The translations under genes and the position numbers were made by a program. From Trypanosoma brucei (lineage: Eukaryota), in the NCBI GenBank assembly GCA_000002445.1, contig CH464491.1, forward strand, positions 416,001 to 480,000: 64,000 nt of DNA, written 5' to 3'. Below the pieces are notes generated by a model, which ran no database searches, was not told where the DNA came from, and saw nothing but the letters and a program-made list of their open reading frames with translations. This document shows positions 1 through 64,000 of the stretch, piece by piece (position 1 is the first letter of the stretch; every line of letters starts with the position of its first letter).

Positions 1-1015
1 GGAATATGGTGATGTAACCGTTAAGTTCCTCATGAGGTTGGATAACGCAAAGTATGAGGATGAAATCCGGCGCTTCGTTCTCACAGTGTACCCAGCAGAT
101 GATACTATCTCCATCTTCGAGCCTGTTATACGGAACATGGGCATTGTGGGCGGAAAATTTCTTCAGCGGCAGCGTAGCAAGCGCCCCAATGGTGAATTCT
201 ACACAGCAAAGGACTTCTTCGTTGGAGCGCGCTTGACCATCAATGGTTTCCCCTTCGTTATCTTATCCAGCGATGAGCGGTCTTTGAGCTATATGGAAAC
301 CAAACACGATGAGTTTATCCGCTCTGACATCAATTACGTGGTGAGGAAGCTACGGGCAATGCTTCTAAGTAGAAAAACGGGGTTGGTCGAGGCGTTCAGA
401 GAGGCGGATAAGGAGAACTCAACTGGACTGAAAATGGATGTCTTTCTGGATATTATGAACCGGCTAAAGTTAGACATATCCGAGCAAGAGCTGCTAAGTC
501 TCCTGAGGTACTTCGACAAACAAAATGAGTCGTATGTATCTTATGAAGAGTTCATGAGCCGTGTGATGCCTGAGGGAGTTGCAGTTGCTTCTGATGATCG
601 GCCATGGGAAGTAATCGATGCCCAAAGCGCCGAAGAGGAGCTCGCTGCCTTTGTGGTCGATCCCCGTATCGACGAGGAGAAACGCCTTCGAGCTGAGCAG
701 ATCTCCTTAGCTGCGCGAGGGGCAGAAGAGTTCCTCACCTTATACGACCAGCGCCGACAACTGGTGTTAAAGGAGTTTCGTGCCATGACGGATTACTCTC
801 CCGAGGGAGTTATTGGGGCCAAAGAATTCAAGATGTGTATTCGAAGGAAGTTGTTCGTGCAAACTATTCCAGATGCGGCACTCGATGCCCTTTGTGACAA
901 GTTATTCCCACCCGAGATGCCGAAACTTAGTCTGGAGGAGCTTACGAGAGTGTTCAACGGCACCTCTACCTTGCCACGGAATATGAAGGATATCAAAGCA
1001 GGTGAATCCAAGTAA
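1..1015 (+). CDS. C-terminal part of a Rib72/EFHC1-like flagellar protein (DM10 domain followed by an EF-hand-like region); the 5' end of the gene lies upstream of the window
   Basis: The reading frame is open from nt 2 to the window edge. Residues 1-105 of the ORF (FVLTVYPADDTISIFEPVIRNMGIVGGKFLQRQ...YTAKDFFVGARLTINGFPFVILSSDERSLSYME) fit the DM10 domain pattern of Rib72/EFHC proteins. A later segment (LDISEQELLSLLRYFDKQNESYVSYEEF) is EF-hand-like. Confidence 0.6.
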   Translation, partial: EYGDVTVKFLMRLDNAKYEDEIRRFVLTVYPADDTISIFEPVIRNMGIVGGKFLQRQRSKRPNGEFYTAKDFFVGARLTINGFPFVILSSDERSLSYMETKHDEFIRSDINYVVRKLRAMLLSRKTGLVEAFREADKENSTGLKMDVFLDIMNRLKLDISEQELLSLLRYFDKQNESYVSYEEFMSRVMPEGVAVASDDRPWEVIDAQSAEEELAAFVVDPRIDEEKRLRAEQISLAARGAEEFLTLYDQRRQLVLKEFRAMTDYSPEGVIGAKEFKMCIRRKLFVQTIPDAALDALCDKLFPPEMPKLSLEELTRVFNGTSTLPRNMKDIKAGESK

Positions 1016-1978
1016 TAATTAACTTGGAGTAGAAACTCAAGGAGGAGAGGGGAATTATGGGAGGGTTGGAAATGTGCCAAGGAGTGGAGAGGAAACAACA
1101 GGCAGTGACCATGAGGAGGAAGCGGGGAAGGGATGGTGATGAAGTGCATTAACATACTTTGCAGGTGAGATGAGCTCAATGCGCAACAACGATACAAGTG
1201 GAGGCACACCCACAGACATAGGCTCGGAAATAGATGTGCTCAGGTGGAGCCGCTTAATCTCATCTTTCCACATACAAAAGCGATGCAAAAGCGCTCCCAA
1301 CGCCTTCCATCGTCTCACGATGCTCCGCAGTTTGTGAATTCCCTAGACTCGTTTTGTCGAGGAAAGGATGCTGCTTTTTCTTTCTTTCTACTCTCCCACC
1401 CTCTCAACCTTGTTCCTTTTTTTTTCGCTATTGTTCCAAATGTCATCCTTATGTATTATATGTGAAATTAGAACCACTCAGCCGTGCCCACATCATAGGG
1501 GCGTGAATAACCTACTGGAAGGAAGAAGATGCAGACGTGAAACAGCTAAAAGAGACAACAGTTTCAAGAAGGGAAGAAAAGTTTGGGTTATGAACAGTGC
1601 TTGAGACGTCATCTGTTCCTTCACCACTTATCGGCCCTTTTTTTGTTTATTTGTTGCACACGCAAATATACACACACACACAAGCTGAAACGTAGACTAC
1701 TCTGGTTTAATCTGTTGTGAATGTCTTGAAGCCGTTTTTCCGAGAATAAAAGCAGAGAAGGGGGGAAAGCGATCTGAGAAAAACTCGCTCCCCACTCCTA
1801 CTGGCCGTATGATACTCGTACCCTTTTTGTTATGAGCTCTGCTTCGTGTTATTTACCTTTTGTTGCCTGTTTCCTTTCCCGATTTGCCCGGTTTCCTCCA
1901 CACCTTTTCAACTTGTTGTGCTGTTGGACACCCTTTACCATCCTTCGTATTATTTCCCACAATAATAAAAAAGAGGAT

Positions 1979-2485
1979 ATGATGTGCAATTCCTTTGTTG
2001 CCCTTTTGGTTTCTCTCGCGTTATCCCGTGGGAGCTTCGCTGATGTGGACGTTGGCGACTCCAAAGGGCGGCCAGCGGATGAGTGCCGCTTATTGGGATT
2101 TGACAAACCTAGTGTTCGTTGTCGTCATTGTACACTCCTGAAGCAGCACACAACAAATTTCACGCTGTATGAAGAGTGTCTGGCTTGCTGTGTAGATGAG
2201 AAGGTCCCACAGCTGTTATGGTACGCCACGGCCCGGTTAGTGGTGAAGAGCAAATCCCGGGACGAACCTGATCGAGAAGTGGATAAATTCTTAGCGAAGT
2301 ATAGGAATAAATTTGGGAACCGCTTACAGGTAGTGAACAGTGCAATTGGGCAACCGACACATCTGATCATGGTGGGCGAACGCGGCACCAGGGATGCGCA
2401 GTGGGTCGTCGAAGACTGGTCGGTAAGCTCTCTGCATGATTACCTGGTGCGGGCGTTCAATATGGAGACGGAGGAACTTTTGTAA
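1979..2485 (+). CDS. Sep15/SelF-family (15 kDa selenoprotein-like) secretory protein that lacks the Sec/Cys redox motif
   Basis: The Cys pattern C-R-x-LGF-x6-C-x2-C-x-LL...L-x3-C-x2-CC-x-E (ADECRLLGFDKPSVRCRHCTLLKQ...EECLACCVDEK) matches the UGGT-binding Cys-rich domain of Sep15 (human SEACRELGFSSNLLCSSCDLLGQ...DCRGCCQEE), and a C-terminal thioredoxin-like segment aligns as well. A predicted signal peptide (MMCNSFVALLVSLALSRGSFA) starts at an ATG near 1979. The track ORF begins at 1832, but that stretch is a polypyrimidine tract and probably 5' UTR / splice-acceptor sequence. The position equivalent to the CxU/CGU redox motif reads KSK, and there is no in-frame TGA. Confidence 0.45.
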   Translation: MMCNSFVALLVSLALSRGSFADVDVGDSKGRPADECRLLGFDKPSVRCRHCTLLKQHTTNFTLYEECLACCVDEKVPQLLWYATARLVVKSKSRDEPDREVDKFLAKYRNKFGNRLQVVNSAIGQPTHLIMVGERGTRDAQWVVEDWSVSSLHDYLVRAFNMETEELL

Positions 2486-3189
2486 CATTCCGGAACATGC
2501 TGAAGGAATTGTGGTGCTGTTTTGTTGCCGTTACAGATGTTTGTTGAGCGGTGGCGGTGGGGGGAAAGGTGCTATACGAAATGATGCAGCAGCGACCCGG
2601 ACATACCATTGTAATTTTGTCTCCTCTCCTCTTTCCTCTGACATGTGCCTCCTACTTGTGAATGTTCTTCCTCACTGCTTCTGTTGTGCCTTTGCACGTC
2701 ACATCAAATTTCAATATACATGTCCGATCACTCTCATTATTGTAATTCTTGCTTTTCTCGATTATTGGGTGTTGCTCCTTCTCCTTCACAAGAAGGTATA
2801 ACAACTTTAGCACGACCTTGGAGAGCATTTCGCGAGTTCCATCTCCAATCTTGAGCGTGATTATTTTAGTGTTTTCCCCTGTTTAATTTAAAGTTCCACT
2901 CAAATTTACCTGCGTTACGTGTATATACATAAACGAGTGTCAGTGTTACCGACGAGGGCGAGCGGAAGAAGAAGGGAAAGGGCAAAGAGGAGTGAGATAG
3001 GTTTTTATTTATTTCTTTATCATTTTCGGCCAATTTAAATATAATACGGTATACGGATTTACACCTTTCTACAGCTCGGCGGTCGGCAAGGACAGCGTTT
3101 CGTTCACTGAAGCTACATCAGTGAAGTAAGTTGTTTGCCATAACTTGTTTACCTACTATTGTGCGGCAGAATCATTTTATTCGAACACT

Positions 3190-6100
3190 ATGATGCGCCG
3201 TGCCTTTACGCGGGGTGCATGCGCAGCTCAGTCGTTCAGCATGGTACGCTTTTATACGGATGCCAAAACTGTTCGGCAGCCGCACCGCTACGACCAGGCA
3301 ATCACCGCTGAGAACGAAGTATACATTGAACAGCTGCTCAAACAATACGAACAGAACCCGTGCGAAGTGGACGGCAGTTGGATACCAATTCTTGAGAAAC
3401 TGCGTAGCGGCTCTCCGGATGCGCCTCTCGTGCAGGACTTCACCCGACCGGTGAAAGATGCCCCAAAAAGTGACAGCGAGCGTAGGCAAAGCATGGGCAT
3501 TACTTGGATGGTTACGGCATATGAAAGGTATGGTCATCACTACGCCAAAGTGAATCCTCTCAGGAGTGAGCAAGATGTGGAAAGTGACCGAAGGGACTTG
3601 TTAAATCTTCACTACTCCAACTTCGGTTTCACAGATCAAGACCTTACCAAGGTGTTTCCTGTAGATATTGGTGGTGGCTTAAAGGAGGCTTTTGGTGAGA
3701 ATGTGAAGGAAGCAACTCTGCAGCAAATAGTGGAGAAGCTACAGATGATGTACTGTGGTTCCATTGGATTTGAGTTTCTACTAACTGAGGGTGATGACGT
3801 CCGTCACTGGTTTCACAAGGAAATCTTGAAAACGTTTGAACCCCTTAGCAAGGAAGAACGTATTCACATTTTAGACGACGTGGTGAAAAGTTGTGGCTTT
3901 GAAACCTTCATTCAGCTCAAGTATGGGACGCAGTTGCGTTTCGGTCTTGACGGCGCAGAGGCTCTTGTTCCTGCTGTAATTGCATTGATGCAAGAAGCCA
4001 GCGACCTCGGCGTCACGTCCTTTGTCCAGGGCATGCCCCACCGCGGCCGTTTGAACCTTTTAGCCAATGTGAAGGTAAAGCCGCTAACCGACATACTAGC
4101 TGAATTCGAAGGGAAGACACACCGAAATGCGATCGCTCGTCTCGGTGATAACAAATATCACCTGGGAGCAGACAGACAAATTGAATTGCGCAACGGCAAA
4201 GTTATTAACTTTGATTTACTGTGCAATCCCTCCCATTTGGAGGCCATGAATCCCCTGGTTCTTGGCAAAGCGCGCGCACGCATGGTGGTCGAGAAGGACT
4301 CTGAGTGCGTCAGGACCCTCCCCATCATTGCACACGGTGACGCCGCCATATCTGGTTTGGGAATGGGCCACGAGACCATGGGTCTTTGGGATCTTGATAA
4401 CTACCGTGTCGGTGGTACCGTCCACATCATTACGAATAACCAAGTGGGCTTCACAACCGACTCGGTTGATGCTCGAAGGGCAAAGTATTGCAGTGACATT
4501 TCAAAAATACACGCCACACCCGTGTTGCACGTCAATAGCAACGATGTTGAGGCGTGTGTTCGCGCGGCGCGCATCGCGGCACGTTTCAGGCAGACGTTCC
4601 ACCGTGACATTATCATTGATCTTATCGGTTACCGACGAAATGGTCACAATGAAGCAGATTTCCCCGATTTTACCCAGCCGCAAATGTACCAAATCGTTCG
4701 ATCGCTTCGACCGCTGGTTGACCTTTACTCCGATACGCTGGTGGAGGAGGGTGTTCTAACAAAGGAAGATGTTAAGGCAAAGAAGAAGGAATACGAATCA
4801 CGACTGCGTGAAGCCTACGAAACTGCGCAGAGCTGTCCAGAGTACACAAAGGTGATCCCTAATTTAAGGGAAGATGCGGGGAATGCGAGCGAAGGCTACG
4901 ATCTTGCGGCTGAGAAGGAGGCAAACCTCCCAAAGGCAGTTGAAACGGGTGTCGACATTGAAGTACTACGCCGAGTTGGTTTGCACGTCACAACAATACC
5001 AAGCGAGGTAAAGAAGGTTCACCCCGTTGTGGAGCGTACATACGCGGCACGGAAGAAGGCCATTGAATCCGGTGAAGGTGCCGAATGGTGTTTGGCTGAG
5101 ATGCTGGCGTTTGGAGCCACGGCGTTGGAAGGAACACATGTGCGGTTGGCAGGGGAGGATGTTGAGCGGGGAACTTTCACTCAGCGCCATGCCGCGGTAA
5201 CAGACTTGGAGACAAACAAAAAGTACATACCGTTGTGTAGTCTGAGCGAAGACCAGGCGCTCGTCACGATATGCAACAGCAGTCTTTCCGAGTTCGGTGT
5301 GTCAGGCTTCGAATTGGGCTACAATGCCGTGAATCCACACACCCTGGGCATGTGGGAAGCGCAATTCGGCGACTTCGCGAATGGCGCCCAGGTTATTTTT
5401 GACCAATTCTTATGTTGTGGCGAAGAAAAATGGAATGCCAAATACAGCCTCGTCTTGTCACTCCCGCATGGTTACTCTGGTGCGGGTCCCGAACACAGTT
5501 CGGCCCGCATTGAGCGGTACCTGCAACTGTGCAGCGATACTGACGTGGTACCACACAACTTTCGTCGTGGCTGCCCACTCCAACTGCTGGAGGTCCGCAT
5601 CCAACGTTTCAACTGGCAGGTCTGTTATCCCAGCACACCTGCAAACTACTTCCATGTTCTCCGCCGTCAAGTGCGGCGGGGAGACCCCAAACCACTTGTT
5701 GTTTTCTTCTCAAAGGCGCGACTTCGTGCCCCTAATGTTTCATCTCTCAGTGAGATGTCTACGGGTACGTCATTTAAGCCAGTCATCGACACCGCTGTGA
5801 ACGACGAGGTTATTGCTCGCAAGGTTCTCTTCTGTACTGGTCAGATTGAGAGCATCGTGGATGATCGCCGAAAGAAGCTTCAAGCGGAAAAGCCAGGCGT
5901 TCACGACGATGTTGTACTGGTCAAGTTGGAACAGCTCTCACCATTTCCGTGGGAACAAGTGGCCGATGTATTGGAAAAGTATCACAGTCGGAACCCGAAC
6001 GTCCAGTTTGCGTGGTTGCAGGAGGAACCAAAGAACATGGGTTCATGGGCGTATGTGCGGCCGCGCCTTCAAAGACTGCTCAGACACTTGGGAATGGCGG

Positions 6101-6216
6101 GGTCAAGTGATTTCTTGCCATATGTCGGACGCGTGACAGCGGCCTCACCATCCACCGGATACGCCACCGTTCACGCTGAGGAGGAGGCAGAAATCATCAG
6201 ACAGGCGCTGGCGTAA
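3190..6216 (+). CDS. 2-oxoglutarate dehydrogenase E1 component (mitochondrial)
   Basis: The 1008 aa protein carries the hallmark OGDH E1 blocks: thiamine-diphosphate-binding transketolase-like regions (AHGDAAISGLGMGHETMGL, GDFANGAQVIFDQFLCCGEEKWNAKYSLVLSLPHGYSGAGPEHSSARIERYLQ) and the C-terminal OGDH domain. The N-terminus MMRRAFTRGA is Arg-rich and looks like a mitochondrial presequence. The track start at 3145 is a TTG, and the first in-frame ATG is near 3190. Confidence 0.93.
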   Translation: MMRRAFTRGACAAQSFSMVRFYTDAKTVRQPHRYDQAITAENEVYIEQLLKQYEQNPCEVDGSWIPILEKLRSGSPDAPLVQDFTRPVKDAPKSDSERRQSMGITWMVTAYERYGHHYAKVNPLRSEQDVESDRRDLLNLHYSNFGFTDQDLTKVFPVDIGGGLKEAFGENVKEATLQQIVEKLQMMYCGSIGFEFLLTEGDDVRHWFHKEILKTFEPLSKEERIHILDDVVKSCGFETFIQLKYGTQLRFGLDGAEALVPAVIALMQEASDLGVTSFVQGMPHRGRLNLLANVKVKPLTDILAEFEGKTHRNAIARLGDNKYHLGADRQIELRNGKVINFDLLCNPSHLEAMNPLVLGKARARMVVEKDSECVRTLPIIAHGDAAISGLGMGHETMGLWDLDNYRVGGTVHIITNNQVGFTTDSVDARRAKYCSDISKIHATPVLHVNSNDVEACVRAARIAARFRQTFHRDIIIDLIGYRRNGHNEADFPDFTQPQMYQIVRSLRPLVDLYSDTLVEEGVLTKEDVKAKKKEYESRLREAYETAQSCPEYTKVIPNLREDAGNASEGYDLAAEKEANLPKAVETGVDIEVLRRVGLHVTTIPSEVKKVHPVVERTYAARKKAIESGEGAEWCLAEMLAFGATALEGTHVRLAGEDVERGTFTQRHAAVTDLETNKKYIPLCSLSEDQALVTICNSSLSEFGVSGFELGYNAVNPHTLGMWEAQFGDFANGAQVIFDQFLCCGEEKWNAKYSLVLSLPHGYSGAGPEHSSARIERYLQLCSDTDVVPHNFRRGCPLQLLEVRIQRFNWQVCYPSTPANYFHVLRRQVRRGDPKPLVVFFSKARLRAPNVSSLSEMSTGTSFKPVIDTAVNDEVIARKVLFCTGQIESIVDDRRKKLQAEKPGVHDDVVLVKLEQLSPFPWEQVADVLEKYHSRNPNVQFAWLQEEPKNMGSWAYVRPRLQRLLRHLGMAGSSDFLPYVGRVTAASPSTGYATVHAEEEAEIIRQALA

Positions 6217-6240
6217 TGTTGGTTGAAGTTGCTGTTTTAT

Positions 6241-6275
6241 GGGGGGGGGGGAGGGGAAAAGGGGGGGGGAAAAGA
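6241..6275. repeat. G-rich homopolymer block (G11 A G4 A4 G10), potential G-quadruplex-forming, just 3' of the OGDH stop
   Basis: gggggggggggaggggaaaagggggggggg read directly from the sequence. Confidence 0.85.
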
Positions 6276-7745
6276 AGCTCGACTACAAATGGGAAGTTTT
6301 GTGTTGCGACCTCCCAAAGAGAAAAAAGGGGAGGAACAGTAAATATTATGGGGGAAGCGGTGAACACGAGGGATGGGCTGAATTAGTGGTAACGAAATAA
6401 ACGAGTGGATGAGTGAGAGGGCATGGGAAAGAAGCAAAGGGGGGGGATAACAAATCCGCGGATGAAAGAGAAATGACGAGGTGTAACAAATGCAACATGT
6501 GACGTCGTTCCCTCCCTCCCACCCCCATCTGTCCTTTCACTTTATCTTCGTCGCAGCGTTCGAATTTTCTGTTATTAATTTTGTCATTTTTGTTTGTTTT
6601 TTTTTTTTGGACTCCCTCTGGCATAAAGAACAACGGCATTGAGAAATCGAAGTGAAATGATGCTTCAGGGAAGCGGGATGTGGAGAACAGGAAAAAAATA
6701 AGCTGCGGTCATTGTGGAATTTGGTTTCGTCCTCTTATTATTATGTTGTATTGTTTTATTAACAAATGATAACAGAACGGGAATGAAAGAGAAAGCGAAC
6801 GGAAATAGAAAAGTACCTTGTTTATTATTATTATTTTTTTTCCTGACGGGCCTCGTCAGCTTTTGAAGATTTTCTGTTATAAGCGCGGAAGGGTGTGTTA
6901 ACCTGAAACGGGACAATGCGTGCAGGGCGAGTACGCAAATAAATATATATTTCACTTTAAATATATCAATCGGTCATCTATTTACATGATTCCTTTTAAC
7001 GGCGGGACAAGTTTTTCCCGGTTCCCACCCCGCTCCCCCTCCTCCGAGTGCCGTTGCAGGGAAAATGGAGGGGAGAAGGAAACGAGAGAAAAGCTCATGT
7101 TCTTGGTTTATTTGTTAATTGTTCCCCGTCTTTTTTTATTATTTTATCGGCGAGCTTACCTACCTCGTGGGCAAAGGAAGTCCACCACTTTTCAGCGACG
7201 GTAGTACCCTTTCTGCCTTTTTTTAAAAAAAAATTCAATCACCACCCGCTTTCCCGTTACACCTTGTTATATCTCCTTTATCTCCTGGGATTGTTGTTGT
7301 TGTTGTTTCATATCGGTTTGTTTCAACTACTTCGGTCGTCACATTGCTAACATCACAATCCGTTACAAAATGGTGATGAGGCGATGGTGTGGCGGAGTTC
7401 AGTGACGAGAGGAAGAAGTTAATGAAAACACAGTGAATAAGGGGGAAAAAAAAGAAGAAGCGAAGAAATAGGGGCAAAGAGCGTTTTTTTTTGTTAATGA
7501 TTGTTATAGCAGCTGTTGAGGATGCAAGTGTAACATGTTTTTTTTTATGTGTTGCTCTCACACATTTTAACGTTTGCCTCACTAATTTCAATTTACTTCA
7601 CTTGTTCTTGTATTACTTGTAGAGGGGGTGCTTCTGGTCCCAGCAACCTACAACACCAAAGCAAGGAAAAACAAATTTATGGTGAAATAATTTTTGAAAA
7701 GGGGAAGAGGAAAAAGAAATAAAAACAGAAATATATAAAAATCAT

Positions 7746-7800
7746 TTGTTGTTTTTTTTTTGCTAGTTTTATTCGTTTTATTCCCCTCCCCTCAAAGAAG
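7746..7800 (+). promoter_or_regulatory. polypyrimidine tract + AG, the likely trans-splice acceptor / upstream polyadenylation-coupling signal for the Fab1 kinase mRNA
   Basis: ttgttgtttttttttgctagttttattcgttttattcccctcccctcaaagaag lies immediately upstream of the ATG at 7851. In kinetoplastids such tracts direct SL addition. Confidence 0.5.
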
Positions 7801-7850
7801 TTTGGCTCAACTACCAGCGGTGGTTGTAGTTTTGCAGAAGGAGAGAAAAC

Positions 7851-10800
7851 ATGCGCAGTGCGCTTCCAGAACGAGCCCTGTGGGTTGACGACCAGTACGC
7901 AACGCGTTGTCGTGGGTGTGATGCTCCTTTCACATTACTTCGCCGCCGTCACCACTGCCGACACTGTGGACAGATATTCTGCGGCGACTGTTTAGCAACT
8001 ACTCATACGACTACTGCAGGCCGTATAATCACCGATAAAATAGCAACAATGGTGGGCCTTCGTGTGGATGGGTCCCACAAAATATGTCACGAGTGTGATC
8101 GCATTGTCCGCAAGCGCCGCTTCGTTAAGCGCTACATAGGGCAACCGGCAATGATTGCAAATGAGACATCTTTACATCACACAGATGAAACATCGGCACC
8201 AAAGCTTTCTGAATCACCGCCGACCCCAAACATAAGTGAAGAGCACGTCGATGTCGCAGCTTCAAGTGGAGAGATGATGCCGACTAAGTTAGAGGCAACG
8301 CTCTCTTCCTCCATAGACGAAAAGTGCAATGAGAAGGATGAGAATATGGTGGCAACAACAAAATTGGCACCAGTGCCGCTTGAATCGGAGCAACCGCCCA
8401 CGGAGGAAATTCCGACCCACCCCGAAACCCCGAAAGAGCGGGAGATCAGCTATAGCCTCGCAGAACTTCCGCTATACAGCCGCAACAGCATGACTGTGTG
8501 GATTGAGAGGTTACGGAGGGAGGCTCAGGGTCGCAAGTGGGACGGAGCCGCACGACCTCCAAAACCGTTAAGTAACCGTTGTGTCTTCAAAGCGGAACCC
8601 AAAGCCAAGTTCACCGTCCTGGAAGCCGCGGAGGGCCCCACCGCCTCAATGGCCACCGTTTTTACAGCACCTGTTGCTCAGGAAGAATTGCAGAAACTCG
8701 AACAGGAGGTGTCGTTTCACCTCATTAAACGTGCCTCGCGTCACTTTATGAGTGAGGAGGTGCTATTGTCGGGGGGGGGCTTGGATAAGGTGGAGTGGGT
8801 TGCTGGAATATGCGATTTAGCATGGCGTGTGGTGTCGCAAACCCTTGTCGTCCCTCGTGAACATGTACTTGCGCACTTGGACGTAATTTGTGTACCCGGA
8901 GGGTCGCTTTCTGAAACGAAAATCATTCCCGGGGTGGCCTTTCTGCAGACGGTGGCGTTTAGGCAAATGAGGACTACAGTAAAGCTCCCCCGTATTTTGC
9001 TCTTGGCGGGAGATGTGGGTGTTGCCGTGAAGCCACTGACAGACCTTACGGAATACATTGGAAGTTGTGAGGGCTATTTGGACAAGCAGTACCAACGTAT
9101 TAAACTGTGGAACCCCTCGGTGATTGTCGTAGAGGGAAGGATGCATCACTACCTGTTGGACAGGATTCAGAGGGAATCAGATATCACACTTGTTCTTCAG
9201 GCTGGGAAAGCGGCACTCCATCGGTTGTCGCGCTGCTGCAGTGCAAGCATCATAAGGGACTTGCAGTACGTGAGTGGTATGGATGTTAGTGATCCCTCCG
9301 CGTTGGGAACCTGTGACACTTTTCAGCTTATCCAAATAGGGGGTAAAAATATTTGTGCATTTAGTGGACTTCGAATGCCATCTTTTACAACCGTGCTATT
9401 ACGCGGAGGTGAGGGGGGGCAGTTGGATGCTGCTAAACGGATACTGGTTAATTGTGCCATAACAGCGTACCACCTTGCGCTCCAAGCGCACTGCTTCGCT
9501 GATTTCGGAATCGGGATGTGTCCAGAGTACAACCCCGATGGTGTAGCTGGCGATGAGGAGGGACGCGAGGAGAACCGGAGATTGCCATCGCCATGTGGAA
9601 ACTTGGCTGCTTCGAACCTTCACGATCACGTGGAGTGCATGACGTTTATTTCATCTTCCCCACGGGACGAGGACCTTGCGGCAACGCTATCGATGAATAT
9701 TGCTATTAAATACCCAGATGACGTAACCAACATGGACCCGAGGTACACCAAGCTGGTGACTGATTGTCTCGAAGTCGGCACTGCCTTGCTCGACACGGCT
9801 GCAGGTGATGATCCGGCTGGGGTAACACCGATGTCGTCTATGATCTCTAACGTCCACCAGCATTTTGAGTCATTTTCTTTTTACAGCGATGCCGATGAAA
9901 CGCTTCGTGAATACCTAACTGCTCGAGCCAGAGAGGGTGACGGCACGCGCCTCATTGTTCATGGAAATAAGCGTGTCTGGGTAACGGTAAAAGCAAATGC
10001 AAGCAGCGGCAGCAGGACCAACGCACAGGGGTCGCGCGCTTTTAGTGGGTTGGGCACGACATCGCAGAGCCTTAAGTTGGCGCAACCGTGCGGTTCCCTC
10101 CAGTTGGGGGAGAAACTGGAAAATGATTCTTGGAGACTCCCACTTCGAACTGAGGCCATTTGTAAGCAATGTATGCAGGATGTTACGTCCAACTTTAATA
10201 CAGTTCCAATGGAACCATGTTCTGTTCATACTTTGAACATTTCCTGGGGAGCGTTTTTGGAGTTTCTCATTTACACTTCACCTTCCGTTGTCATGACGTG
10301 TGGCCACCGCATGTGTGAAAGTTCCTTCCTCTCTTTCACATTGTTTCCCTACTCTACAGCGGAGGTTGCGGTATCTATTCGTGTGGAGGAACTCCCAGTG
10401 TACGACATTATTCCTCCTTCAATGACAATGCCTTTATGCGCTGACGTCGTCTCCATGTATTACCATCACGAGTTTGAGGAATTACGCCAGTGCGTTGCTC
10501 AAACTATTGCTATTGTTCAAACCGCATTGAGCCCCCAAATGAGTCAGCAAGTCGGAATGGCGAATCAAGCGAAGAATGCGAAGCAGACGTTTTCTCAACT
10601 CCTAAGCAGCCGTAATTGTATAACCGACGCTGACACAACTAATGTTACTGAGGAAAGAGGAAGATCATTGTTGAAGCAAGCGGAGGATCTTATTGGGCGC
10701 TTGTCGTCGCTGCAGAGCACGGAAGGTCTCACCCAGGTTCGTTGTGGCGAAATGGCGGAACTTATTATTGATACTCAGGATTGGTTTGCTGCGTATGTCG

Positions 10801-12194
10801 CTCTGCTGGAGCGCCGCGGAGGAAAGGTTTCCTCACTGGTGGACACATTGAACCTGGATTGCACATCCTGGGCGTTAGATATGGCGAGAAGCTACTGTGT
10901 TCGACCGGACGAGCCCTCATCCTTTTTGGCGGTAGCGCTTAGGGCTATAGGAATATGGTCGGAAAGCTCACAAGATTCCTTCAGAAGTGATTTGACTCCC
11001 TGCGGGGGTTATTGCCCAGCTCCCTTCGCCGATGCATACGCAGAGGACATCGAACTAACGGCCATTGGCGAAGAAGTGCAAAAAGAATCCATGGAGAAAA
11101 CTGTGGAGTTTGTGCTTGGTGTTTCCCCTTCCAATCCAACAGATGCATCTTCTCCGTTTGCAGCCATTTGCTCGGTATCTGATGCGCTTGAAGTGTTGGG
11201 TGAAGGAGTCACCAAAACGAAAGCAACATTCAAGCACGTTGTGGATTGCTTTTATCCATGGGACAAGGGAGAGACGTTCCGCGCAACGGTGGAAGTGATG
11301 TTCCCTACCCATTTCGCAGCATTGCAATACCTTTACACGGAGGGCAAAGTGGACGAGTTGATGTTATCACTTTCCCGTTGTCGTGCCTTCAAACCGCAAG
11401 GGGGGAAAACAAACAGCGATTTCTTCATCACGTTAGATGGACGTTTTTTGCTGAAGCAGATCAAGCAGGCGGAGTTGCTGCACTTCGCCGAATTTGGTCC
11501 GCGATACTTCACCCAGTTGCGTAAGGTCTATAGTCATGCGATCAGAAGTGGAGTTCGTGTAGGGTCGGTGCCATTTGGGTGTTCACTGGGCAAAGTCCTT
11601 GGTCTGTTCTCTTTGCATGTGAAAGGGCGGAAGCGACTCTCGGATTCCTCCACGGAAGCCCGCTTCTTCGTTGTAATGGAAAGCGTTTTCTACTCCCGCC
11701 AACCAGACGTCATGTACGACCTGAAGGGAAGTCAGCGGAACCGTGTAGCGCGTGAGGGATCAGTGGTTCTTTTGGATCAAGACCTCGCTAAGATCCTCTG
11801 CAGGGGCTCTTTTTTCTTCTGTTCCGGCGAGACCAAAAATCTCTTCATGGATAGCATAACATGCGATGCGCACCTGCTGGCTACCAGCTCCATTATGGAC
11901 TACTCGCTTATTGTTGGAGTCGATCACACAACCCGCCAACTTTACGTTGGAATAATTGACTATCTTCATCCCTACACAGGGGCCAAAGCCATAGAATCTA
12001 AGGTAAAAGCGGGACTGGAAACCGTTCTTGGTGGCCAGGGGCGCGACCCAACCATTATTGATCCTCCCAGCTACCGAGAGAGATTCACGCGGTGGTTAGG
12101 AGATTGTGTGTTTAGTGTGCCCACAAAAAGACTCGCCGTGCCGTGGGTTACGGGAAGGGAGGGAAAGTCAGGGGATTCATGCAGTTTGGCTTAA
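7851..12194 (+). CDS. Fab1/PIKfyve-type 1-phosphatidylinositol-3-phosphate 5-kinase (FYVE finger + CCT/chaperonin-like domain + PIPK catalytic domain)
   Basis: An N-terminal FYVE zinc finger (WVDDQYATRCRGCDAPFTLLRRRHHCRHCGQIFCGDC) is followed by a TCP-1-like central region. The C-terminal PIP kinase catalytic domain carries GKTNSDFFITLDGRFLLKQIK...MDYSLIVGVDH...IIDYLHPYT motifs. Confidence 0.9.
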   Translation: MRSALPERALWVDDQYATRCRGCDAPFTLLRRRHHCRHCGQIFCGDCLATTHTTTAGRIITDKIATMVGLRVDGSHKICHECDRIVRKRRFVKRYIGQPAMIANETSLHHTDETSAPKLSESPPTPNISEEHVDVAASSGEMMPTKLEATLSSSIDEKCNEKDENMVATTKLAPVPLESEQPPTEEIPTHPETPKEREISYSLAELPLYSRNSMTVWIERLRREAQGRKWDGAARPPKPLSNRCVFKAEPKAKFTVLEAAEGPTASMATVFTAPVAQEELQKLEQEVSFHLIKRASRHFMSEEVLLSGGGLDKVEWVAGICDLAWRVVSQTLVVPREHVLAHLDVICVPGGSLSETKIIPGVAFLQTVAFRQMRTTVKLPRILLLAGDVGVAVKPLTDLTEYIGSCEGYLDKQYQRIKLWNPSVIVVEGRMHHYLLDRIQRESDITLVLQAGKAALHRLSRCCSASIIRDLQYVSGMDVSDPSALGTCDTFQLIQIGGKNICAFSGLRMPSFTTVLLRGGEGGQLDAAKRILVNCAITAYHLALQAHCFADFGIGMCPEYNPDGVAGDEEGREENRRLPSPCGNLAASNLHDHVECMTFISSSPRDEDLAATLSMNIAIKYPDDVTNMDPRYTKLVTDCLEVGTALLDTAAGDDPAGVTPMSSMISNVHQHFESFSFYSDADETLREYLTARAREGDGTRLIVHGNKRVWVTVKANASSGSRTNAQGSRAFSGLGTTSQSLKLAQPCGSLQLGEKLENDSWRLPLRTEAICKQCMQDVTSNFNTVPMEPCSVHTLNISWGAFLEFLIYTSPSVVMTCGHRMCESSFLSFTLFPYSTAEVAVSIRVEELPVYDIIPPSMTMPLCADVVSMYYHHEFEELRQCVAQTIAIVQTALSPQMSQQVGMANQAKNAKQTFSQLLSSRNCITDADTTNVTEERGRSLLKQAEDLIGRLSSLQSTEGLTQVRCGEMAELIIDTQDWFAAYVALLERRGGKVSSLVDTLNLDCTSWALDMARSYCVRPDEPSSFLAVALRAIGIWSESSQDSFRSDLTPCGGYCPAPFADAYAEDIELTAIGEEVQKESMEKTVEFVLGVSPSNPTDASSPFAAICSVSDALEVLGEGVTKTKATFKHVVDCFYPWDKGETFRATVEVMFPTHFAALQYLYTEGKVDELMLSLSRCRAFKPQGGKTNSDFFITLDGRFLLKQIKQAELLHFAEFGPRYFTQLRKVYSHAIRSGVRVGSVPFGCSLGKVLGLFSLHVKGRKRLSDSSTEARFFVVMESVFYSRQPDVMYDLKGSQRNRVAREGSVVLLDQDLAKILCRGSFFFCSGETKNLFMDSITCDAHLLATSSIMDYSLIVGVDHTTRQLYVGIIDYLHPYTGAKAIESKVKAGLETVLGGQGRDPTIIDPPSYRERFTRWLGDCVFSVPTKRLAVPWVTGREGKSGDSCSLA

Positions 12195-12986
12195 GGGTAG
12201 TGGCATAGTGAGTTGCACACCGTCAACACCACCAGCATCCGGGGAAGCAAAGAAAAAAGAAGCGGCTCGATACCCGTGACGTGGTGACCCTTATAAGCTA
12301 TGCAACCCCCGCCCATATAAAACACCCATCGATATCAAACAAAAACACACAAAACAGTATATAAATAAATAAATAAATATATATATATATGTGTGTGTGT
12401 GTTTGAAAACACGCCGCTGGAGGTGTGCCAACTCGTTTCTCTGGTTGGTATTGCATGCAACACGCATATTTTCGCCCCTGCAACTGTAAGGGAATGACAG
12501 CTCTTAATTCACTACTGGTGTGGAGGCATTGACTTCAACGAAGGCCAGCCCCATCTGCGTCGTAGCAACTGCGCGACGGGACACTGTGCCACCACATTTT
12601 AAGAGTGAAACCTCCACGGACAGTTCTAGCCAGTGGAAGCTCCGCTGCGGAAGAGTGGATAGAGTACTGAGGTGTGGTGAGTGTTGCATCATTTGTTTTT
12701 TTGCTTTCCAAATAGTGAATCTGTGGAAAACGGCAACGAGGAAGTGAGTTAAACAAGTACTGAATGCCAGAAGAAGGGGTTTCACTACGGAATATCACCG
12801 CCTTACGTTTCAGCATTGATTTGTTAGACTAAACCGCAAACCCCTTATTCTTTTATTTGTTTTTGCATACTTTCTTAGTCGTACACACCTCTAGTAGGTT
12901 CGGCTACTTAACATAAGGGTGAACGAAGGAGAAAAACAAGAAGTACAGAACCTACCAGGGACACCACCTTTAGCGGGCACCAGTGG

Positions 12987-14300
12987 ATGCTGGTGTCCCT
13001 CCATTTCTTTTGCTGTCGTGCGCTGCTACTTACACTGGCCTCCTGGGCAGCAGCATCAGGAGACGACGACGAGCCGTCTACAAGATTACACAAGTCTCTA
13101 GGGAGCGATGCACTTCAGGTCGTATGTCATATAAAGCGGATTGCGGATCTGGCGCGAAAGGATACACCAACGTACATCCTAAACAGGATTAGGGAACGAG
13201 AAGCCTCAGCCTTGCATGCTGTGGGAAGGGTGAAGCACTATATAGATCAAGTCAATGCCATCATTGCAATGCGCAAGGGCACACCAGACGGTGAAAAGAC
13301 AGAGCCCCTCATGACCAAAATTTATCAATTGTGTGGGGAGGCCGAGGCGGCTGCGAACTCCGCATCGAGTACTGTAGGAAAAGCGAGAGCGAAGGCTGAA
13401 ACAGCCGCAGGGGATGTGATGAAGCACGCCGCTGAAGTGTCCGGGAGTCCTCAAGATAGAACAACGGACGGTACCGGCTTGCGGCAACTGCTCGATTGGC
13501 ATTGCAAGGGCAACGTTCGCATTCCTACTGAATTTGAGTGTGTCTCTTACGGGCCTTCCAGCTCTTCATCAGATGGTAGCAGTGGGTCAACAGTGGATTG
13601 TACCCAGCGGCGCCCCGACGTGAACTACAAAACTTTAGATTCCGCAAAAATGAAAGCAGCCATGGAGAAATGGGTTAGTGTGAAACCACCCGCCTCGGAG
13701 ACAGTTTCAACAGGATGCAGAAACTACAATACAAATGAATATTTGTGCGCGGAACTTGAGAAGTGGGTGCCGTCTTATAGACGGCTAACGGAAGGAATGC
13801 TTACCCTGGAGCAGGCATTGCGTGAAGTTAGTTTTGTGGCAGCGGCAGTAGAGCGACAGTGGACAATTGCGTACCATCTTTATAATGAGGTGGAAAAGAA
13901 TCATGATTTGGAATCCCTTTCACAAGTAGTTAATAAAAAAAAGCACGAGATTGAAGCAACAAGAAACAGCACAGAGGATATGGAATTTTTGCACCGCAAC
14001 GGCTCCTTCGACGACGGGCTTACTGACCTAAGTGGCTGCGAGGGGGAGGAAAACGTTGGCGGTAACGGTGACAGCACCGAAGGGGGTCCGCAGAGTAAAG
14101 AATCAGCGGAAGCCTTGAAAAAGTCGCAAAGAAGTAAGAAAATTATTGTATTTGTAACAGTTGGTTTCGTCTCACTTGCAGTTGCCGTTTCCATAGTAGC
14201 GGCGTTCTTGTGCGTGTGCAGGAGGCGGCGGCTGCGAGAGAGTGCCGCACGCACGGGGGAAGTCTCAAAGGAATGCGCAGAACCTTCAGCAAAGAAGTAA
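12987..14300 (+). CDS. hypothetical type I membrane protein (signal peptide, ~380 aa ectodomain, single TM helix, short basic cytoplasmic tail)
   Basis: The start is an ATG. The N-terminal hydrophobic leader is MLVSLHFFCCRALLLTLASWAAASG. The C-terminal IIVFVTVGFVSLAVAVSIVAAFLCV segment is followed by CRRRRLRESAAR...KK. I recognise no catalytic motif. The architecture resembles trypanosome invariant surface proteins, but this is not a sequence-level identification. Confidence 0.5.
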   Translation: MLVSLHFFCCRALLLTLASWAAASGDDDEPSTRLHKSLGSDALQVVCHIKRIADLARKDTPTYILNRIREREASALHAVGRVKHYIDQVNAIIAMRKGTPDGEKTEPLMTKIYQLCGEAEAAANSASSTVGKARAKAETAAGDVMKHAAEVSGSPQDRTTDGTGLRQLLDWHCKGNVRIPTEFECVSYGPSSSSSDGSSGSTVDCTQRRPDVNYKTLDSAKMKAAMEKWVSVKPPASETVSTGCRNYNTNEYLCAELEKWVPSYRRLTEGMLTLEQALREVSFVAAAVERQWTIAYHLYNEVEKNHDLESLSQVVNKKKHEIEATRNSTEDMEFLHRNGSFDDGLTDLSGCEGEENVGGNGDSTEGGPQSKESAEALKKSQRSKKIIVFVTVGFVSLAVAVSIVAAFLCVCRRRRLRESAARTGEVSKECAEPSAKK

Positions 14301-16295
14301 TTGTAAAAAAGAGCACAAGGGGAATAAAACATAGTGAAAGGGTAAAAAATTATATATTGCACGTTTACGCTTAGTGGATTCAGCTGGTGCTGTCATTCCC
14401 CCCTGAAAAGCCGTGACGGAGATGTGCGCGTTGAGGGGAAAGGCTGTAAATTCAACGCCTCTGCTAGGGGTTGCCTCTCGGGTGAGGTGGGGAGGTTAAT
14501 GCTCCCCTTGCAGCACCATGCACACAAAATAACTTTTGCTATGTTAGTCTATATTTTTAATTGTTGCGGCTACTTCTTTTACGGCTGTGGGCATACCAAC
14601 CCTTTTTCTTTTTATTTTAATCTCTTTTTTTCTTCCTTTTTGAATTTGTAAAAGTCACTCGGTTACCTCACCTGTTCATGGTGTGGTGTCTCCTGGTTGG
14701 AAAATATTCTCGTTGTATTGCTTTAATTGTCAATAAGAACGCAGAAGGCGTGTGACGCGTACTCCTTGAAAATGTGACCGCCTTCTCGCCTCCATACGTG
14801 CGTACATATGCATCTTCCAAACTTCACTTTACATCCCCCGCACACATTGTACAGACAATAGGAGCTCGTTTGCATCCAACTGGCTTCTAGCGCATACAGC
14901 CAAACAGCATGTTAGCTATGTGGAAAATCGCCTCCCGGTTTCGTTTCACGGGGTATGTTAACTACAACAGGAATATTCAGGTTCTCCTGCGTGTAGGGAC
15001 GTGCGACGCTGCAATTTATGTGTGATGTAGGGACTCTGAACCACAATTCTTGTTCCCGTCACATCCCTCCAGTTGTGCGGTAGCGACGTACGAGCGGCGG
15101 CAGCAAGTGGAGAGGGAAACAAATGGCCATCACCCTCAAAGTTGAATAATTTGCCACTGTCGGTGTATGTGGCGGGTGCAACAATGATTAATCCACTTGA
15201 CTGCAATTTCCATCCCTTCAGCAGGGAGATGGATTGTAAAAAGTGCATCCGTTAATTTTTATTCAGTACTGGTCGGTGCCGTGCTGGTATGGGGGCTCGG
15301 GCACCGGAGGGGCATATCCTTCAACCCTTTCTTCCCTGCTTCTTTACAAGAAGAGATTGTGAAACTGTTGGGATGCGTTTAAAAAGTTCTTATGTGGAGG
15401 GTGTGATGGTGTTGAAGACATGGAAAAGCTACTATATATAGTCGATAAAAAAAGGTCGATAATTTTTACTTGGCAGCGAACGAGATCACCGCTTGTTGCA
15501 TTCAGTTATGGGAACCACAAGTATTCCAACTACAAAGTTTGTGAAACGCTCACTAAAACGGCCGAAGGAACTCTGCCAATGTATGTGAACTCGCGGCAAG
15601 AGGCTGGAAAGCAAAAAATTCCACGGCCGCTCGCGCCACCCGGGTGGAACTTTGCGTTTCAACTGCGAACCGGAAAGAAACAATAGCATCCCGAATTCAA
15701 TAATAACCACAAATGCCCACTTCCTAGTACACCCCTGTCTGTCCACCCGACGAATATTGATGCAATTTACATATGTGGAACCTAGCAAGTTGCTAAACAT
15801 CGCCTCCTTTTGTTAATAAAAAATGAGACCCTTTAATTGCAGCAAAATCGAAAATTATAAACACATACATGTGCGCACGTTGCTTAATGTGAGATAAAGA
15901 GAAACCAACAGAAAGCTCAGAAATAATAGCAGGAGACGTTCATCGCATCAACACAATATCACATGTCAAAACACGATTTAAGCCGTTGCGACAAGTCACA
16001 ACGCCGCGTAGACACGGGAATCGCACGATACTCGGTTGAAATAGATGGAACAAACACAAAACTGTTGTTTGCCACAACACCACAGGTAGTGCGCAAACAA
16101 GAGAACGATGGCAGAGGATACATACCTCGTATGGAAATTCCTTCACATACAGTAACGGACGATCTTATAATAACTCATAACCAACAAAGTGTAGACCACG
16201 TGGGAAAGTTACAAAGTTAAAAAGACTTTACTTTTTTATGTATCAGCAAAACTAAAGACTACAGTCAGAGCCACCTTTGAGATGAAAGTTGCATA

Positions 16296-16352
16296 CCGCC
16301 CTTATTTTTGTCCAAACTATTTCCCCTTTGACCCCTTCCTTTTGTCGTCTGT
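16296..16352 (+). promoter_or_regulatory. polypyrimidine tract, likely the trans-splice acceptor region for GRESAG4
   Basis: cccttatttttgtccaaactatttcccctttgaccccttccttttgtcgtctgtaag lies ~40 nt upstream of the ATG at 16389. Confidence 0.45.
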
Positions 16353-16388
16353 AAGACATCTTAACGCTAAATAGAGACTAAACAAACA

Positions 16389-19300
16389 ATGCCGGCAGCT
16401 TTGTGCGGTTTGAGTTCTTCTGCACCACACACACGGGCGTCCTCTCACCGTATGAGGCACGTGACGCTACAACGAGGTGCAAAGGTTATTGGGTCGCTGT
16501 TGTTGTTAATAATGCTGACAGTCGGTTCACTCGCAAGGCCAATTGAAGCAACAGATGTTGTGACAGTCAAAGTGCTGAGCCTCATGTACGGCGCCGGCTC
16601 CCCCAACGACGTCGTTGACTCCCTCAACGCAGGTCTGGGTGCATCCCTTGCAGCACGTGAAGATGAAGTGAGCTCGATGTTCAAGGTTTCTCTGATCCAA
16701 CCTTCGTCGTACGATGAGCCAATCGAGCAGTTGTTTAACACCACAGTAGAACGGACGAACAACGAGCTTCTGGTCATCGTGGGGCCACTGGGTAATCAAA
16801 ATGTACTTTGGGTACAAGACAGGCTAGAGGTGCATGATTTGGTTGCCTTTGCACCTCTTTCTTACTCTGATAAAACCCGTGGGTGGAATCCCCACTTCTA
16901 TTATCCAAGTGTCGAGCCAGATGCCGAGTTACTTGCCCTCGTCCGCTATGCTATCGTATTCCTTCGGGTCCCGCGCGTAGGCTTCATGTACCTCAAGGAC
17001 ACGCACTTTGGTGAGACCTCGCTTCTATTCGCACGGGATGTGATGTCTATGATGGGATATAAGTTGTGTGGCACGTTTGCTATCGAAGGCGGTGATGATC
17101 GGAGCGAGGACGCTACATTCGAGGCGGAGTGGAAACAATTTGTGGATACACGCCCGCAGGCTGTTCTGTTATTTGGTTCCCCACACGACCTCACCGCGAA
17201 GTTCATCACGAAGATGGTGACGGATAATCGCACAGCAGGAGCGTATGTACTTACCGTCTCCAATATGCAAAATTTCCTACTCAAGAACTGGAAGAAGGCA
17301 CTGGAGGTGGCTGGTGCCAATCTCAAACCCGGACAAATCGTCATCACCGGTACAAGCCCACTCGCTGGTGATGCGCAATATGAAGTGATCCAACGCTTCC
17401 AAAGGGAAATGACTAAACACCTAGAGACAAACAAGGACTGGGGCGGTTTTGCGAAGCCAGGGCACTTTAGCACTAACCACAATGATGGGGAACTGATGGT
17501 TCTCGGGTGGCTCGCTGGGGAGTTGCTTGTGCGGGCACTAGTTGAAAGTGTCTCATTAACGAATCGTACCCTATTCAAGGCTTCACTGTATAATCAGCGC
17601 CGCTACCTGATCGACGACATGGTGATTGGTGACTTTGGCGGTGAATGCAGTGAGGACGCACAACGTCAAGGTGCCGTCCGCCGTTGCAACCAAGGGGGTA
17701 ATATAGTGTACATGAAGAAGGTTGTTGACCAATACCATTTGGAACCACTAAGGGAAGGATTCCTGACCTGGGGTACATCGCGGTGCTTCAGCGAGGGTGT
17801 CCGCGTAGGTGCCCCGCTTAGCGGTGTCGTCATATTGGCGTCCGATCACACTGTTGCTCATCGTGCCAATTCTCGGTACTTTAGTGGTGCAACGGCTCTC
17901 TCACGTAACGACCGGATCTGGGAGGATGACAGGCTCTTCCTTCATCCTCTCGAGTCCTCGCTTTCAGGGGCGGCAACAGACCTTCACGATAACCGCGATA
18001 AAATTGTCATTTCTGCTGTCTTCGGCGTTGTGACCAATGATGTGCTTAGCACAGAAGGTCTTATTTTCTTTGACCCGATGGTGGTTTTCCCTCAGTTGAG
18101 TATGTTCAGACGGCATGTTATACACTTCTTTCCTACGCTCGCACAGGAGCTCTACGTATTCGCCCGATACCTCTCACACTCGGAAAGCAGCTTCGCCGAT
18201 GCCATTATCCGAAGCGATGAGGCAGGTGAAATTGCCAAGGTATTGGCAATGTCATTGGTGACATTTGGCGTGTCACCTGGTTTTGGAGTGTTCTTGGATG
18301 TTGCTTCCCCTATTCGTGAAAGTCATCTCAAACGCGGTGGCGATACGTTCGTCCTTGGACTCACAGCTCCTGATGTAAAATTGATATCCAAGCACCTTGA
18401 AACCCACCCTGAGGCTCGAGTTTTCATCACCTTCACGGACCTGGTACTGCTGTACGAGGAGTTCATATCAGAGTTCAATGCAACTACAAACACTAAAGCA
18501 CAGCGCCTATTTTTCGCCACTAGTTTACCGCATTGGGCTGATAATAGTTCCAAATCAGAAACCATTACTGCTTACCACAGAGCTATTCCCGATCCGAAGC
18601 AGTGGTCGCCGATGTCACTGCGTGGTTTCGCTGTCGCCCGAGTGATGCAAACTCTCCTAGTACCCATGAAGAAAGTGAATGCCGCTTTACTCGCAGAGCA
18701 AGTGTTTTGGCAAACGTCGTTTGTTGTCGATGACATGAAGTATGGGCCCTTTAACGATGTCGACTGCGTCGCTAACGGCGTGCAACTGTCGAGTAATTGT
18801 GTTTGGAACTACGGTGCCACAGATATCGCTGTGTGGTCCTTCGCTCGTGTTCTGAACCCTTCTCTTCCTGTAGCGGAGGATCCCATTACGCCTTCGATGG
18901 AGTATAAGAAGCCTCGCGAGCAACTAACATCCTCTGAGATTGCTGGTATCGTAATGGGATCAGTTATCGCGTTGATGCTCTTTGCTACCCTTGGTGTTGC
19001 ACTACTATGCAGTAGGCGGAACAAGCGTGATAACGACCGAGCGCCGAGGGAACCAACTGATCCCGTGACACTTATCTTCACTGACATCGAGAACAGCACA
19101 GCCCAGTGGGCGGCGCATCCCGATCTCATGACGGAGGCGGTAGCCGCGCACCACCGCTTGATCCGTGCACTGGTGCTGAGGCATAACTGCTACGAAGTTA
19201 AGACCATTGGAGACTCCTTCATGATCGCGAGCAAGCACCCGTCCCAAGCGGTTCAACTGGCAGCAGATGTTCAACTCATGTTCTTGCACAACGACTGGGG

Positions 19301-20105
19301 TACGGATGTATTCGACAATTTCTACCGTGAGTTGGAGGAAACGAATGCGAAGGAGGATAATGAATACACTTCTCCTACTGCATGTCTGGACCCCGAAGTG
19401 TACAGTCGGTTGTGGAGTGGTTTACGCGTACGCATTGGTATTCACACCGGGTTGTGTGATATTCGGCATGATGAAGTCACAAAAGGTTACGACTACTACG
19501 GTCCCGCCACCAACATGGCAGCACGCACGGAGAGTGTTGCTAACGGTGGGCAAGTATTAATAACACATGCAACTTATATGTCTCTGAGTGAGTCGGAGCG
19601 GCAACAGTTCGGTGTGACCGCACTCGGACCCGTGGCATTGCGTGGCGTTCCTCAACCGGTGCAGCTGTACCAGCTAAGTGCGGTACCGGGTCGTACCTTC
19701 GCACCCCTCCGCCTTGACCGGGAGTATTTCTTCGAAGATGAAAATGAGACCACCAACTCCACAAGCGAAAATAGCTCGTCACGTGCGGAGCTTGGTGAAT
19801 CGGCACAAATGATTATGACTTCACTTCAGATGTTGCTCAGTACCTTCAAGGGTCCGCAGCGTGAGAAATTGCTAACGCCGTACTGTGAGCGCTGGCGTGT
19901 GCCGCTACCCCGGAAGTGTACAAGAGTGTGGGATGAGGAATATTGTCAGGAGGTTATGCGTCGCATTGCTGCAAAGGTCGGGCACGTGGCGGACCACTGT
20001 GCGGTGGGCCAAAGCAATCACTCCACAAGTACACTGAGCAGCGCATCAGTGGTGATTATCTCCGAAAACAAAGCTTTCCTCGATACATGTTCTTCCATGC
20101 TTTGA
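16389..20105 (+). CDS. GRESAG4: receptor-type adenylate cyclase (GRESAG4 family): signal peptide, large extracellular periplasmic-binding-protein-like domain, one TM helix, class III cyclase catalytic domain
   Basis: The catalytic domain block PVTLIFTDIENSTAQWAAHPDLMTEAVAAHHRLIRALVLRHNCYEVKTIGDSFMIASKHP...LRVRIGIHTGLCDIRHDEVTKGYDYYGPATNMAARTE is typical of trypanosome ESAG4/GRESAG4 cyclases. A TM segment IAGIVMGSVIALMLFATLGVALLC precedes it. The ORF starts at an ATG. Confidence 0.9.
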   Translation: MPAALCGLSSSAPHTRASSHRMRHVTLQRGAKVIGSLLLLIMLTVGSLARPIEATDVVTVKVLSLMYGAGSPNDVVDSLNAGLGASLAAREDEVSSMFKVSLIQPSSYDEPIEQLFNTTVERTNNELLVIVGPLGNQNVLWVQDRLEVHDLVAFAPLSYSDKTRGWNPHFYYPSVEPDAELLALVRYAIVFLRVPRVGFMYLKDTHFGETSLLFARDVMSMMGYKLCGTFAIEGGDDRSEDATFEAEWKQFVDTRPQAVLLFGSPHDLTAKFITKMVTDNRTAGAYVLTVSNMQNFLLKNWKKALEVAGANLKPGQIVITGTSPLAGDAQYEVIQRFQREMTKHLETNKDWGGFAKPGHFSTNHNDGELMVLGWLAGELLVRALVESVSLTNRTLFKASLYNQRRYLIDDMVIGDFGGECSEDAQRQGAVRRCNQGGNIVYMKKVVDQYHLEPLREGFLTWGTSRCFSEGVRVGAPLSGVVILASDHTVAHRANSRYFSGATALSRNDRIWEDDRLFLHPLESSLSGAATDLHDNRDKIVISAVFGVVTNDVLSTEGLIFFDPMVVFPQLSMFRRHVIHFFPTLAQELYVFARYLSHSESSFADAIIRSDEAGEIAKVLAMSLVTFGVSPGFGVFLDVASPIRESHLKRGGDTFVLGLTAPDVKLISKHLETHPEARVFITFTDLVLLYEEFISEFNATTNTKAQRLFFATSLPHWADNSSKSETITAYHRAIPDPKQWSPMSLRGFAVARVMQTLLVPMKKVNAALLAEQVFWQTSFVVDDMKYGPFNDVDCVANGVQLSSNCVWNYGATDIAVWSFARVLNPSLPVAEDPITPSMEYKKPREQLTSSEIAGIVMGSVIALMLFATLGVALLCSRRNKRDNDRAPREPTDPVTLIFTDIENSTAQWAAHPDLMTEAVAAHHRLIRALVLRHNCYEVKTIGDSFMIASKHPSQAVQLAADVQLMFLHNDWGTDVFDNFYRELEETNAKEDNEYTSPTACLDPEVYSRLWSGLRVRIGIHTGLCDIRHDEVTKGYDYYGPATNMAARTESVANGGQVLITHATYMSLSESERQQFGVTALGPVALRGVPQPVQLYQLSAVPGRTFAPLRLDREYFFEDENETTNSTSENSSSRAELGESAQMIMTSLQMLLSTFKGPQREKLLTPYCERWRVPLPRKCTRVWDEEYCQEVMRRIAAKVGHVADHCAVGQSNHSTSTLSSASVVIISENKAFLDTCSSML

Positions 20106-23071
20106 CGTCACGCCTGCACGTGTTTATGCGGACATATTAGCAGTTAAATATGTACGATCTTCCTCTGTATAGTCTAGTTATTAACCATTGAGTTAGCCAA
20201 GACCTGTTAACTTTCCGGTGTGAGCGTTCTTTTTTTCTTTTCTTTTTTTGTTTTCATTTTTTACTTTGAGTACTTTACAAATCAATAAGGCTTCGAAAAT
20301 GTTGTTTTCCTTTCTTTTTCCTTACTGCGTTACGGTAGCGGCGTTTTTTTTATCTTTTTTAATAACCTCAGGGACCTCTATGTAATATGCCAATTAGTTA
20401 CATCTCTCTAGGATAGGCATAATTTCTCATGATGTATAAATATAAATATCTTTTTTTATTTTTATTTTTATGTATATGCTTATCTAATCTATGTATTTTA
20501 TTTTCTTGTTTCATTTCCTCTTATGACTATTAATGTTTTCATCTTACACTAATTTAAATTTTTTCCACCCCGTATTACCGAACACATTTGTCACATTGGG
20601 CTCCGGTTCGGGATTTTGAAGACGCCTGGCTCATGCCTTCCTCCACTGCATAACACTGCCCATAACCGTTTAGCGGCACATAATAATATAAATAGTAATA
20701 ACAATGACAATAATGATAAATGTTTTTTTCTCATGAGCGTTTGCGGTATTACCCATGTATTTTCTTTGTTTTTTTTTTCGTCATTATTGCCGTTATTTTC
20801 ATCACCAATTGTTTACTCTCAACCTCCCAATGACACTTCCCTCAGCCCAACTGAATGCGCCCATAGAGCGCTTACCGTAGTGTTTATTATTATTTTTTCT
20901 TCCGAATCAAGTTAGTATAAATTTACTCGTGTGTTTTAATTTGATTTAACCTTATGCGTAGCACAAATGCATAATATCTTAGCAGGTACTGTCTTGATTC
21001 ATTCTTATTCCATGGTACTCTCTGTGGTTCACCGTGTTGATGAAGCTTTTGTATATTTATATTCCCCATCATTTTGATAGTGCACGAAAAAGCTGTAACA
21101 TATCTTCATAGGTGAAATTTATGCATTATACTCCCAACTGCTTTTGTAGGTGAGGGATGAGGTGCGGAAGGAAAAATCTGCACTGGATCCTCTGAGGTGT
21201 GTGGTGGTTGTCGTTGATTGAATTATGATTTTCTTGTCGTGACCCCGCCGCCGGGGGAAATTTGGCAGTCTCTTTTCGACAAATGCGATATAGGCTTGTA
21301 TGTTGGGCTGGAAGATGGATCGCCTGTGGTGTGTTGGGCTTTCTTTATTTGGTGTGGAAGCTTTATGCGCATTTTTGTTGTTGTAGAGGTGGTGAAAATC
21401 ACATTTTATGCACTTGGTGGTAGAAGTATTGGGAGGGTTTTGATGTTTTTCATGCCCTTATTCACGCACTCGAATGGCGCCACCTCAGCCGGGGAACTCG
21501 GCTCTCTTCGAAGTGTCGCATTCTTTTTCCTCCGCTTGTCCATACAATACCTACTCGCAAGCTGGTGAAAATTAAGCCGCCAAGTCCCTCTCAACGGTAT
21601 GCGCATAATCCGTGCCTGGCAAAATCAACTATTCTGAAACACTGTCTGTAGACACAAAGGGCGGTTAAGGCGCTCATTTTCATGTTCCATTTACACTTCC
21701 TCCATCACACAATCAAACAAAAAACTTTCTCATTTTAGTGACAATGCCATTCGAACGGCGTCTTCGAGTATGCCAAAGCGGACCCATGTGCCCTACTCGG
21801 GCCGCAACGCCAGCAGCGCGTTATGGCCTTTACCAAGGGTTTACTGGGGAGTATAGTCGTTTCTCCATATTCCTGCATCATAGTTCCCTCTGGTTGTATT
21901 TCCCACTTTCTTTCTATAATCCTTCTGCGTTGGTTGACGAATGGATGTGTTACGTGGGCAGTTGCTCCATCACTGCGAAATGGTAGAAGGTGGGGGTGAT
22001 AAACCTTGAGGTGTCGGGTGAAAGCAACCCTTTTCCACGTTCTGTACCGCCACATTCTGTATTCGGGTGCGCCAACCGCCGGCTTGAGTGCTTTTTCGTC
22101 CACATTGGCAGAAACGGGGTGCAGGTTGCAGAGTCCTTTTATTTATTTATTTTTGTGGGTGCCATACTTTTCAAGACTTCTCAAACAATTTCCTCTGCAA
22201 TGCCGTCAGCCGCCTATTCGAGGTGAGTTTATCTTAAGGGAAATGAGGCGCATGACAACGTTGTTTTTTTTTCCACTTTACCCACAGCGAGGGCCTTCGC
22301 AGGGGCCGACGCATTGCCTGCGACAAAATGCCCAACTTTTGATATGCTTCGTTTCTTGTTGGGGAAAGATTTCAGTGCGAGCTTCGTTTGAAGAGCGAAA
22401 ACAATTATGTATCTACGCTTTAAAGGGCATTTGATCAAAAGAAAATACCTTTCCACAGAGTTTCTCGTTGTCGTTAGTGTGTCCGATGTTCCGGTTAAGG
22501 TTAACAACTGGAGTGTGGATGTTTCCCGCAACGCGAAGCATTTTCACTTGGTAGTGGAAGCGGTGGCGTCGTCGGAACATGTCTTTTCGTGAGACTTTCG
22601 AGGTGTGATAAGGAGTTGTGTAGCGGTTCCGCGCCTATGCGAGTGTAAAGCCTGCAGGCTGTTTTCTTCCCGCCGCCGCGGTTTCCTGCTATGTTCAAGT
22701 GAGGTTGTCTCGTTCCGTTCGAATGTTGTTGTGGAGTTCACCCCTGGTGACCGGCATTCCCTTTAGGCAGTGCAATTCACCTTAGTTATCTGACTACTAG
22801 CCTTATTTTGCTCTGTTATTTAAATATATATTTGATTGCCGTTACAATCTGACACTGTGCTGAGGAAGGTAATTGGGAGACATCTATGATAAAGTTCGCT
22901 TGTGTATTGAAAGGATGCAAGCTCCATTACAAAATAGGTAATGTGTTTTATTTCAACTGGTCGCTCGAGGCATGCTATCTCGTGCTTTAAATATTTTCTC
23001 AGCCTTATTTTTTCTAGTGTTCAACACCTGAAGTTGTTGCTGCTACTTTTCGTCGGAAGGAAGGCGTGGGT

Positions 23072-23491
23072 ATGTCCTTTTTCCAGTTGGATTGGGAATG
23101 TTCATATCAAGAGTATATGAAAATGATCTATCATCACGCAACGAACTATGTTCCGCCACGGGTTTCACAAGAGAGGCACCTCATCACTTGTAGGGAGCTG
23201 CTGAATGAAGCTCAGAGGGAATGCAAGGGAGGCAAGTATGATCTTTCCTTCTTTCACTACCTTCGGTGTATGGAGATTCTCACTAAGGTGGGGATACCCT
23301 CTACATACAAAGATTCAATGGTTCTGAAGAAGCAGTGTATGGATGCCATTGAAGCCCTCATGAATAGCGCTCTTAAAAATCACTATGAAAAAATGGTTAA
23401 AGAATTAAAGTCAAAGAAGGAAGGAGTTGATGCGGTTGACTATAAATTGTATGGCGACAGACTTGCCCACGTATCTGGGGGAAACAGCTAA
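23072..23491 (+). CDS. possible small helical protein (AMSH/USP8 N-terminal dimerisation-domain-like), either a stand-alone gene or a truncated remnant
   Basis: The 139 aa ORF has a polypyrimidine tract plus AG immediately upstream. The pattern VPPR...(helix)...GKYDLSFFHYLRCMEIL...YKDS...KKQ loosely resembles the N-terminal MIT-like domain of AMSH/STAMBP (IPPRRYFRSG...AFILYNKYITLF...HRDYKS). No JAMM domain follows it. The track start (23066) is a GTG. The ORF sits in an otherwise ORF-free 7.4 kb stretch. Confidence 0.2.
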   Translation: MSFFQLDWECSYQEYMKMIYHHATNYVPPRVSQERHLITCRELLNEAQRECKGGKYDLSFFHYLRCMEILTKVGIPSTYKDSMVLKKQCMDAIEALMNSALKNHYEKMVKELKSKKEGVDAVDYKLYGDRLAHVSGGNS

Positions 23492-26400
23492 AGATGGCTA
23501 CAGAATATGTCGTTTGATGAATCCACATGGGCAAGGCGTTGGGAATGCAAAGAGCAAAAGCACAAAGACTGCGAAAAGTTGTGTTACGAGGGTCAGCAGC
23601 GGGGTCGCGCTCATTTTTACTCTACGCACAACCGACCCCGAATATGCTTAGCGAAACGTCAGGTGCCGTGGTGGATATGTGCACCGATGAATTTTCTATT
23701 GATATCAAGGAGCCTTCTCCAGAAGATGCAATTGTCGTAGCCAGCCTGACTCTACGAAAAAAAAAAATGCAAAAGTGGCGCGAAGAAAAGAGGACAGCAG
23801 CAAAGCCACCGAAGAGAGCACAGTCCGGGGCATCCACATGCACACTCAATTTTAACAAACAAGAAACCAGATGGCCTCTAAAGATTAGTGAATGCTAAAT
23901 TGTAGCGGTCACCGCATTGTCCTCACGCACCCCAAAGTTTTTCTTTTTTTGGGGGGGGGGCTCTACATCCTTAACTAATGCTAAACGTTGTGTCTTCCAG
24001 TCAGTGCGCTGCTGCACCACAGCAAATACAAAGCCAAAATGAATTGCATATAAAGGCAAAAGCCTCATACTAACATCATATGCCGACCCTGATAGTGGCT
24101 CGCGGCGTGCCGTGGCTGTTATTTGAAGGTGAAACAATACGAGCTCGAACAACAGATCCTATATATATATATATATATATGTACATATAAAGATTTGTGT
24201 ATCAACGGAGTTTTTTGTGACCGCAGTGTTTCCGACGACTGACCACGAATAGTCACTCCTGGAGCCAAACATCTCCTTCCAAACACATCCTCTGCGTAAA
24301 ATCACGGCCAATCATATTTTGAAAAATTATAATCGTGCCACTTCTGCTGGATTGGGAAACCGCCGACCGAACCTGCACATGAAGTTGGGTTCCGCGTTTG
24401 ACTTATCTCTGATAACACCCTTTTCACACATCCGGAGGTGCATGCGCTAAAGAGCTCGCCACAACGGAATTAACATGATATGAAAGCAAACGAACTCGCA
24501 GTCCCATTCCCGCCCGGTGCGTAATGGTCATCAATCAGACATCCGTTGGGGAAGAGTTTAAACGGATTGCACAGACGCCAAAACGAAGCAATTACATGTA
24601 GAAAAAAAAGGAATGAGGAAAGAAACCCTAGAGTCACATCGATATCGCAAGTGGGTAATGACCACAGATGGAGAAATCAACGCGTCGTTATCCGTCGGAG
24701 TCGGAACGCGACTTTCTTGGTCAAAGTCGAGGGAAGCCATAATGTCAGCACCGACTGTAGACCCCGTCCTTTCAGCTATGTACCAGAATCTGTAGCCTTT
24801 CCGACAGCACTACAGCAGCCGAATATCCAACGTACCCTCCGTAAACGAATTCCTATTTGCTAGCACTGACAGTTCATGCCTCGCAGCTACGCTAAACAAC
24901 GGCCAAATAAGCCAGAGAAGTTGAGCAAAGAAAGAAATGTGGATGAGGGCGCCTCACTATCCTAAAGCTGCATGATCGATACGTCGGCAATTTTAGCGAA
25001 GCCGCTGCGGAGTACAAGTTAACGAGTTGGCAGATGAATATGCAACGCAAGTTGTAGAAACCGGCGCATATGAGAAAACTTTAGCACTATAGCATACTTA
25101 CGCGAACCAGCCTCCACGAACGATGTGGAACCAAATCATTTCATATCTATAGCACCGATGTAAACTCGGGAAAATGGGTTCAAGGACGGAACACCTTGAA
25201 CTGAAACTCCTGGCGGCACCACACCATGTTGAAGTAAATACAAAAAAATATATCTTCACTACTCCCAAGAGGGCCGCTTTCTACAATATCCAAAGGAGGA
25301 CGTCAAAAATATATAAGACAGTCCGTGCACTGACCGTCCAGGCACGCAAACCACAAGACGATGGTTGACGCGAAACCACGGTCGATCTGGATTCGCACAT
25401 TGATTATTACAAAATTTTCAAATAGATTTAGAAGTTCAGAGCTAAATAAAACAAATGAATAAACATATATACACAACATCCCCTTTTATTTGCTTCCCTC
25501 ATGTCTCAATCTGTTTCTGTTTTCTTTATGCAACTATTTTGGAGCTGCTTCCGATGTGCCACTGCAGAATGAAAAAATGCTCATTGGAACAAATGCATGA
25601 GTTTGCATATAAATATCACACATAATTTATTTCATATTACGAGTGTTTGCAATATAATGGAAAACATGGAAAGGAAATGAATCAATGAATATGCGCCGCA
25701 GTTGTAAAAGGTTTGTGCTACTATTGTGCTTGCTTGTCTCAAAAACTCCTTCCCAATTGTTTAGTATGAAGCAAATTGTTGTAGCAGTTTAAATGAGAAA
25801 AAAGATACATAGTCCACTCTGTTTGTTCCAACAGCAATTTATCCTTTTTCAAAATGCTTCACACACAATACCAGAGAAAAATTACCTTTTTTTCTTGTCA
25901 GTACTGACATTCCTTCTTCGCAACGTACTCTGTAGAATTGGAAGTTTGAAACAATTGAAGGGACCTCCGCACACTCACGGAATGGCATCTGTTTTGCCTT
26001 CATAATGATAGTTTCATTCCTCCGCGGGTTGTGGCGTGATATCCTCCGCTTCTCCTCTTTTTTCCAGTTTTCGCGGTATTGGAGTCCATTCCCCCTCCCT
26101 TCATTCTTCCAAATAAATTATAAAGGTATCAAATGAAAGGGCTTTGAGGGCACTCGGCATTGACGAAAACACTACGAAGTTATTGTTCCCAATGGAATTT
26201 ATTCGTGAAGTGTAAGATACAAAGGAGGCCAAGTAGAGAAAATAATACAACCCAAAATGTCAGGGAACACGGGTATTTATTAGGAATGAACGTAGAACTA
26301 ACATGCGCAGATATGATACTGCAAAGACAACAATTTCGGCTAACATTTGTGTGCATGTTCAACTTTTACAACTGGAGAAATATTCACTACTAAAGTTTTC

Positions 26401-27505
26401 TCACAGTTGTAATAATAGCAATGCGTGAAAACACAAATACACGCTCCTCAAATGCATGATACAACCAGAGGTGTAAATAGCTCAAATGGTAGGATTCTCG
26501 ACACATGTGGAAACGAATTAACTCAACTAGCAATATTTTAGTTATATCGAAGCCTTACCACAATCGGTTCAGCTAAAATACTTCAAACGAGTCCTTCAAA
26601 ACCCCTGTTTGTTAATGCTTTTATTTATTTTATTCTGATGCCTGGTGAGCATATTTGGCTGCGATGGATTACTGCTGTACATGTTGGATGTGCGAAATCT
26701 TTCTCTAAATTCACAGAAATATATATCGTACCGTCTTTCATTTTACTACTCCCTTACATTCTCTCCAAACATACATAGATGATACCATAGTCATTATAGC
26801 TATTGAGGAAACTGATACCTTGGTCTTACATTGCCCTGGTCGTGGCCGAAACTTGCAACTTGATTTGTCGTGCATTCCGCTATCCATGCTGGAAGTTGTG
26901 TTGTGCAATATTTTCCCTCCGAGTTATGAGGTGTGATAACTGTCAGTCCTTCAGTTGTGCCCTACCAATCGAATCCATCAGCACTATTTTATTGCATCTC
27001 CTCATTCACTTCCCCTTTTACACAGACATATTTCTACCATTAAAAGTTAAAATGTGACTCATAAGCGATGATGAGACCACACCGAGTTGTTTTGCTATTA
27101 CCTCAGTAGCACCACATGAAAGCAAAGTGTTGGCTTTGCATTGCCCTTCTGTGCCAATAGTCGAAAACAGAAATATAGTGAGGAATGTTTGTTATTATTT
27201 GGAATCCTTTTATTGAGTGTGACTTTGGAATCGTAACATAATTGAAATAAGCAGAGAATGTGTCATCCCTCCCTTCCCATTAATTTTCTACATGTGCTGA
27301 GAGGAGATGAAAAGTGTTTTCAGTGTTTGAAGTTTTGACATTTCAGTGGCATAATACTTCAAGTTAGTGGAAATAAAATTGCATACCCAATGCCATTATG
27401 ATGCAAATACATTCAACTGACAGCATTCAATCATCTCATTGCCAAACTTTGTTTCGACTCTCAGAAATAATATTTTTAGTAGAAAACGGCTACCAAACAT
27501 AAGTA

Positions 27506-30500
27506 ATGGGAACTACAATGTCAGGAAACCAAGGAAGAAAGCGACAGCGCATCTCAACTCCTGAGCACTCAGAAGCTTTAAAGGAACCATCAACTTCTCA
27601 AAAAAATACACCAACCACCATTACAATCACCGAAGAAATGCGTGACTCCAGTAATGAAGGAACTTTGGTATCATTACTGAATGAGCGTGAGAAGTTGATT
27701 AAAGAAACACCACGGCTGGAAAGCAATGTGAAGGCATTCAGATATTTTATGAGTGGTCTCACAGCTATGAGTGTTGAAAGGCAAGGTGGTGTGTGTGATG
27801 ACGCCAAATGCATACGTACAGTAACGTTATATCATGCTGCTGATAATTCCTTTAGTGGCAAAGGACTAAATGAAGGTGCTCTTTCCTCACTCTGTGGTCG
27901 CATTCAAGCTGAGAAATTAACCATCACAATGTCAGAAGGTGAGAAATTTGACTTACAAGGAGTCAGTGAGCTAAAGCAGTTGGAAGAGTTACGCATTGAA
28001 TACCCACGTGGAAAACTTGTGAATATGATATCTTTGAAGAGACTGCACATGTTGAAAAGGCTTTATCTTAAGAGTAACAACATTGACGACAATGACGTTA
28101 GCCATTTATTCAATATTGTAACGTTGGAGGATTTGGTTGTTGCTGACACCATGCAACTGACAAATATCAAAGGAATCTCTCGCTTGACTAACCTGAAGTG
28201 TCTTGAGTTTAATTACACAAGCATTGATGATAGCTGTATAGAGGAAATATGTGAATGTGCTACACTTTCCAAGCTGAGTGTATCTGAATGCAACAGCCTC
28301 ACGGATGTAACACCAATTTCACAACTTGCAGCACTAGAAGAGTTGAATCTAAGCAATTGCTACCACATAACGAAGGGAATAGGAGCACTTGTAAGGTTGT
28401 TGCGACTGCGTGCACTTGACTTGAGTGGTGTCTCTGTGGAAGATAATTTTCTTAAGGATTTGTGTGATTGTGGACCGCTGGAAAGGCTGAACCTTTCTCA
28501 TTGCATTCAGTTGACAGATATCAATCCACTCTCCAACGCCACTGCTATTCAGGAATTGAACCTTAACCGTTGTCACCGAATAACACAGGGGATAAGCGTT
28601 GTGTGGGAATTACCAAAGCTACGCGTATTGCACATGAAGGACATGCACCTGAGCGAGTCATCTCTTGATTCGGTTGGAACTAGCGAATCACTTGTAAAAT
28701 TAAGTATTGAAAACTGTGCAGGTTTTGGTGACATGACACTCTTATCCAGCTTTGTTGCACTCGAGGAACTGAATATTCAAAAATGTGCTGATATCATTAG
28801 TGGTGTGGGTTGCCTTGGTACACTACCGTACCTGCGTGTACTTAACATAAAGGAAGCACACATCTCTTCCATTGGCTTTACTGGTATTGGTGCCTCAAAA
28901 TCCCTTTTACAGCTCACTATAGAGAGTACCACGGGACTGAGTGATGTGGAAGCACTCGCTAACATTTTAACTCTGGAAAAACTAAGCCTTCTCGGTTGCA
29001 ATGGTATTGACGCTGGAATTGGATGTCTCGGTAACCTGCCACAGCTTAAAGTGTTGGATCTGTCTGGTACAAATACTGACAGTGATTCTCTCAGAGGTCT
29101 ATGCGTATCACAGACAATAGTGTCACTCAACCTTTCCCATTGTTGGAAAGTAACAAGTGTGTTCCATATTTCAGCCCTTGAAACATTGAATGAACTGAAT
29201 TTAAGTGACTGTATTAGGATAAATGCAGGATGGGAAGCACTTGAAAAACTTCAGCAGCTACATGTGGCAATCCTCTCGAATACACATATTACTGATAGAG
29301 ACATATCTCATTTCAGCAAGTGCAAAGAACTTGTTACGCTGGATCTTTCTTTCTGCGATGAGTTATTTGATATTACATCCCTCTCCAACATCACTACGCT
29401 TGAGGATTTGAATCTTGATAATTGTTCAAAGATTAGAAAAGGGCTGAGTGTTCTTGGAGAGCTACCACGGCTTCGTGTGTTGAACGTGAAGGGTGTCCAC
29501 TTGACGAATTCTGTTATTGGATCACTAGGGAATGGCAAATCATTTGTCAAACTTATTCTTGATAATTGCAAAGGATTAAGTGATGTCACATTTCTTTCGA
29601 GCCTTTCAACACTTAAGGAACTGAATCTTCACCACTGTGACGCGGTAACCTCTGGAATTGGAACGCTGGGAAGGTTATTGCAGCTTCGTGTACTGGATTT
29701 GGGATGGACAAAAATTGATAATAATTCCCTTGAGGATATCTGCGCGTGCTCAAGCCCACTTGTATCATTAAACCTTTCGCATTGTAAGGAAATAACATCT
29801 ATTTCTGCGATAGCTTCCCTTAATGCATTGGAGAAACTCAACATTGACAACTGCTGTCATGTAACATCCGGCTGGAATGTATTTGGTACACTTCACCAAC
29901 TGCGTGTGGCCGTACTGTCGAACACACGAATTAATGATGAAAACATACGGCACATCAGCGAGTGCAAGTCTTTGAATACACTCAACCTCGCATTTTGTAA
30001 TGACATAACGGACATCACGGCACTTTCTAACATTACTATGCTCAGGGAATTGAACATTGATTGGTGCTTCAATATCGAGAAAGGTGTCGAAGCTCTTGGA
30101 AAGCTGCCTAAGCTTCGCGAGCTAGATGCAAAGAAATGTGGAACAAGTGTTAGATGGATGCAACAATATCCTTACAACACACTCTTCAAATCACTTGTGA
30201 AACTGAATCTCGAGAATGGACGTGAATCATTTTGTGTGGGAACTCTCTCCTCAACTGCTATAGTTGAAGAATTGCTGCTGGGACGCGCTTGTGAGCCGTA
30301 TCATCTACCCCCAATCTCCAGCCTAAGACGACTTCGTGTACTGAATTTGGATGATGGAAGGGTCTGTGACATATGGCTTGAGGGGATCTCTCAATCCAAG
30401 TCACTGCAGTCACTTAACGTATCAAACTGTAATTATATAACCGATATATCAGCATTATCTTCCCTATCAACGTTGGAGGAACTGAATGTTAACTGCTGCG

Positions 30501-31705
30501 ATCGAATACGAAAAGGTTGGGAGGCATTTGAAGCTCTGACTCGACTACGTGTAGCAACCCTTTCCGTAACTTGGGTTACCAACGAAGGCATACGTCTCCT
30601 CAGCGGGTGCAAAAATCTCAGAAATTTGGAGCTGTACTGTTGTGGAGATGTGTCCAATATCGAGCCGATAAATAACATTAAGTCACTGGAAGAGCTCACC
30701 ATTCAGAACTGCCATAACATTAATGAAGGTCTGCTCAAGGTTGGAATGCTACCAAGGCTACGGGTATTGGTTTTAAGGAAATTACAATCCACTTATTTCT
30801 CCCTCAGTTCACTAGGAGAGAGCAAATCTCTAGTGAAACTCACTATCGAAGGACCTGAAGAACTATGCGACATCAAACTTATTTCCAACATTGCAACACT
30901 TAAGGAACTGAAAATCGCCCATGGTGACCGATTATTGAATGATGTAGGGGATCTTGGAAAACTGCCATGGCTTCATGTACTAACCCTGAGCCATTTCAAC
31001 ATGGGAAATACCTGTTTTGAGAGTGTCTGCAAGATTCGATCGTTGAAATCACTTGACATTACCCACTCATTTGAATTGCCAGACATATATCATATATCAA
31101 ACCTTACGGCACTAGAAGAACTGAATCTGAGCGGATGTTACCACATAATTTCAGGCTGGGAAGCACTGACCGCATTACCACGACTCCGTGTGCTCAACTT
31201 ATCGTCCACAAGAGTTACAACCAGTTACGGTGGATATTATATCAGCAGATGCAAATCCCTCATTACACTGAACCTTGAATCGTGTGATATGACCGATGCT
31301 TCTTGTCTTGCTGATATCAAGACACTAGAGGAGTTACACATAGGGAAGTGCGAAGAGCTAACGCGGGGGTTTAGTGCACTTTTCACTCTTCCACAGTTGC
31401 GCATTCTTAACCTTATGGATTCTCTCATTACAGATGAAGATCTCAGGGAAATTCAACTATCCCATACCATTGAGGATCTCAACCTCTCTTATTGCAAGGA
31501 GCTTAATGATATCACACCCGTTAGGAGGATCAAATCAATTAAAAAAATGGACCTCCACCGAAGCTCTGAAGGCAGGGGACTAAGGGAAGGATTCAGAAGT
31601 CTTTTGGAGCTACCATGTCTTTCCTGGGTTGATATCAAAAATGCTAATGTCAGTTTTGATGTTTATAAAGAACTGAAAGAAAGGAAAGTGGATATATACA
31701 ACTAG
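27506..31705 (+). CDS. leucine-rich repeat protein (LRRP), ESAG8-like LRRs, ~45 tandem LRR units, no RING finger
   Basis: A 1399 aa protein built almost entirely from ~24-residue repeats of the type LxxLxLSxCxxITDIxPLSxLxxLEELNLxxC, as in trypanosome ESAG8/LRRP1. The N-terminus MGTTMSG fits an N-myristoylation consensus, and a basic KRQR cluster follows it. The ORF starts at an ATG. Confidence 0.85.
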   Translation: MGTTMSGNQGRKRQRISTPEHSEALKEPSTSQKNTPTTITITEEMRDSSNEGTLVSLLNEREKLIKETPRLESNVKAFRYFMSGLTAMSVERQGGVCDDAKCIRTVTLYHAADNSFSGKGLNEGALSSLCGRIQAEKLTITMSEGEKFDLQGVSELKQLEELRIEYPRGKLVNMISLKRLHMLKRLYLKSNNIDDNDVSHLFNIVTLEDLVVADTMQLTNIKGISRLTNLKCLEFNYTSIDDSCIEEICECATLSKLSVSECNSLTDVTPISQLAALEELNLSNCYHITKGIGALVRLLRLRALDLSGVSVEDNFLKDLCDCGPLERLNLSHCIQLTDINPLSNATAIQELNLNRCHRITQGISVVWELPKLRVLHMKDMHLSESSLDSVGTSESLVKLSIENCAGFGDMTLLSSFVALEELNIQKCADIISGVGCLGTLPYLRVLNIKEAHISSIGFTGIGASKSLLQLTIESTTGLSDVEALANILTLEKLSLLGCNGIDAGIGCLGNLPQLKVLDLSGTNTDSDSLRGLCVSQTIVSLNLSHCWKVTSVFHISALETLNELNLSDCIRINAGWEALEKLQQLHVAILSNTHITDRDISHFSKCKELVTLDLSFCDELFDITSLSNITTLEDLNLDNCSKIRKGLSVLGELPRLRVLNVKGVHLTNSVIGSLGNGKSFVKLILDNCKGLSDVTFLSSLSTLKELNLHHCDAVTSGIGTLGRLLQLRVLDLGWTKIDNNSLEDICACSSPLVSLNLSHCKEITSISAIASLNALEKLNIDNCCHVTSGWNVFGTLHQLRVAVLSNTRINDENIRHISECKSLNTLNLAFCNDITDITALSNITMLRELNIDWCFNIEKGVEALGKLPKLRELDAKKCGTSVRWMQQYPYNTLFKSLVKLNLENGRESFCVGTLSSTAIVEELLLGRACEPYHLPPISSLRRLRVLNLDDGRVCDIWLEGISQSKSLQSLNVSNCNYITDISALSSLSTLEELNVNCCDRIRKGWEAFEALTRLRVATLSVTWVTNEGIRLLSGCKNLRNLELYCCGDVSNIEPINNIKSLEELTIQNCHNINEGLLKVGMLPRLRVLVLRKLQSTYFSLSSLGESKSLVKLTIEGPEELCDIKLISNIATLKELKIAHGDRLLNDVGDLGKLPWLHVLTLSHFNMGNTCFESVCKIRSLKSLDITHSFELPDIYHISNLTALEELNLSGCYHIISGWEALTALPRLRVLNLSSTRVTTSYGGYYISRCKSLITLNLESCDMTDASCLADIKTLEELHIGKCEELTRGFSALFTLPQLRILNLMDSLITDEDLREIQLSHTIEDLNLSYCKELNDITPVRRIKSIKKMDLHRSSEGRGLREGFRSLLELPCLSWVDIKNANVSFDVYKELKERKVDIYN

Positions 31706-34700
31706 TATTTGATCCATTGTTTTGTTCTGTATTATGGTAATATACAGAACAAGAACACATCATTAAATGTAACAGCCAGTTCGAGTAGTTAACTGACCGT
31801 AGGCACCGTTATTGGGACAGATGCCAGCAACAATTCACGTAAACTTTATTGGATTTTACAATAACTTGAATACGAGATATACAAGGATTTCATTACAGTT
31901 TTGTAATTGTTTCATTTTTTTGTAAATTATACCCATTACATATTGTGAAGAGTAAAGAACAGTTAGAAAAGCGTGTGTCCATACAACAAGCTTTTTGCCC
32001 AATGGAAATTTGTATTTTAGTTGTAAGAGTAATGATTATTATATTGCGCTCATTCATGTTACAACTATACCAAATGGACATCTTGTTATTTTGTACTTCA
32101 TTCTAACTTTATAACGACATACTCTCACACACATATATTGAATAAATTATTTTGATTATCATTTACTGACAGAAATAACAAAGAAACTTTATTATAAATT
32201 ATATCAGAGCGGCATCTTGAGCACCAAGTTATTACAAGGGAAATTATTTTACAACACATTACGTTTCTTGTAAATCTTTTTTTTATACTTGATACAGACA
32301 GACATATATTCTCAAGCAGTTCAACGAAATTACACTGCTTCATTAAAATATTTTAACTTATTGTATTTGTTTTGTAATAACATAATTTATCCTATTACAT
32401 TTCCTTTCGGAGCTATTTGAACTAACCGTTTATGAAGATGTCATACATTCTGAAGCCTCTTGTACACAAGAATGAAGTGGCGCTGTTCCAATAGAAAATC
32501 TTACTTCCCTATCTGGCCTTTGTTTTGTAACGTAACGTTGGCTTGTAATATTTTATGCCCCAAGATGTAACGAACCGAGAAGAAATTTCGTTTGTTTTAC
32601 AGACGCCTCCAAATAACCGCAACTGTATGTTTGTTATTTTCTGGATTGTTGAGTCGTCCCCTGCTCTTTTTGCAACATTGAAACCCATTACTTTTCTTCA
32701 CTAGTGCGGAATATATTCTATGTTGATGTTTTGTTGTTACTTGGTGATATTTGCGTACCCTACTACTGTAAGATAGCGAAGTAGAAGAACTACATTTCTA
32801 AGGGTCGGAGGTTTCTGTTCCTACAGAAGTAAAAGAGTGTTGTGTTTCAAGGGATGCGTGCGCGGTGTGGCAATGTTGTTGAGCAGCGATACTGTCTTGA
32901 ACCCATGAAACCAAAAGGTGGAGAATATTTGGCCCCTCAAGGGTAATTATCATAGCATTCCGTGTGTTATTTTTTATAATGGAACTGAAGTGAGCCAGGT
33001 GGGTTTTTTAAATCTTCATACATGAACAGTGGTGTCAATTACCTCCTAGTGCATGCATGATACCGTCTTTCATATATGGATATTGAACCTACCAAACACC
33101 CAATGAATACGACCTTACGCCGTGCGTCACTTGTCTTCAATATTTTGAATGTTGTGTTCACTTAACTTTTCTCACCCTCAATAGTGTTGGAGGTGTGGAT
33201 AAGACTCAGAAAACGCGATACAGTTACGCTACAGAACAATGAAGTAGAGGGTAACGTGCTGATGGCAAAATTTTTACTTTCAATGCCTTTGCGGCCGGCG
33301 TCCTTTCCTCCTCGGTGAAACTCACGATTTTCCTTTCAACATCCCTGCGTTAGATGCATGGCACGCGAAAACATAACCATACCCACATGCAACCGTGTGC
33401 ATTAGGAGTGTGCATAACCGGGATGTTGGGAAAGAGCCCCCGATGCGACGCCGTATCATTTATGACTATGCCGGTGGTCGAAAACAGGGAACTTCCTCGT
33501 TCTCATTGGGCCCACCCATTCATAAGGTCTGGCGGTCGGGGATGGCCTTAATGCGACAGGTACACGTACGGCGACGCTGGAGACGGCTGCATTGTCAACG
33601 GGTAAGCCAAGTTCCTCTATGCGTCCTAATCTTTAGAGTTTTTGGCAGTCGGTTGGTTGAGAGCTCCTGTTTTGAAGAAAAGTAGCCATACCATCTGTTC
33701 TCTGAAGTGCTAAGGGTATCGCGTTTTCTTCCCGAACTCGAAGACGCACTACTTTGGGGATATATAGACTGGCTGTCATTCAGTGCGGATGTTGAGCACA
33801 ACCAAGGGTCCAAATTTTCACAGATGTTAATGAGGTGCCGGGGATCTTTCCCAGTCGAAAAGGCTCGAAATGATCGAGCATTCATGTGACTTCGAAGTCG
33901 ACTTCCACCTTCCGTAAACACAACCACGTACCGGAGTGGGCGAACACATACATTTCATGACGCCCTCGTGTTGGAATAGTATGGTTTCCCATAGGAGAAT
34001 GAACGTCCATACAGATCAGGAATAACAATGGTGCAATACAAAGTCAAAATCCTGTGGTGACCCCTCGGAGTATCAGTCACGTTTTCGCTTACAAAGAAGG
34101 TGCAAACTACGCTCGTGTGTATGCGGTCCCTGGGCCTATTCGCAGCAGTTATGTGTTGCAATCTCACTGCGGGGTCCAATGCGTATTTTAAAGGGCCAAT
34201 TAGAAAAACTTATACGTGGACTTACACAACTAATCCTTTGTCAGTTGATCCAGGTAAACTTTATCAGCAACAGGGTCATGCGGCTGTTCTTTATGGAATG
34301 TAATGGTGGGAAATAGGGGTGAGACCGTGAGGATATTTCGAAACTGCAAATCGTTAGTGAAACAGAAGGGAAAGGGAAAACATTACAGAATAAACTGGTA
34401 AGAACTGATACTCTAAATAAAGGTTGAGAGGGATCTCGCAGAACTGAGTGCAGTTTTGAGCGGTGATTGACAAAAGGCTGTCTCATTAGTTGATTGAGGA
34501 AGAAACTTACGTACCTGGTCCAGTGTGTCGCTTCCTTCTCTTCACTCTAACGGCAACATTGCATTAACTGAATTCTGCAGCTGTTGAGGGGGATGGGCAC
34601 GCAAAAGTACCTTATGTGTTTGGAGGCGCGGGCAAAACCAGGAAAAAGTAGTTCTCGTCACCCTGGTGAGTTTCACCCTCTTCCGTGCAGGTTTGTCTTT

Positions 34701-37660
34701 TAGCGTTTTCGGTACCGTTTTCAACATTGCTGTTGGCGCTGCTTCCACGCGGCAACTGCATCCCAATATTCAGATGTCCCTTTAATCCTGTATTTTTCCA
34801 TGTTGCCGATGATTATCGTTTCTGTGCCCGATGAAGCGTCTAAACTCACCAGTTCATTTGTTGAAACTTTTCACTCCTTCTTATTGAATATCCCTATTTT
34901 TTGCGGCGTATGAGAGCCCTCCCCCATTCGTCTTTTGCGTTTGCTTTTATACCCACCCACGGAAAGCAAATTTATTTTCTCCTCGGAATCAACATCCAAG
35001 GAGCTTTAAGTGTGGAGTGCACCCTGATTTTCGCCTTCGGAGCACCAGACCTCCACTGTATTCAGCCATTCAGGTATTGGATGACTTCTAGGATATTGCC
35101 GGTTTATTATGTCTGAAAAGCATCCTTTTTGGCACTTGACGTGAGGCGGTATTCCACAGCCCACTTTTTTGGTCTTTTCAAACAAATATCAGTCGTGCTT
35201 ATTTGAGCATATCTTGTTTGTTTGCGTGCGACGAAATCTCAGCAATCGTGTATGCCGACTGAGCTTCCTTGCTTTTCGCTTTCTCCCCGCTTGAAATGGA
35301 AACGGAGAACCGTAGAAATAATACCATAGTCCATCTTTGCTTAGATGGGTCGAGAGTGGAAAGCTGTCGGTGTTTCTTGGGAGTTTTGCTCAGGTGATAG
35401 CACAACTCTTGGCTTTATGAATCTTGTCGTCGCTGCCGCCGCCATTTGCCACACATAGATTGGTACCCCTTCGGTTGCCACAATGCGGCGCCAAACAGAT
35501 TTGGCGTATTGGCATCGCTCACCATTTTTCCACGACTCGTGAAAGCGCATGGCTCTCGAGTGCTCGGTCCAAGTGATTTGTACTCCACCTCCGCCGGCAC
35601 TTCCGTAAAGTGTCCCGTTTATCGCTCGGTCACAAATTACAGAACCTGCTATAACTTACCTCTAAATTCTCCTCGTCCGAATTGAGTCACTGTGAGTTCC
35701 ATTTCGTAACTGAATAAACTGTGCGCGAGTCCAGGGATCACGTTCAGTTCTTTGCCCGGTCGTCCCATCATTATGAGCCCGGACCCGACACAGACGTATG
35801 AGGAACAGTGCATGTCGACTCTACACTCCCCGATAAAGTGTTGTTTACTCCGTTTTGTTTTTGAGGGGGCTGTGAGAAGAACTGCCAAGCCCATACCCAT
35901 TGCCAAGTAATGTACAAAACTCATCGATCCCCATTTTCATACCACGGTTAAGAGAAGCGTCGCAAAGAGTGAGTTTTTGAAACGCCCACCGAACCCAACC
36001 GTCACCGCCTCCGCGCGGGAGGCAGGTTAAGGGCACTTCCACCACCTTCTTTACCGCCAGTAAATTAACTTCCATACAATTGAGGACTCGCACACTACAG
36101 AAATCCCCCTCCCAAGCAATTTTAACGGCCGGCGTTGTAGGCACAACAAAGGTTAAAATATTACTCCTCCTGCTCGTTTTCTCTTCATTCAACACAAAAA
36201 AGGCAATGTATGGACTGTTCTGCCCGTTTTTTTTTTTTTGAGAGAGAGGGATAGTGAGGCTTCTGCAGCGGTAAAATTGCGAGTCAAGTGTTACCACGCT
36301 GTGGGAGGACACGACGTATAATGAAGGAAACTTTTTTTTTGCTTGCGGGCGGTTTAAAGGGATATGCGTTTAAACCATTATATCTTGAGTGGGTGGCGCC
36401 CGAAAAAGATCGCGAAGCAGGCATGAAGCTTGCGAAACTTCTTGGGGCTCAAAGGACCAACGACACGGTGAACTTGACAAAATTTGAGGGATGTAGAAGC
36501 TACATGTTGAGGAGAGCACAATGCATTAGCACGGTTCCCTAGGGCACTGGCTTTATGGAAACGGTGGTAAGATACCCGCTGGGGAGGCGAGCCAAACGTG
36601 CATTCATTTGGTGTATGGACTGCTAATAAACAAATGTAACAGGCGGAAGTCGGAGTTGTCGCACGCGGTGAGGCACCCCGTTGAGACGGAAGTATGGACC
36701 GAAACAACCCTCACATATAAAATGAAGCGTTCGCGTCACCCCCCCCCCCCCAGCGGCAGACATTGGCATATATGCGTTCGCGCTTGCACTTCATGTCAAT
36801 TTCGCCACTGAAAGGAGCACTCCATCCTGCGTGTGTGTGTGTGTGTGCTTGCCTGTGCATCTTTTTTCGAACGCCGTTGTTTTTATGTACGAAACGGAGG
36901 GCGGGGAGGGAGGGGAATCCCAGGTGGAAGTTATATTTCATGGCAGGGGAATATTGCTGACAGAATACTGTTACCAGTGCCCCGGCTGGTGGGGTTCGCC
37001 AACACGAAAGGACAATAGTGAAAAAAAATAAGGACTGGGGGAATAAAAATTTACAGAAGTTACACAGTTAAAAACACCATGAGCAATCGACGATTTCCAG
37101 ACCCTCTAGCACCACGATTCGGAGGTATTATTACACATTCCAGAATTTGTAGAGGTTCAAATTCAAGTTCCACGGTTCCAGTAATCCATCAGCCCTCACA
37201 AAACGTGTAAAGAAGCGCCAAGTTACTTCATGAGTCTCATCCGACCCATCTCATTCACGCTTTTCAAATACATACACTACAAAAAATCTACTCCCTCCGG
37301 TCTCCACAGGACGCACAAATTTGTCAGCGTGAACCCTGGTCCATGACGTAGAAAGTGTCTTGCGCCACCCGAAATACGTGGCTGAAGGATTTCGCGGGAC
37401 GGATACAAACCCCGCTGGGTAAAAGTGTGTGGGAGTTATCGTGCCTTCCGGGACCTATCTCCACAGCACATGTTTTCACCTCAGGGCAAAACGCATGTGG
37501 CCGCCTCATGCGAAATGGCATATCGGGAACACACCGCACACAGCACATCGGATACTAGCACCTACTCGACTACAAACAAGTAGAAAACGCACATGCATAG
37601 TACATTACGCCCCAGCAACGGGGGTCCTCCCCATTGATGGACGTGATGCGTGCCGAAGAA

Positions 37661-37728
37661 CGTGGACTGTAATTTTACCCGAGGTGTAAGCGCGATGAAT
37701 CACACCTCGGGTAAAATTACAGTCCACG
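37661..37728. repeat. perfect 27 bp inverted repeat (hairpin with 14 nt loop) about 95 nt downstream of the last gene of the minus-strand polycistronic unit
   Basis: The left arm cgtggactgtaattttacccgaggtgt, the loop aagcgcgatgaatc and the right arm acacctcgggtaaaattacagtccacg are read directly from the sequence. The right arm is the exact reverse complement of the left arm. Confidence 0.9.
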
Positions 37729-37822
37729 AGCCTCGTCCACACGACCGGATGGGCAACTGCGTTGGAAACTACTTATGAAACAGAGTTAATAGTTTCTTTT
37801 GTTTAGAGGCGGGGGTCACACG

Positions 37823-38995
37823 CTATTTTCTCAGTGGTCGAATAAGCCATCTAGGGTCTGAAATGTCCGAGAGAGGGCACACACCACTAAGTTTCATATA
37901 CCGGCGTGCGCCCCACACAGTGTGGACTTCTACAGAGCTATTCTCCAATAGACGTCTGTAGGCATTTTTCTGTTGGAAGGAAGAATCTCGAAGGGCTCTA
38001 AACCAACTTGTTTGGTTGAGATATTTGGGCATCAGGTTCCTCCACGCACTAATTGAGGTTGGGAAGTGCAAAACCACGCCACTTTCGACCGAAACACTGT
38101 GGGGATAATGAAAAAAACGCGTCTCGTAATCGAGGGATATAATTCCCCTTCGCAGCAGTAATTTTGGCTTCACATGCTTCGGCCTACTGACGCTCCATGT
38201 CAACACTATAGTCCACATAGTTTGATCACATAGCCAAATAAGGCTCTGGCGTCTCAAATTAAAGAAAACTTTCAAAGCCTCTTTTAGCGCCCACACTCTG
38301 GCTATCACGCCTCCGCCATTAAGATACGACCTTCCCGATTCATTTACCCTTAAAATATTTTCAACTCCCACACCCCTTGTTGCATCCATTGCGTCATCAA
38401 ACAACTTCTTACAGTTTTGAAACTCCGACCTCCCCTCCGGCTTCACCATGATATTCAGCTGAGGAGTAGCGCAACCCTTCTCAGCGGTAAACAACATTGG
38501 AGGTGTCATTTCTCCTCTTAAAATAGCCGTCTCGTTGAACGCTTCAGGGATTTTTGGTGTAGTGTCGAGGAAATGCTTCACTGCCTCCTCCCTAACACCT
38601 GCATCGGTGAAATAGGTATCTCCCCCATCGAACAACATAATCACATCACTTTCGCGCATCTTCTCACGCACCATGTAACTATAAATCCAGTCCCACCTCT
38701 TCACATGCCCATACCAGCCTCCCATGCCCAGTGTCGCAACCGATGCATTAGTGAGTATAGAACTTACAATCATCCTGCACCACCCCGGAGAGTACCTCGT
38801 GTGCACCACAGCATAATACACCCTCGGCGTATAATTTCTACCACTGTCTTTCTTTCTTAACAACGTCCCTGTTTCCTTGTTCCTCACGCTCATTTCTCCC
38901 AAAAACCAGAGCACAGTTAGCAGCATCACCCCCACCATCGCGGCATATAGTCTTCCCCTTGTGCCCCCATAAATTGCCCTAGCCCCTTTCAACAT
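37823..38995 (-). CDS. type II membrane protein, glycosyltransferase-like (GT-A fold, DGGD DxD-type motif; PLOD/LH3 N-terminal GT-domain-like), paralog A
   Basis: An N-terminal signal anchor (LYAAMVGVMLLTVLWFLG) is followed by VATLGMGGWYGHVKRW...DVIMLFDGGDTYFTD, which resembles the GT domain of lysyl hydroxylase/PLOD (TLGLGEEW...MIIMFVDSYDVIL). The functional call is tentative. The track start at 39010 is a TTG. The first ATG gives MLKGARAIYGG..., matching the N-terminus of paralog B. Confidence 0.45.
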   Translation of the reverse strand: MLKGARAIYGGTRGRLYAAMVGVMLLTVLWFLGEMSVRNKETGTLLRKKDSGRNYTPRVYYAVVHTRYSPGWCRMIVSSILTNASVATLGMGGWYGHVKRWDWIYSYMVREKMRESDVIMLFDGGDTYFTDAGVREEAVKHFLDTTPKIPEAFNETAILRGEMTPPMLFTAEKGCATPQLNIMVKPEGRSEFQNCKKLFDDAMDATRGVGVENILRVNESGRSYLNGGGVIARVWALKEALKVFFNLRRQSLIWLCDQTMWTIVLTWSVSRPKHVKPKLLLRRGIISLDYETRFFHYPHSVSVESGVVLHFPTSISAWRNLMPKYLNQTSWFRALRDSSFQQKNAYRRLLENSSVEVHTVWGARRYMKLSGVCPLSDISDPRWLIRPLRK

Positions 38996-39128
38996 ATAAA
39001 AACTTCGCAAAAAAAAAATGGATTTACTTGGAGAAGGGTGATGCTTTTCCCCTCAACTCGGACACAGTGCGGATGCGTTTTTTTTTTTTTTAACTCTGGC
39101 GAACGGTTCGTAAAAATTCCGTGCGATG

Positions 39129-40292
39129 TTACTTTTTCAACTGCCCACTGAGCCAACTGGGGTCGGAGATGTTAGATATGGGGCATACGGTACTTAACTT
39201 AGCGTCTTTGCGGGAACCCCAGAAAGTGTACATCTCCACAGTGGAATTTTTCAGCAAACGAATGGAGGCCTCCCGCTTGGGGGAAGAATTGCTCAGTGCT
39301 CTATACCAATTTATCTCACTCAGATACTGTGGCAATGTACGCTTCCACACGTGAACTGGTCCCGCAAAATGCAGTATCATTCCACTCATAACCATCGTCT
39401 TGGATGGATAAAGGAAGTAACGCGTCTCATAGTCAAGAGATATTAGCCCCCTTCTCACCAACAGCGCTGGCTTTATATTCTCCGGCCTGGTGATACTCCA
39501 TATTAGCAAGAGTGCCCACATTGACTGGTCGCAACCCCAAACAAACTTTTTTTTTCTGAGGTTAAAGAATGCCTTCAGAGCCTCTTCTAGTGCCCACACC
39601 CTGGCAATTATTCCTCCCCCGTTGAGATACGATCTTCCCGATTCATTCGCCCTTAAAATAGAACGCAACCCTGTGCGATTGGAAACTACGAACGCCTCGT
39701 TGTACAGTTTACTGCACTGATGAGCGCGCTCGCTCTTAGGTGTCTTTACCATGAAATGACTTTGAGGGGTGAAACAGAAATTTTCGGCGGCCATCAACAT
39801 TGGAGGTGTCATTTCCCCTCTTAAAATAGCCGTCTCGTTAAACGCTTCAGGGATTTTTGGTGTAGTGTCGAGGAAATGCTTCACTGCCTCCTCCCTTACA
39901 TCCTCCCCTGTGAAGACCGTATCGCCCCCATCAAATATCACAATCACGTCACCCTCACTCATCTTCTTCTGCCGTAGGTACCGGTACAACCACAACCACC
40001 TGCTCACATGCCCATACCAGCCTCCCATGCCCACTGTGGCAACGCTCACATTAGTGAGTATCGAACTTACAATCATCCTGCACCACCCCGGCGCGTACCT
40101 CGTTTCTGCAACAAGAAAAAACACCCTTGGTATGTGATTACCGTAACTTCCATCCTTCTTCCCCTCCACGCTAGTTTCCCCACTCCCTACATTTCTTAAC
40201 CCCAACCACCAAAAAAATAACATCAGCACCAACCCCATAACATACAACCTGCCCCTTGAATCCCCATAGAATTCCCTAACACCTTTCAGCAT
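39129..40292 (-). CDS. type II membrane protein, glycosyltransferase-like, paralog B (tandem duplicate of 37823-38995)
   Basis: About 70% aa identity to paralog A, with the same VATVGMGGWYGHV and FDGGDT motifs. It starts MLKGVREFYGD at an ATG. The intergenic spacer to paralog A is only ~120 bp and contains a T13 tract. Confidence 0.45.
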   Translation of the reverse strand: MLKGVREFYGDSRGRLYVMGLVLMLFFWWLGLRNVGSGETSVEGKKDGSYGNHIPRVFFLVAETRYAPGWCRMIVSSILTNVSVATVGMGGWYGHVSRWLWLYRYLRQKKMSEGDVIVIFDGGDTVFTGEDVREEAVKHFLDTTPKIPEAFNETAILRGEMTPPMLMAAENFCFTPQSHFMVKTPKSERAHQCSKLYNEAFVVSNRTGLRSILRANESGRSYLNGGGIIARVWALEEALKAFFNLRKKKFVWGCDQSMWALLLIWSITRPENIKPALLVRRGLISLDYETRYFLYPSKTMVMSGMILHFAGPVHVWKRTLPQYLSEINWYRALSNSSPKREASIRLLKNSTVEMYTFWGSRKDAKLSTVCPISNISDPSWLSGQLKK

Positions 40293-40431
40293 ACAAACAG
40301 ATGTCTCTAAGAAATAAAAGGGTACGCACCCAGTGAGTGGACAACTACACGTTAAATCAAGGGAAACGAATAGTTAATGTTAAACATTAGTTTCCCAACA
40401 GTTAAGGCATGTAAATCCGGCACACCACAAC

Positions 40432-43400
40432 ACCAAAAACACATAAATATGTGCAACACCGATTATCTCGGGATGCTGATGCTCCCACTCGCCTACATAT
40501 GAAGGCAGTGGGTCTCAATGCATACCTCGTTAAATGTGAACCCAACGATAACGATATTCTGTGGGACAGATTCAAATAGATGAGACAACAGAGTAGTGTG
40601 CAGGCATTCAATACGTACAACAGTCAGACCTGTTGAGTTTGATTTAGTATTCAATAAGCGCGCTCATAAAGTAAGGCATATTGACCTTCACGTACACATA
40701 ATCGTTGTTTCCATCACACTGCCGCGTCTGTTGTGCATTCCCCCCATTTTCTTATCCACCTTCCCACCCAGATACCACAAACAAACCGCATGATCTCTCT
40801 TACACTTTCGAGCCAATACCGTCACCGAAAGTATACTGACAGGCAGCCAGACAGGGTAAGATTTGGTTCTAATGACATAATGCTGCGTAGAGCAAAGGTA
40901 GTGGGGGGGGGGAAAAAAAAGGATGTGGAGAGGGATGGAGGAAGGAAGGGAACGAGCTGCATAGCAGGCCATTGCTCAGCCGAAAGGTGATTTTTGATGT
41001 TCCGTTATCAATGCATCGCTCAAACTGTTTGGACCTCGAACAACAATTATGCATCACAGCATCAGTGGCCAAAAAGAAAACTAGTAGCACACATATACAC
41101 ACACACGAACATAAACATAAACATAAACATAAACAGGGATGAATGACCTATGAGGAAGAGGGTGGATAAAAACAAAATAATAAGGATGGATGATACTCGA
41201 TTCAGTGTGAGCTGAGTTAAAAATTATGTCTTCAAAATGGCTCTACTGCCGTCAGGCTGACAGGAAACTATTGACTGTCATCATTAGAGGGGAAGATAAT
41301 GCATTTGAGTGCCAAAACTACAAATGGCTCTCGCGCAACAGGACAGGGGCCACATCCCCACGGCATTAAATGGTTGCCACTGGCCCAAGGGATGCTGCGC
41401 TGTATTGTTTCAACAGCACATAAGCAAAAACACATAAATATGTGCAACACCGATTATCTCGGGATGCTGATGCTCCCACTCGCCTACATATGAAGGCAGT
41501 GGGTCTCAATGCATACCTCGTTAAATGTGAACCCAACGATAACGATATTCTGTGGGACAGATTCAAGTAGATGAGACAACAGAGTAGTGTGCAGGCATTC
41601 GATACGTACAACAGTCAGACCTGTTGAGTTTGATTTAGTATTCAATAAGCGCGCTCATAAAGTAAGGCATATTGACCTTCACGTACACATAATCGTTGTT
41701 TCCATCACACTGCCGCGTCTGTTGTGCATTCCCCCCATTTTCTTATCCACCTTCCCACCCAGATACCACAAACAAACCGCACGATCTCTCTTACACTTTC
41801 GAGCCAATACCGTCACCGAAAGTATACTGACAGACAGCCAGACAGGGTAAGATTTGGTTCTAATGACATAATGCTGCGTAGAGCAAAGGTAGTGGGGGGG
41901 GGAAAAAAAAGGATGTGGAGAGGGATGGAGGAAGGAAGGGAACGAGCTGCATAGCAGGCCATTGCTCAGCCGAAAGGTGATTTTTGATGTTCCGTTATCA
42001 ATGCATCGCTCAAACTGTTTGGACCTCGAACAACAATTATGCATCACAGCATCAGTGGCCAAAAAGAAAACTAGTAGCACACATATACACACACACGAAC
42101 ATAAACATAAACATAAACAGGGATGAATGACCTATGAGGAAGAGGGTGGATAAAAACAAAATAATAAGGATGGATGATACTCGATTCAGTGTGAGCTGAG
42201 TTAAAAATTATGTCTTCAAAATGGCTCTACTGCCGTCAGGCTGACAGGAAACTATTGACTGTCATCATTAGAGGGGAAGATAATGCATTTGAGTGCCAAA
42301 ACTACAAATGGCTCTCGCGCAACAGGACAGGGGCCACATCCCCACGGCATTAAATGGTTGCCACTGGCCCAAGGGATGCTGCGCTGTATTGTTTCAACAG
42401 CACATAAGCAAAAACACATAAATATGTGCAACACCGATTATCTCGGGATGCTGATGCTCCCACTCGCCTACATATGAAGGCAGTGGGTCTCAATGCATAC
42501 CTCGTTAAATGTGAACCCAACGATAACGATATTCTGTGGGACAGATTCAAATAGATGAGACAACAGAGTAGTGTGCAGGCATTCGATACGTACAACAGTC
42601 AGACCTGTTGAGTTTGATTTAGTATTCAATAAGCGCGCTCATAAAGTAAGGCATATTGACCTTCACGTACACATAATCGTTGTTTCCATCACACTGCCGC
42701 GTCTGTTGTGCATTCCCCCCATTTTCTTATCCACCTTCCCACCCAGATACCACAAACAAACCGCATGATCTCTCTTACACTTTCGAGCCAATACCGTCAC
42801 CGAAAGTATACTGACAGGCAGCCAGACAGGGTAAGATTTGGTTCTAATGACATAATGCTGCGTAGAGCAAAGGTAGTGGGGGGGGGGGAAAAAAAAGGAT
42901 GTGGAGAGGGATGGAGGAAGGAAGGGAACGAGCTGCATAGCAGGCCATTGCTCAGCCGAAAGGTGATTTTTGATGTTCCGTTATCAATGCATCGCTCAAA
43001 CTGTTTGGACCTCGAACAACAATTATGCATCACAGCATCAGTGGCCAAAAAGAAAACTAGTAGCACACATATACACACACACGAACATAAACATAAACAT
43101 AAACACGGGATGAATGACCTATGAGGAAGAGGGTGGATAAAAACAAAATAATAAGGATGGATGATACTCGATTCAGTGTGAGCTGAGTTAAAAATTATGT
43201 CTTCAAAATGGCTCTACTGCCGTCAGGCTGACAGGAAACTATTGACTGTCATCATTAGAGGGGAAGATAATGCATTTGAGTGCCAAAACTACAAATGGCT
43301 CTCGCGCAACAGGACAGGGGCCACATCCCCACGGCATTAAATGGTTGCCACTGGCCCAAGGGATGCTGCGCTGTATTGTTTCAACAGCACATAAGCAAAA

Positions 43401-45603
43401 ACACATAAATATGTGCAACACCGATTATCTCGGGATGCTGATGCTCCCACTCGCCTACATATGAAGGCAGTGGGTCTCAATGCATACCTCGTTAAATGTG
43501 AACCCAACGATAACGATATTCTGTGGGACAGATTCAAATAGATGAGACAACAGAGTAGTGTGCAGGCATTCAATACGTACAACAGTCAGACCTGTTGAGT
43601 TTGATTTAGTATTCAATAAGCGCGCTCATAAAGTAAGGCATATTGACCTTCACGTACACATAATCGTTGTTTCCATCACACTGCCGCGTCTGTTGTGCAT
43701 TCCCCCCATTTTCTTATCCACCTTCCCACCCAGATACCACAAACAAACCGCATGATCTCTCTTACACTTTCGAGCCAATACCGTCACCGAAAGTATACTG
43801 ACAGGCAGCTAGACAGGGTAAGATTTGGTTCTAATGACATAATGCTGCGTAGAGCAAAGGTAGTGGGGGGGGAAAAAAAAGGATGTGGAGAGGGATGGAG
43901 GGAGGAAGGGAACGAGCTGCATAGCAGGCCATTGCTCAGCCGAAAGGTGATTTTTGATGTTCCGTTATCAATGCATCGCTCAAACTGTTTGGACCTCGAA
44001 CAACAATTATGCATCACAGCATCAGTGGCCAAAAAGAAAACTAGTAGCACACATATACACACACACGAACATAAACATAAACATAAACATAAACAGGGAT
44101 GAATGACCTATGAGGAAGAGGGTGGATAAAAACAAAATAATAAGGATGGATGATACTCGATTCAGTGTGAGCTGAGTTAAAAATTATGTCTTCAAAATGG
44201 CTCTACTGCCGTCAGGCTGACAGGAAACTATTGACTGTCATCATTAGAGGGGAAGATAATGCATTTGAGTGCCAAAACTACAAATGGCTCTCGCGCAACA
44301 GGACAGGGGCCACATCCCCACGGCATTAAATGGTTGCCACTGGCCCAAGGGATGCTGCGCTGTATTGTTTCAACAGCACATAAGCAAAAACACATAAATA
44401 TGTGCAACACCGATTATCTCGGGATGCTGATGCTCCCACTCGCCTACATATGAAGGCAGTGGGTCTCAATGCATACCTCGTTAAATGTGAACCCAACGAT
44501 AACGATATTCTGTGGGACAGATTCAAATAGATGAGACAACAGAGTAGTGTGCAGGCATTCAATACGTACAACAGTCAGACCTGTTGAGTTTGATTTAGTA
44601 TTCAATAAGCGCGCTCATAAAGTAAGGCATATTGACCTTCACGTACACATAATCGTTGTTTCCATCACACTGCCGCGTCTGTTGTGCATTCCCCCCATTT
44701 TCTTATCCACCTTCCCACCCAGATACCACAAACAAACCGCACGATCTCTCTTACACTTTCGAGCCAATACCGTCACCGAAAGTATACTGACAGGCAGCTA
44801 GACAGGGTAAGATTTGGTTCTAATGACATAATGCTGCGTAGAGCAAAGGTAGTGGGGGGGGAAAAAAAAGGATGTGGAGAGGGATGGAGGAAGGAAGGGA
44901 ACGAGCTGCATAGCAGGCCATTGCTCAGCCGAAAGGTGATTTTTGATGTTCCGTTATCAATGCATCGCTCAAACTGTTTGGACCTCGAACAACAATTATG
45001 CATCACAGCATCAGTGGCCAAAAAGAAAACTAGTAGCACACATATACACACACACGAACATAAACATAAACATAAACATAAACAGGGATGAATGACCTAT
45101 GAGGAAGAGGGTGGATAAAAACAAAATAATAAGGATGGATGATACTCGATTCAGTGTGAGCTGAGTTAAAAATTATGTCTTCAAAATGGCTCTACTGCCG
45201 TCAGGCTGACAGGAAACTATTGACTGTCATCATTAGAGGGGAAGATAATGCATTTGAGTGCCAAAACTACAAATGGCTCTCGCGCAACAGGACAGGGGCC
45301 ACATCCCCACGGCATTAAATGGTTGCCACTGGCCCAAGGGATGCTGCGCTGTATTGTTTCAACAGCACATAAGCAAAAACACATAAATATGTGCAACACC
45401 GATTATCTCGGGATGCTGATGCTCCCATTCGCCTACATATGAAGGCAGTGGGTCTCAATGCATACCTCGTTAAATGTGAACCCAACGATAACGATATTCT
45501 GTGGGACAGATTCAAATAGATGAGACAACAGAGTAGTGTGCAGGCATTCAATACGTACAACAGTCAGACCTGTTGAGTTTGATTTAGTATTCAATAAGCG
45601 CGC
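40432..45603. repeat. tandem direct-repeat array: 5 full + 1 partial copies of a 984-991 bp unit, >99% identical
   Basis: The same 60-137 aa ORFs recur at 984-991 bp spacing (e.g. minus-strand ORF starts at 41450, 42434, 43421, 44410, 45399). The unit landmark cacataaatatgtgcaacacc falls at ~40440, 41431, 42415, 43402, 44391 and 45380. Copies differ only by a few SNPs, (CATAAA)3 vs (CATAAA)4, and a G8-11 A8 block. The array ends abruptly at ...caataagcgcgctc / ttttttttttggg. Confidence 0.95.
42180..42275 (-). ncRNA. candidate C/D-box snoRNA, one per repeat unit (coordinates given for the third copy); speculative
   Basis: On the minus strand the unit reads ...ccucuAAUGAUGAcagucaauaguuuccugucagcCUGAcggcaguagagccauuuugaagacauaauuuuuaacucagcucacaCUGAaucgag.... 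This gives a consensus C box (AUGAUGA), a CUGA about 22 nt downstream (D') and a second CUGA about 80 nt downstream (D), so the element is ~90 nt, a typical size for a trypanosome C/D snoRNA. The terminal stem is weak. No covariance search or expression data were available. Confidence 0.2.
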
Positions 45604-46826
45604 TCTTTTTTTTTGGGAGAGGGTTACTTCTATTTGCTATATTATTTTTCTTGAACTGCAATGCCTTGCGTGAAGAAAATTATGAGGTGAAAAAAAAAGG
45701 TGTCAAGTTTTTGCTGTTATGGAATTGGTTTTTTTAATGCTTACTTGCTAAACTTTTTTTTTTTGGAGCAGAAGTGTTTACACATTTTCTTTTTTTCAAC
45801 TCATCATCCTGTCTTCCATTTTGTTATGTAACTGATCTTTATACAAATAAGAATGGATATTTGCAATGGAGAACGTATCGGTAGGATGGATGTGAGTTCT
45901 GACCCTTTATTCTGTGATCAGTTGTGGGATTTGCAATATATCTCTCGTGCGTTTTTTTAGAAAAAATATACCAAAGGATGAACAACTTAATGGTAAACGT
46001 TGGATCTTTTCTGCCGAATTTTTTCTTTCTTTTCTTCCATAACTTTTTTTTCTTGGAAGGTGGTTCTTTTCTTAACTTCTACCAAAGCATCGCCGCGTTA
46101 TGCAGTGCAAAGAGGCGAGTTTTTTTTATGTCGATCGAACCACCCTTTAAAAACAAGCAAAACCACGGATACGTAAACGTGTTAATGAGGTTGAGTGATA
46201 GCTTTTGTGACCAATCACCTCACGTGTGGTAACGGTAAGTAAAACAAAACGATGTAAAATGCGGCAAGGCAACAACGCATATGCGCAGTCACTTATATAC
46301 GAACAAATAACGAAATGACATATATATAATGGCAATTCATAAAAAGTGAGAGTAACCATGCCTTTGCAGTTGTGGAATCGTTGTTTTCCCTATTTCATCG
46401 ATTCCCTTGGTGGTTTGCCTTCATATGAAGCTGTGTCGGGCGCTTTCGACATACCCATCAATGCAACAATTCAAACTTGCACTCAGTCACTTTTTCCTTT
46501 TCCCCGTATCGGCGTGAGCTCTACGCTATTTCTCCTCCACTCTGTAGATATTGAGACGCTTGAACGATAACGTATATGAAATGCCCAGCAGTTGCAACCG
46601 CAAGCTTACACATGGATCACTGGACCTTTCCCATGCATAAAGCTAAATGCCATCTCCGAGGCAAGGCAAGAGAGTCGTGAAATACATGATCAAACGAAAA
46701 AATACGAAATGAGGCGACAAACGGCGGACTTCGCTCCGCCCAATAACTCAAATAAATAACACGCACCATATCCTGATTGCTTTACATAACATCCATCTCG
46801 CCACCCCTCGTCAGAACAAACAATTC

Positions 46827-48062
46827 TTAAAGACTGTTGATCAAATCTTTCGTAATGTTCTTGTGATGTGCCTCGAGTGTGCCGCCGCCGATCTCAAGCA
46901 ACTTCGCATCCCGCCACAGCCGCTCCACCGGCATATCACGCGCATATCCCATACCACCCATAACTTGCATGGCGTTGTCAGCCGCCCGCTTCGCAACAGG
47001 CGCTGCAAACAATTTTACCGCATCGCTCCCCAGGCGGTTGCAATTTCCTGGCGCCACACTCCTGCTTACAGCATATGTAAGTGATTTGGCCGCCTCCGTT
47101 TCTGCAAACGTCTCGGCAATGTAGCGCTGAATCTGTCCATAATTCCAAATGTGTTTACCAAACGTCTTACGCTCATTGGCATAACACGTCATGAGTTCCA
47201 CGCAACGATCAGCAATACCCACCGCCATTGCGGCCAATGTGAGACGCTCAACCTCCAGGTTACGCATCATTGCCACAAGCCCTTTCCCTTCAGTGCCGAG
47301 CAGATTCTCCTCTCCAAGCACCACATTATCGAAGAAAAGTTGACACATGTGAGACCCACGCATGCCGCACTTGTCAATCTTCTTCCCCACAGAAAACCCC
47401 GATGCACCCTTCTCTACAACGAACGCGGTGATTTTGCCGTCAACCTTTGCATACACAAGAACAAGGTCAGCAACGGTACCATTTGTCACCCACGTCTTGC
47501 CACCGTTAAGAATATACTTTCCATTACTTTCTTTTGTCGCAGTGGTCAGCATACCAAGAACATCTGTACCCGCACCGGGTTCCGACATGCCCATTGCACC
47601 TATGTGCTCGCCTGTAAGCACTTTGGGGAGCCACCGCTCCCGTTGTGCCGCTGTGGAAGCATGATAGAAGTTGTTCACAAAAAGCATCGAGTGAGCCAAG
47701 TAGGCGAGACAAAAGCCTGGATCCACTTTGGAAAGCTCGTGGTGGATAACAACCGCTGCCGTGGCGTCCATTCCAGCACCACCGTCTCCCTCAGGAATGG
47801 TTACACCGAGTACACCAAGGTCACCCAACTCGCGTAGGAGATCAACATTAAAATGCATGTCAATATCGCTCTGTTTTGCCTGCGTTTCAACCCGCTCCGC
47901 TGCGAATCTTTGAACCGTTTCACGCAGCATCTTGTGTTCAGGTGTTGGGTTTAAAAGATAATCCAAGTTAACGGTCGTCGAAGGAGAGAAAAAACGGAGA
48001 CCACATGGTGCTACCAGCGCAGTGTAGTGTCGTCTAATAGACGCTAAACGATACGAGCGCAT
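46827..48062 (-). CDS. IVD: isovaleryl-CoA dehydrogenase, mitochondrial (acyl-CoA dehydrogenase family)
   Basis: Strong block-wise similarity to IVD: [67 protein letters not shown] and [15 protein letters not shown] align with human IVD GNLGVLGITAP..., [49 protein letters not shown] and LRDAKLYEIGAGTSE. The track start at 48101 is a TTG. The first ATG (~48062) gives [13 protein letters not shown]..., an Arg-rich mitochondrial-type presequence. Confidence 0.85.
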   Translation of the reverse strand: [411 protein letters not shown]

Positions 48063-48838
48063 GCTCAACAGGGGGAAATGAAACAAAACGCTCAAATTCA
48101 ATAAGGCTCCTGTTTTCCCCCTCTTTTAATTCCCCACAAGTACAAGTTTCTTTTTCGATAATACCAACGAGATGCCGCAACAATCCACTACCCTCCCGGT
48201 AGTGTCAGCAGTTTCCCCCTTAATTTTCCACTTCCCCCACGATTATCCTCTACCCACCAGTTGGCTGCGCAGCGTCTAAGCACAGCACAAACAGTCACCG
48301 GCGCGTGAAAAAAAAAAAACTTATTCTGTCAAAGGTTTGTCGTCCGATGGCCTCCCGTTTTCGCTTGTTTTTATCCCTACTACTTTTCCCTTCCCTTCAA
48401 TTTTTTTTCAGGCACTGCGTATTTTGGGATGCAACGATGTGTGCAGACACTATCGAGGGAAGAACGAAAGATAGGAAGAAGGCTACAAAACAACAAGTGT
48501 ATTACTAAAAGTGAAGCAGAAGCAAATCCACAGCAAAAAAGGGAGCTCATGTAAACCTCCCCCCCCCTTCTTTTACAGGAAGCCACAAAGTGAGGGGAGC
48601 GATGCGGTCAGCTCACGCTTGCACAAGATCAAACAACAACAACCACAACAACCGACAAATAAGGTAGCGACACTTCCCTTCCTCGAACCAATCCTTCGTC
48701 CCTCTTCTCCAGCTCAGTTTCCAACCACTTTGCCGTTACCGAACCCGACAATATACCTCAAAACCGACACAAACAATATCAGGGAGAACGTACCGCCGTA
48801 GTTTTAAAACATACAAACTGCTTTATGCCATCAGCCAT

Positions 48839-50413
48839 TCATTTTACACCTCCATCGCAGACTCGCACATCTGCAACTGCTTGCTTCTCGGGATGAAAGC
48901 TCATGAAAGTAATCTTCCCATCCTCACTCTCCAAGAACCTCATGTGTCGCACCTGCAGCAGGTCCTGCTCCGCAGCAGTCAATTCATCCACCTTCACCTG
49001 AGACATTAAGCGACGCGTTTCATCCAACAGGAACTCTGAAGAGAAAGAGTTCGTCAACTTTTCACCCTGGTTAACGCTCTCCTCTTTTATTACCATGTGA
49101 ATTGGAGAAGAAAAGCGACCACGGAGCCCCAATACAGCAATGCATTGTTCCAACGGTGAAAAGCACGGTAGAGGGGATTCCGACACGGGTCGGATCTTTC
49201 CTAACAATCCCTTAACGTGCGATGCTCCCTTCAGCATCCCCGCTGTCGGTTTCTTCGTATGTGCTCGAAATTTGTAATCGTAGCACTGACCGGCCACGAT
49301 GGATCTGAGAGCCCACACTGCACCTTTCAACAGCTCCACACCTTCCTCTATCGCCTCCCTCGAGAGTGGGGACTCCTTCATTGTCATTTGTTTAATTTTA
49401 GACATGTACTTGGCCGGTGAACTGACGTCTTTCACTGCCATTACGGCGCGCAGAAACTCAATATCCACATCGAAACCCTCTCCACGTATGAGTGATCTCT
49501 TAAAATAACCACAGTGGAGACGAAGTTCTCTGTAACGACGCCAGAAAACAAGAGCCACCTTTCCAATTCCCTCAAACCAGTCGCCTCCACTAAGCAGCAT
49601 TAGGAAGACGAAATCAATACGATACGACGGTAACAAATCGGGTCGTATTTGATTCCCCGGTGAAGACGACCCCCAGTGTTTGAAAAGTTCACCAACATCG
49701 GTCAGAGCGTAGTCTCGGGGATCCACTATGGTGAATTTGGTATATGGAGTGCAGGCAACACCAACTAGCACCAAGTCGGAATCATTTCCGACGACTATAA
49801 TTTCATCATCTCCCGTATATGTTTGTGACTTCCGTTGCTCCAGCCAGATGGTACGCAAGACACAAACCACTTTTAGCTCGCCTTCACCACCTTCAGCGCA
49901 GCCACTCATAATAATTGTGTAATTCCTTCCCTCTCCCGGTGGCACACAAAATTCACCACCAATCCCAAATGCACATCTCACCGCATCTTCGCACGCAAGT
50001 AAAAATTCAGACCCCGCGATAATTTCTTCGCGTGAAAATGAGATTTCCTGCCCAATGTAGTCGTGATTGTATCTTAACTCGAGCGAACTTGTACACTCGC
50101 TACTGTGTCGCTTGTTATACGATGCACGCCGGGTCTTCTGTGTCTGAAGTTTGGCGCAAGGCGCAACCCCGTCAAAGAGAATCACAAGGGTTTCACTGGG
50201 GGGAAATGCGGAAATGAGCTTCTGCACAGCCTCAACTACTCCTTCAATCACTGACTTGGTGGTGAAAACATTGGTTGGCACGATATAATGAACAATGGCA
50301 TTCATATCTAAAAGCAGGTGGTTGGTCCTCTTGACGACACCGTCCCTGCCCCTGCTCGAACTTCTGACGAGACCATGTTTCTCGACATAATTTCGTAGCC
50401 CCTTGGTGCCCAT
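48839..50413 (-). CDS. XRN-family 5'-3' exoribonuclease, short form (conserved XRN N-terminal nuclease core only, 524 aa)
   Basis: MGTKGLRNY...LLLDMNAIVHYIV matches the XRN N-terminus (MGVPKFFRW...LYLDMNGIIH). ILFDGVAPCAKLQTQKTRR matches AIDGVAPRAKMNQQRSRR. EGGEGELKV matches PGEGEHKI. VVGNDSDLVLVGV matches GLDADLIMLGL. The acidic catalytic residues are conserved. There is no long C-terminal extension. The ORF starts at an ATG. Confidence 0.7.
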   Translation of the reverse strand: MGTKGLRNYVEKHGLVRSSSRGRDGVVKRTNHLLLDMNAIVHYIVPTNVFTTKSVIEGVVEAVQKLISAFPPSETLVILFDGVAPCAKLQTQKTRRASYNKRHSSECTSSLELRYNHDYIGQEISFSREEIIAGSEFLLACEDAVRCAFGIGGEFCVPPGEGRNYTIIMSGCAEGGEGELKVVCVLRTIWLEQRKSQTYTGDDEIIVVGNDSDLVLVGVACTPYTKFTIVDPRDYALTDVGELFKHWGSSSPGNQIRPDLLPSYRIDFVFLMLLSGGDWFEGIGKVALVFWRRYRELRLHCGYFKRSLIRGEGFDVDIEFLRAVMAVKDVSSPAKYMSKIKQMTMKESPLSREAIEEGVELLKGAVWALRSIVAGQCYDYKFRAHTKKPTAGMLKGASHVKGLLGKIRPVSESPLPCFSPLEQCIAVLGLRGRFSSPIHMVIKEESVNQGEKLTNSFSSEFLLDETRRLMSQVKVDELTAAEQDLLQVRHMRFLESEDGKITFMSFHPEKQAVADVRVCDGGVK

Positions 50414-51678
50414 AACAATTTTCTCTGTGGCACCTTCCCTTCAAAAATAAACAAATAAATAAACGCAGTTTAGGGTAGCGTAGAGTAGTGTAAACGGGAA
50501 GAAAAAGTAAACTCAGCACTGGAGCAACGGCCCTTGCATGCGAAAACAAGTGCACTGAGGGAAAGAAAAGGTGCTATTTCTTTAGGAACCGGAATGTAAA
50601 TTACAGCATCTGAGTAAAAATTCGGGCAATCAGTAAAACCGCAGAACATCGAAAAGAGGCGGTTATTTCACGGAGGAAATGGCACACAGATTATGATAAG
50701 GCAATGTTTTCCGTGGTTCCGCCACAAGCGCGCACCACCTAGTGGGAGACACGGTGAAGTTGAATGTCAACACGACAATTTATAAAATTCTCATTCCGAA
50801 AAGTTCTATAAACGGTCATCACATTCACACGTTGCTCCTCTGACAATATGAAAACTGATTGAGCCGCATTAAACATCATTTCATGTACATCTCTCACCTT
50901 AATCACTTATTTACTGGATTCTCGGTAGTAAAGTCGCTCCATGTTTTGCGAAGATGCCTCCACACACACACGCACACACGCCTACAGTAGCACCAAATTG
51001 CATGAAACATTTCTGAATGTAATGAGTCATTAAGACATAAAAACATATGAACATATAAATATATATATATTTATATGTTTTTATGGGTGTACGGATGAAG
51101 TAACACCACGACATTTGTGCTCGCACCACCGCAAGCAGATTCAACCTTAATGATTTTCACCAGCTCTGGATTTACAATCATCAGCACCTGCTTTACTGTA
51201 TTAATGCACCGTTAGGCGAGCTAAACGTATGCACACACATTTCTCCCCTTCTTTATGGTATTTTTTTTCTTTTCGGTTTTGACTCAACAGAAATGAATAC
51301 CTTGTATACCTTTACTCTTCAACATTACCGAAAGTGATGAAAGTGTTGAATTATTATTATTATTATTTTGACGGTTGTGCGCGTATGTCCGTACGGCATC
51401 TGTCCACTTTCCCCCATCTAAAAAAAAAAAACAGCTCAACCTTGCCCACTTTGTTTTTTATTTCCTCCACAACCACTCCATCCTTCCCCACTCGAGCAAA
51501 CCACATCCCTTCCAGACATACTTTTTCTTTTTCTTTTCATGCCTTTGTCCATGTGGTGATGATAATTGTTATTAGCGTAAAATAACAAGACGTAAAACAT
51601 GAAAAAATAAATAAATAAAAATAAAGATAAAAATGAAGATAAAAAAGGAAGCGTGGAAAGGCATCACCTGAATTACAA

Positions 51679-52674
51679 CTACAATTTCTCCACCCACTTC
51701 TCATAACCCTCCCAGGGAGTGGACTCTCTGCAAATATCTTTTAATCCGCCCTCGCCCTGCTGGAACACCATAAAATGAGGAATTCCAGTCACCTTAATGA
51801 ACGGATGCGTGCGGTAGAGATATTTTGGGTTACCCAAATATACGGAGCGTTCAACATTGCATTGCACATAAACGACGCGGCGCTTCTCCTTCGCTGCCTT
51901 CACTGCGCGCTGCACCATTGGCTCTGCAAGAACACACGGAGGACACCACGACTTGTGGGTTTTGGGATGCGACACACCTTTTATAAGCACCACAAGGATA
52001 TCACCGGGTTGCAGTGCGGCTTTGACCTTCTCAAGTGTAGCATCGAAGTCCCTTGGATTTTTTACCAGAATGTTATCTGTATCATTCGCTGGGCCCATCG
52101 CTGTTTCGACTGGCGGATTGTTAATAAAAAACATGTGCTCCTCATGCGCTTCCACCGCTTCCTTGACAAGTGCTTCGGAAAGTCCAGCGGTGTCACGAGG
52201 AATGGGGCGAAAGGTTTCTGCGCGTCTGAAAAGACGGAGGCAAGTGGCGGGTCCCGAGTTGGAAGAAACAACTCGATGATACATTCCGGGGGGGAGAACA
52301 ATCACGTCACCCATTTTCCCCTCAATGCGTACCCACTCATCCTTCTCATTGCGCACATCCACATAAATAATACCACTTTCCACAATTCGCATTTGTTCAT
52401 CCACGTTAAGGTGTTCCATACTCTCATCCTTCGACGGTGTGGTAAACGTAACCTTCTCCAGTGTTTTGTAACCGAGGTTCCAAATGAGTCGCTGGGCGTA
52501 CGTACGGCCTTCATCGTCATCGGGGTGGCGTTCGTGAAGTGTTGCGACATCTATGCTGCGACTATAAACAAGAAATGTTTCCAATTGCACATCCGTCACG
52601 GGGACGTCTGGTGAGCAGTGACATGGTGCAGTAATATCACCCTCTTGTGTGTTCAATAACCAACTGCTCGGCAT
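51679..52674 (-). CDS. fusion protein: acireductone dioxygenase (ARD, cupin, methionine-salvage enzyme) N-terminal domain + TRP14/TXNDC17-like thioredoxin-fold domain (WCPPC motif)
   Basis: N-terminal half: SGIIYVDVRNEKDEWVRIEGKMGDVIVLPPGMYHRVV...CLRLFRRAETFRPIPR aligns with human ADI1 [35 protein letters not shown]...AMRLFVGEPVWTAYNR. C-terminal half: KSWCPPCVLAEPMV...VVYVQCNVERSVYLGNPKYLYRTHPFIKVTGIPHFMVF aligns with TXNDC17 KSWCPDCVQAEPVV...[33 protein letters not shown]. The track start (52716) is a GTG with a Lys-rich leader. The first ATG near 52674 gives MPSSWLL. Confidence 0.6.
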   Translation of the reverse strand: MPSSWLLNTQEGDITAPCHCSPDVPVTDVQLETFLVYSRSIDVATLHERHPDDDEGRTYAQRLIWNLGYKTLEKVTFTTPSKDESMEHLNVDEQMRIVESGIIYVDVRNEKDEWVRIEGKMGDVIVLPPGMYHRVVSSNSGPATCLRLFRRAETFRPIPRDTAGLSEALVKEAVEAHEEHMFFINNPPVETAMGPANDTDNILVKNPRDFDATLEKVKAALQPGDILVVLIKGVSHPKTHKSWCPPCVLAEPMVQRAVKAAKEKRRVVYVQCNVERSVYLGNPKYLYRTHPFIKVTGIPHFMVFQQGEGGLKDICRESTPWEGYEKWVEKL

Positions 52675-52822
52675 TGTTTGATTCTTCCGTTTTGTTTTCT
52701 TTTTTCTTTTTTGCACCTTTAATTAACTTACCTGCACGGGTTTCGCAAAAGTTGACGATGTCTGTAACCTCGATGGGCCCCTAATTAAAGTCCACGATAT
52801 CGGGAACGGGAAGGAAGAGGAG

Positions 52823-52824
<2 letters not shown>

Positions 52825-52878
<54 letters not shown>
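52825..52878. repeat. (CA)27 dinucleotide microsatellite in the intergenic region
   Basis: An uninterrupted cacaca... run of ~54 nt read directly from the sequence. Confidence 0.9.
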
Positions 52879-52879
<1 letters not shown>

Positions 52880-53808
52880 CCAAGGAAAGAAAAAAAAGGA
52901 AAGGAAAGGATAAAAAGATTTTTAAAATATATTTCAAGAATGGTTAAAAAACGTATTGAACAGTGATTGGGAAGAGCTCACAAAACAAAATGATGTTATT
53001 AACTCTCACAAAGTTTTCCCCACTTTTGGAGTCCACATGAATGAGCTGAAGTATACCGCGCAGATTTGTGGTTTCACACATCTCCATATTTTGGGGGAGG
53101 GGGGATCGAAACCGAACCACAGTTAAATGTCGTGTCGCATCATTTCAACAGGACCCGAATGTTTGCCGTCACTTGAAATGTATTTTGACATGCCTCTCAT
53201 CCGGGTGATGTTAAGGGAAAAAGGGAAAGGCAGTAAAACAAAAAACAAAAAAACAAAAAGAAAAAAAATAATAACAACAACAAACAAAAAATAAATACCA
53301 ACTACGCGTGAGAAGGCGAAACTTAAAATGTTATGATGATCTGGACATAAGCCGTCCAACCAGCCCCCGTACAGTTATGGGTTGATTTAATATGTGAAGA
53401 TGCCAATTTTTTTTTGTAATTGCGGCCACATTTAAGTGTTATACCCAATTTATTACCATTCTTAACACCAAATAAACGTCGACTAAACAACATATATAAC
53501 AGTCAAAAATAATTTAGAAAAGAAAAATATAAAACAACTTTTATATACGTTACGGAAGTGGACAGGGGGATCGAAATAAGCTTGCGGTGTGCGTGGAGAG
53601 GGAGGGGAAAGGAACAATAATAACAGTGAAACAAGAAAAAAAAAAGGAAAAAGGTCCGGAGCGAAAAAAAAAAACAAATAGAATTAAAGTGGCCCAGCTA
53701 TGCAGAAGTTATGGAACGGTACGAAAAATATTAAACAGGAGTAATGCACAAAGAGGGGGAGAAGGGAAGATGGCACGACATAAAGTACTGACGCGACTTG
53801 CGCCGACG

Positions 53809-55227
53809 TCAGGTCTTTCCGAAAGTGCGTTCATTCATCACTGCCATTATTTGATTCCTCAGACTTCTTCTTATGATGGGCTTGATGATGAAGAATATCA
53901 AGTTCGGAATGAAACCAGAGAAATCGGCACCGATGGAGCCGATCTTTAAGTTATCGCACCTGCGATATATGGTCACAAACCCACCACCTGCTAGTAAAAT
54001 AATGAGATCAACCTTCAGGGCACAATTCTCTACCTTTAGGTCAACAGTGCCGTGCGTGAAATCAGCCGACTTGTTCTTAGCATTGCGATACGAATACGAC
54101 AGCGTCTCCAAGACAATCCGGCGCAAATTTAAACATATTCTCAGGTATTTTCCCCCTTCCTCCAGTGAAGCATAATTGTGGCTCAACTCCACTGTTTTCA
54201 TCTTGATGGGTCCAAGTTTCACTTCGTATTCCCTGCGTAGGAAGCAACTGACAAAATGTGTGGGCTCAGCCACCAGCTCCCGGCCACACAGCTCCTGCTC
54301 CATCAAACTAAAACACGAGGTAATCAAATCAGGGAGAATGGGGGCCATGTTGTTGCACTTCAAAACAATCTCTCTAAGCACAAAGCATCCGGAGCTGCGG
54401 CTAAAGACATCCGCCCATTGTCGCATCATATTCTTTAGGTTCACACATTCACGTTCCTTTGCCACGGTAAACTCAAGGAGGTCCATGCAGCCCACGGAAC
54501 TACCGCTTATGTTGCAGCTTTCATGTCTCTCCTTACCATCAAACCTGAGGCCTTTGGTACCATCTTCCGAAGCGGTGGCGCAGTTTCGCTCAATACCCAC
54601 ACGATGCACACCAATTCTTGCGACACCAATTTTCGGCATTGCTTTCAGCCGTTGCGCATTCCCTGATGTGTTTGTTGTTTGTTGAGGCTTGGAGTCGATG
54701 GTACTCCCCTCTTCCTCGCGTTTTGCTTCACGTAAAGCAGTAATGTTAGCCCACGGGAGAGTTGGTGTCCGGGTGGGGCCGCCCCGCCGCAACATTTCAT
54801 CATCCTCCTCCGGTAACAACAGGGGCTGCGAGGCAGCGGGGTGTGGTGCAACAAATGGAGGGATGAATTTCACATCCCAAGAAGAAGTATCCACCGGGAA
54901 GGCAATGGCAACTTCGTTATACGCATCATGCTGCGAAACGTTGCTAAGTGGTTTACTCTTCATTTTTTCTATTTTGGCGGCAGCCTCCGCGGACAACGTT
55001 TCTTCTTGCTCATTACACCTCCTCACTGGTTGCGTGTCCTCTACGGATTGTATAAGGTACTTTCCGCAATGCGGCGCCAAGTCCACTTTGCTGTGCACGA
55101 ACCGCACAGCGTCCTCCACATCTTTGTTAAACTTGAGTGCGGCAGCAAAGTATTTTTTTCCAGCATATGGGAAGAGGGCCTGCAACAACAACATGTTGCC
55201 CTCCTCCATAGCACTTCCATTATTCAT
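53809..55227 (-). CDS. CUE-domain protein (N-terminal ubiquitin-binding CUE-like helix bundle); the remainder is uncharacterised
   Basis: The N-terminus EEGNMLLLQALFPYAGKKYFAAALKFNKDVEDAVRFV fits the CUE pattern (LxxMFP ... AL ... N.E.A...L). The rest has no motif I recognise. It starts at an ATG, and the antisense ORFs inside it are shadows. Confidence 0.45.
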   Translation of the reverse strand: MNNGSAMEEGNMLLLQALFPYAGKKYFAAALKFNKDVEDAVRFVHSKVDLAPHCGKYLIQSVEDTQPVRRCNEQEETLSAEAAAKIEKMKSKPLSNVSQHDAYNEVAIAFPVDTSSWDVKFIPPFVAPHPAASQPLLLPEEDDEMLRRGGPTRTPTLPWANITALREAKREEEGSTIDSKPQQTTNTSGNAQRLKAMPKIGVARIGVHRVGIERNCATASEDGTKGLRFDGKERHESCNISGSSVGCMDLLEFTVAKERECVNLKNMMRQWADVFSRSSGCFVLREIVLKCNNMAPILPDLITSCFSLMEQELCGRELVAEPTHFVSCFLRREYEVKLGPIKMKTVELSHNYASLEEGGKYLRICLNLRRIVLETLSYSYRNAKNKSADFTHGTVDLKVENCALKVDLIILLAGGGFVTIYRRCDNLKIGSIGADFSGFIPNLIFFIIKPIIRRSLRNQIMAVMNERTFGKT

Positions 55228-55852
55228 TTAAAAGCGACTACACACTTGTGATGATGAAGGGAAGAAGTCTGAGAAGGAAATGATAGACGCGCCTCCACAC
55301 ACAACCATAAGGCGGGTGTCACCGTTTGTTCAAAGCACCGCGCCAACTTAATGCGTTAACCAAGTGAACAAAAACAAAAACAAAAAGGAAAGTAACCCTA
55401 ACCACAAATAATCAAAAAATAGTAAACGTAAACATGAATCTAAGAAAAAGGTATAGGAAACGAAGGTATAGAAAGAAAGGTAATCTTTTACACAAAAAAG
55501 ACCCATTGTTCAACTATCACACTGTATGAGAAAATTACCCTCCTCCCACACACTTCAATAAAACCAAAAAGATAAAACAAAGTAATGCGTGAGGTCACGA
55601 GGATAGAGTGCACCCAATGACATTTAAAAGGTAAAAAAAAAATGAGTGCGCCTAAAACACACGGCATACACACTTCACAAAAAAAAAAGCAAAAAATAAG
55701 TAAATAAACAACAACCAAATACTCAGCTGAAGTACTAGCAATGTTATAAAAGAATAAGTCACCATCTATGGCATCTTTAAAAAAAAAAATGCACCACTAG
55801 CGCTTCCATTTGACAAATATATATATATATATATATATATGTATACGCCCTC

Positions 55853-58800
55853 TCAAGTAGACTTCAAACAGCGCCGAACACGGGCTGCAATACATGGAAA
55901 CGTGGGTTCCCACATCTTTAGGCACTCCGCCTCACGATGCAGCACTTCATCCAACACACATGTTATCCGCCTATCCGTATCAGACACGAGACCGGGGTTA
56001 CATAAGTTAAACCTGCGCTCCATTGCCTCACGGAGGTGCAACGCCACAAAAGTTTCCGGCGCTGGACGCTTGCGGCGCAATGGAGGGGTGTAATCTGACA
56101 CCATTAACACAATGCGGGATGCAACTGCCTCAGCTGCTGTAAGCCATTCCGCGCCCACGCCATCGCTTTCCCGCGGGATGCATCGGTAACGGATGAAACA
56201 GGTTAAAAGTAAGAGAGACCAAAGAAGAGTGTTGCGCGGGTGAGCGATAACCATGTCATCCTTCATACCGTTCAAACAGGGACGGGACACGGAATCGTTA
56301 TTTCCACACAAGTTACCGGTGGAAAAAACTTTACTGTGGCGGAATTCTTCAATCCAGCGACCGGTAGAACTGCACAGTGATGTAATGCATGTCAGAGAGT
56401 CCCAAACAACGTCATGCAACGCACAGAGGTTACGCCTGAATTCTTTGCACTGCCCAAACTCATCGAAAAACTGCGAGAGGAAAAATGTTATCTCCTTGTA
56501 CCCCACATTATGGGTAGTATGCGCATTACGGAAATCAGCATGCGTCATTTGTGCATAAGGCACCGTCTTCACGTCGTGAGTGACCTGCCCAATATCAGAG
56601 CCAACCATGGGGCGAATGGCAATGTTATGAAACAACTCCCCTATAAACAATGGAACAACGCGGAGAAACACACTATTGCGCATGAACGTCTGACGCTCCG
56701 CACAAGCAGCTTCTTTCATAGCGTCCATACTGTTTGGTTTTGTGTTGCTCCTTTCCAAAGCCTCACACTGCGCTTCCATGTAAAACCCCACAAGAACCGC
56801 CCGTCGTAGAGAAGCATTCAGTCGTGGGAGATCTTCCAGTAGACTTGAAACGATATTTAGAAGTTCAGCATGAGGCTGCCGGATCTCGTGCACGTCTGCC
56901 ACAACGCCTTCCACGCCGCCTTCGTTACGAAGGCGGGTTCTTTGGATCGCTGCGTACCGAAATGCACCCAACCAGACAAAAAAATCCAAAATATTGCAAC
57001 GCAGTGCACAATTCACACAAGTGTCATATTTCAGCTCTTGCTCTTTGCCACATTCACCACAGCACTCTTCTGACTTGTCATCACTGTCGGGAGCGGGCGT
57101 CATTGACGTCCGGCACAAGTCTGTGAAACGGCTTTGCAAGGCGCACCGCTCCGCCACACTTTTCGCTGGAAGAAAAAGAGCCGAGTAAAAGTTGTCAGAA
57201 CCGCTGCTTCTCACCCCCGCACGGTTCAAAATTACCCCCGTGGCGAGGCTTCTACAGTTATGGAACAGCCTCTTTACAATGCACAGCACTCTGCACGAAC
57301 GTGGAATGCACACAGCAAAAATATCGACCCCTTCACCTCCGCGAGCACTCCTCCGCTCAATGGGACAGATCACCGTCAACAGAGAAAACATAGTGATAAA
57401 GTAAGCAGAAGAACCAGCAGTGTTTTTCACGGCTGCCATTGCTACGCATAACCACGAGGCTGCTGTGGAAAGCCTCTCTGATTCCACAATAGATTCATAC
57501 CACTTCCTGCTACACCTGTTCTTTGTATCGGACAGAAGCATGCGAAGTACATGCACTAAAGGCTCAATGCTATCGCTTGACAAACTTCTTCGCCGGCAAA
57601 TGTTGGGAAGAACGACGTCGATTACGGATAGGCAAGTCCCCCTTTGAAGAGACGAATCCTGTAGCATAGTGCACAAGCATATAAGATCCGCATCGTGAGA
57701 ATAGCCCTGTATGCCAAAAAAATTTATGGCACGGATCTCATACCGCTCAAGTGCTTCCAAAAGCATAAACGCACACCCCTTTCTAGAAGAATTTGTTGAT
57801 GTCCCCACCCGCACTGCAAGCAACTCCTTGAGCGGCCCGATAACCTTGTGAAGTTGCCGCACGGAAGATATGTGAGGAACCCCATCGCCAATGTACAACT
57901 CCCCCAATATCTTGCACGTAAGATTGCAAAGGCCTTCGAACGACGGCGTGTAAGGCTCACCCGTGTCGTTACTTCGCCCTTCAATGGACATAAACCCGTA
58001 GTGACACAGGGAAATGAGCGATCCCGCCTTCTGCCAATTGGTATTCATCGCCTCAACACTGCGCATACTCTTTCCTCCACGCCCCTCTTCACTCTTTTGC
58101 AACATGTGAAATACGGCAACTAGGGAAATCTTAGTTCGTATTGCTGTCGCGTGTATTTTAGTAAATGAATCCCCCTCAGCCATGTCACCCCACAACATCA
58201 ACCCACCCTCAGCGACAGTCCTGATTTGGTTTAAAGACAAGGACGCCCCTTCCAAATGAGTCCTCAATCGGTTCATAGCATACAAAAGTTCTCCTTCAGC
58301 TCCCTGCTTGCCCGTGTGATCCCCGCGAAGATGATGCGCATACCGCAGTAGTGTGATGATTTGGTCAATACTCAACTTCACAAAGGGAGTACTGCACGAG
58401 CGAAAGCATTGCACTAAACGATATATAAGGCGCCTCTGGCACCTGCTCATTACCGTGCCGTGCTGCAGAGATTCCCAACGCGACGGCTGCTGATTCAGGG
58501 AAATTAGCAAACTCACAGCAAGGTGGTGATGCAGCCGATCCACAAGCGGCTCAAGGTATGCATCCACACGTTCTAAATGGACTGCTCCACCAAGTGCAGG
58601 ACAGAAGAACTTTAAAAAAAGTAGCAGAACGAAAAAAACGGGATCTCCTCCACCTTCCATGCACCCAAACCTATCCACAACCAGTCCGTCAGCGTTAGCG
58701 CCGCTTCCGGAATTAAAGCAACTGTTGTCTTGACGATATGTGCCTCTAATGCCGCAAGGAGGGGACAGGTCGCAACCCTCTTGCAGAAATTTCTCGATGG

Positions 58801-59266
58801 ACAAAAATAATCCTCGTATAAGCTGCACTGAGTACCCATACATATACAATGTCTGTAGAATAGACACAAAGGAGGCGAAGAATGAGTCCCTGTGGTCCGA
58901 CGGGAGACAAATAACTTGGGCCTCACCTTCAACAATCTCCTTCCCTCGCCCACGGACTGCACCACCGCGGTAACAGCGGAGAAAGATTTTCAGAAGATGT
59001 GCAGTTAGAACGGGGTGACGCACATTTAACCCTGATAGTCCCTTAAGAAGGTGGGCAACATGTTTCCCCCGATGAAAGTTCGGGAGCGCTGTTAGAAATG
59101 ATAACACAAATGCATGGACGTCGCGTGGAGGTATGCGCAACTCTCCAAGGGAAAGTACGGTGGTGCTTATCGTGTCCGCATCGTAGAAATGGAGGGAGCG
59201 GTATGCCTGCCGGGCCAATGCTGCCAAAACAGGGACACACTTAGAGAGTGAAGAAAAAGCTGGCAT
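55853..59266 (-). CDS. large hypothetical protein (1137 aa), predominantly alpha-helical and Leu/Arg/Cys-rich, no recognised catalytic motif
   Basis: A long uninterrupted ORF with an ATG start, in the same orientation as its neighbours in the minus-strand unit. Purine-rich (polyY on the coding strand) tracts and an (AT)12 microsatellite flank it. Its compositional character resembles trypanosome helical-repeat RNA-binding proteins, but I cannot assign a family. Confidence 0.55.
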   Translation of the reverse strand: MPAFSSLSKCVPVLAALARQAYRSLHFYDADTISTTVLSLGELRIPPRDVHAFVLSFLTALPNFHRGKHVAHLLKGLSGLNVRHPVLTAHLLKIFLRCYRGGAVRGRGKEIVEGEAQVICLPSDHRDSFFASFVSILQTLYMYGYSVQLIRGLFLSIEKFLQEGCDLSPPCGIRGTYRQDNSCFNSGSGANADGLVVDRFGCMEGGGDPVFFVLLLFLKFFCPALGGAVHLERVDAYLEPLVDRLHHHLAVSLLISLNQQPSRWESLQHGTVMSRCQRRLIYRLVQCFRSCSTPFVKLSIDQIITLLRYAHHLRGDHTGKQGAEGELLYAMNRLRTHLEGASLSLNQIRTVAEGGLMLWGDMAEGDSFTKIHATAIRTKISLVAVFHMLQKSEEGRGGKSMRSVEAMNTNWQKAGSLISLCHYGFMSIEGRSNDTGEPYTPSFEGLCNLTCKILGELYIGDGVPHISSVRQLHKVIGPLKELLAVRVGTSTNSSRKGCAFMLLEALERYEIRAINFFGIQGYSHDADLICLCTMLQDSSLQRGTCLSVIDVVLPNICRRRSLSSDSIEPLVHVLRMLLSDTKNRCSRKWYESIVESERLSTAASWLCVAMAAVKNTAGSSAYFITMFSLLTVICPIERRSARGGEGVDIFAVCIPRSCRVLCIVKRLFHNCRSLATGVILNRAGVRSSGSDNFYSALFLPAKSVAERCALQSRFTDLCRTSMTPAPDSDDKSEECCGECGKEQELKYDTCVNCALRCNILDFFVWLGAFRYAAIQRTRLRNEGGVEGVVADVHEIRQPHAELLNIVSSLLEDLPRLNASLRRAVLVGFYMEAQCEALERSNTKPNSMDAMKEAACAERQTFMRNSVFLRVVPLFIGELFHNIAIRPMVGSDIGQVTHDVKTVPYAQMTHADFRNAHTTHNVGYKEITFFLSQFFDEFGQCKEFRRNLCALHDVVWDSLTCITSLCSSTGRWIEEFRHSKVFSTGNLCGNNDSVSRPCLNGMKDDMVIAHPRNTLLWSLLLLTCFIRYRCIPRESDGVGAEWLTAAEAVASRIVLMVSDYTPPLRRKRPAPETFVALHLREAMERRFNLCNPGLVSDTDRRITCVLDEVLHREAECLKMWEPTFPCIAARVRRCLKST

Positions 59267-59827
59267 GAATAGAATGTCTCCTCTTTTTTAATATATATAT
59301 ATATATATATATAAGCAACAATTAGAGCTGAAAAAGAAAAAAAAAGTCGCAATTGATTTTTTTTTAAAAAAGAAAGTTCAAAAGGTTGAGTGCACATATT
59401 CACAACCCTGCGGATTCGTATCATTAGCTCATCATGTATTGTAAACACCACTCAGGCTGAAGAGTCGGAACCAATGACATGTCCCTTGGATAGTCCCACG
59501 TACCACATGAAAAGGCACAGAAAAACATTTAAAGAAACAATGAGTCGCCGCCGCCGTGCTTGTCTTGGGATAATAAAAAGGCAACCAAACAAACACCCAA
59601 CCAATGCCACGCGCTCACACAAAGATGCGCAACGGATCAAAAGGAGATTGCCAGAGCGTCTTCTCGCAGATGTCACAAACAAGAGCAGGCACATAAGAGT
59701 CATAACTTATAATAACAAAAAAAAAAAGCAAAGGCATGTCCAGCAGTAAAACGGACAAAAGCCCTAGTCGATGTCCATACCGGCTTGGTTTGCGCACTCA
59801 GTTTCTAATATTACAGAACATCTTGCG

Positions 59828-60529
59828 CTACTTTACTCGCGCCAACACCAGCGTCCCGCAGGGCACGTCTATTCTGTTGTAAAACCACAGCGCATTCTGT
59901 GCCCTCCGTTGGCCGCGTGCATCATCTGCCGTGACTCCCACGGATGAGTGCTTCAGCAAACTCGCCACCCCGCTACCACTCAATGAATTTGAACCACTCC
60001 CGCTAAGTAAAGGCGACTTGTTAGAACGATTGATACCAACATTGTCACCACTAACCGCTTTGTCAACCTCACCGGATGACTGTTCGTCACTCCTCTCGCA
60101 GAGATGTACCACAACGCGGTTACTCATCGACTCCCTGCCGCCATTTATTTCGGATACTTGACACCACGTGCCTTCAAACACCAACTCGCCAAATTCACGA
60201 GTCCGCAACCGCACTATTGGATGCGGAGTCTCCAGCGTGTCTGCATCAAACCTAAGCGCCTCAGGGGCAAATTTGGTTTCCATCCCCGAGGTCCCACCCT
60301 TAGATGCGTCTTGAGCTGAGTTACATAATGTTTCACATATATGCGCATTGCGGAAGAAATCGAGGCAGGGAAAACGGAGGAGAATTGTTCGTTTTTCCTC
60401 CACTGTTAGAATCTCCTCCACGAAAGATTCCTCAGTGTCTTTGCGTTCGGAGTCATCTTCTAACTTAAAATCCTTCTTATCCTCGTTGTGCCTCAGGGAC
60501 CTCGAGGTGGCCGACCGCCCGCGCTTCAT
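59828..60529 (-). CDS. hypothetical protein (~233 aa), Ser/Glu-rich, no recognised domain
   Basis: The ORF lies in the minus-strand unit. The track start (60571) is a TTG, and the first ATG near 60529 gives MKRGRSATSRSLRHNEDKK.... The protein has low-complexity SGSGSNSLSGSG and acidic stretches. Confidence 0.35.
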   Translation of the reverse strand: MKRGRSATSRSLRHNEDKKDFKLEDDSERKDTEESFVEEILTVEEKRTILLRFPCLDFFRNAHICETLCNSAQDASKGGTSGMETKFAPEALRFDADTLETPHPIVRLRTREFGELVFEGTWCQVSEINGGRESMSNRVVVHLCERSDEQSSGEVDKAVSGDNVGINRSNKSPLLSGSGSNSLSGSGVASLLKHSSVGVTADDARGQRRAQNALWFYNRIDVPCGTLVLARVK

Positions 60530-60875
60530 CAAGTAGAGGGTTGAAGAAAGAGGTACAGCGGTTCCTTTCAATTATCACAATTGCTCTTCCCTTTCTTTAT
60601 TCACTTTCCCCCGTTCCCTCCCCCTCCTTCTTTATTAATCTTACTGATGTTGCACCGTAAATATATGGTGAAAGAGAAACCGACAAATAAGATTAAGTCA
60701 GAGCGCTAGCGCTTCTTGTGAAACGGGAATGCACGTAACGGTGAATGAAGTAAGTAAGCCCATTACACGGTTCTTTAGAGTTGACATGAACAAAGAAGTA
60801 TAAGAGGGAATAAGTTGGTTGTTAAACTGGGGAAAAGAAAAACACCACAGGTCGCGGCAACCAATATGCCTAAAC

Positions 60876-61940
60876 TCAGATGTGAAACACCTCAACACAT
60901 GTTTGGTAGAACTGTTCTTGGGCTTCCTCCTCTGTAATATTTGCAAGAAAGGCATCCCCCCTCTCTTCCCCCATTGTTCTCACCGTACCAACGTAAGCTT
61001 CGAGTACCTGCCGCAAGTGGCAAGGCTCGGTGCGGCGCTCACTGCAGAGCGTCGGATCAAACGGCTTTCCCCTCCGATTGGTGGGAAACTGAGTTCGAAG
61101 GAAGCGGGCACCATAGTGCTGTTGCCTAATGTCGCACCATGGTGCATCGGTTTCCAGCATCAGCCGATCGCGCGGAATGCTACAAACCTGCTCAGAACGT
61201 TCCTTTTCCCTAAACGCACTGCCGTTTATGCTGAAATAAACACCTGGAATGGCGAGAAGCCGCTCCTGCTCCTCAGGACTCCCATTGTAGCTATGCACAA
61301 CACCTACGAATGGGGTTTCAGATGTCCACGAACGCACCTCCTCTTCAATTAGTTCAACGAAATCCATACCACAATCACGCGAGTGAAGTATGAATGGGAG
61401 ACCCAAAGTCCTGAGAACCCGAAACTGTTGAATAAAGTATTCCCTCTGTACCTCCTTTGGGCAGTAGGAAAGCTCTGCGTAATCCAAACCAATCTCCCCT
61501 ACAGCAACCACAACATCACGATTCTCATTCACCAATTCCACAAGTTTCTCCATACGCTCGTCAGAATGGTGTAGTGAGTCATCGGAATGTTCCCCTGCAG
61601 AGTAATAAGGTACTTGGATCGAAACATCATCTTCTGCTGCAGCTTCAATAGCCTTCCAATCCATCGGCCGTGTCATCTCCGCGCAATGCGCAGGGTGCAC
61701 CCCAACCGTGCAACGAAGGACAGATGGATAGCGACGGCAGAGACGTATCGCCTTTACACACTGCGGAAGGCTCGTACCAGTGATGATGATCTTCCCTACG
61801 TTGTGTTCCACTGCGCGACGCATCACCTCGTCAAAGTTATCATCATGAACACGTCGACCCTTCCAATCAACGCCACGGAAGACGCAATCGGTGAGGTTTA
61901 CCGCAATGTCGACTAAACAAGGAACGGAAGATCCCCTCAT
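60876..61940 (-). CDS. TatD-family metal-dependent deoxyribonuclease
   Basis: The TatD signature blocks are present: VDIAVNLTD (start), GVHPAH, VVAVGEIGLDY, LPFILHSRD, VVHSYNGS and LMLETDAPW. The track start (62102) is a GTG. In-frame ATGs occur at ~62030 (MSLDVG) and ~61940 (MRGSSVPCLVDIAVNLTD). I chose the latter by analogy with other TatD N-termini, and the longer form remains possible. Confidence 0.8.
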   Translation of the reverse strand: MRGSSVPCLVDIAVNLTDCVFRGVDWKGRRVHDDNFDEVMRRAVEHNVGKIIITGTSLPQCVKAIRLCRRYPSVLRCTVGVHPAHCAEMTRPMDWKAIEAAAEDDVSIQVPYYSAGEHSDDSLHHSDERMEKLVELVNENRDVVVAVGEIGLDYAELSYCPKEVQREYFIQQFRVLRTLGLPFILHSRDCGMDFVELIEEEVRSWTSETPFVGVVHSYNGSPEEQERLLAIPGVYFSINGSAFREKERSEQVCSIPRDRLMLETDAPWCDIRQQHYGARFLRTQFPTNRRGKPFDPTLCSERRTEPCHLRQVLEAYVGTVRTMGEERGDAFLANITEEEAQEQFYQTCVEVFHI

Positions 61941-62511
61941 GTCGTCTCTAAACGTTGGGTTTATCGTATAATTAGGGGAAAAAATAAGGGAAGGGTCAGA
62001 AGGTGTACAACTACCTACGTCTAAAGACATACGAGAGCTTCCGAATAGACTCAAACTCCCACCGCGGATGAAGTCACGTTTGCACGTAACGTTGTGGTGC
62101 ACTCAAATACACTCAAATATAATATGCCGATGCAGCCTGTGAGCAAATGTGTGATGTCGCTCATGTTAATAAGCAAAGTCCAAGAAAATAGAAAAAACGG
62201 AGACGCACAAAATAGCTGGCACACAACCGAAACAAGTGTGCCTTCACTTCGCACCAACCATAAAACATAACTCATGCAAAAGGTGAGGAAACCCTCATCG
62301 AAGCATACAGAGTTGCAAAGAAAAAAAAAAGGAAGCAAAAGATTAACACTTGCCTGATGGCACGAAAAAAAAAAAGACAGAGAAAACGAAAGCGCTGTGA
62401 AAGAAACCAAGTACACGAAAGGTAAGAGCGCACGTAGAGCGTTTATGTAACTTCCTATGGCGTCCACCATTCCCCTCCTTTTTCCATTATACACATCCTT
62501 CACAGCTGCGC

Positions 62512-63987
62512 TTACGTGTCTAAAACGCTGGCGAGGGTAACAACTTCAACAGAATCCCTCCTAGGAACCAATGGGGCAGGTGGGGACTTTGACTTCACAG
62601 CTGTCGCAGCGTCCGCTAGCCGCTTTTCTTGCTCAGCCTTTCGTTTCTCTTTCTCCATCTTTTGTCGTTTCTGTTCAGCCTTCTTGCGCTTTTTCGTGGG
62701 ACTCGAGCTGAATAACCCTCCTTTCTTACCAATGTCAGCTAAGGAACGGTCGAGCATACCAAAGAAGGAAGGCATTTGCTTCCAACCCGTTGTTGGTTTG
62801 TCGTCAGCGTCGCGTCTCTGGTGAGCAATGCGTTCATCCCACAAAGCTAACATGGAATTGCATGTATCCTCACCAATCTCTTTCTTGCGCGATAGTAACA
62901 AGAAACGCACAACAAATGTTGGGCAATCACCAAAGTCGTCAAGAAGGTCCTTCTGCACGATAAAATCAAAATCTACCGGTTTTCTCACGGCAAGAAGGTT
63001 CTTGACTAGTTCAAGCGCCTTATTCACCTTACTGATAAGCTTACCACGACTATCCGAAATGCGTGCCTTCCACATATCAATTGTTATGACAATGTCACGT
63101 ACAAAACAGTTCACAAACTCATTCCAGTCCTTTGCGGCTTTACTAGACGGATGCCGAACGGCATCTCCGAGAAACTCCATAAGCTCGGTCAAGAATTTCT
63201 GAATGTACCTTTGCATCATGCGATGCGTTACCGTGTGTAGCTGTGAAGCCTCGAAGGAACAGCTGAACTCCTCGTCGATAAAGTCCGCCATAGTGTCGAG
63301 GATTATTCGCGTTGGACTATCCTCTCCCTCATACCAACCTTTTGAGCGGAATACGTCCGGCCACTGCCCCTCGACCATTCGCTCCACATGCAATATAACC
63401 TCATCAATGTAGTGGGAAGCATGATCTACCAGAACATCCTGAGTCTGAATAAACGGTGAGTTGTCTTCAAGGCCCTCTTCCTCGTTCCAATAAGACACAA
63501 ACACGAGCTCAACCGTGTCCATGTTGCGCTCAATCACTGAACAGTCATTGCAAAAGGCATACAAAAACGCAAGTCGTCGCATCTTCCACTCCTCATTGCC
63601 GCTATTTCCACCAGATTTTTGCCTTTGCTCCATCTCCTCCCAACGGTCGTAATCAATTAACAACTTACATTCCGAAAAGTAGCTCTCAATTGCAGCTGCA
63701 CAGGCCCTGCCTATCTGTCGCATGACGTCGACTTCGATCGCCGTTGAGAGACCGGCAAGAGTTTGCTGCAGTACGGCAAACATGTCTTTTGGCCCGGTTG
63801 TAACAGGCAGACCACTAGAGCTCCGAAACGGTTTATTTCCATCCTCCAGGACAGTTCTAGCACATACCTTACATAGTTGCACAAGATGCATCATGAGCCC
63901 GTCCACAGCACCCGCCGTCATGCAGGCCGACAGTTTGTCCAGTGCAGCGATATCAACATGAGATGAGTAGTTTCCATCCTTCAACAT
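62512..63987 (-). CDS. hypothetical helical protein with a Lys/Glu-rich C-terminal tail; possibly 5'-truncated by the window edge
   Basis: A 491 aa ORF starting at an ATG at 63987. The same frame stays open to nt 64000, so the true start may lie outside the window. The C-terminus KKRKKAEQKRQKMEKEKRKAEQEKRL is highly charged. The body is helical, with a faint resemblance to vesicle-tethering (Sec6-like) proteins that I cannot substantiate. Confidence 0.45.
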   Translation of the reverse strand: MLKDGNYSSHVDIAALDKLSACMTAGAVDGLMMHLVQLCKVCARTVLEDGNKPFRSSSGLPVTTGPKDMFAVLQQTLAGLSTAIEVDVMRQIGRACAAAIESYFSECKLLIDYDRWEEMEQRQKSGGNSGNEEWKMRRLAFLYAFCNDCSVIERNMDTVELVFVSYWNEEEGLEDNSPFIQTQDVLVDHASHYIDEVILHVERMVEGQWPDVFRSKGWYEGEDSPTRIILDTMADFIDEEFSCSFEASQLHTVTHRMMQRYIQKFLTELMEFLGDAVRHPSSKAAKDWNEFVNCFVRDIVITIDMWKARISDSRGKLISKVNKALELVKNLLAVRKPVDFDFIVQKDLLDDFGDCPTFVVRFLLLSRKKEIGEDTCNSMLALWDERIAHQRRDADDKPTTGWKQMPSFFGMLDRSLADIGKKGGLFSSSPTKKRKKAEQKRQKMEKEKRKAEQEKRLADAATAVKSKSPPAPLVPRRDSVEVVTLASVLDT

Positions 63988-64000
63988 CTCCTTGTACCAT

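What the first reader, a model, noticed from the sequence alone, without database searches (positions are those of the whole stretch)
40432..45603. About 5.2 kb head-to-tail array of a ~989 bp unit inside a Pol II polycistron: probable non-coding RNA (snoRNA-type) gene cluster
Six consecutive copies (five full, one partial) of a 984-991 bp unit are more than 99% identical to each other. Unit length varies only at an internal hexamer microsatellite (CATAAA)3-4 and a G8-11/A8 homopolymer block. The array lies between protein-coding genes of the minus-strand transcription unit, so it should be co-transcribed with them. Every unit carries a ~50 nt polypyrimidine tract on the transcribed strand (the reverse complement of gtgggggggg(g)aaaaaaaaggatgtggagagggatggaggaaggaaggg). 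The short ORFs in the unit recur in several frames on both strands and look non-coding. I see no match to the spliced-leader exon or to 5S rRNA. In trypanosomatids the classical cause of near-identical ~0.6-2 kb tandem units embedded in a polycistron is a reiterated snoRNA (C/D plus H/ACA) gene cluster. The very high inter-copy identity indicates concerted evolution. The alternative is a lineage-specific satellite or lncRNA array.
Basis: partly seen in the sequence, partly recalled or inferred. Interest (0 to 1): 0.7.

Follow-up and report, generated by a model that had tools for sequence, protein, structure and literature searches.

The report
Known T. brucei snoRNA gene cluster TB11Cs4
The 5.2 kb tandem array is the already described TB11Cs4 small nucleolar RNA gene cluster on Trypanosoma brucei chromosome 11, in which each repeat encodes six guide RNAs that direct chemical modification of ribosomal RNA; it is real and functional but ordinary and well documented.

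Summary
Window 40432-45605 holds five full units (984-991 bp) and one truncated unit, more than 99% identical to each other.

On the minus strand each unit encodes six snoRNAs in the order H3, C1, C2, H1, C3, H2:
- Three single-hairpin, AGA-box H/ACA-like RNAs match Rfam TB11Cs4H1, H2 and H3 at 67-90 bits (gathering scores 40-50).
- Three box C/D RNAs were found by their boxes and guides.

I tested the guides against independent environmental eukaryotic rDNA. They select an A/A pair 12 nt apart, a U/A pair 11 nt apart, and a G. These bases and spacings match the published T. brucei 2'-O-methylation sites assigned to TB11Cs4C1 (LSUb A1388/A1400), C2 (LSUa U916/A927) and C3 (LSUb G673). The H/ACA pockets select one SSU site and two LSU sites, as published.

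The flanking proteins match T. b. brucei TREU927 chromosome 11 entries EAN79130 and EAN79132 exactly; the gene between them is 100% identical to the cluster holding EAN79131.

The cluster has 4 full units in T. b. gambiense and 1 in a T. b. equiperdum assembly. It is syntenic (downstream of the isovaleryl-CoA dehydrogenase gene) in T. theileri and Leishmania donovani.

Verdict: already known; low interest.

The parts
40432..45605 (-). TB11Cs4 snoRNA cluster array. It holds five full units of 984-991 bp, preceded in the direction of transcription by one truncated unit.
45558..45605 (-). Truncated C3 copy at the upstream edge of the array. Only the 3' half is present, with the D guide and D box but no C box, so it is presumably non-functional.
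   Evidence: The same truncated copy is present in T. b. gambiense and T. b. equiperdum.
45406..45468 (-). TB11Cs4H2 copy in the truncated upstream unit. It is a variant with one substitution.
   Evidence: Rfam RF01540, 67.3 bits.
45275..45350 (-). TB11Cs4H3, unit 1.
   Evidence: RF01541, 90.2 bits.
45145..45238 (-). Box C/D snoRNA C1 (TB11Cs4C1), unit 1.
   Evidence: Boxes and guides identified.
44916..45019 (-). Box C/D snoRNA C2 (TB11Cs4C2), unit 1.
   Evidence: There is also a weak snoZ196/R39/R59 match of 27 bits.
44745..44815 (-). TB11Cs4H1, unit 1.
   Evidence: RF01539, 82.5 bits.
44569..44673 (-). Box C/D snoRNA C3 (TB11Cs4C3), unit 1.
44417..44479 (-). TB11Cs4H2, unit 1.
   Evidence: RF01540, 73.1 bits.
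44286..44361 (-). TB11Cs4H3, unit 2.
   Evidence: RF01541, 90.2 bits.
44156..44249 (-). C1, unit 2. The C box AUGAUGA starts at 44244, the D' box CUGA at 44215 and the D box CUGA at 44165.
43927..44030 (-). C2, unit 2. It has a GGCCA/UGGCC terminal stem, a C box GUGAUGC starting at 44017 and a D box CUGA at 43939.
43756..43826 (-). TB11Cs4H1, unit 2.
   Evidence: RF01539, 82.5 bits.
43580..43684 (-). C3, unit 2. The C box GUGAUGG starts at 43679 and the D box CUGA at 43589.
43428..43490 (-). TB11Cs4H2, unit 2.
   Evidence: RF01540, 73.1 bits.
43297..43372 (-). TB11Cs4H3, unit 3.
43167..43260 (-). C1, unit 3.
42943..43046 (-). C2, unit 3.
42769..42839 (-). TB11Cs4H1, unit 3. This is the G.U variant of the first upper-stem pair.
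   Evidence: 80.7 bits.
42593..42697 (-). C3, unit 3.
42441..42503 (-). TB11Cs4H2, unit 3.
42310..42385 (-). TB11Cs4H3, unit 4.
42180..42273 (-). C1, unit 4.
41957..42060 (-). C2, unit 4.
41785..41855 (-). TB11Cs4H1, unit 4. This variant carries an additional C-to-U change in the internal loop.
   Evidence: 77.8 bits.
41609..41713 (-). C3, unit 4.
41457..41519 (-). TB11Cs4H2, unit 4.
41326..41401 (-). TB11Cs4H3, unit 5.
41196..41289 (-). C1, unit 5.
40967..41070 (-). C2, unit 5.
40794..40864 (-). TB11Cs4H1, unit 5.
   Evidence: 80.7 bits.
40618..40722 (-). C3, unit 5.
40466..40528 (-). TB11Cs4H2, unit 5. This is the last gene of the array.
43863..43912 (-). Pyrimidine-rich tract between C2 and H1, followed by an AG dinucleotide. 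These coordinates are for unit 2, placed by register. The other copies are at 44852-44901, 42876-42928, 41892-41942 and 40901-40952. It is a candidate signal for spliced-leader addition and coupled polyadenylation of the pre-snoRNA transcripts; this role is inferred.
   Evidence: Sequence. Precursors carrying a spliced leader and a poly(A) tail are reported in PMC2936537.
44068..44091 (-). (UGUUUA)n microsatellite in the C1-C2 spacer, one of the two sources of unit length variation. These coordinates are for unit 2. The other copies are at 45057-45080, 43084-43101, 42098-42115 and 41108-41131.
46827..48062 (-). Upstream flanking gene, isovaleryl-CoA dehydrogenase (411 aa). It is shown for context only.
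   Evidence: Pfam; 100% identity to the T. brucei protein.
39129..40292 (-). Downstream flanking gene, 387 aa, annotated as 'ESAG protein, putative'. It is shown for context only.
   Evidence: Exact match to EAN79130.1/XP_828242.1 of T. b. brucei TREU927.

Best explanation
The array is the TB11Cs4 snoRNA gene cluster of Trypanosoma brucei brucei TREU927 chromosome 11.

What is shown here:
- Each roughly 989 bp unit encodes six guide RNAs on the minus strand, in the order H3, C1, C2, H1, C3, H2.
- The three box C/D RNAs have guide sequences complementary to LSU rRNA. C1 selects two A residues 12 nt apart in the helix 90-92 region. C2 selects a U and an A 11 nt apart in the 'CUGUUUGGACCCGAAAGGUG' region. 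C3 selects the G of 'CCCUGUUGAG'.
- The three H/ACA-like RNAs are single hairpins with a 3' AGA box. Their pockets bracket one U in SSU rRNA (H2) and two U residues in the 3' half of LSU rRNA (H1 and H3).

What is inferred from the literature on this organism:
- The array is transcribed by RNA polymerase II as part of the minus-strand polycistronic unit.
- The precursor is trans-spliced and polyadenylated into sub-precursors, probably using the pyrimidine-rich tract in each unit.
- The individual snoRNAs are then cut and trimmed out.
- C/D RNAs assemble with NOP1/fibrillarin and H/ACA RNAs with CBF5. The resulting RNPs carry out 2'-O-methylation and pseudouridylation of pre-rRNA.

The tandem reiteration raises gene dosage. 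Unequal crossing-over or gene conversion keeps the copies nearly identical, which also explains why copy number differs between T. brucei subspecies assemblies.
For: - Rfam: at gathering threshold there are 5 copies of TB11Cs4H3 (90.2 bits), 5 of TB11Cs4H1 (77.8-82.5 bits) and 6 of TB11Cs4H2 (67.3-73.1 bits). All are on the minus strand and cover the full model length.
- H/ACA geometry: the alignments show a single hairpin followed by AGA. Read, the pocket-to-AGA distance is 14-15 nt.
- C/D genes: canonical C, D' and D boxes with terminal stems define three C/D genes per unit. All 15 copies are identical in sequence.
- Target prediction: the 20-mer predicted jointly from C2's two guides exists in at least 120 environmental contigs. 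In the one checked with Rfam, L046, it lies in eukaryotic LSU rRNA.
- C/D guide scans on three such rDNA loci:
  - C1 D' and D guides select A and A, 12 nt apart.
  - C2 D' and D guides select U and A, 11 nt apart.
  - The C3 D guide selects G through a 14 bp duplex; 0 of 200 shuffles reach its score.
- Match to published sites: these equal the published RiboMeth-seq assignments LSUb A1388/A1400 for TB11Cs4C1, LSUa U916/A927 for TB11Cs4C2 and LSUb G673 for TB11Cs4C3 (PMC9283944 Table 2).
- H/ACA pockets: the best pocket targets are H2 in SSU, and H1 and H3 in the 3' half of LSU, with 0-3 of 100 shuffles reaching the score. This matches PMC4855143 Table S1, which also reports reads for all three RNAs in procyclic and bloodstream forms.
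- Organism: the flanking proteins match TREU927 entries EAN79130 and EAN79132 exactly; the gene between them is 100% identical to the cluster holding EAN79131.
- Transcription and processing: Pol II polycistronic transcription and precursors carrying a spliced leader and poly(A) tail are reported in PMC3273796 and PMC2936537.
- Conservation: the cluster is present at the same locus in T. b. gambiense and T. b. equiperdum. It is syntenic downstream of the isovaleryl-CoA dehydrogenase gene in T. theileri and L. donovani.
Against: - Nothing contradicts the identification.
- The guide-target tests used environmental eukaryotic rDNA, not the T. brucei rRNA sequence itself, which no tool offered.
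- Individual guide scans are only moderately significant on their own (0-12 of 200 shuffles reach the observed score). The strength comes from the paired spacing and the match to published sites.
- The assignment of the names C1, C2 and C3 to my three C/D genes rests on the match of predicted to published targets. The original description (Liang et al. 2005, RNA 11:619) was not available to read.
- The role of the pyrimidine tract is inferred.
- C3's D' guide has no convincing rRNA target.
- No RNA data could be mapped here.
Confidence: 0.97

Rival explanations
1. The array is a lineage-specific satellite or long non-coding RNA array with no small-RNA products.
For: The units are near-identical tandem repeats with no conserved ORF. 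Spacers make up about 48% of the unit.
Against: - There are sixteen gathering-level covariance-model matches to three snoRNA families.
- The C/D guides obey the D+5 rule at published methylation sites.
- All 15 C/D copies and all H3 copies are invariant, while 4 of the 6 substitutions fall in spacers.
- H1, H2 and H3 homologues lie at the syntenic position in Leishmania and T. theileri, so the element is not lineage-specific.
Confidence: 0.01
2. The tandem structure or its copy number is an assembly artefact. The true locus would hold a single unit, or a very different number of units.
For: Copy number differs among assemblies: 5 full units here, 4 in T. b. gambiense DAL972 and 1 in T. b. equiperdum. 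In the equiperdum assembly the neighbouring pair of ESAG-like paralogues is also reduced to one copy, which looks like a collapse of repeats.
Against: - All three independent assemblies show at least one full unit plus the same truncated upstream unit, so the head-to-tail arrangement is real.
- Units in the window carry distinguishable variants (three H1 alleles, microsatellite and G-run lengths). A spurious duplication would not produce these.
- The published literature describes the clusters as repeated (PMC3273796).
Confidence: 0.15
3. The array is a protein-coding gene family encoded by the short ORFs of the unit.
For: ORFs of 60-138 aa recur in each unit on both strands.
Against: ORF lengths change between otherwise more than 99% identical copies because the only indels (microsatellite, homopolymer) shift or extend them. 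In addition, 52% of the unit is occupied by the six snoRNA genes as delimited here.
Confidence: 0.01

Closest known systems
TB11Cs4 snoRNA cluster of Trypanosoma brucei (Liang et al. 2005, RNA 11:619; Rfam RF01539, RF01540, RF01541)
   Same: It is the same locus. The three H/ACA-like genes match the Rfam models over their full length. The three C/D genes predict the published TB11Cs4C1, C2 and C3 methylation sites. The flanking genes are those of TREU927 chromosome 11.
   Different: Nothing substantive differs. The window shows three H1 sequence variants among its five copies. It also shows a truncated C3 plus an extra H2 at the upstream edge. I could not check these against the original description.
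Orthologous cluster in Leishmania donovani (FR799614.1, locus L125) and Trypanosoma theileri (locus L124)
   Same: H1 and H2 (Leishmania) or H2 and H3 (T. theileri) homologues lie downstream of the XRN_N and isovaleryl-CoA dehydrogenase genes on the same strand, and are also repeated.
   Different: A DUF1295 gene lies between the dehydrogenase gene and the cluster in those species, but not in T. brucei. Gene content and repeat structure differ. The C/D genes were not examined there.
snoZ196 / snR39 / snR59 box C/D family (Rfam RF00134)
   Same: C2 gives a weak full-length match of 27.3 bits. Its D guide targets the 'CCGAAAG' segment of LSU rRNA. From my own recollection of the yeast 25S sequence, this is the segment methylated by snR39/snR59.
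   Different: The score is far below the gathering threshold of 55 bits, so C2 cannot be filed as a member. The resemblance is a shared target site.
Other reiterated T. brucei snoRNA clusters, for example TB11Cs2 with SLA1 and TB9Cs2
   Same: They share the organisation of interspersed C/D and single-hairpin H/ACA-like genes in tandem repeats inside Pol II polycistrons, processed from precursors that carry a spliced leader and a poly(A) tail (PMC3273796, PMC2936537).
   Different: They carry different guide RNAs and targets.

Membership tests
Trypanosomatid H/ACA-like snoRNAs TB11Cs4H1, H2, H3 (Rfam RF01539-RF01541) | The covariance-model score reaches the curated gathering threshold over the full model. 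| tested here: met
   H3 scores 90.2 bits (threshold 40), H1 77.8-82.5 (threshold 45) and H2 67.3-73.1 (threshold 50). All matches cover model position 1 to the end.
Trypanosomatid H/ACA-like snoRNAs TB11Cs4H1, H2, H3 (Rfam RF01539-RF01541) | A single hairpin with an internal pocket and a 3' AGA box about 14-16 nt from the base of the upper stem. | tested here: met
   The structure lines and sequences show lower stem, pocket, upper stem, then G-AGA. The distance counted from the first pocket nucleotide on the 3' side to AGA is 15 nt for H3, 14 for H1 and 14 for H2.
Trypanosomatid H/ACA-like snoRNAs TB11Cs4H1, H2, H3 (Rfam RF01539-RF01541) | The two pocket strands are complementary to rRNA on both sides of an unpaired U-N. 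| tested here: met
   on environmental eukaryotic rDNA, not on T. brucei rRNA itself:
- H1: accgucg-UG-agacagg in LSU, 12 of 14 bp.
- H2: gugaugc-UC-cucaaug in SSU, 13 of 14 bp.
- H3: cgacag-UC-aaggga in LSU, 11 of 12 bp.
- Only 0-3 of 100 shuffles reach these scores, and the result is the same in three loci.
Trypanosomatid H/ACA-like snoRNAs TB11Cs4H1, H2, H3 (Rfam RF01539-RF01541) | A stable small RNA bound by CBF5, with the target pseudouridine present. | not testable with these tools
   This rests on published work only. PMC4855143 Table S1 lists reads in procyclic and bloodstream forms and assigns H2 to SSU and H1 and H3 to LSU3.
Box C/D snoRNAs (TB11Cs4C1, C2, C3) | A C box (RUGAUGA-like) near the 5' end, a D box (CUGA) near the 3' end, and a short terminal stem. 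| tested here: met
   - C1: AUGAUGA ... CUGA with CUC/GAG flanks.
- C2: GUGAUGC (and an overlapping CUGAUGC) ... CUGA with a GGCCA/UGGCC stem.
- C3: GUGAUGG ... CUGA with a CAG/CUG stem.
- The C boxes of C2 and C3 deviate from consensus at the last base.
Box C/D snoRNAs (TB11Cs4C1, C2, C3) | A duplex of at least 10 bp with rRNA ending next to D or D', placing the modified base opposite the fifth guide nucleotide. | tested here: met
   One search gives duplexes of 11-14 bp for C1 D', C1 D, C2 D', C2 D and C3 D. The selected bases (A, A, U, A, G) and their spacings (12 and 11 nt) equal the published sites. C3 D' has no rRNA target, in line with PMC9283944, which reports a domain of TB11Cs4C3 with no predicted rRNA interaction.
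Box C/D snoRNAs (TB11Cs4C1, C2, C3) | Association with NOP1/fibrillarin, with methylation that depends on NOP1. | not testable with these tools
   In published RiboMeth-seq after NOP1 silencing, several of these sites fall, for example LSUa_916 and LSUb_672/673.
snoZ196/R39/R59 (RF00134), considered for C2 | The covariance-model score reaches the gathering threshold of 55 bits. | tested here: not met
   The score is 27.3 bits, E = 0.74. C2 is not filed as a member.
TB11Cs4 locus identity (T. b. brucei TREU927 chromosome 11) | The flanking genes are identical to the annotated TREU927 neighbours. | tested here: met
   The 387 aa ORF matches EAN79130.1 exactly and the 524 aa XRN_N protein matches EAN79132.1 exactly. 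The isovaleryl-CoA dehydrogenase gene is 100% identical to the representative of the cluster that holds EAN79131.1. All are on a 5.26 Mb contig.

The most novel reading that the evidence does not exclude
The most novel reading still open is that the difference in full-unit number among Trypanozoon assemblies is genuine dosage variation, not repeat collapse. The counts are 5 in TREU927, 4 in T. b. gambiense and 1 in T. b. equiperdum. Such variation could alter the stoichiometry of the sites these RNAs guide, several of which are sub-stoichiometric in published data. A second open point is that C3's orphan D' guide and the three H1 alleles in the array could serve non-rRNA or alternative targets.
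Probability: 0.25. Interest if true: 0.25.

Novelty: already known. Interest (0 to 1): 0.08.

Why it matters
It matters little beyond correct annotation. The element is a textbook example of how trypanosomes organise snoRNA genes: interspersed C/D and single-hairpin H/ACA-like genes, tandemly reiterated inside Pol II polycistrons. Confirming it shows that a sequence-only reader can recognise such clusters. It also gives exact gene coordinates for all 31 intact snoRNA copies and one truncated copy in the window. The only mildly useful new observations are the copy-number differences between subspecies assemblies and the conserved synteny with Leishmania and T. theileri.

Tried and rejected
- Tandem Repeats Finder does not report the array, because its longest period is 500. 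The repeat finder was used instead.
- A relaxed Rfam search (E up to 10) over the array added only a weak snoZ196 match for C2, plus chance matches to SCARNA7 and ST7-AS1_2. There is no Rfam family for the three C/D genes, so they were defined by hand.
- Liang et al. 2005, the original description, is not in the held library by PubMed id or PMC id. Later papers from the same laboratory were used instead.
- An Rfam scan of six rDNA loci at once failed internally. A single locus worked.
- A first pure-Python guide scan timed out and was rewritten with numpy.
- Two candidate D' boxes for C3 (GUGA and AUGA) gave no rRNA duplex better than shuffled guides.
- A window-wide scan for further canonical C/D genes with rRNA guides found only the five C1 copies (C2 and C3 lack the strict C-box form it required), plus four weak hits inside coding ORFs with poor stems. 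The related TB11Cs4' genes named in the literature were not located in this window.
- An exact look-up of the 387 aa protein's contig returned nothing, so the TREU927 record itself was not fetched.
- The T. cruzi locus (L123) shows no TB11Cs4 homologue within 10 kb downstream of the isovaleryl-CoA dehydrogenase gene; an RHS gene lies there instead. The T. vivax contig ends too early to tell.

Full report
**Observation**

The tandem array is real. The repeat finder finds six in-register copies with start-to-start spacings of 991, 984, 987, 989 and 989 bp, beginning at about 40422. Tandem Repeats Finder misses the array only because its longest period is 500.

An alignment of the five full units shows six substitutions and two indel loci. 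The indel loci are a hexamer microsatellite with 3 or 4 repeats and a homopolymer run of 8-11 G on the + strand, measured in four units. Homology starts at about 40432-40434 (read) and stops at 45605.

The pyrimidine-rich tract on the minus strand is present in each full unit. It is about 50 nt long and about 92% pyrimidine.

**Context and organism**

ORFs of at least 200 aa lie on the + strand from 32 to 31705 and on the minus strand from 37823 to 63987. The window therefore spans a convergent strand-switch region. The array sits near the 3' end of the minus-strand transcription unit.

- Upstream of the array are an XRN_N-domain protein (48839-50413) and an acyl-CoA dehydrogenase (46827-48101).
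- Downstream are two paralogous ORFs that are 58% identical to each other.
- The dehydrogenase is 100% identical to T. brucei isovaleryl-CoA dehydrogenase.
- The 387 aa downstream ORF matches EAN79130.1 and the XRN_N protein matches EAN79132.1, both exactly. Both belong to T. b. brucei TREU927 and lie on a 5.26 Mb contig, and the dehydrogenase cluster includes EAN79131.1.

The window is therefore TREU927 chromosome 11. No protein gene is annotated between EAN79130 and EAN79131.

**What the unit encodes**

Rfam at gathering threshold gives 16 matches in the whole window. All are inside the array and all are on the minus strand:
- TB11Cs4H3: 5 copies, 90.2 bits.
- TB11Cs4H1: 5 copies, 77.8-82.5 bits.
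- TB11Cs4H2: 6 copies, 67.3-73.1 bits.

The alignments show the trypanosomatid H/ACA-like form: one hairpin with an internal pocket and a 3' AGA box 14-15 nt from the pocket.

Between these genes, each unit contains three box C/D genes:
- C1 is 94 nt, with AUGAUGA ... CUGA (D') ... CUGA (D).
- C2 is 104 nt, with a GGCCA/UGGCC terminal stem, a GUGAUGC C box and a CUGA D box. It has a weak 27-bit resemblance to snoZ196/R39/R59.
- C3 is 105 nt, with GUGAUGG ... CUGA.

The gene order along the transcript is H3, C1, C2, H1, C3, H2, with spacers of 36-125 nt. The snoRNA genes fill 52% of the unit.

All 15 C/D copies are identical. Two of the six substitutions fall in H1. One changes an A-U pair to G.U and the other lies in an internal loop. 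The other four are in spacers.

The upstream-most, truncated unit begins inside C3. It carries only the 3' half, with no C box, and it also carries an extra H2 copy with one substitution.

**Test of guide function**

No T. brucei rRNA was available, so I made a prediction from the sequence. C2's D' and D guides together imply the rRNA target CUGUUUGGACCCGAAAGGUG. That exact 20-mer occurs in at least 120 metagenome contigs. One of them, L046, carries a complete eukaryotic rDNA unit according to Rfam, and the match lies in its LSU rRNA.

I scanned three long rDNA loci with each guide under the D+5 rule. The results were identical in all three loci:
- C1 D' selects the A in CACUGA*CAGGGAAC. C1 D selects the A in GUGA*GCUGGGUU, exactly 12 nt downstream.
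- C2 D' selects a U and C2 D selects an A, 11 nt apart.
- C3 D selects the G in CCCUG*UUGAG through a 14 bp duplex. None of 200 shuffled guides reach its score.

The published RiboMeth-seq table for T. brucei (PMC9283944, Table 2) assigns:
- LSUb A1388 and A1400 to TB11Cs4C1.
- LSUa U916 and A927 to TB11Cs4C2.
- LSUb U672 and G673 to TB11Cs4C3.

The bases and the spacings (12 and 11 nt) are the same as I predicted. This is the basis for naming my three C/D genes C1, C2 and C3. C3's D' region has no rRNA target better than chance, in line with that paper, which reports a domain of TB11Cs4C3 with no predicted rRNA interaction.

The H/ACA pockets were scanned in the same way:
- H2 selects a U in SSU rRNA (gugaugc-UC-cucaaug).
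- H1 selects a U in the LSU 3' half (accgucg-UG-agacagg).
- H3 selects a U in the LSU 3' half (cgacag-UC-aaggga).
- Only 0-3 of 100 shuffled pockets reach these scores.

This agrees with PMC4855143 Table S1, which lists TB11Cs4H2 under SSU and H1 and H3 under LSU3, with sequencing reads in both life-cycle stages.

**How it works**

The gene content and guide complementarities are shown here. The remaining steps come from established work on T. brucei:
- snoRNA genes always share the orientation of their neighbouring genes and are transcribed by Pol II.
- They are first made as long precursors with a spliced leader and a poly(A) tail. Each precursor holds one or more snoRNAs, and a cluster can give several precursors (PMC2936537; PMC3273796).
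- Mature RNAs are released by nucleases that are still poorly defined.

The pyrimidine-rich tract followed by AG in each unit is a plausible signal for spliced-leader addition and coupled polyadenylation. This is my inference and is untested.

The near-identity of the copies, together with variable copy number, indicates concerted evolution by unequal exchange or gene conversion.

**Comparison with other genomes**

- T. b. gambiense DAL972 has the same locus with 4 full units plus the same truncated unit.
- A T. b. equiperdum assembly has 1 full unit plus the truncated unit. It also has only one copy of the ESAG-like paralogue pair. This may be real or may be repeat collapse.
- In both of these subspecies, H3 carries a 2 nt insertion in the apical loop. 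C1, C3 and H2 are identical to the window copies, while C2 differs by one base in both and H1 by one base in equiperdum.
- In T. theileri (H2 twice, H3 once) and Leishmania donovani (H1 twice, H2 three times), homologues lie downstream of the same XRN_N and isovaleryl-CoA dehydrogenase gene pair, after a DUF1295 gene that is absent at this position in T. brucei.
- No homologue was seen within 10 kb in the T. cruzi locus, where an RHS gene follows. The T. vivax contig ends too early to tell.

**Verdict**

The element is the named and experimentally characterised TB11Cs4 cluster, so it is already known and of low interest.

Three questions remain open, all minor:
- What is the true copy number per strain?
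- What does the pyrimidine tract do?
- Does C3's orphan guide have a non-rRNA target?

Noticed in passing
window 31706-37822: This is a convergent strand-switch region. + strand genes end at 31705 (a 1399 aa protein with faint leucine-rich-repeat Pfam hits on its equiperdum counterpart) and minus-strand genes begin at 37823. The roughly 6 kb between them has no ORF of 200 aa or more, no Rfam match and no tandem repeat. The snoRNA array therefore lies near the 3' end of its transcription unit. In T. theileri the orthologous cluster also directly precedes opposite-strand genes.
   Followed up: partly
window 37823-39010 and 39129-40292 (minus strand): A tandem pair of paralogous genes lies immediately downstream of the array. 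They are 58% identical as proteins and 72-79% as DNA, spaced 1303 bp apart. One is annotated 'ESAG protein, putative' in TREU927, and neither has a Pfam domain. The T. b. equiperdum assembly has a single hybrid copy.
   Followed up: partly
L122 11000-17000 and L001 12460-13690, compared with window 40432-45605: The number of full units differs between assemblies: 5 in the window, 4 in T. b. gambiense DAL972 and 1 in T. b. equiperdum. The same truncated C3 plus H2 copy sits at the upstream edge in all three. Whether this is real variation or repeat collapse is unresolved.
   Followed up: partly
window 44361-44286 compared with L122 12712-12789: TB11Cs4H3 has a 2 nt (AG) insertion in its apical loop in T. 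b. gambiense and T. b. equiperdum relative to TREU927. One gambiense copy has a further G-to-A change in the loop. The guide pocket is unchanged.
   Followed up: yes
L046 8254-8298 and 8951-8982 (environmental rDNA): snoRNAs from this one cluster target neighbouring rRNA sites. H3's U and C3's G are 44 nt apart. C1's two A residues and H1's U lie within 31 nt of each other. I did not check whether this clustering of targets by genomic cluster is more than coincidence.
   Followed up: no
window 45606-46826; L124 11898-12857; L125 13272-14198; L126 12293-13255: A DUF1295 gene lies between the isovaleryl-CoA dehydrogenase gene and the snoRNA cluster position in T. theileri, L. donovani and T. vivax. 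In the T. brucei window the corresponding 1.2 kb has no ORF of 200 aa or more.
   Followed up: no
window 44030-44010 (C2 5' end, each unit): C2 has two overlapping C-box-like motifs (CUGAUGC and GUGAUGC) 8 nt apart, directly after its terminal stem. Which one functions as the C box was not resolved.
   Followed up: no
L123 11237-16941 (T. cruzi): In the T. cruzi contig, the isovaleryl-CoA dehydrogenase gene is followed by a 3.4 kb gap with no called gene and then an RHS (retrotransposon hot spot) gene. No TB11Cs4 homologue was found. Synteny appears to be broken there.
   Followed up: no

What the first reader, a model, noticed from the sequence alone, without database searches (positions are those of the whole stretch)
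42180..42275. Candidate C/D-box snoRNA on the transcribed (minus) strand of each repeat unit
Read on the minus strand, each unit contains AAUGAUGA (a consensus C box) followed ~22 nt later by CUGA and ~80 nt later by another CUGA. That is the C ... D' ... D layout of a ~90 nt C/D snoRNA, the usual size in trypanosomes. A UUGAAGA between the two CUGA motifs could serve as a degenerate C' box. The orientation matches the surrounding polycistron, as expected for co-transcribed snoRNAs. The terminal stem is weak, so this is a lead rather than a call. The same element recurs at ~41196-41291, ~43167-43262, ~44156-44251 and ~45145-45240.
Basis: seen in the sequence. Interest (0 to 1): 0.5.

Follow-up and report, generated by a model that had tools for sequence, protein, structure and literature searches.

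The report
Known trypanosome methylation-guide snoRNA TB11Cs4C1
The flagged element is a real box C/D small nucleolar RNA gene that directs ribose methylation of two adenosines in the large ribosomal RNA, but it is an already catalogued Trypanosoma brucei snoRNA (TB11Cs4C1), so it is ordinary.

Summary
All five repeat units carry, on the minus strand, an identical AUGAUGA-22 nt-CUGA-17 nt-UGAAGA-23 nt-CUGA element; 0.02 are expected by chance. Rfam places the ~988-bp array in T. brucei snoRNA cluster TB11Cs4, with H/ACA genes H1, H2 and H3 in every unit. Each unit also holds three C/D genes. Their fifth-nucleotide targets match the three C/D snoRNAs published for this cluster, one to one. The candidate's D' and D guides pair best with ACUGA*CAGGGAAC and GUGA*GCUGGGUU, two adenosines exactly 12 nt apart in kinetoplastid-type LSU rDNA. 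Putting the first at LSUb_1388 makes all seven checked Nm positions (1264-1435) carry the reported base, so the targets are LSUb_1388 and LSUb_1400, which are assigned to TB11Cs4C1. The D site is the yeast Am2946 (snR71) / human Am4493 (U29) position. Syntenic copies in T. conorhini, T. melophagium, L. major and L. panamensis keep the boxes and both guides while the linkers diverge.

The parts
42180..42275 (-). Candidate box C/D snoRNA gene, identified as TB11Cs4C1, in the focal unit. The mature ends are approximate.
   Evidence: targets
42262..42268 (-). C box AUGAUGA (RUGAUGA)
   Evidence: UGAUGA is invariant in the 7-sequence alignment A1
42240..42261 (-). D' guide. Positions 2-13 upstream of D' (GUUUCCUGUCAG) pair with LSU ACUGA*CAGGGAAC and target the A at LSUb_1388.
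   Evidence: GTTTCCTGTCAG is invariant in A1
42236..42239 (-). D' box CUGA (CCGA in Leishmania)
42213..42218 (-). C' box UGAAGA (UGAGGU in Leishmania)
42190..42212 (-). D guide. AACUCAGCUCAC pairs with LSU GUGA*GCUGGGUU and targets the A at LSUb_1400, the position of yeast Am2946 and human Am4493.
   Evidence: PMC10899779; PMC3511168
42186..42189 (-). D box CUGA
41196..41291 (-). Identical copy of the same snoRNA gene
43167..43262 (-). Identical copy of the same snoRNA gene
44156..44251 (-). Identical copy of the same snoRNA gene
45145..45240 (-). Identical copy of the same snoRNA gene
41957..42060 (-). Second C/D gene of the unit (GGCCAcUGAUGC...CUGAgcaaUGGCC), identified as TB11Cs4C2. Its D guide targets the A in CCGAA*AGGUGGUG and its D' guide targets the U 11 nt upstream (LSUa_927 and 916).
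   Evidence: (weak snoZ196/R39/R59 hit, 27 bits); PMC9283944 Table 2
42596..42696 (-). Third C/D gene of the unit (CAGU-GUGAUGG...CUGA-CUG), identified as TB11Cs4C3. Its D guide pairs with CCCUGUUGAGUUUGA, where the U and G correspond to LSUb_672 and 673.
   Evidence: PMC9283944 Table 2
42310..42385 (-). H/ACA snoRNA TB11Cs4H3, directly upstream of the candidate in transcription order
   Evidence: 90.2 bits; gathering score 40
42441..42503 (-). H/ACA snoRNA TB11Cs4H2
   Evidence: 73.1 bits
41785..41855 (-). H/ACA snoRNA TB11Cs4H1
   Evidence: 77.8 bits
40422..45661 (-). Tandem array of ~988-bp units (spacing 984-991 bp). Gene order in transcription direction is C1-C2-H1-C3-H2-H3.

Best explanation
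The element is the T. brucei box C/D snoRNA gene TB11Cs4C1, present once in each unit of the chromosome-11 snoRNA cluster 4 array. The inferred route is the standard one for trypanosomatid snoRNAs: the array is co-transcribed with the surrounding minus-strand polycistron, the ~90-nt RNA is excised, and it assembles with the C/D core proteins (Snu13, Nop56, Nop58 and the methyltransferase NOP1/fibrillarin) on the C/D and C'/D' box pairs. What the sequence shows is that its two antisense elements pair with neighbouring stretches of LSU-beta rRNA just 3' of the A loop (H92-H93 region). Under the fifth-nucleotide rule, the D' guide targets A1388 for ribose methylation and the D guide targets A1400. 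A1400 is the ancient site methylated by snR71 in yeast and by U29 in human and plants. The A1388 pairing depends on a kinetoplastid-type rRNA base (CUGACAGGG rather than CUAAUAGGG).
For: The box layout is real and far above chance. The array is cluster TB11Cs4 by Rfam H/ACA matches of 67-90 bits. The flanking gene is isovaleryl-CoA dehydrogenase, 100% identical to the T. brucei equiperdum protein. The unit holds exactly three C/D genes, and PMC9283944 Table 2 lists three for this cluster: C1 at LSUb_1388 A and 1400 A, C2 at LSUa_916 U and 927 A, and C3 at LSUb_672 U and 673 G. In three complete kinetoplastid-type rDNA units (L050, L013, L037), the top-scoring target of the candidate's D' guide and the top-scoring target of its D guide are two A residues exactly 12 nt apart. 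Each duplex is 12 bp with one G-U, over positions 2-13. Setting the first A to 1388 makes 7 of 7 published Nm positions between 1264 and 1435 carry the reported base. Only 8 of 9144 offsets satisfy the five nearest positions by chance. The other two C/D genes hit the C2 and C3 sites. Orthologues sit downstream of the same gene in T. conorhini, T. melophagium, L. major and L. panamensis. They keep the C box, the 12-nt D' guide core, D', C', the 13-nt D guide and the D box, while the linkers differ in length and sequence. A degenerate L. panamensis copy has lost both boxes together. Yeast A2946 is the snR71 site, and U29, AtU29 and snR71 guide the orthologous site.
Against: I could not obtain the published TB11Cs4C1 sequence (Liang 2005 and Rajan 2020 are not held) or the T. 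brucei rRNA itself. The name therefore rests on cluster identity plus target matching, and the rRNA used was environmental kinetoplastid-type rDNA. I labelled that rDNA kinetoplastid from an 18S 5' signature that I recalled from memory. Helix length alone is only weakly significant when G-U pairs are counted freely: 56 of 500 and 30 of 500 shuffled guides reach 12 bp somewhere in the unit. The RNA has no significant fold (z = -0.21) and only a 3-bp terminal stem. In PMC9283944, LSUb_1400 did not fall on NOP1 silencing (fold change 1.00) and LSUb_1388 fell non-significantly (0.55, p = 0.12). No Rfam C/D family matches the element at E <= 10.
Confidence: 0.94

Rival explanations
1. It is a chance co-occurrence of short box-like motifs in the spacer of a repeat that exists only for the H/ACA genes, and it is not a functional RNA.
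For: The motifs are short. The five copies are one repeat, not five events. There is no significant fold. Single-guide helix length is only marginally above shuffles.
Against: Boxes and both guides are conserved between Trypanosoma and Leishmania while the linkers diverge. The two best targets are adjacent and fall on two mapped Nm sites in exact register.
Confidence: 0.01
2. It is a real C/D snoRNA but a different one from TB11Cs4C1. That could be an unannotated paralogue, or one whose main role is pre-rRNA folding or processing or guiding a non-rRNA target, with the rRNA matches incidental.
For: NOP1 silencing did not lower LSUb_1400 (PMC9283944 Table 2). The same paper speculates that some T. 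brucei C/D snoRNAs have non-rRNA targets.
Against: The unit contains exactly three C/D genes. The other two account for the C2 and C3 targets, which leaves this one with the C1 targets, and it matches them in register. Both guides are conserved over exactly the stretches that pair with rRNA.
Confidence: 0.04
3. It is a decaying pseudogene copy kept only by concerted evolution of the array.
For: Degenerate copies do exist in related arrays, in L. panamensis and at the T. theileri 3' end.
Against: All five T. brucei copies have intact consensus C, D', C' and D boxes and intact guides identical to those of distant species.
Confidence: 0.01

Closest known systems
TB11Cs4C1 (T. brucei C/D snoRNA; Liang et al. 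2005 nomenclature; target table in PMC9283944)
   Same: It lies in the same cluster (TB11Cs4, by Rfam H1-H3) and has the same two targets (LSUb_1388 A and LSUb_1400 A, 12 nt apart). It is first in the C1-C2-H1-C3-H2-H3 gene order. I conclude it is this gene.
   Different: Nothing different was detected.
snR71 (yeast) / SNORD29 = U29 (human) / AtU29 (plants), Rfam clan CL00051
   Same: The D guide targets the orthologous adenosine (yeast Am2946, human Am4493) in GUGA*GCUGGG, 3' of the A loop.
   Different: There is no detectable sequence or covariance-model match to these families at E <= 10. The element also has a second active guide (D'), for a site whose pairing needs the kinetoplastid-type base. 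It is encoded in a tandem polycistronic cluster rather than in an intron or as an independent gene.
Leishmania major orthologue in the syntenic array (L095, 9 copies, first at ~16199-16284)
   Same: It has the same C box, the same D' guide core AUAGUUUCCUGUCAG, the same D guide AACUCAGCUCACA, the same D box, and the same neighbourhood with TB11Cs4H1/H2 homologues.
   Different: D' is CCGA and C' is UGAGGU. The D'-C' linker is 8 nt rather than 17 nt. The terminal stem is stronger (GCGCG/CGCG). No TB11Cs4H3 match reached threshold in the part of the array that was fetched.

Membership tests
Box C/D snoRNA (2'-O-methylation guide) | C box RUGAUGA near the 5' end and D box CUGA near the 3' end | tested here: met
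   AUGAUGA at 42268-42262 and CUGA at 42189-42186. Both are present in all complete orthologues.
Box C/D snoRNA (2'-O-methylation guide) | Short terminal stem bringing the C and D boxes together | tested here: inconclusive
   T. brucei has only a 3-bp CUC/GAG stem, and the MFE fold does not predict it. Orthologues have different, stronger flanking complements (L. major GCGCG/CGCG, T. conorhini CGC/GCG).
Box C/D snoRNA (2'-O-methylation guide) | Internal D' and C' boxes | tested here: met
   CUGA at 42239-42236 and UGAAGA at 42218-42213. Both are conserved in position across species (CCGA and UGAGGU in Leishmania).
Box C/D snoRNA (2'-O-methylation guide) | An antisense element of at least 10 bp directly upstream of D or D', with the fifth nucleotide opposite a known Nm site | tested here: met
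   Both guides form 12-bp duplexes (one G-U each) over positions 2-13. Position 5 falls on A residues that map to LSUb_1388 and LSUb_1400 (PMC9283944 Table 2).
Box C/D snoRNA (2'-O-methylation guide) | Expressed as a stable ~70-120-nt RNA bound by fibrillarin/NOP1, Nop56/58 and Snu13 | not testable with these tools
   No expression data are available here. PMC9283944 treats TB11Cs4C1 as an expressed guide.
TB11Cs4C1 specifically | Located in T. brucei chromosome-11 snoRNA cluster 4 | tested here: met
   TB11Cs4H1, H2 and H3 occur in every unit at 67-90 bits. The flanking gene is 100% identical to T. brucei.
TB11Cs4C1 specifically | Guides Nm at LSUb_1388 and LSUb_1400 | tested here: met
   In the register test, 7 of 7 positions carry the reported base. 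The other two C/D genes of the unit take the C2 and C3 targets.
TB11Cs4C1 specifically | Sequence identical to the deposited TB11Cs4C1 | not testable with these tools
   The source papers and supplements are not held.
SNORD29/snR71 (Rfam CL00051) | Guides the yeast A2946 / human A4493 equivalent | tested here: met
   The D guide pairs with GUGA*GCUGGGUU. The site identity comes from PMC10899779 and PMC3511168.
SNORD29/snR71 (Rfam CL00051) | Match to the family covariance models | tested here: not met
   No C/D family hit overlaps 42180-42275 at E <= 10.

The most novel reading that the evidence does not exclude
Beyond its two catalogued rRNA targets, the snoRNA might have another role. Candidates are a chaperone role in folding the H90-H93 peptidyl-transferase region, because it clamps two adjacent strands at once, or a non-rRNA target for the unpaired 5' part of the D' spacer. 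Either could explain why Nm1400 did not fall on NOP1 silencing. My evidence does not address these possibilities.
Probability: 0.05. Interest if true: 0.35.

Novelty: already known. Interest (0 to 1): 0.08.

Why it matters
It matters little for discovery. The result confirms that a motif-only reading can recover a real snoRNA, and it supplies a full anatomy of one array unit: three C/D and three H/ACA genes, each with its target. The only mildly informative point is evolutionary. The D guide serves an ancient methylation site shared with yeast, human and plants. The D' pairing depends on a kinetoplastid-type rRNA base. A sister copy in the T. theileri group has shifted its D guide by two nucleotides onto the neighbouring snR69-type cytidine.

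Tried and rejected
Rfam at gathering and at E <= 10 gave no C/D family for the element. Only the neighbouring C/D gene gave a weak snoZ196/R39/R59 hit.

The primary catalogues (PMC1370750, PMC7549662) are not held. The supplements of PMC9283944 and PMC3273796 contain no sequences for this cluster.

The first metagenome scan used the perfect Watson-Crick complement of both guides (GCTGACAGGAAAC..GTGAGCTGRGTT) and found nothing. The real target has a G-U wobble at position 10 and an unpaired position 1. A wobble-coded pattern then found 89 loci.

A viral-contig scan gave one generic eukaryotic LSU fragment (L001). There the D' duplex has a C-A mismatch at position 4, next to the target.

The helix-length shuffle test was only marginal by itself, so I relied on adjacency, register and conservation instead.

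The T. cruzi loci (L091, L092) have RHS genes downstream of the anchor gene and no array. The T. vivax contig ends too early, and the Leptomonas copy runs into an assembly gap.

MFE folding was uninformative.

Full report
**Observation.** On the minus strand the focal unit reads cucuA-AUGAUGA-cagucaauaguuuccugucagc-CUGA-cggcaguagagccauuu-UGAAGA-cauaauuuuuaacucagcucaca-CUGA-aucgag. The C box is at 42268-42262 and D' at 42239-42236, after a 22-nt spacer. C' is at 42218-42213, and D is at 42189-42186, after a 23-nt spacer. The composite pattern occurs five times in 64 kb, once per repeat unit and always on the minus strand, against 0.02 expected from shuffles. The five 99-nt copies are identical.

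**Context.** The region 40.4-45.7 kb is a tandem array with a period of 984-991 bp. Rfam at gathering threshold finds the H/ACA families TB11Cs4H1, TB11Cs4H2 and TB11Cs4H3 on the minus strand of every unit, at 67-90 bits. This is therefore T. brucei chromosome-11 snoRNA cluster 4. The gene upstream on the same strand (46827-48101) is isovaleryl-CoA dehydrogenase, 100% identical to the T. brucei equiperdum protein. An XRN-type gene lies further upstream, also on the minus strand.

**Anatomy of a unit.** Reading the unit shows two more C/D genes besides the candidate.
- One is at ~42060-41957: GGCCAcUGAUGC...CUGAgcaaUGGCC. It gives a weak Rfam snoZ196/R39/R59 hit.
- The other is at ~42696-42596: CAGU-GUGAUGG...CUGA-CUG.
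- The order in the direction of transcription is candidate, second C/D, H1, third C/D, H2, H3.

**What the literature lists.** PMC9283944 Table 2 gives RiboMeth-seq data for T. brucei rRNA with the assigned guides. It lists three C/D snoRNAs for this cluster:

| snoRNA | Targets |
|---|---|
| TB11Cs4C1 | LSUb_1388 (A), LSUb_1400 (A) |
| TB11Cs4C2 | LSUa_916 (U), LSUa_927 (A) |
| TB11Cs4C3 | LSUb_672 (U), LSUb_673 (G) |

The original catalogues (Liang 2005, Rajan 2020) are not held, so I could not compare sequences directly.

**Getting an rRNA to test against.**
- No trypanosome rRNA is in the collections.
- From the two guides and the 12-nt spacing of the C1 sites, I predicted that the targets lie side by side just 3' of the LSU A loop.
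- A scan for the perfect complement found nothing.
- A generic eukaryotic LSU fragment (L001) showed CUAAUAGGGAACGUGAGCUGGGUUUAGA. This fits the D guide, but it leaves a C-A mismatch at position 4 of the D' duplex.
- A wobble-coded scan that required G at that position returned 89 LSU rDNA loci.
- 35 of them carry CUGACAGGGAAC. In every such locus long enough to reach the SSU, that variant co-occurs with an 18S 5' end 1-2 mismatches from the kinetoplastid form that I recalled from memory. The CUGAUAGGGAAC loci carry the common eukaryotic form. The kinetoplastid label rests on that recalled signature.

**Target test.**
- In three complete kinetoplastid-type units (L050, L013, L037), the top-scoring site for the D' guide is ACUGA*CAGGGAAC.
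- The top-scoring site for the D guide is CGUGA*GCUGGGUU.
- Each duplex is 12 bp with one G-U, spanning positions 2-13. The fifth-position residues are two adenosines exactly 12 nt apart.
- Setting the first adenosine to LSUb_1388 makes all seven Table-2 positions between 1264 and 1435 carry the reported base (C, G, U, A, A, C, U). Only 8 of 9144 offsets satisfy the five nearest positions by chance.
- The third C/D gene's D guide hits CCCUG*UUGAGUUUGA, which gives the U,G pair of the C3 targets.
- The second C/D gene hits CCGAA*AGGUGGUG with its D guide, and the U 11 nt upstream with its D' guide (degenerate D' box UUGA). These are the C2 targets.
- The three genes therefore map one to one onto C1, C2 and C3, and the candidate is C1.
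- One caveat applies. Helix length alone, with G-U pairs counted freely, is reached by 6-11% of shuffled guides somewhere in the unit. The weight of the argument is in the adjacency, the register and the conservation.

**Conservation.**
- Homologues of the flanking dehydrogenase led to syntenic loci.
- Rfam finds TB11Cs4H arrays downstream of the gene in L. major and T. theileri.
- Orthologues of the candidate occur there and in T. melophagium, T. conorhini and L. panamensis.
- In alignment A1, UGAUGA, GUUUCCUGUCAG and the C, G and A of the D' box (C-GA) are invariant. The D guide AACUCAGCUCACA plus CUGA is identical in all five full orthologues.
- The post-C spacer, the D'-C' linker (8-17 nt) and the post-C' spacer all diverge.
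- The terminal-stem flanks differ between species but remain complementary.
- A degenerate L. panamensis copy has lost both the C box and the D box.
- This is the pattern expected of a functional double-guide C/D snoRNA that predates the split between Trypanosoma and Leishmania.

**Comparison with known families.**
- The D site is the yeast Am2946 position, guided by snR71, two nucleotides from the snR69 site C2948 (PMC10899779).
- It is orthologous to human Am4493 (U29) and to the plant AtU29 site (PMC3511168).
- The element works like a U29/snR71 guide. It does not match those Rfam models at E <= 10, so I do not file it as a sequence-level member of that family.
- The RNA has no significant fold (z = -0.21), as is usual for C/D snoRNAs.

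**Verdict.** The element is the already catalogued TB11Cs4C1, so it is not novel. What remains unshown here is direct identity to the deposited sequence, the T. brucei rRNA itself, and expression.

Noticed in passing
L096 13735-13828 (also 14870-14963, 15993-16086, 17124-17216); L093 ~13897-13992: T. melophagium arrays alternate two paralogues of this snoRNA. Paralogue B keeps the D' guide, but its D guide (AAACCCAGCUCU-CUGA) is shifted by 2 nt. Position 5 then falls on the C of GAGC*UGGG, the yeast Cm2948/snR69 site. No Nm is listed at that position (LSUb_1402) in the part of the T. brucei Table 2 that I read. The single T. theileri copy is B-like with a degenerate 3' end.
   Followed up: partly
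L098 minus strand (offset ~450 of the reverse complement) and L098 ~15655-15760 plus strand: The L. panamensis array contains degenerate copies of the snoRNA. In them the C box has become GGGGA, C' has become GGAGG, the D guide is altered and D has become CCUG. These are apparent pseudogenes sitting beside an intact copy.
   Followed up: no
window 45662-46826, compared with L093, L094, L095, L096, L098 and L099: In T. theileri, T. melophagium, T. conorhini, T. vivax, L. major and L. panamensis, a DUF1295 gene sits directly downstream of the isovaleryl-CoA dehydrogenase gene. Where an array was found, the DUF1295 gene lies between that gene and the array. In this T. brucei window no DUF1295 coding sequence is detectable anywhere (tblastn best E = 0.33). 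In the T. cruzi loci, RHS genes occupy the position downstream of the dehydrogenase gene.
   Followed up: partly
window 37823-39010 and 39129-40292 (minus strand): Two tandem paralogous ORFs (395 and 387 aa, ~79% DNA identity over 300 nt) lie immediately downstream of the array. They have no Pfam match.
   Followed up: no
window 45540-45700 and 40422-40530: The array edges are not at unit boundaries. The 5'-most unit starts inside TB11Cs4C3 (its C-box half is missing) and carries a more divergent H2 copy (67.3 bits against 73.1). H2 has six copies, while H1, H3 and the candidate have five each.
   Followed up: partly
window 41108-41135, 44068-44095, 45057-45084; poly-C/poly-T tract around 42880-42900 (minus strand): The unit-length differences (984-991 bp) come from spacer microsatellites: (UGUUUA)n downstream of the candidate, and a U8-C11-like tract upstream of H1. 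Units 2 and 3 differ from units 1, 4 and 5 in the (AACATA) repeat.
   Followed up: no
L001 1-130 compared with 131-3711: The IMG/VR contig begins with 130 nt of eukaryotic LSU rRNA (A loop to sarcin-ricin loop). It then switches abruptly to AT-rich, protein-coding-looking sequence. This could be an rDNA-inserted element or an assembly chimera.
   Followed up: no
window 42232-42250 (minus strand): The 3' end of the D' guide (CUGUCAG) can pair with the D' box plus downstream bases (CUGACGG), because the rRNA target itself contains CUGAC. The MFE fold draws this hairpin. Whether it competes with target binding is unknown.
   Followed up: no

What the first reader, a model, noticed from the sequence alone, without database searches (positions are those of the whole stretch)
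51679..52674. Single ORF fusing acireductone dioxygenase (methionine salvage) with a TRP14/TXNDC17-type thioredoxin domain
The N-terminal ~170 aa align block-for-block with ARD/ADI1, including the cupin metal-binding region. The C-terminal ~120 aa align with TXNDC17/TRP14, including the WCP(D/P)C active site (SWCPPCVLAEPMV). These are separate genes in most eukaryotes. ARD product specificity depends on the bound metal and redox state, so a covalently attached thiol oxidoreductase domain suggests redox coupling of the methionine-salvage step. In trypanosomes that could plausibly involve the trypanothione system.
Basis: partly seen in the sequence, partly recalled or inferred. Interest (0 to 1): 0.5.

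Follow-up and report, generated by a model that had tools for sequence, protein, structure and literature searches.

The report
Trypanosome ARD-like/thioredoxin-like fusion, metal site altered
The single gene joining an acireductone-dioxygenase-like domain to a TRP14-type thioredoxin domain is real and already in databases, the fusion is old and common in kinetoplastids, and this Trypanosoma copy has lost two of the four metal-binding residues, so it is probably not a normal methionine-salvage enzyme.

Summary
Window 51679-52674 (- strand) is one uninterrupted 331-aa ORF, identical to T. brucei TREU927 XP_828245.1 (UniProt Q386Z8, chromosome 11). Residues 9-153 match Pfam ARD (E=2e-16) and residues 209-306 match TXD17-like_Trx (E=4e-13).

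It is not an artefact. The same fused ORF occurs in at least 9 Trypanosoma species in conserved gene order. Synonymous sites are saturated (pS about 0.8) while pN is 0.09-0.25 in both domains.

The fusion is not new or trypanosome-specific. About 40 sequence clusters carry it, including Bodo saltans, a prokinetoplastid, Angomonas, Phytomonas and the amoebozoan Difflugia. One kinetoplastid transcript carries a spliced leader ahead of the whole ORF.

All but two of the other fused proteins tabulated keep H/H/E/H. T. grayi has both this copy and a canonical fused copy at a different locus that is syntenic with non-Trypanosoma trypanosomatids.

Best reading: a diverged paralogue with a likely redox-active WCPPC domain and a remodelled cupin that is probably no longer a canonical Fe/Ni dioxygenase. 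It is uncharacterised and of moderate interest.

The parts
51679..52674 (-). Complete ORF of 331 codons plus stop. Identical to T. brucei brucei TREU927 XP_828245.1 / EAN79133.1 / UniProt Q386Z8.
52195..52674 (-). ARD-like cupin domain, residues 1-160.
   Evidence: Pfam PF03079 E=2.2e-16. Mouse ADI1 5i8s E=1.8e-16. Foldseek 1vr3/4qgn target TM 0.77-0.78.
52384..52422 (-). First cupin motif, SMEHLNVDEQMRI (residues 85-97). H88 is retained (52411-52413). Canonical ligand H90 is N (52405-52407). Canonical ligand E94 is Q (52393-52395).
   Evidence: Residue-by-residue alignment to mouse ADI1 with the same numbering. N90/Q94 in 9 of 9 Trypanosoma orthologues, against H/E in 37 of 38 other family members at each position. 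Ligand identities from PMC8315008.
52276..52278 (-). H133, the fourth canonical metal ligand, retained. It is followed by R134 (retained) and V135 (canonical F).
52078..52194 (-). Inter-domain segment, residues 161-199. It contains a confident predicted helix (167-185). It also contains the conserved motif NPPVETAMGPANDTDN; P187, P188, T191, G194, A196, N197, D200 and N201 are invariant in the Trypanosoma orthologues and P0010.
51682..52077 (-). TXNDC17/TRP14-like thioredoxin-fold domain, residues 200-331.
   Evidence: Pfam PF06110 E=4.3e-13. TXNDC17 22fg E=1.1e-8 and TRP14 1wou E=1.9e-6.
51934..51948 (-). Active-site motif WCPPC, residues 243-247. Both cysteines are invariant in the Trypanosoma orthologues. 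Pro replaces the Asp of the canonical TRP14 motif WCPDC.
   Evidence: WCPDC from PMC11217419
51778..51780 (-). P299 in the I-P motif, invariant (34 of 34 other sequences and 9 of 9 in clade A). It sits at the position expected for the conserved cis-proline of thioredoxin folds. That assignment is an inference from the alignment.
52680..52925 (-). 5' flank with polypyrimidine tracts (about 52800-52830 and 52885-52925), a (GT)n run (about 52826-52880) and several AG dinucleotides before the first ATG. This resembles a trypanosome trans-splice acceptor region, which is an inference. No transcript was recovered for T. brucei.

Best explanation
The gene encodes a two-domain cytosolic-type protein. 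It descends from an ancestral kinetoplastid fusion of acireductone dioxygenase (MtnD/ADI1) with a TRP14/TXNDC17-type thioredoxin-fold oxidoreductase. The window gene is the Trypanosoma 'A' copy: a fast-evolving paralogue at its own conserved locus, while a canonical 'B' copy sits at the locus shared with other trypanosomatids.

In the A copy the C-terminal domain keeps the CxxC dithiol (WCPPC) and the conserved proline. It therefore most likely still works as a thiol-disulfide reductase. Because trypanosomatids lack thioredoxin reductase (general knowledge), it is presumably recharged by trypanothione or tryparedoxin.

The N-terminal cupin has lost two of the four ligands of the 3-His-1-Glu metal site, and neighbouring pocket residues have been remodelled. 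It is therefore probably no longer a canonical Fe/Ni acireductone dioxygenase. It more likely serves as a ligand- or partner-binding or regulatory module for the reductase domain.

Shown: the ORF, the domains, the conservation, the paralogy and the ligand substitutions. Inferred: loss of ARD catalysis, retained reductase activity, the reductant, and the binding role.
For: ORF and domains.

Fused orthologues of 328-334 aa occur in T. congolense, vivax, cruzi, melophagium, grayi, conorhini and rangeli. T. theileri has a 313-aa partial record, and the T. brucei subspecies and T. equiperdum carry it too.

Gene order is conserved: TatD ... ARD-Trx ... XRN_N ... acyl-CoA dehydrogenase in the window and in T. 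grayi. XRN_N also lies downstream in T. vivax.

Purifying selection acts on both halves. T. brucei against T. congolense gives pN/pS of 0.18/0.79 for ARD and 0.09/0.78 for Trx.

Ligand states: H-N-Q-H in all clade-A sequences (9 of 9 species). Of the 38 other family members tabulated with this region present, 36 are H-H-E-H; the exceptions are P0027 (HHTH) and P0034 (HGEH). A further 15 otherwise-conserved positions differ in clade A (17 with H90N and E94Q). D73E, W155F, Y180H and D246P are fixed in 9 of 9; G103, F105, F135 and others are changed less uniformly. W114, R116, R134, C244 and P299 are among those kept.

Paralogy: T. grayi encodes both A (P0006) and a canonical fused B (P0020). The B locus shares its large upstream kinase gene with an Angomonas-like trypanosomatid contig (tblastx 3.6e-178). 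Neither locus shares flanks with the window. Clade A is monophyletic with 100% bootstrap on a long stem.

Literature: the HsARD ligands are His88/His90/Glu94/His133, and any single-ligand mutant of K. oxytoca ARD loses metal and activity (PMC8315008). KEGG shows the two enzymes preceding acireductone synthase (EC 3.1.3.77) as missing in T. brucei, and that enzyme was not found in the regular trypanosomatids in KEGG (PMC3846528). The title of pmid 29530564 reports that a T. cruzi 'putative acireductone dioxygenase' binds and inhibits enolase, which would be a non-catalytic role.
Against: The substituted site is itself nearly invariant (EHLN-x-DEQMR). R96, D92, E93, H88, H133 and R134 are kept. 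The pocket is therefore under constraint, not decaying.

Asn and Gln can ligate metals through their amide oxygens. Gln is a zinc ligand in cupin-type phosphomannose isomerase (my own knowledge). An altered but functional metal centre cannot be excluded.

No biochemical or localisation data were found for this T. brucei protein.

I could not read the T. cruzi enolase paper, and I could not establish which T. cruzi paralogue it concerns.

The timing of the A/B split is unresolved. Support for A as sister to the trypanosomatid B group is only 47%. L. major is also reported to have two ARD-like genes (PMC2290936).

T. brucei has a second gene annotated as ARD, Tb927.4.360, reported as axonemal. 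I could not retrieve its sequence.
Confidence: 0.6

Rival explanations
1. It is still the working acireductone dioxygenase of Trypanosoma methionine salvage. It uses an unusual His2-Asn-Gln metal site. The attached TRP14-like domain keeps the metal, a cysteine or the substrate reduced, or handles a sulfur by-product. This is essentially the first reader's idea.
For: The family-level match is well above the Pfam cut-off and the fold matches ADI1. The pocket segment EHLNxDEQMR is almost invariant across about 9 species, and R96 and R134 are kept. Both domains are under purifying selection. Canonical-ligand versions of the same fusion are widespread, which implies a real functional link between ARD and the Trx domain. 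UniProt's automatic name is 'acireductone dioxygenase (Fe(2+)-requiring)'.
Against: Two of four ligands are replaced, one of them the only carboxylate. Single-ligand mutants of K. oxytoca ARD lose metal and activity (PMC8315008). Aromatic pocket residues F105, F135 and W155, and also G103, are replaced. A canonical paralogue persists in T. grayi and T. theileri, which is the usual pattern when one copy has changed function. The upstream enzymes are reported missing from T. brucei in KEGG.
Confidence: 0.22
2. The cupin half is a relic without function. Only the thioredoxin-like half matters.
For: Catalytic ligands are lost. There is a long stem branch.
Against: The ARD half is 53-71% identical across Trypanosoma, close to the Trx half at 61-83% and more conserved than the linker in most comparisons. 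With synonymous sites saturated, pN in the ARD half is only 0.18-0.25. No species has truncated the A copy to a Trx-only protein.
Confidence: 0.08
3. The apparent fusion is an assembly, frameshift or annotation artefact that joins two neighbouring genes.
For: None was found. No T. brucei transcript that spans the junction was recovered. The Logan contigs for this gene look genomic.
Against: There is an uninterrupted ORF in the window and in independent assemblies of at least 9 species. The linker is conserved. In a related kinetoplastid, a contig begins with the spliced-leader 3' end AGTTTCTGTACTTTATTG 36 nt before the ATG and covers both domains through to the stop codon.
Confidence: 0.01

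Closest known systems
Canonical kinetoplastid ARD-TXNDC17 fusion proteins, for example Bodo saltans CUG89762.1, Angomonas deanei AGT02502.1 ('iron(II)-requiring acireductone dioxygenase') and Trypanosoma grayi XP_009310662.1
   Same: Same two-domain order, similar length (about 330-360 aa) and the same conserved linker motif (PP..T..G.AN..DN). tblastn against the window gives 29-33% identity over the full length, with E from 5e-32 to 2e-53.
   Different: They keep H-H-E-H and the aromatic pocket residues, and mostly carry WCPDC. Exceptions are Angomonas (WCPPC) and T. grayi B (WCADC). The window protein has H-N-Q-H, a remodelled pocket and WCPPC, and lies at a different locus.
ADI1 / MtnD acireductone dioxygenase (Pfam PF03079; PDB 1vr3, 5i8s, 4qgn)
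   Same: Cupin fold, N-terminal ARD-specific extension, residue numbering that runs in register with mouse ADI1, and H88, H133, R96 and R134 retained.
   Different: H90N and E94Q. F105, F135 and W155 replaced. An extra C-terminal thioredoxin-fold domain. Only about 24-26% identity.
TRP14 / TXNDC17 (Pfam PF06110; PDB 1wou, 22fg), a cytosolic cystine, persulfide and S-nitrosothiol reductase recharged by TrxR1
   Same: Family-specific profile match, a CxxC preceded by Trp, the conserved proline, and the long conserved loop before it.
   Different: WCPPC instead of the family hallmark WCPDC (PMC11217419). Fused to a cupin. The mammalian reductant TrxR1 is absent from trypanosomatids (general knowledge).
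Tryparedoxin (trypanosomatid WCPPC oxidoreductase)
   Same: Identical active-site pentapeptide WCPPC (general knowledge of tryparedoxin).
   Different: No profile-level relationship. Apart from TXD17-like_Trx, only generic Thioredoxin matched, at E=0.0025, and no tryparedoxin-type family appeared at E<=1. The shared motif is most simply convergent.
Tetrahymena MtnBD and other ARD fusions
   Same: Precedent for ARD being fused to another enzyme (PMC3698126).
   Different: Those partners are methionine-salvage pathway neighbours or detoxification domains, and the ARD ligands are intact. Here the partner is a thiol oxidoreductase and the ARD site is altered.

Membership tests
ARD / MtnD / ADI1 (acireductone dioxygenase) | Sequence match to the family profile above the curated threshold | tested here: met
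   PF03079 at 60.9 bits against a cut-off of 27, E=2.2e-16.
ARD / MtnD / ADI1 (acireductone dioxygenase) | Cupin fold with the ARD-specific N-terminal elements | tested here: met
   The AF2 model matches 1vr3 and 4qgn with target TM 0.77-0.78 and E about 1e-14.
ARD / MtnD / ADI1 (acireductone dioxygenase) | 3-His-1-Glu metal site (H88, H90, E94, H133 in human and mouse numbering) | tested here: not met
   The site reads H88, N90, Q94, H133, fixed in 9 of 9 Trypanosoma orthologues. Ligand identities are from PMC8315008.
ARD / MtnD / ADI1 (acireductone dioxygenase) | O2-dependent cleavage of acireductone to KMTB and formate (Fe) or MTP, CO and formate (Ni) | not testable with these tools
   This needs recombinant protein.
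ARD / MtnD / ADI1 (acireductone dioxygenase) | Pathway context: MtnA, MtnB and MtnC present to supply the substrate | not tested
   No T. brucei proteome was accessible. PMC3846528 reports that KEGG lacks these steps for T. brucei.
TXNDC17 / TRP14 | Sequence match to the family profile above the curated threshold | tested here: met
   PF06110 at 49.4 bits against a cut-off of 23.1. PDB TXNDC17 E=1.1e-8.
TXNDC17 / TRP14 | Redox-active CxxC dithiol | tested here: met
   C244 and C247 are invariant in clade A.
TXNDC17 / TRP14 | Hallmark WCPDC motif with the acidic Asp | tested here: not met
   The motif is WCPPC. D246P occurs in 9 of 9 clade-A sequences, against D in 31 of 34 others.
TXNDC17 / TRP14 | Reduction by thioredoxin reductase, and cystine or persulfide reductase activity | not testable with these tools
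   Requires a biochemical assay.
Tryparedoxin | WCPPC active site | tested here: met
   Residues 243-247.
Tryparedoxin | Profile-level membership of the tryparedoxin-type thioredoxin family | tested here: not met
   No such Pfam family appears at E<=1. Only TXD17-like_Trx and generic Thioredoxin matched.
Kinetoplastid ARD-TXNDC17 fusion architecture | Both domains in one ORF, ARD at the N-terminus, with a conserved linker | tested here: met
   About 40 clusters share this architecture.

The most novel reading that the evidence does not exclude
The ARD-derived cupin has become a metabolite- or protein-sensing pseudoenzyme domain that gates a TRP14-like, trypanothione-dependent reductase. It might bind an MTA- or polyamine-pathway product, or a partner such as enolase. 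That would link flux from spermidine and trypanothione synthesis to thiol-redox control in Trypanosoma. More broadly, the ancient canonical fusion acts as a 'Rosetta stone', predicting a functional partnership between ADI1 and TRP14, and so between methionine salvage and cystine or persulfide reduction, in eukaryotes where they are separate genes.
Probability: 0.12. Interest if true: 0.7.

Novelty: new variant of a known kind. Interest (0 to 1): 0.42.

Why it matters
Three consequences would follow if the cupin is catalytically altered.

First, the automatic label 'acireductone dioxygenase (Fe2+-requiring)' on the T. brucei, T. congolense and T. conorhini proteins would be misleading, as would the equivalent dioxygenase name on the T. 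cruzi record. Metabolic reconstructions of methionine salvage in African trypanosomes would need revisiting. That pathway is tied to polyamine and trypanothione synthesis, which is a drug-target area.

Second, the protein would be an uncharacterised TRP14-type dithiol oxidoreductase in an organism whose thiol metabolism is unusual.

Third, the wider and older ARD-TRP14 fusion, which the papers I could search do not discuss, hints at a functional link between methionine salvage and TRP14-type cystine or persulfide reduction. That link could be tested in model eukaryotes.

Tried and rejected
(1) Artefact or frameshift. Rejected on the basis of ORF conservation in at least 9 species and a spliced-leader-bearing transcript in a related kinetoplastid.

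(2) T. brucei transcript evidence. The three Logan contigs carrying the 99%-identical protein (ERR7929156, ERR7929159, ERR7929162) have no spliced leader, and one runs on into genomic upstream sequence. They are uninformative.

(3) 'T. brucei has lost the canonical copy.' I first inferred this because searches with T. grayi B and T. theileri B returned no other Trypanosoma hits. I withdrew the inference for two reasons. The word-index search is lossy: one search failed to return P0020 even though a direct BLAST gives 8e-74. The literature also names a second T. brucei ARD-annotated gene, Tb927.4.360. I could not retrieve its sequence.

(4) Looking for a non-Trypanosoma orthologue of clade A through flanking synteny of the divergent trypanosomatid sequences P0027 and P0032. 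No shared flanks were found.

(5) Resolving the date of the duplication with NJ trees. Clade A is robust, but its attachment point is not (27.5-47% support; in the Trx-only tree clade A does not group with the B clade).

(6) Precise dN/dS. Synonymous sites are saturated, so only pN and pS are reported.

(7) An AFDB Foldseek search for named Leishmania homologues. The library was unavailable.

(8) Reading the T. cruzi enolase/ARD paper (pmid 29530564). It is not held.

(9) Literature searches for TXNDC17 plus acireductone, DUF953 plus Trypanosoma, and Q386Z8. All returned zero papers. The methionine-salvage review PMC6302742 does not mention thioredoxin fusions.
Full report
**1. What is in the sequence**

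On the minus strand, window 52674 to 51679 is one open reading frame of 331 codons plus a stop. The longer GTG-initiated ORF listed mechanically (to 52716) is not relevant. The ATG at 52674 gives an N-terminus, MPSSWLLNTQ, that is conserved in all orthologues. The 5' flank carries polypyrimidine tracts and AG dinucleotides typical of trypanosome trans-splice acceptor regions (this reading is an inference).

The protein is 100% identical to T. brucei brucei TREU927 XP_828245.1 / EAN79133.1 / UniProt Q386Z8, which lies on a 5.26-Mb record, chromosome 11. The window also holds the TB11Cs4 snoRNA array, which fits chromosome 11. NCBI calls the protein 'hypothetical protein, conserved'. UniProt's automatic name is 'acireductone dioxygenase (Fe(2+)-requiring)'.

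**2. Both halves match their families**

- Pfam ARD (PF03079) matches residues 9-153: E=2.2e-16, 60.9 bits against a cut-off of 27.
- Pfam TXD17-like_Trx (PF06110) matches residues 209-306: E=4.3e-13, 49.4 bits against a cut-off of 23.1.
- Against PDB sequences, the N-terminal half matches mouse and human ADI1 (5i8s, 1.8e-16). The C-terminal half matches TXNDC17/TRP14 (22fg, 1.1e-8; 1wou, 1.9e-6).
- An AlphaFold2 model built from 11 sequences has mean pLDDT 77.5 and pTM 0.73, with a confident helix (167-185) joining the two domains.
- Foldseek places the cupin half on 1vr3 and 4qgn with target TM-scores of 0.77-0.78.

**3. The fusion is real**

- Fused orthologues of 328-334 aa, 56-76% identical, exist in T. 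congolense, T. vivax, T. cruzi, T. melophagium, T. grayi, T. conorhini and T. rangeli. T. theileri has a 313-aa partial record, and the T. brucei subspecies and T. equiperdum carry it too.
- Gene order is conserved. TatD, two large conserved hypothetical genes, ARD-Trx, an XRN_N exonuclease and an acyl-CoA dehydrogenase occur in the window and in T. grayi. XRN_N is also downstream in T. vivax.
- Between T. brucei and T. congolense, synonymous sites are saturated (pS 0.78-0.79). Non-synonymous differences are 0.18 in the ARD half and 0.09 in the Trx half. More distant pairs behave similarly. Both halves are under purifying selection.
- I could not obtain a T. brucei transcript, because the Logan contigs look genomic.
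- In a related kinetoplastid, the contig encoding the fused homologue P0010 begins with the 3' end of the spliced leader (AGTTTCTGTACTTTATTG) 36 nt before the ATG. It runs through both domains to the stop. That is one mature mRNA.

**4. The fusion is neither new nor specific to trypanosomes**

An exhaustive profile search of 1.84 billion representatives returned roughly 25 full-length fused clusters. Further searches raised the total to about 40. Named members include:

- Bodo saltans
- the free-living prokinetoplastid Apiculatamorpha spiralis
- Angomonas deanei, already deposited as 'iron(II)-requiring acireductone dioxygenase'
- Phytomonas
- a second T. grayi protein
- the amoebozoan Difflugia compressa

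. A subgroup that includes Difflugia has a monothiol WCPD(A/V) motif. The T. vivax record is named 'ARD ARD' family / Eukaryotic protein of unknown function (DUF953)'. The architecture is thus visible in public annotation.

I found no paper that discusses it. Searches for TXNDC17 plus acireductone, DUF953 plus Trypanosoma, and Q386Z8 returned nothing. The 2018 methionine-salvage review does not mention thioredoxin fusions.

**5.

The HMMER alignment to mouse ADI1 runs in register with the same residue numbers. The protein ligands of human ARD are His88, His90, Glu94 and His133 (PMC8315008). The window protein has H88, N90, Q94 and H133.

This state is fixed in all nine Trypanosoma orthologues. 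Of the 38 other family members tabulated with this region present (33 fused proteins and 5 single-domain ARDs), 36 have H-H-E-H; the exceptions, both fused, are P0027 (H-H-T-H) and P0034 (H-G-E-H).

Of 49 positions that are at least 85% conserved in the rest of the family, clade A keeps 32 and changes 17. The changes beyond H90N and E94Q fall into two groups:

- Fixed in 9 of 9: D73E, W155F, Y180H and D246P (WCPDC to WCPPC).
- Less uniform: F105 to mostly V (one species keeps F), F135 to L/V and G103 to I/L/V (never the family residue), and others.

W114, R116, R134, C244 and P299 are among the positions kept. The same review states that mutating any of the four ligands of Klebsiella ARD abolishes metal binding and activity.

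The substituted segment itself, EHLN-x-DEQMR, is almost invariant within Trypanosoma. The site is therefore constrained in its new form and is not decaying.

**6. Paralogy**

T. grayi encodes both the window-type protein ('A', P0006) and a canonical fused protein ('B', P0020, H-H-E-H, WCADC). T. theileri has A plus a 188-aa canonical ARD, 55% identical to T. grayi B, with no thioredoxin remnant downstream.

The T. grayi B locus shares its large upstream kinase gene with a contig from an Angomonas-like trypanosomatid (tblastx 3.6e-178). Neither shares flanks with the window. B is therefore the copy at the ancestral locus, and A is a duplicate of the already fused gene at a separate, Trypanosoma-conserved locus.

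NJ trees give clade A 100% bootstrap support on a long stem. The topology inside the clade follows the species tree. Dithiol kinetoplastid fusions, including A, group with 80% support. The attachment of A next to the trypanosomatid B group has only 47% support, so the date of the duplication is open.

Two caveats from the literature apply.

- L. major is reported to have two ARD-like genes, LmjF20.0970 and LmjF34.4600 (PMC2290936).
- T. brucei has a second gene annotated as this dioxygenase, Tb927.4.360 (PMC3973304). It is described as axonemal and associated with outer-dynein-arm IC1 (bioRxiv 10.1101/2025.07.26.666928).

I could not retrieve those sequences. I therefore withdrew an earlier inference that T. 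brucei lacks the B copy. The word-index search tool had also missed a known 55%-identical pair.

**7. How it most likely works**

Shown:
- a conserved two-domain protein
- an intact CxxC and conserved proline in a TRP14-type fold
- a cupin with two of four metal ligands and several pocket residues replaced
- descent from a canonical fusion

Inferred:
- The C-terminal domain is still a dithiol reductase. TRP14 is a specialised reductase of cystine and related small disulfides that is recharged by TrxR1 (PMC11217419). Trypanosomatids lack thioredoxin reductase, and WCPPC is the tryparedoxin motif (both my own knowledge). Recharging by trypanothione or tryparedoxin is therefore the natural guess.
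- The cupin is no longer a standard Fe/Ni acireductone dioxygenase. It acts instead as a binding or regulatory module.

Three further points fit this reading. KEGG-based analysis reports the steps that produce acireductone as missing in T. brucei (PMC3846528). ADI1 has metal-independent moonlighting roles (PMC8315008). The title of a T. cruzi study reports that a 'putative acireductone dioxygenase' binds and inhibits enolase (cited in PMC9611177). That paper was not readable and the paralogue it concerns is unknown.

I put about 0.6 on this reading. The main rival, at about 0.2, is a still-active ARD with a His2-Asn-Gln site. It remains open because the pocket is strongly conserved and amide oxygens can ligate metals.

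**8. Comparison with known families**

The protein passes the profile and fold tests for ARD and fails the defining 3-His-1-Glu test. It passes the profile and CxxC tests for TXNDC17 and lacks the hallmark Asp of WCPDC. It shares only the pentapeptide with tryparedoxin and has no profile match.

It is best filed as a divergent member of the kinetoplastid ARD-TXNDC17 fusion family. It should not be filed as a bona fide acireductone dioxygenase.

**9. Verdict**

The fusion is real, conserved and already present in databases, but uncharacterised. It is not a lineage-specific novelty. The part worth following up is the Trypanosoma-wide remodelling of the ARD metal site in one of two paralogues. 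It implies that the current enzyme annotation may be wrong and that the protein is a TRP14-like reductase with an ARD-derived accessory domain. Interest is moderate at 0.42, and the category is a new variant of a known kind.

Noticed in passing
window 40466-45468 (- strand): A tandem array of about five to six units, each about 988 bp, carries the H/ACA snoRNAs TB11Cs4H1, H2 and H3 (Rfam RF01539-RF01541; 16 hits above the gathering score). This is the known T. brucei chromosome 11 snoRNA cluster.
   Followed up: partly
window 31705-37823: Large ORFs switch from the + strand (ending at 31705) to the - strand (from 37823). This looks like a convergent strand-switch region between polycistronic units. 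No tRNA genes were found anywhere in the window.
   Followed up: partly
window 52826-52880: A long (AC)n/(GT)n microsatellite of about 27 units lies in the 5' flank of the ARD-Trx gene, between two polypyrimidine tracts.
   Followed up: no
window 51775-52614 (+ strand): A 279-aa ORF lies antisense to the ARD-Trx coding region. It is most likely a by-product of the coding strand's composition. There is no evidence that it is a gene.
   Followed up: no
window 48839-50413 (- strand): The downstream neighbour is a 524-aa protein with only the XRN 5'-3' exonuclease N-terminal domain (PF03159, E=4e-25). It holds the same position in T. grayi and T. vivax.
   Followed up: partly
L008 8001-8567 (T. 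theileri NBCO01000014.1): The canonical 'B' paralogue in T. theileri is only 188 aa (ARD alone). No thioredoxin-domain remnant is detectable downstream by tblastn. This is a secondary loss of the fused domain.
   Followed up: yes
P0028, P0034, P0055, P0147, P0177, P0184 (Difflugia and metagenome proteins): A second class of ARD-TXNDC17 fusions has a monothiol motif, WCPD(A/V)RKA, with the resolving cysteine lost. It includes the amoebozoan Difflugia compressa. This suggests that the architecture extends beyond Kinetoplastea or arose more than once.
   Followed up: partly
P0016, P0021, P0025, P0030; P0204, P0228; P0221, P0233: Other ARD architectures turned up: ARD-ARD tandems (including chytrid proteins), a protein with four ARD-like repeats, aldolase_II(MtnB)-ARD fusions (including Symbiodinium), and ARD-GST fusions.
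   Followed up: no
L001 1-18 and L002 8-25: Contigs from SRR22100210 and SRR22100204 that encode the canonical fused homologue P0010 start with a kinetoplastid spliced-leader 3' end. They are therefore trans-spliced mRNAs from an unnamed, Bodo-like kinetoplastid.
   Followed up: yes
P0140, P0142, P0132, P0090, P0148, P0027, P0034: Degenerate ARD metal sites occur sporadically in other lineages: HCIH, HNHH, HDEH, HHQH, HHGH, HHTH and HGEH. ARD-like proteins with altered sites are therefore not unique to Trypanosoma.
   Followed up: no
literature: Tb927.4.360 (not in the window): T. brucei has a second gene annotated as this dioxygenase. It is reported as axoneme-localised and co-purifies with outer-dynein-arm IC1. 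It is also translationally up-regulated in procyclic forms. The sequence could not be retrieved, so its relation to the 'B' paralogue is unknown.
   Followed up: partly
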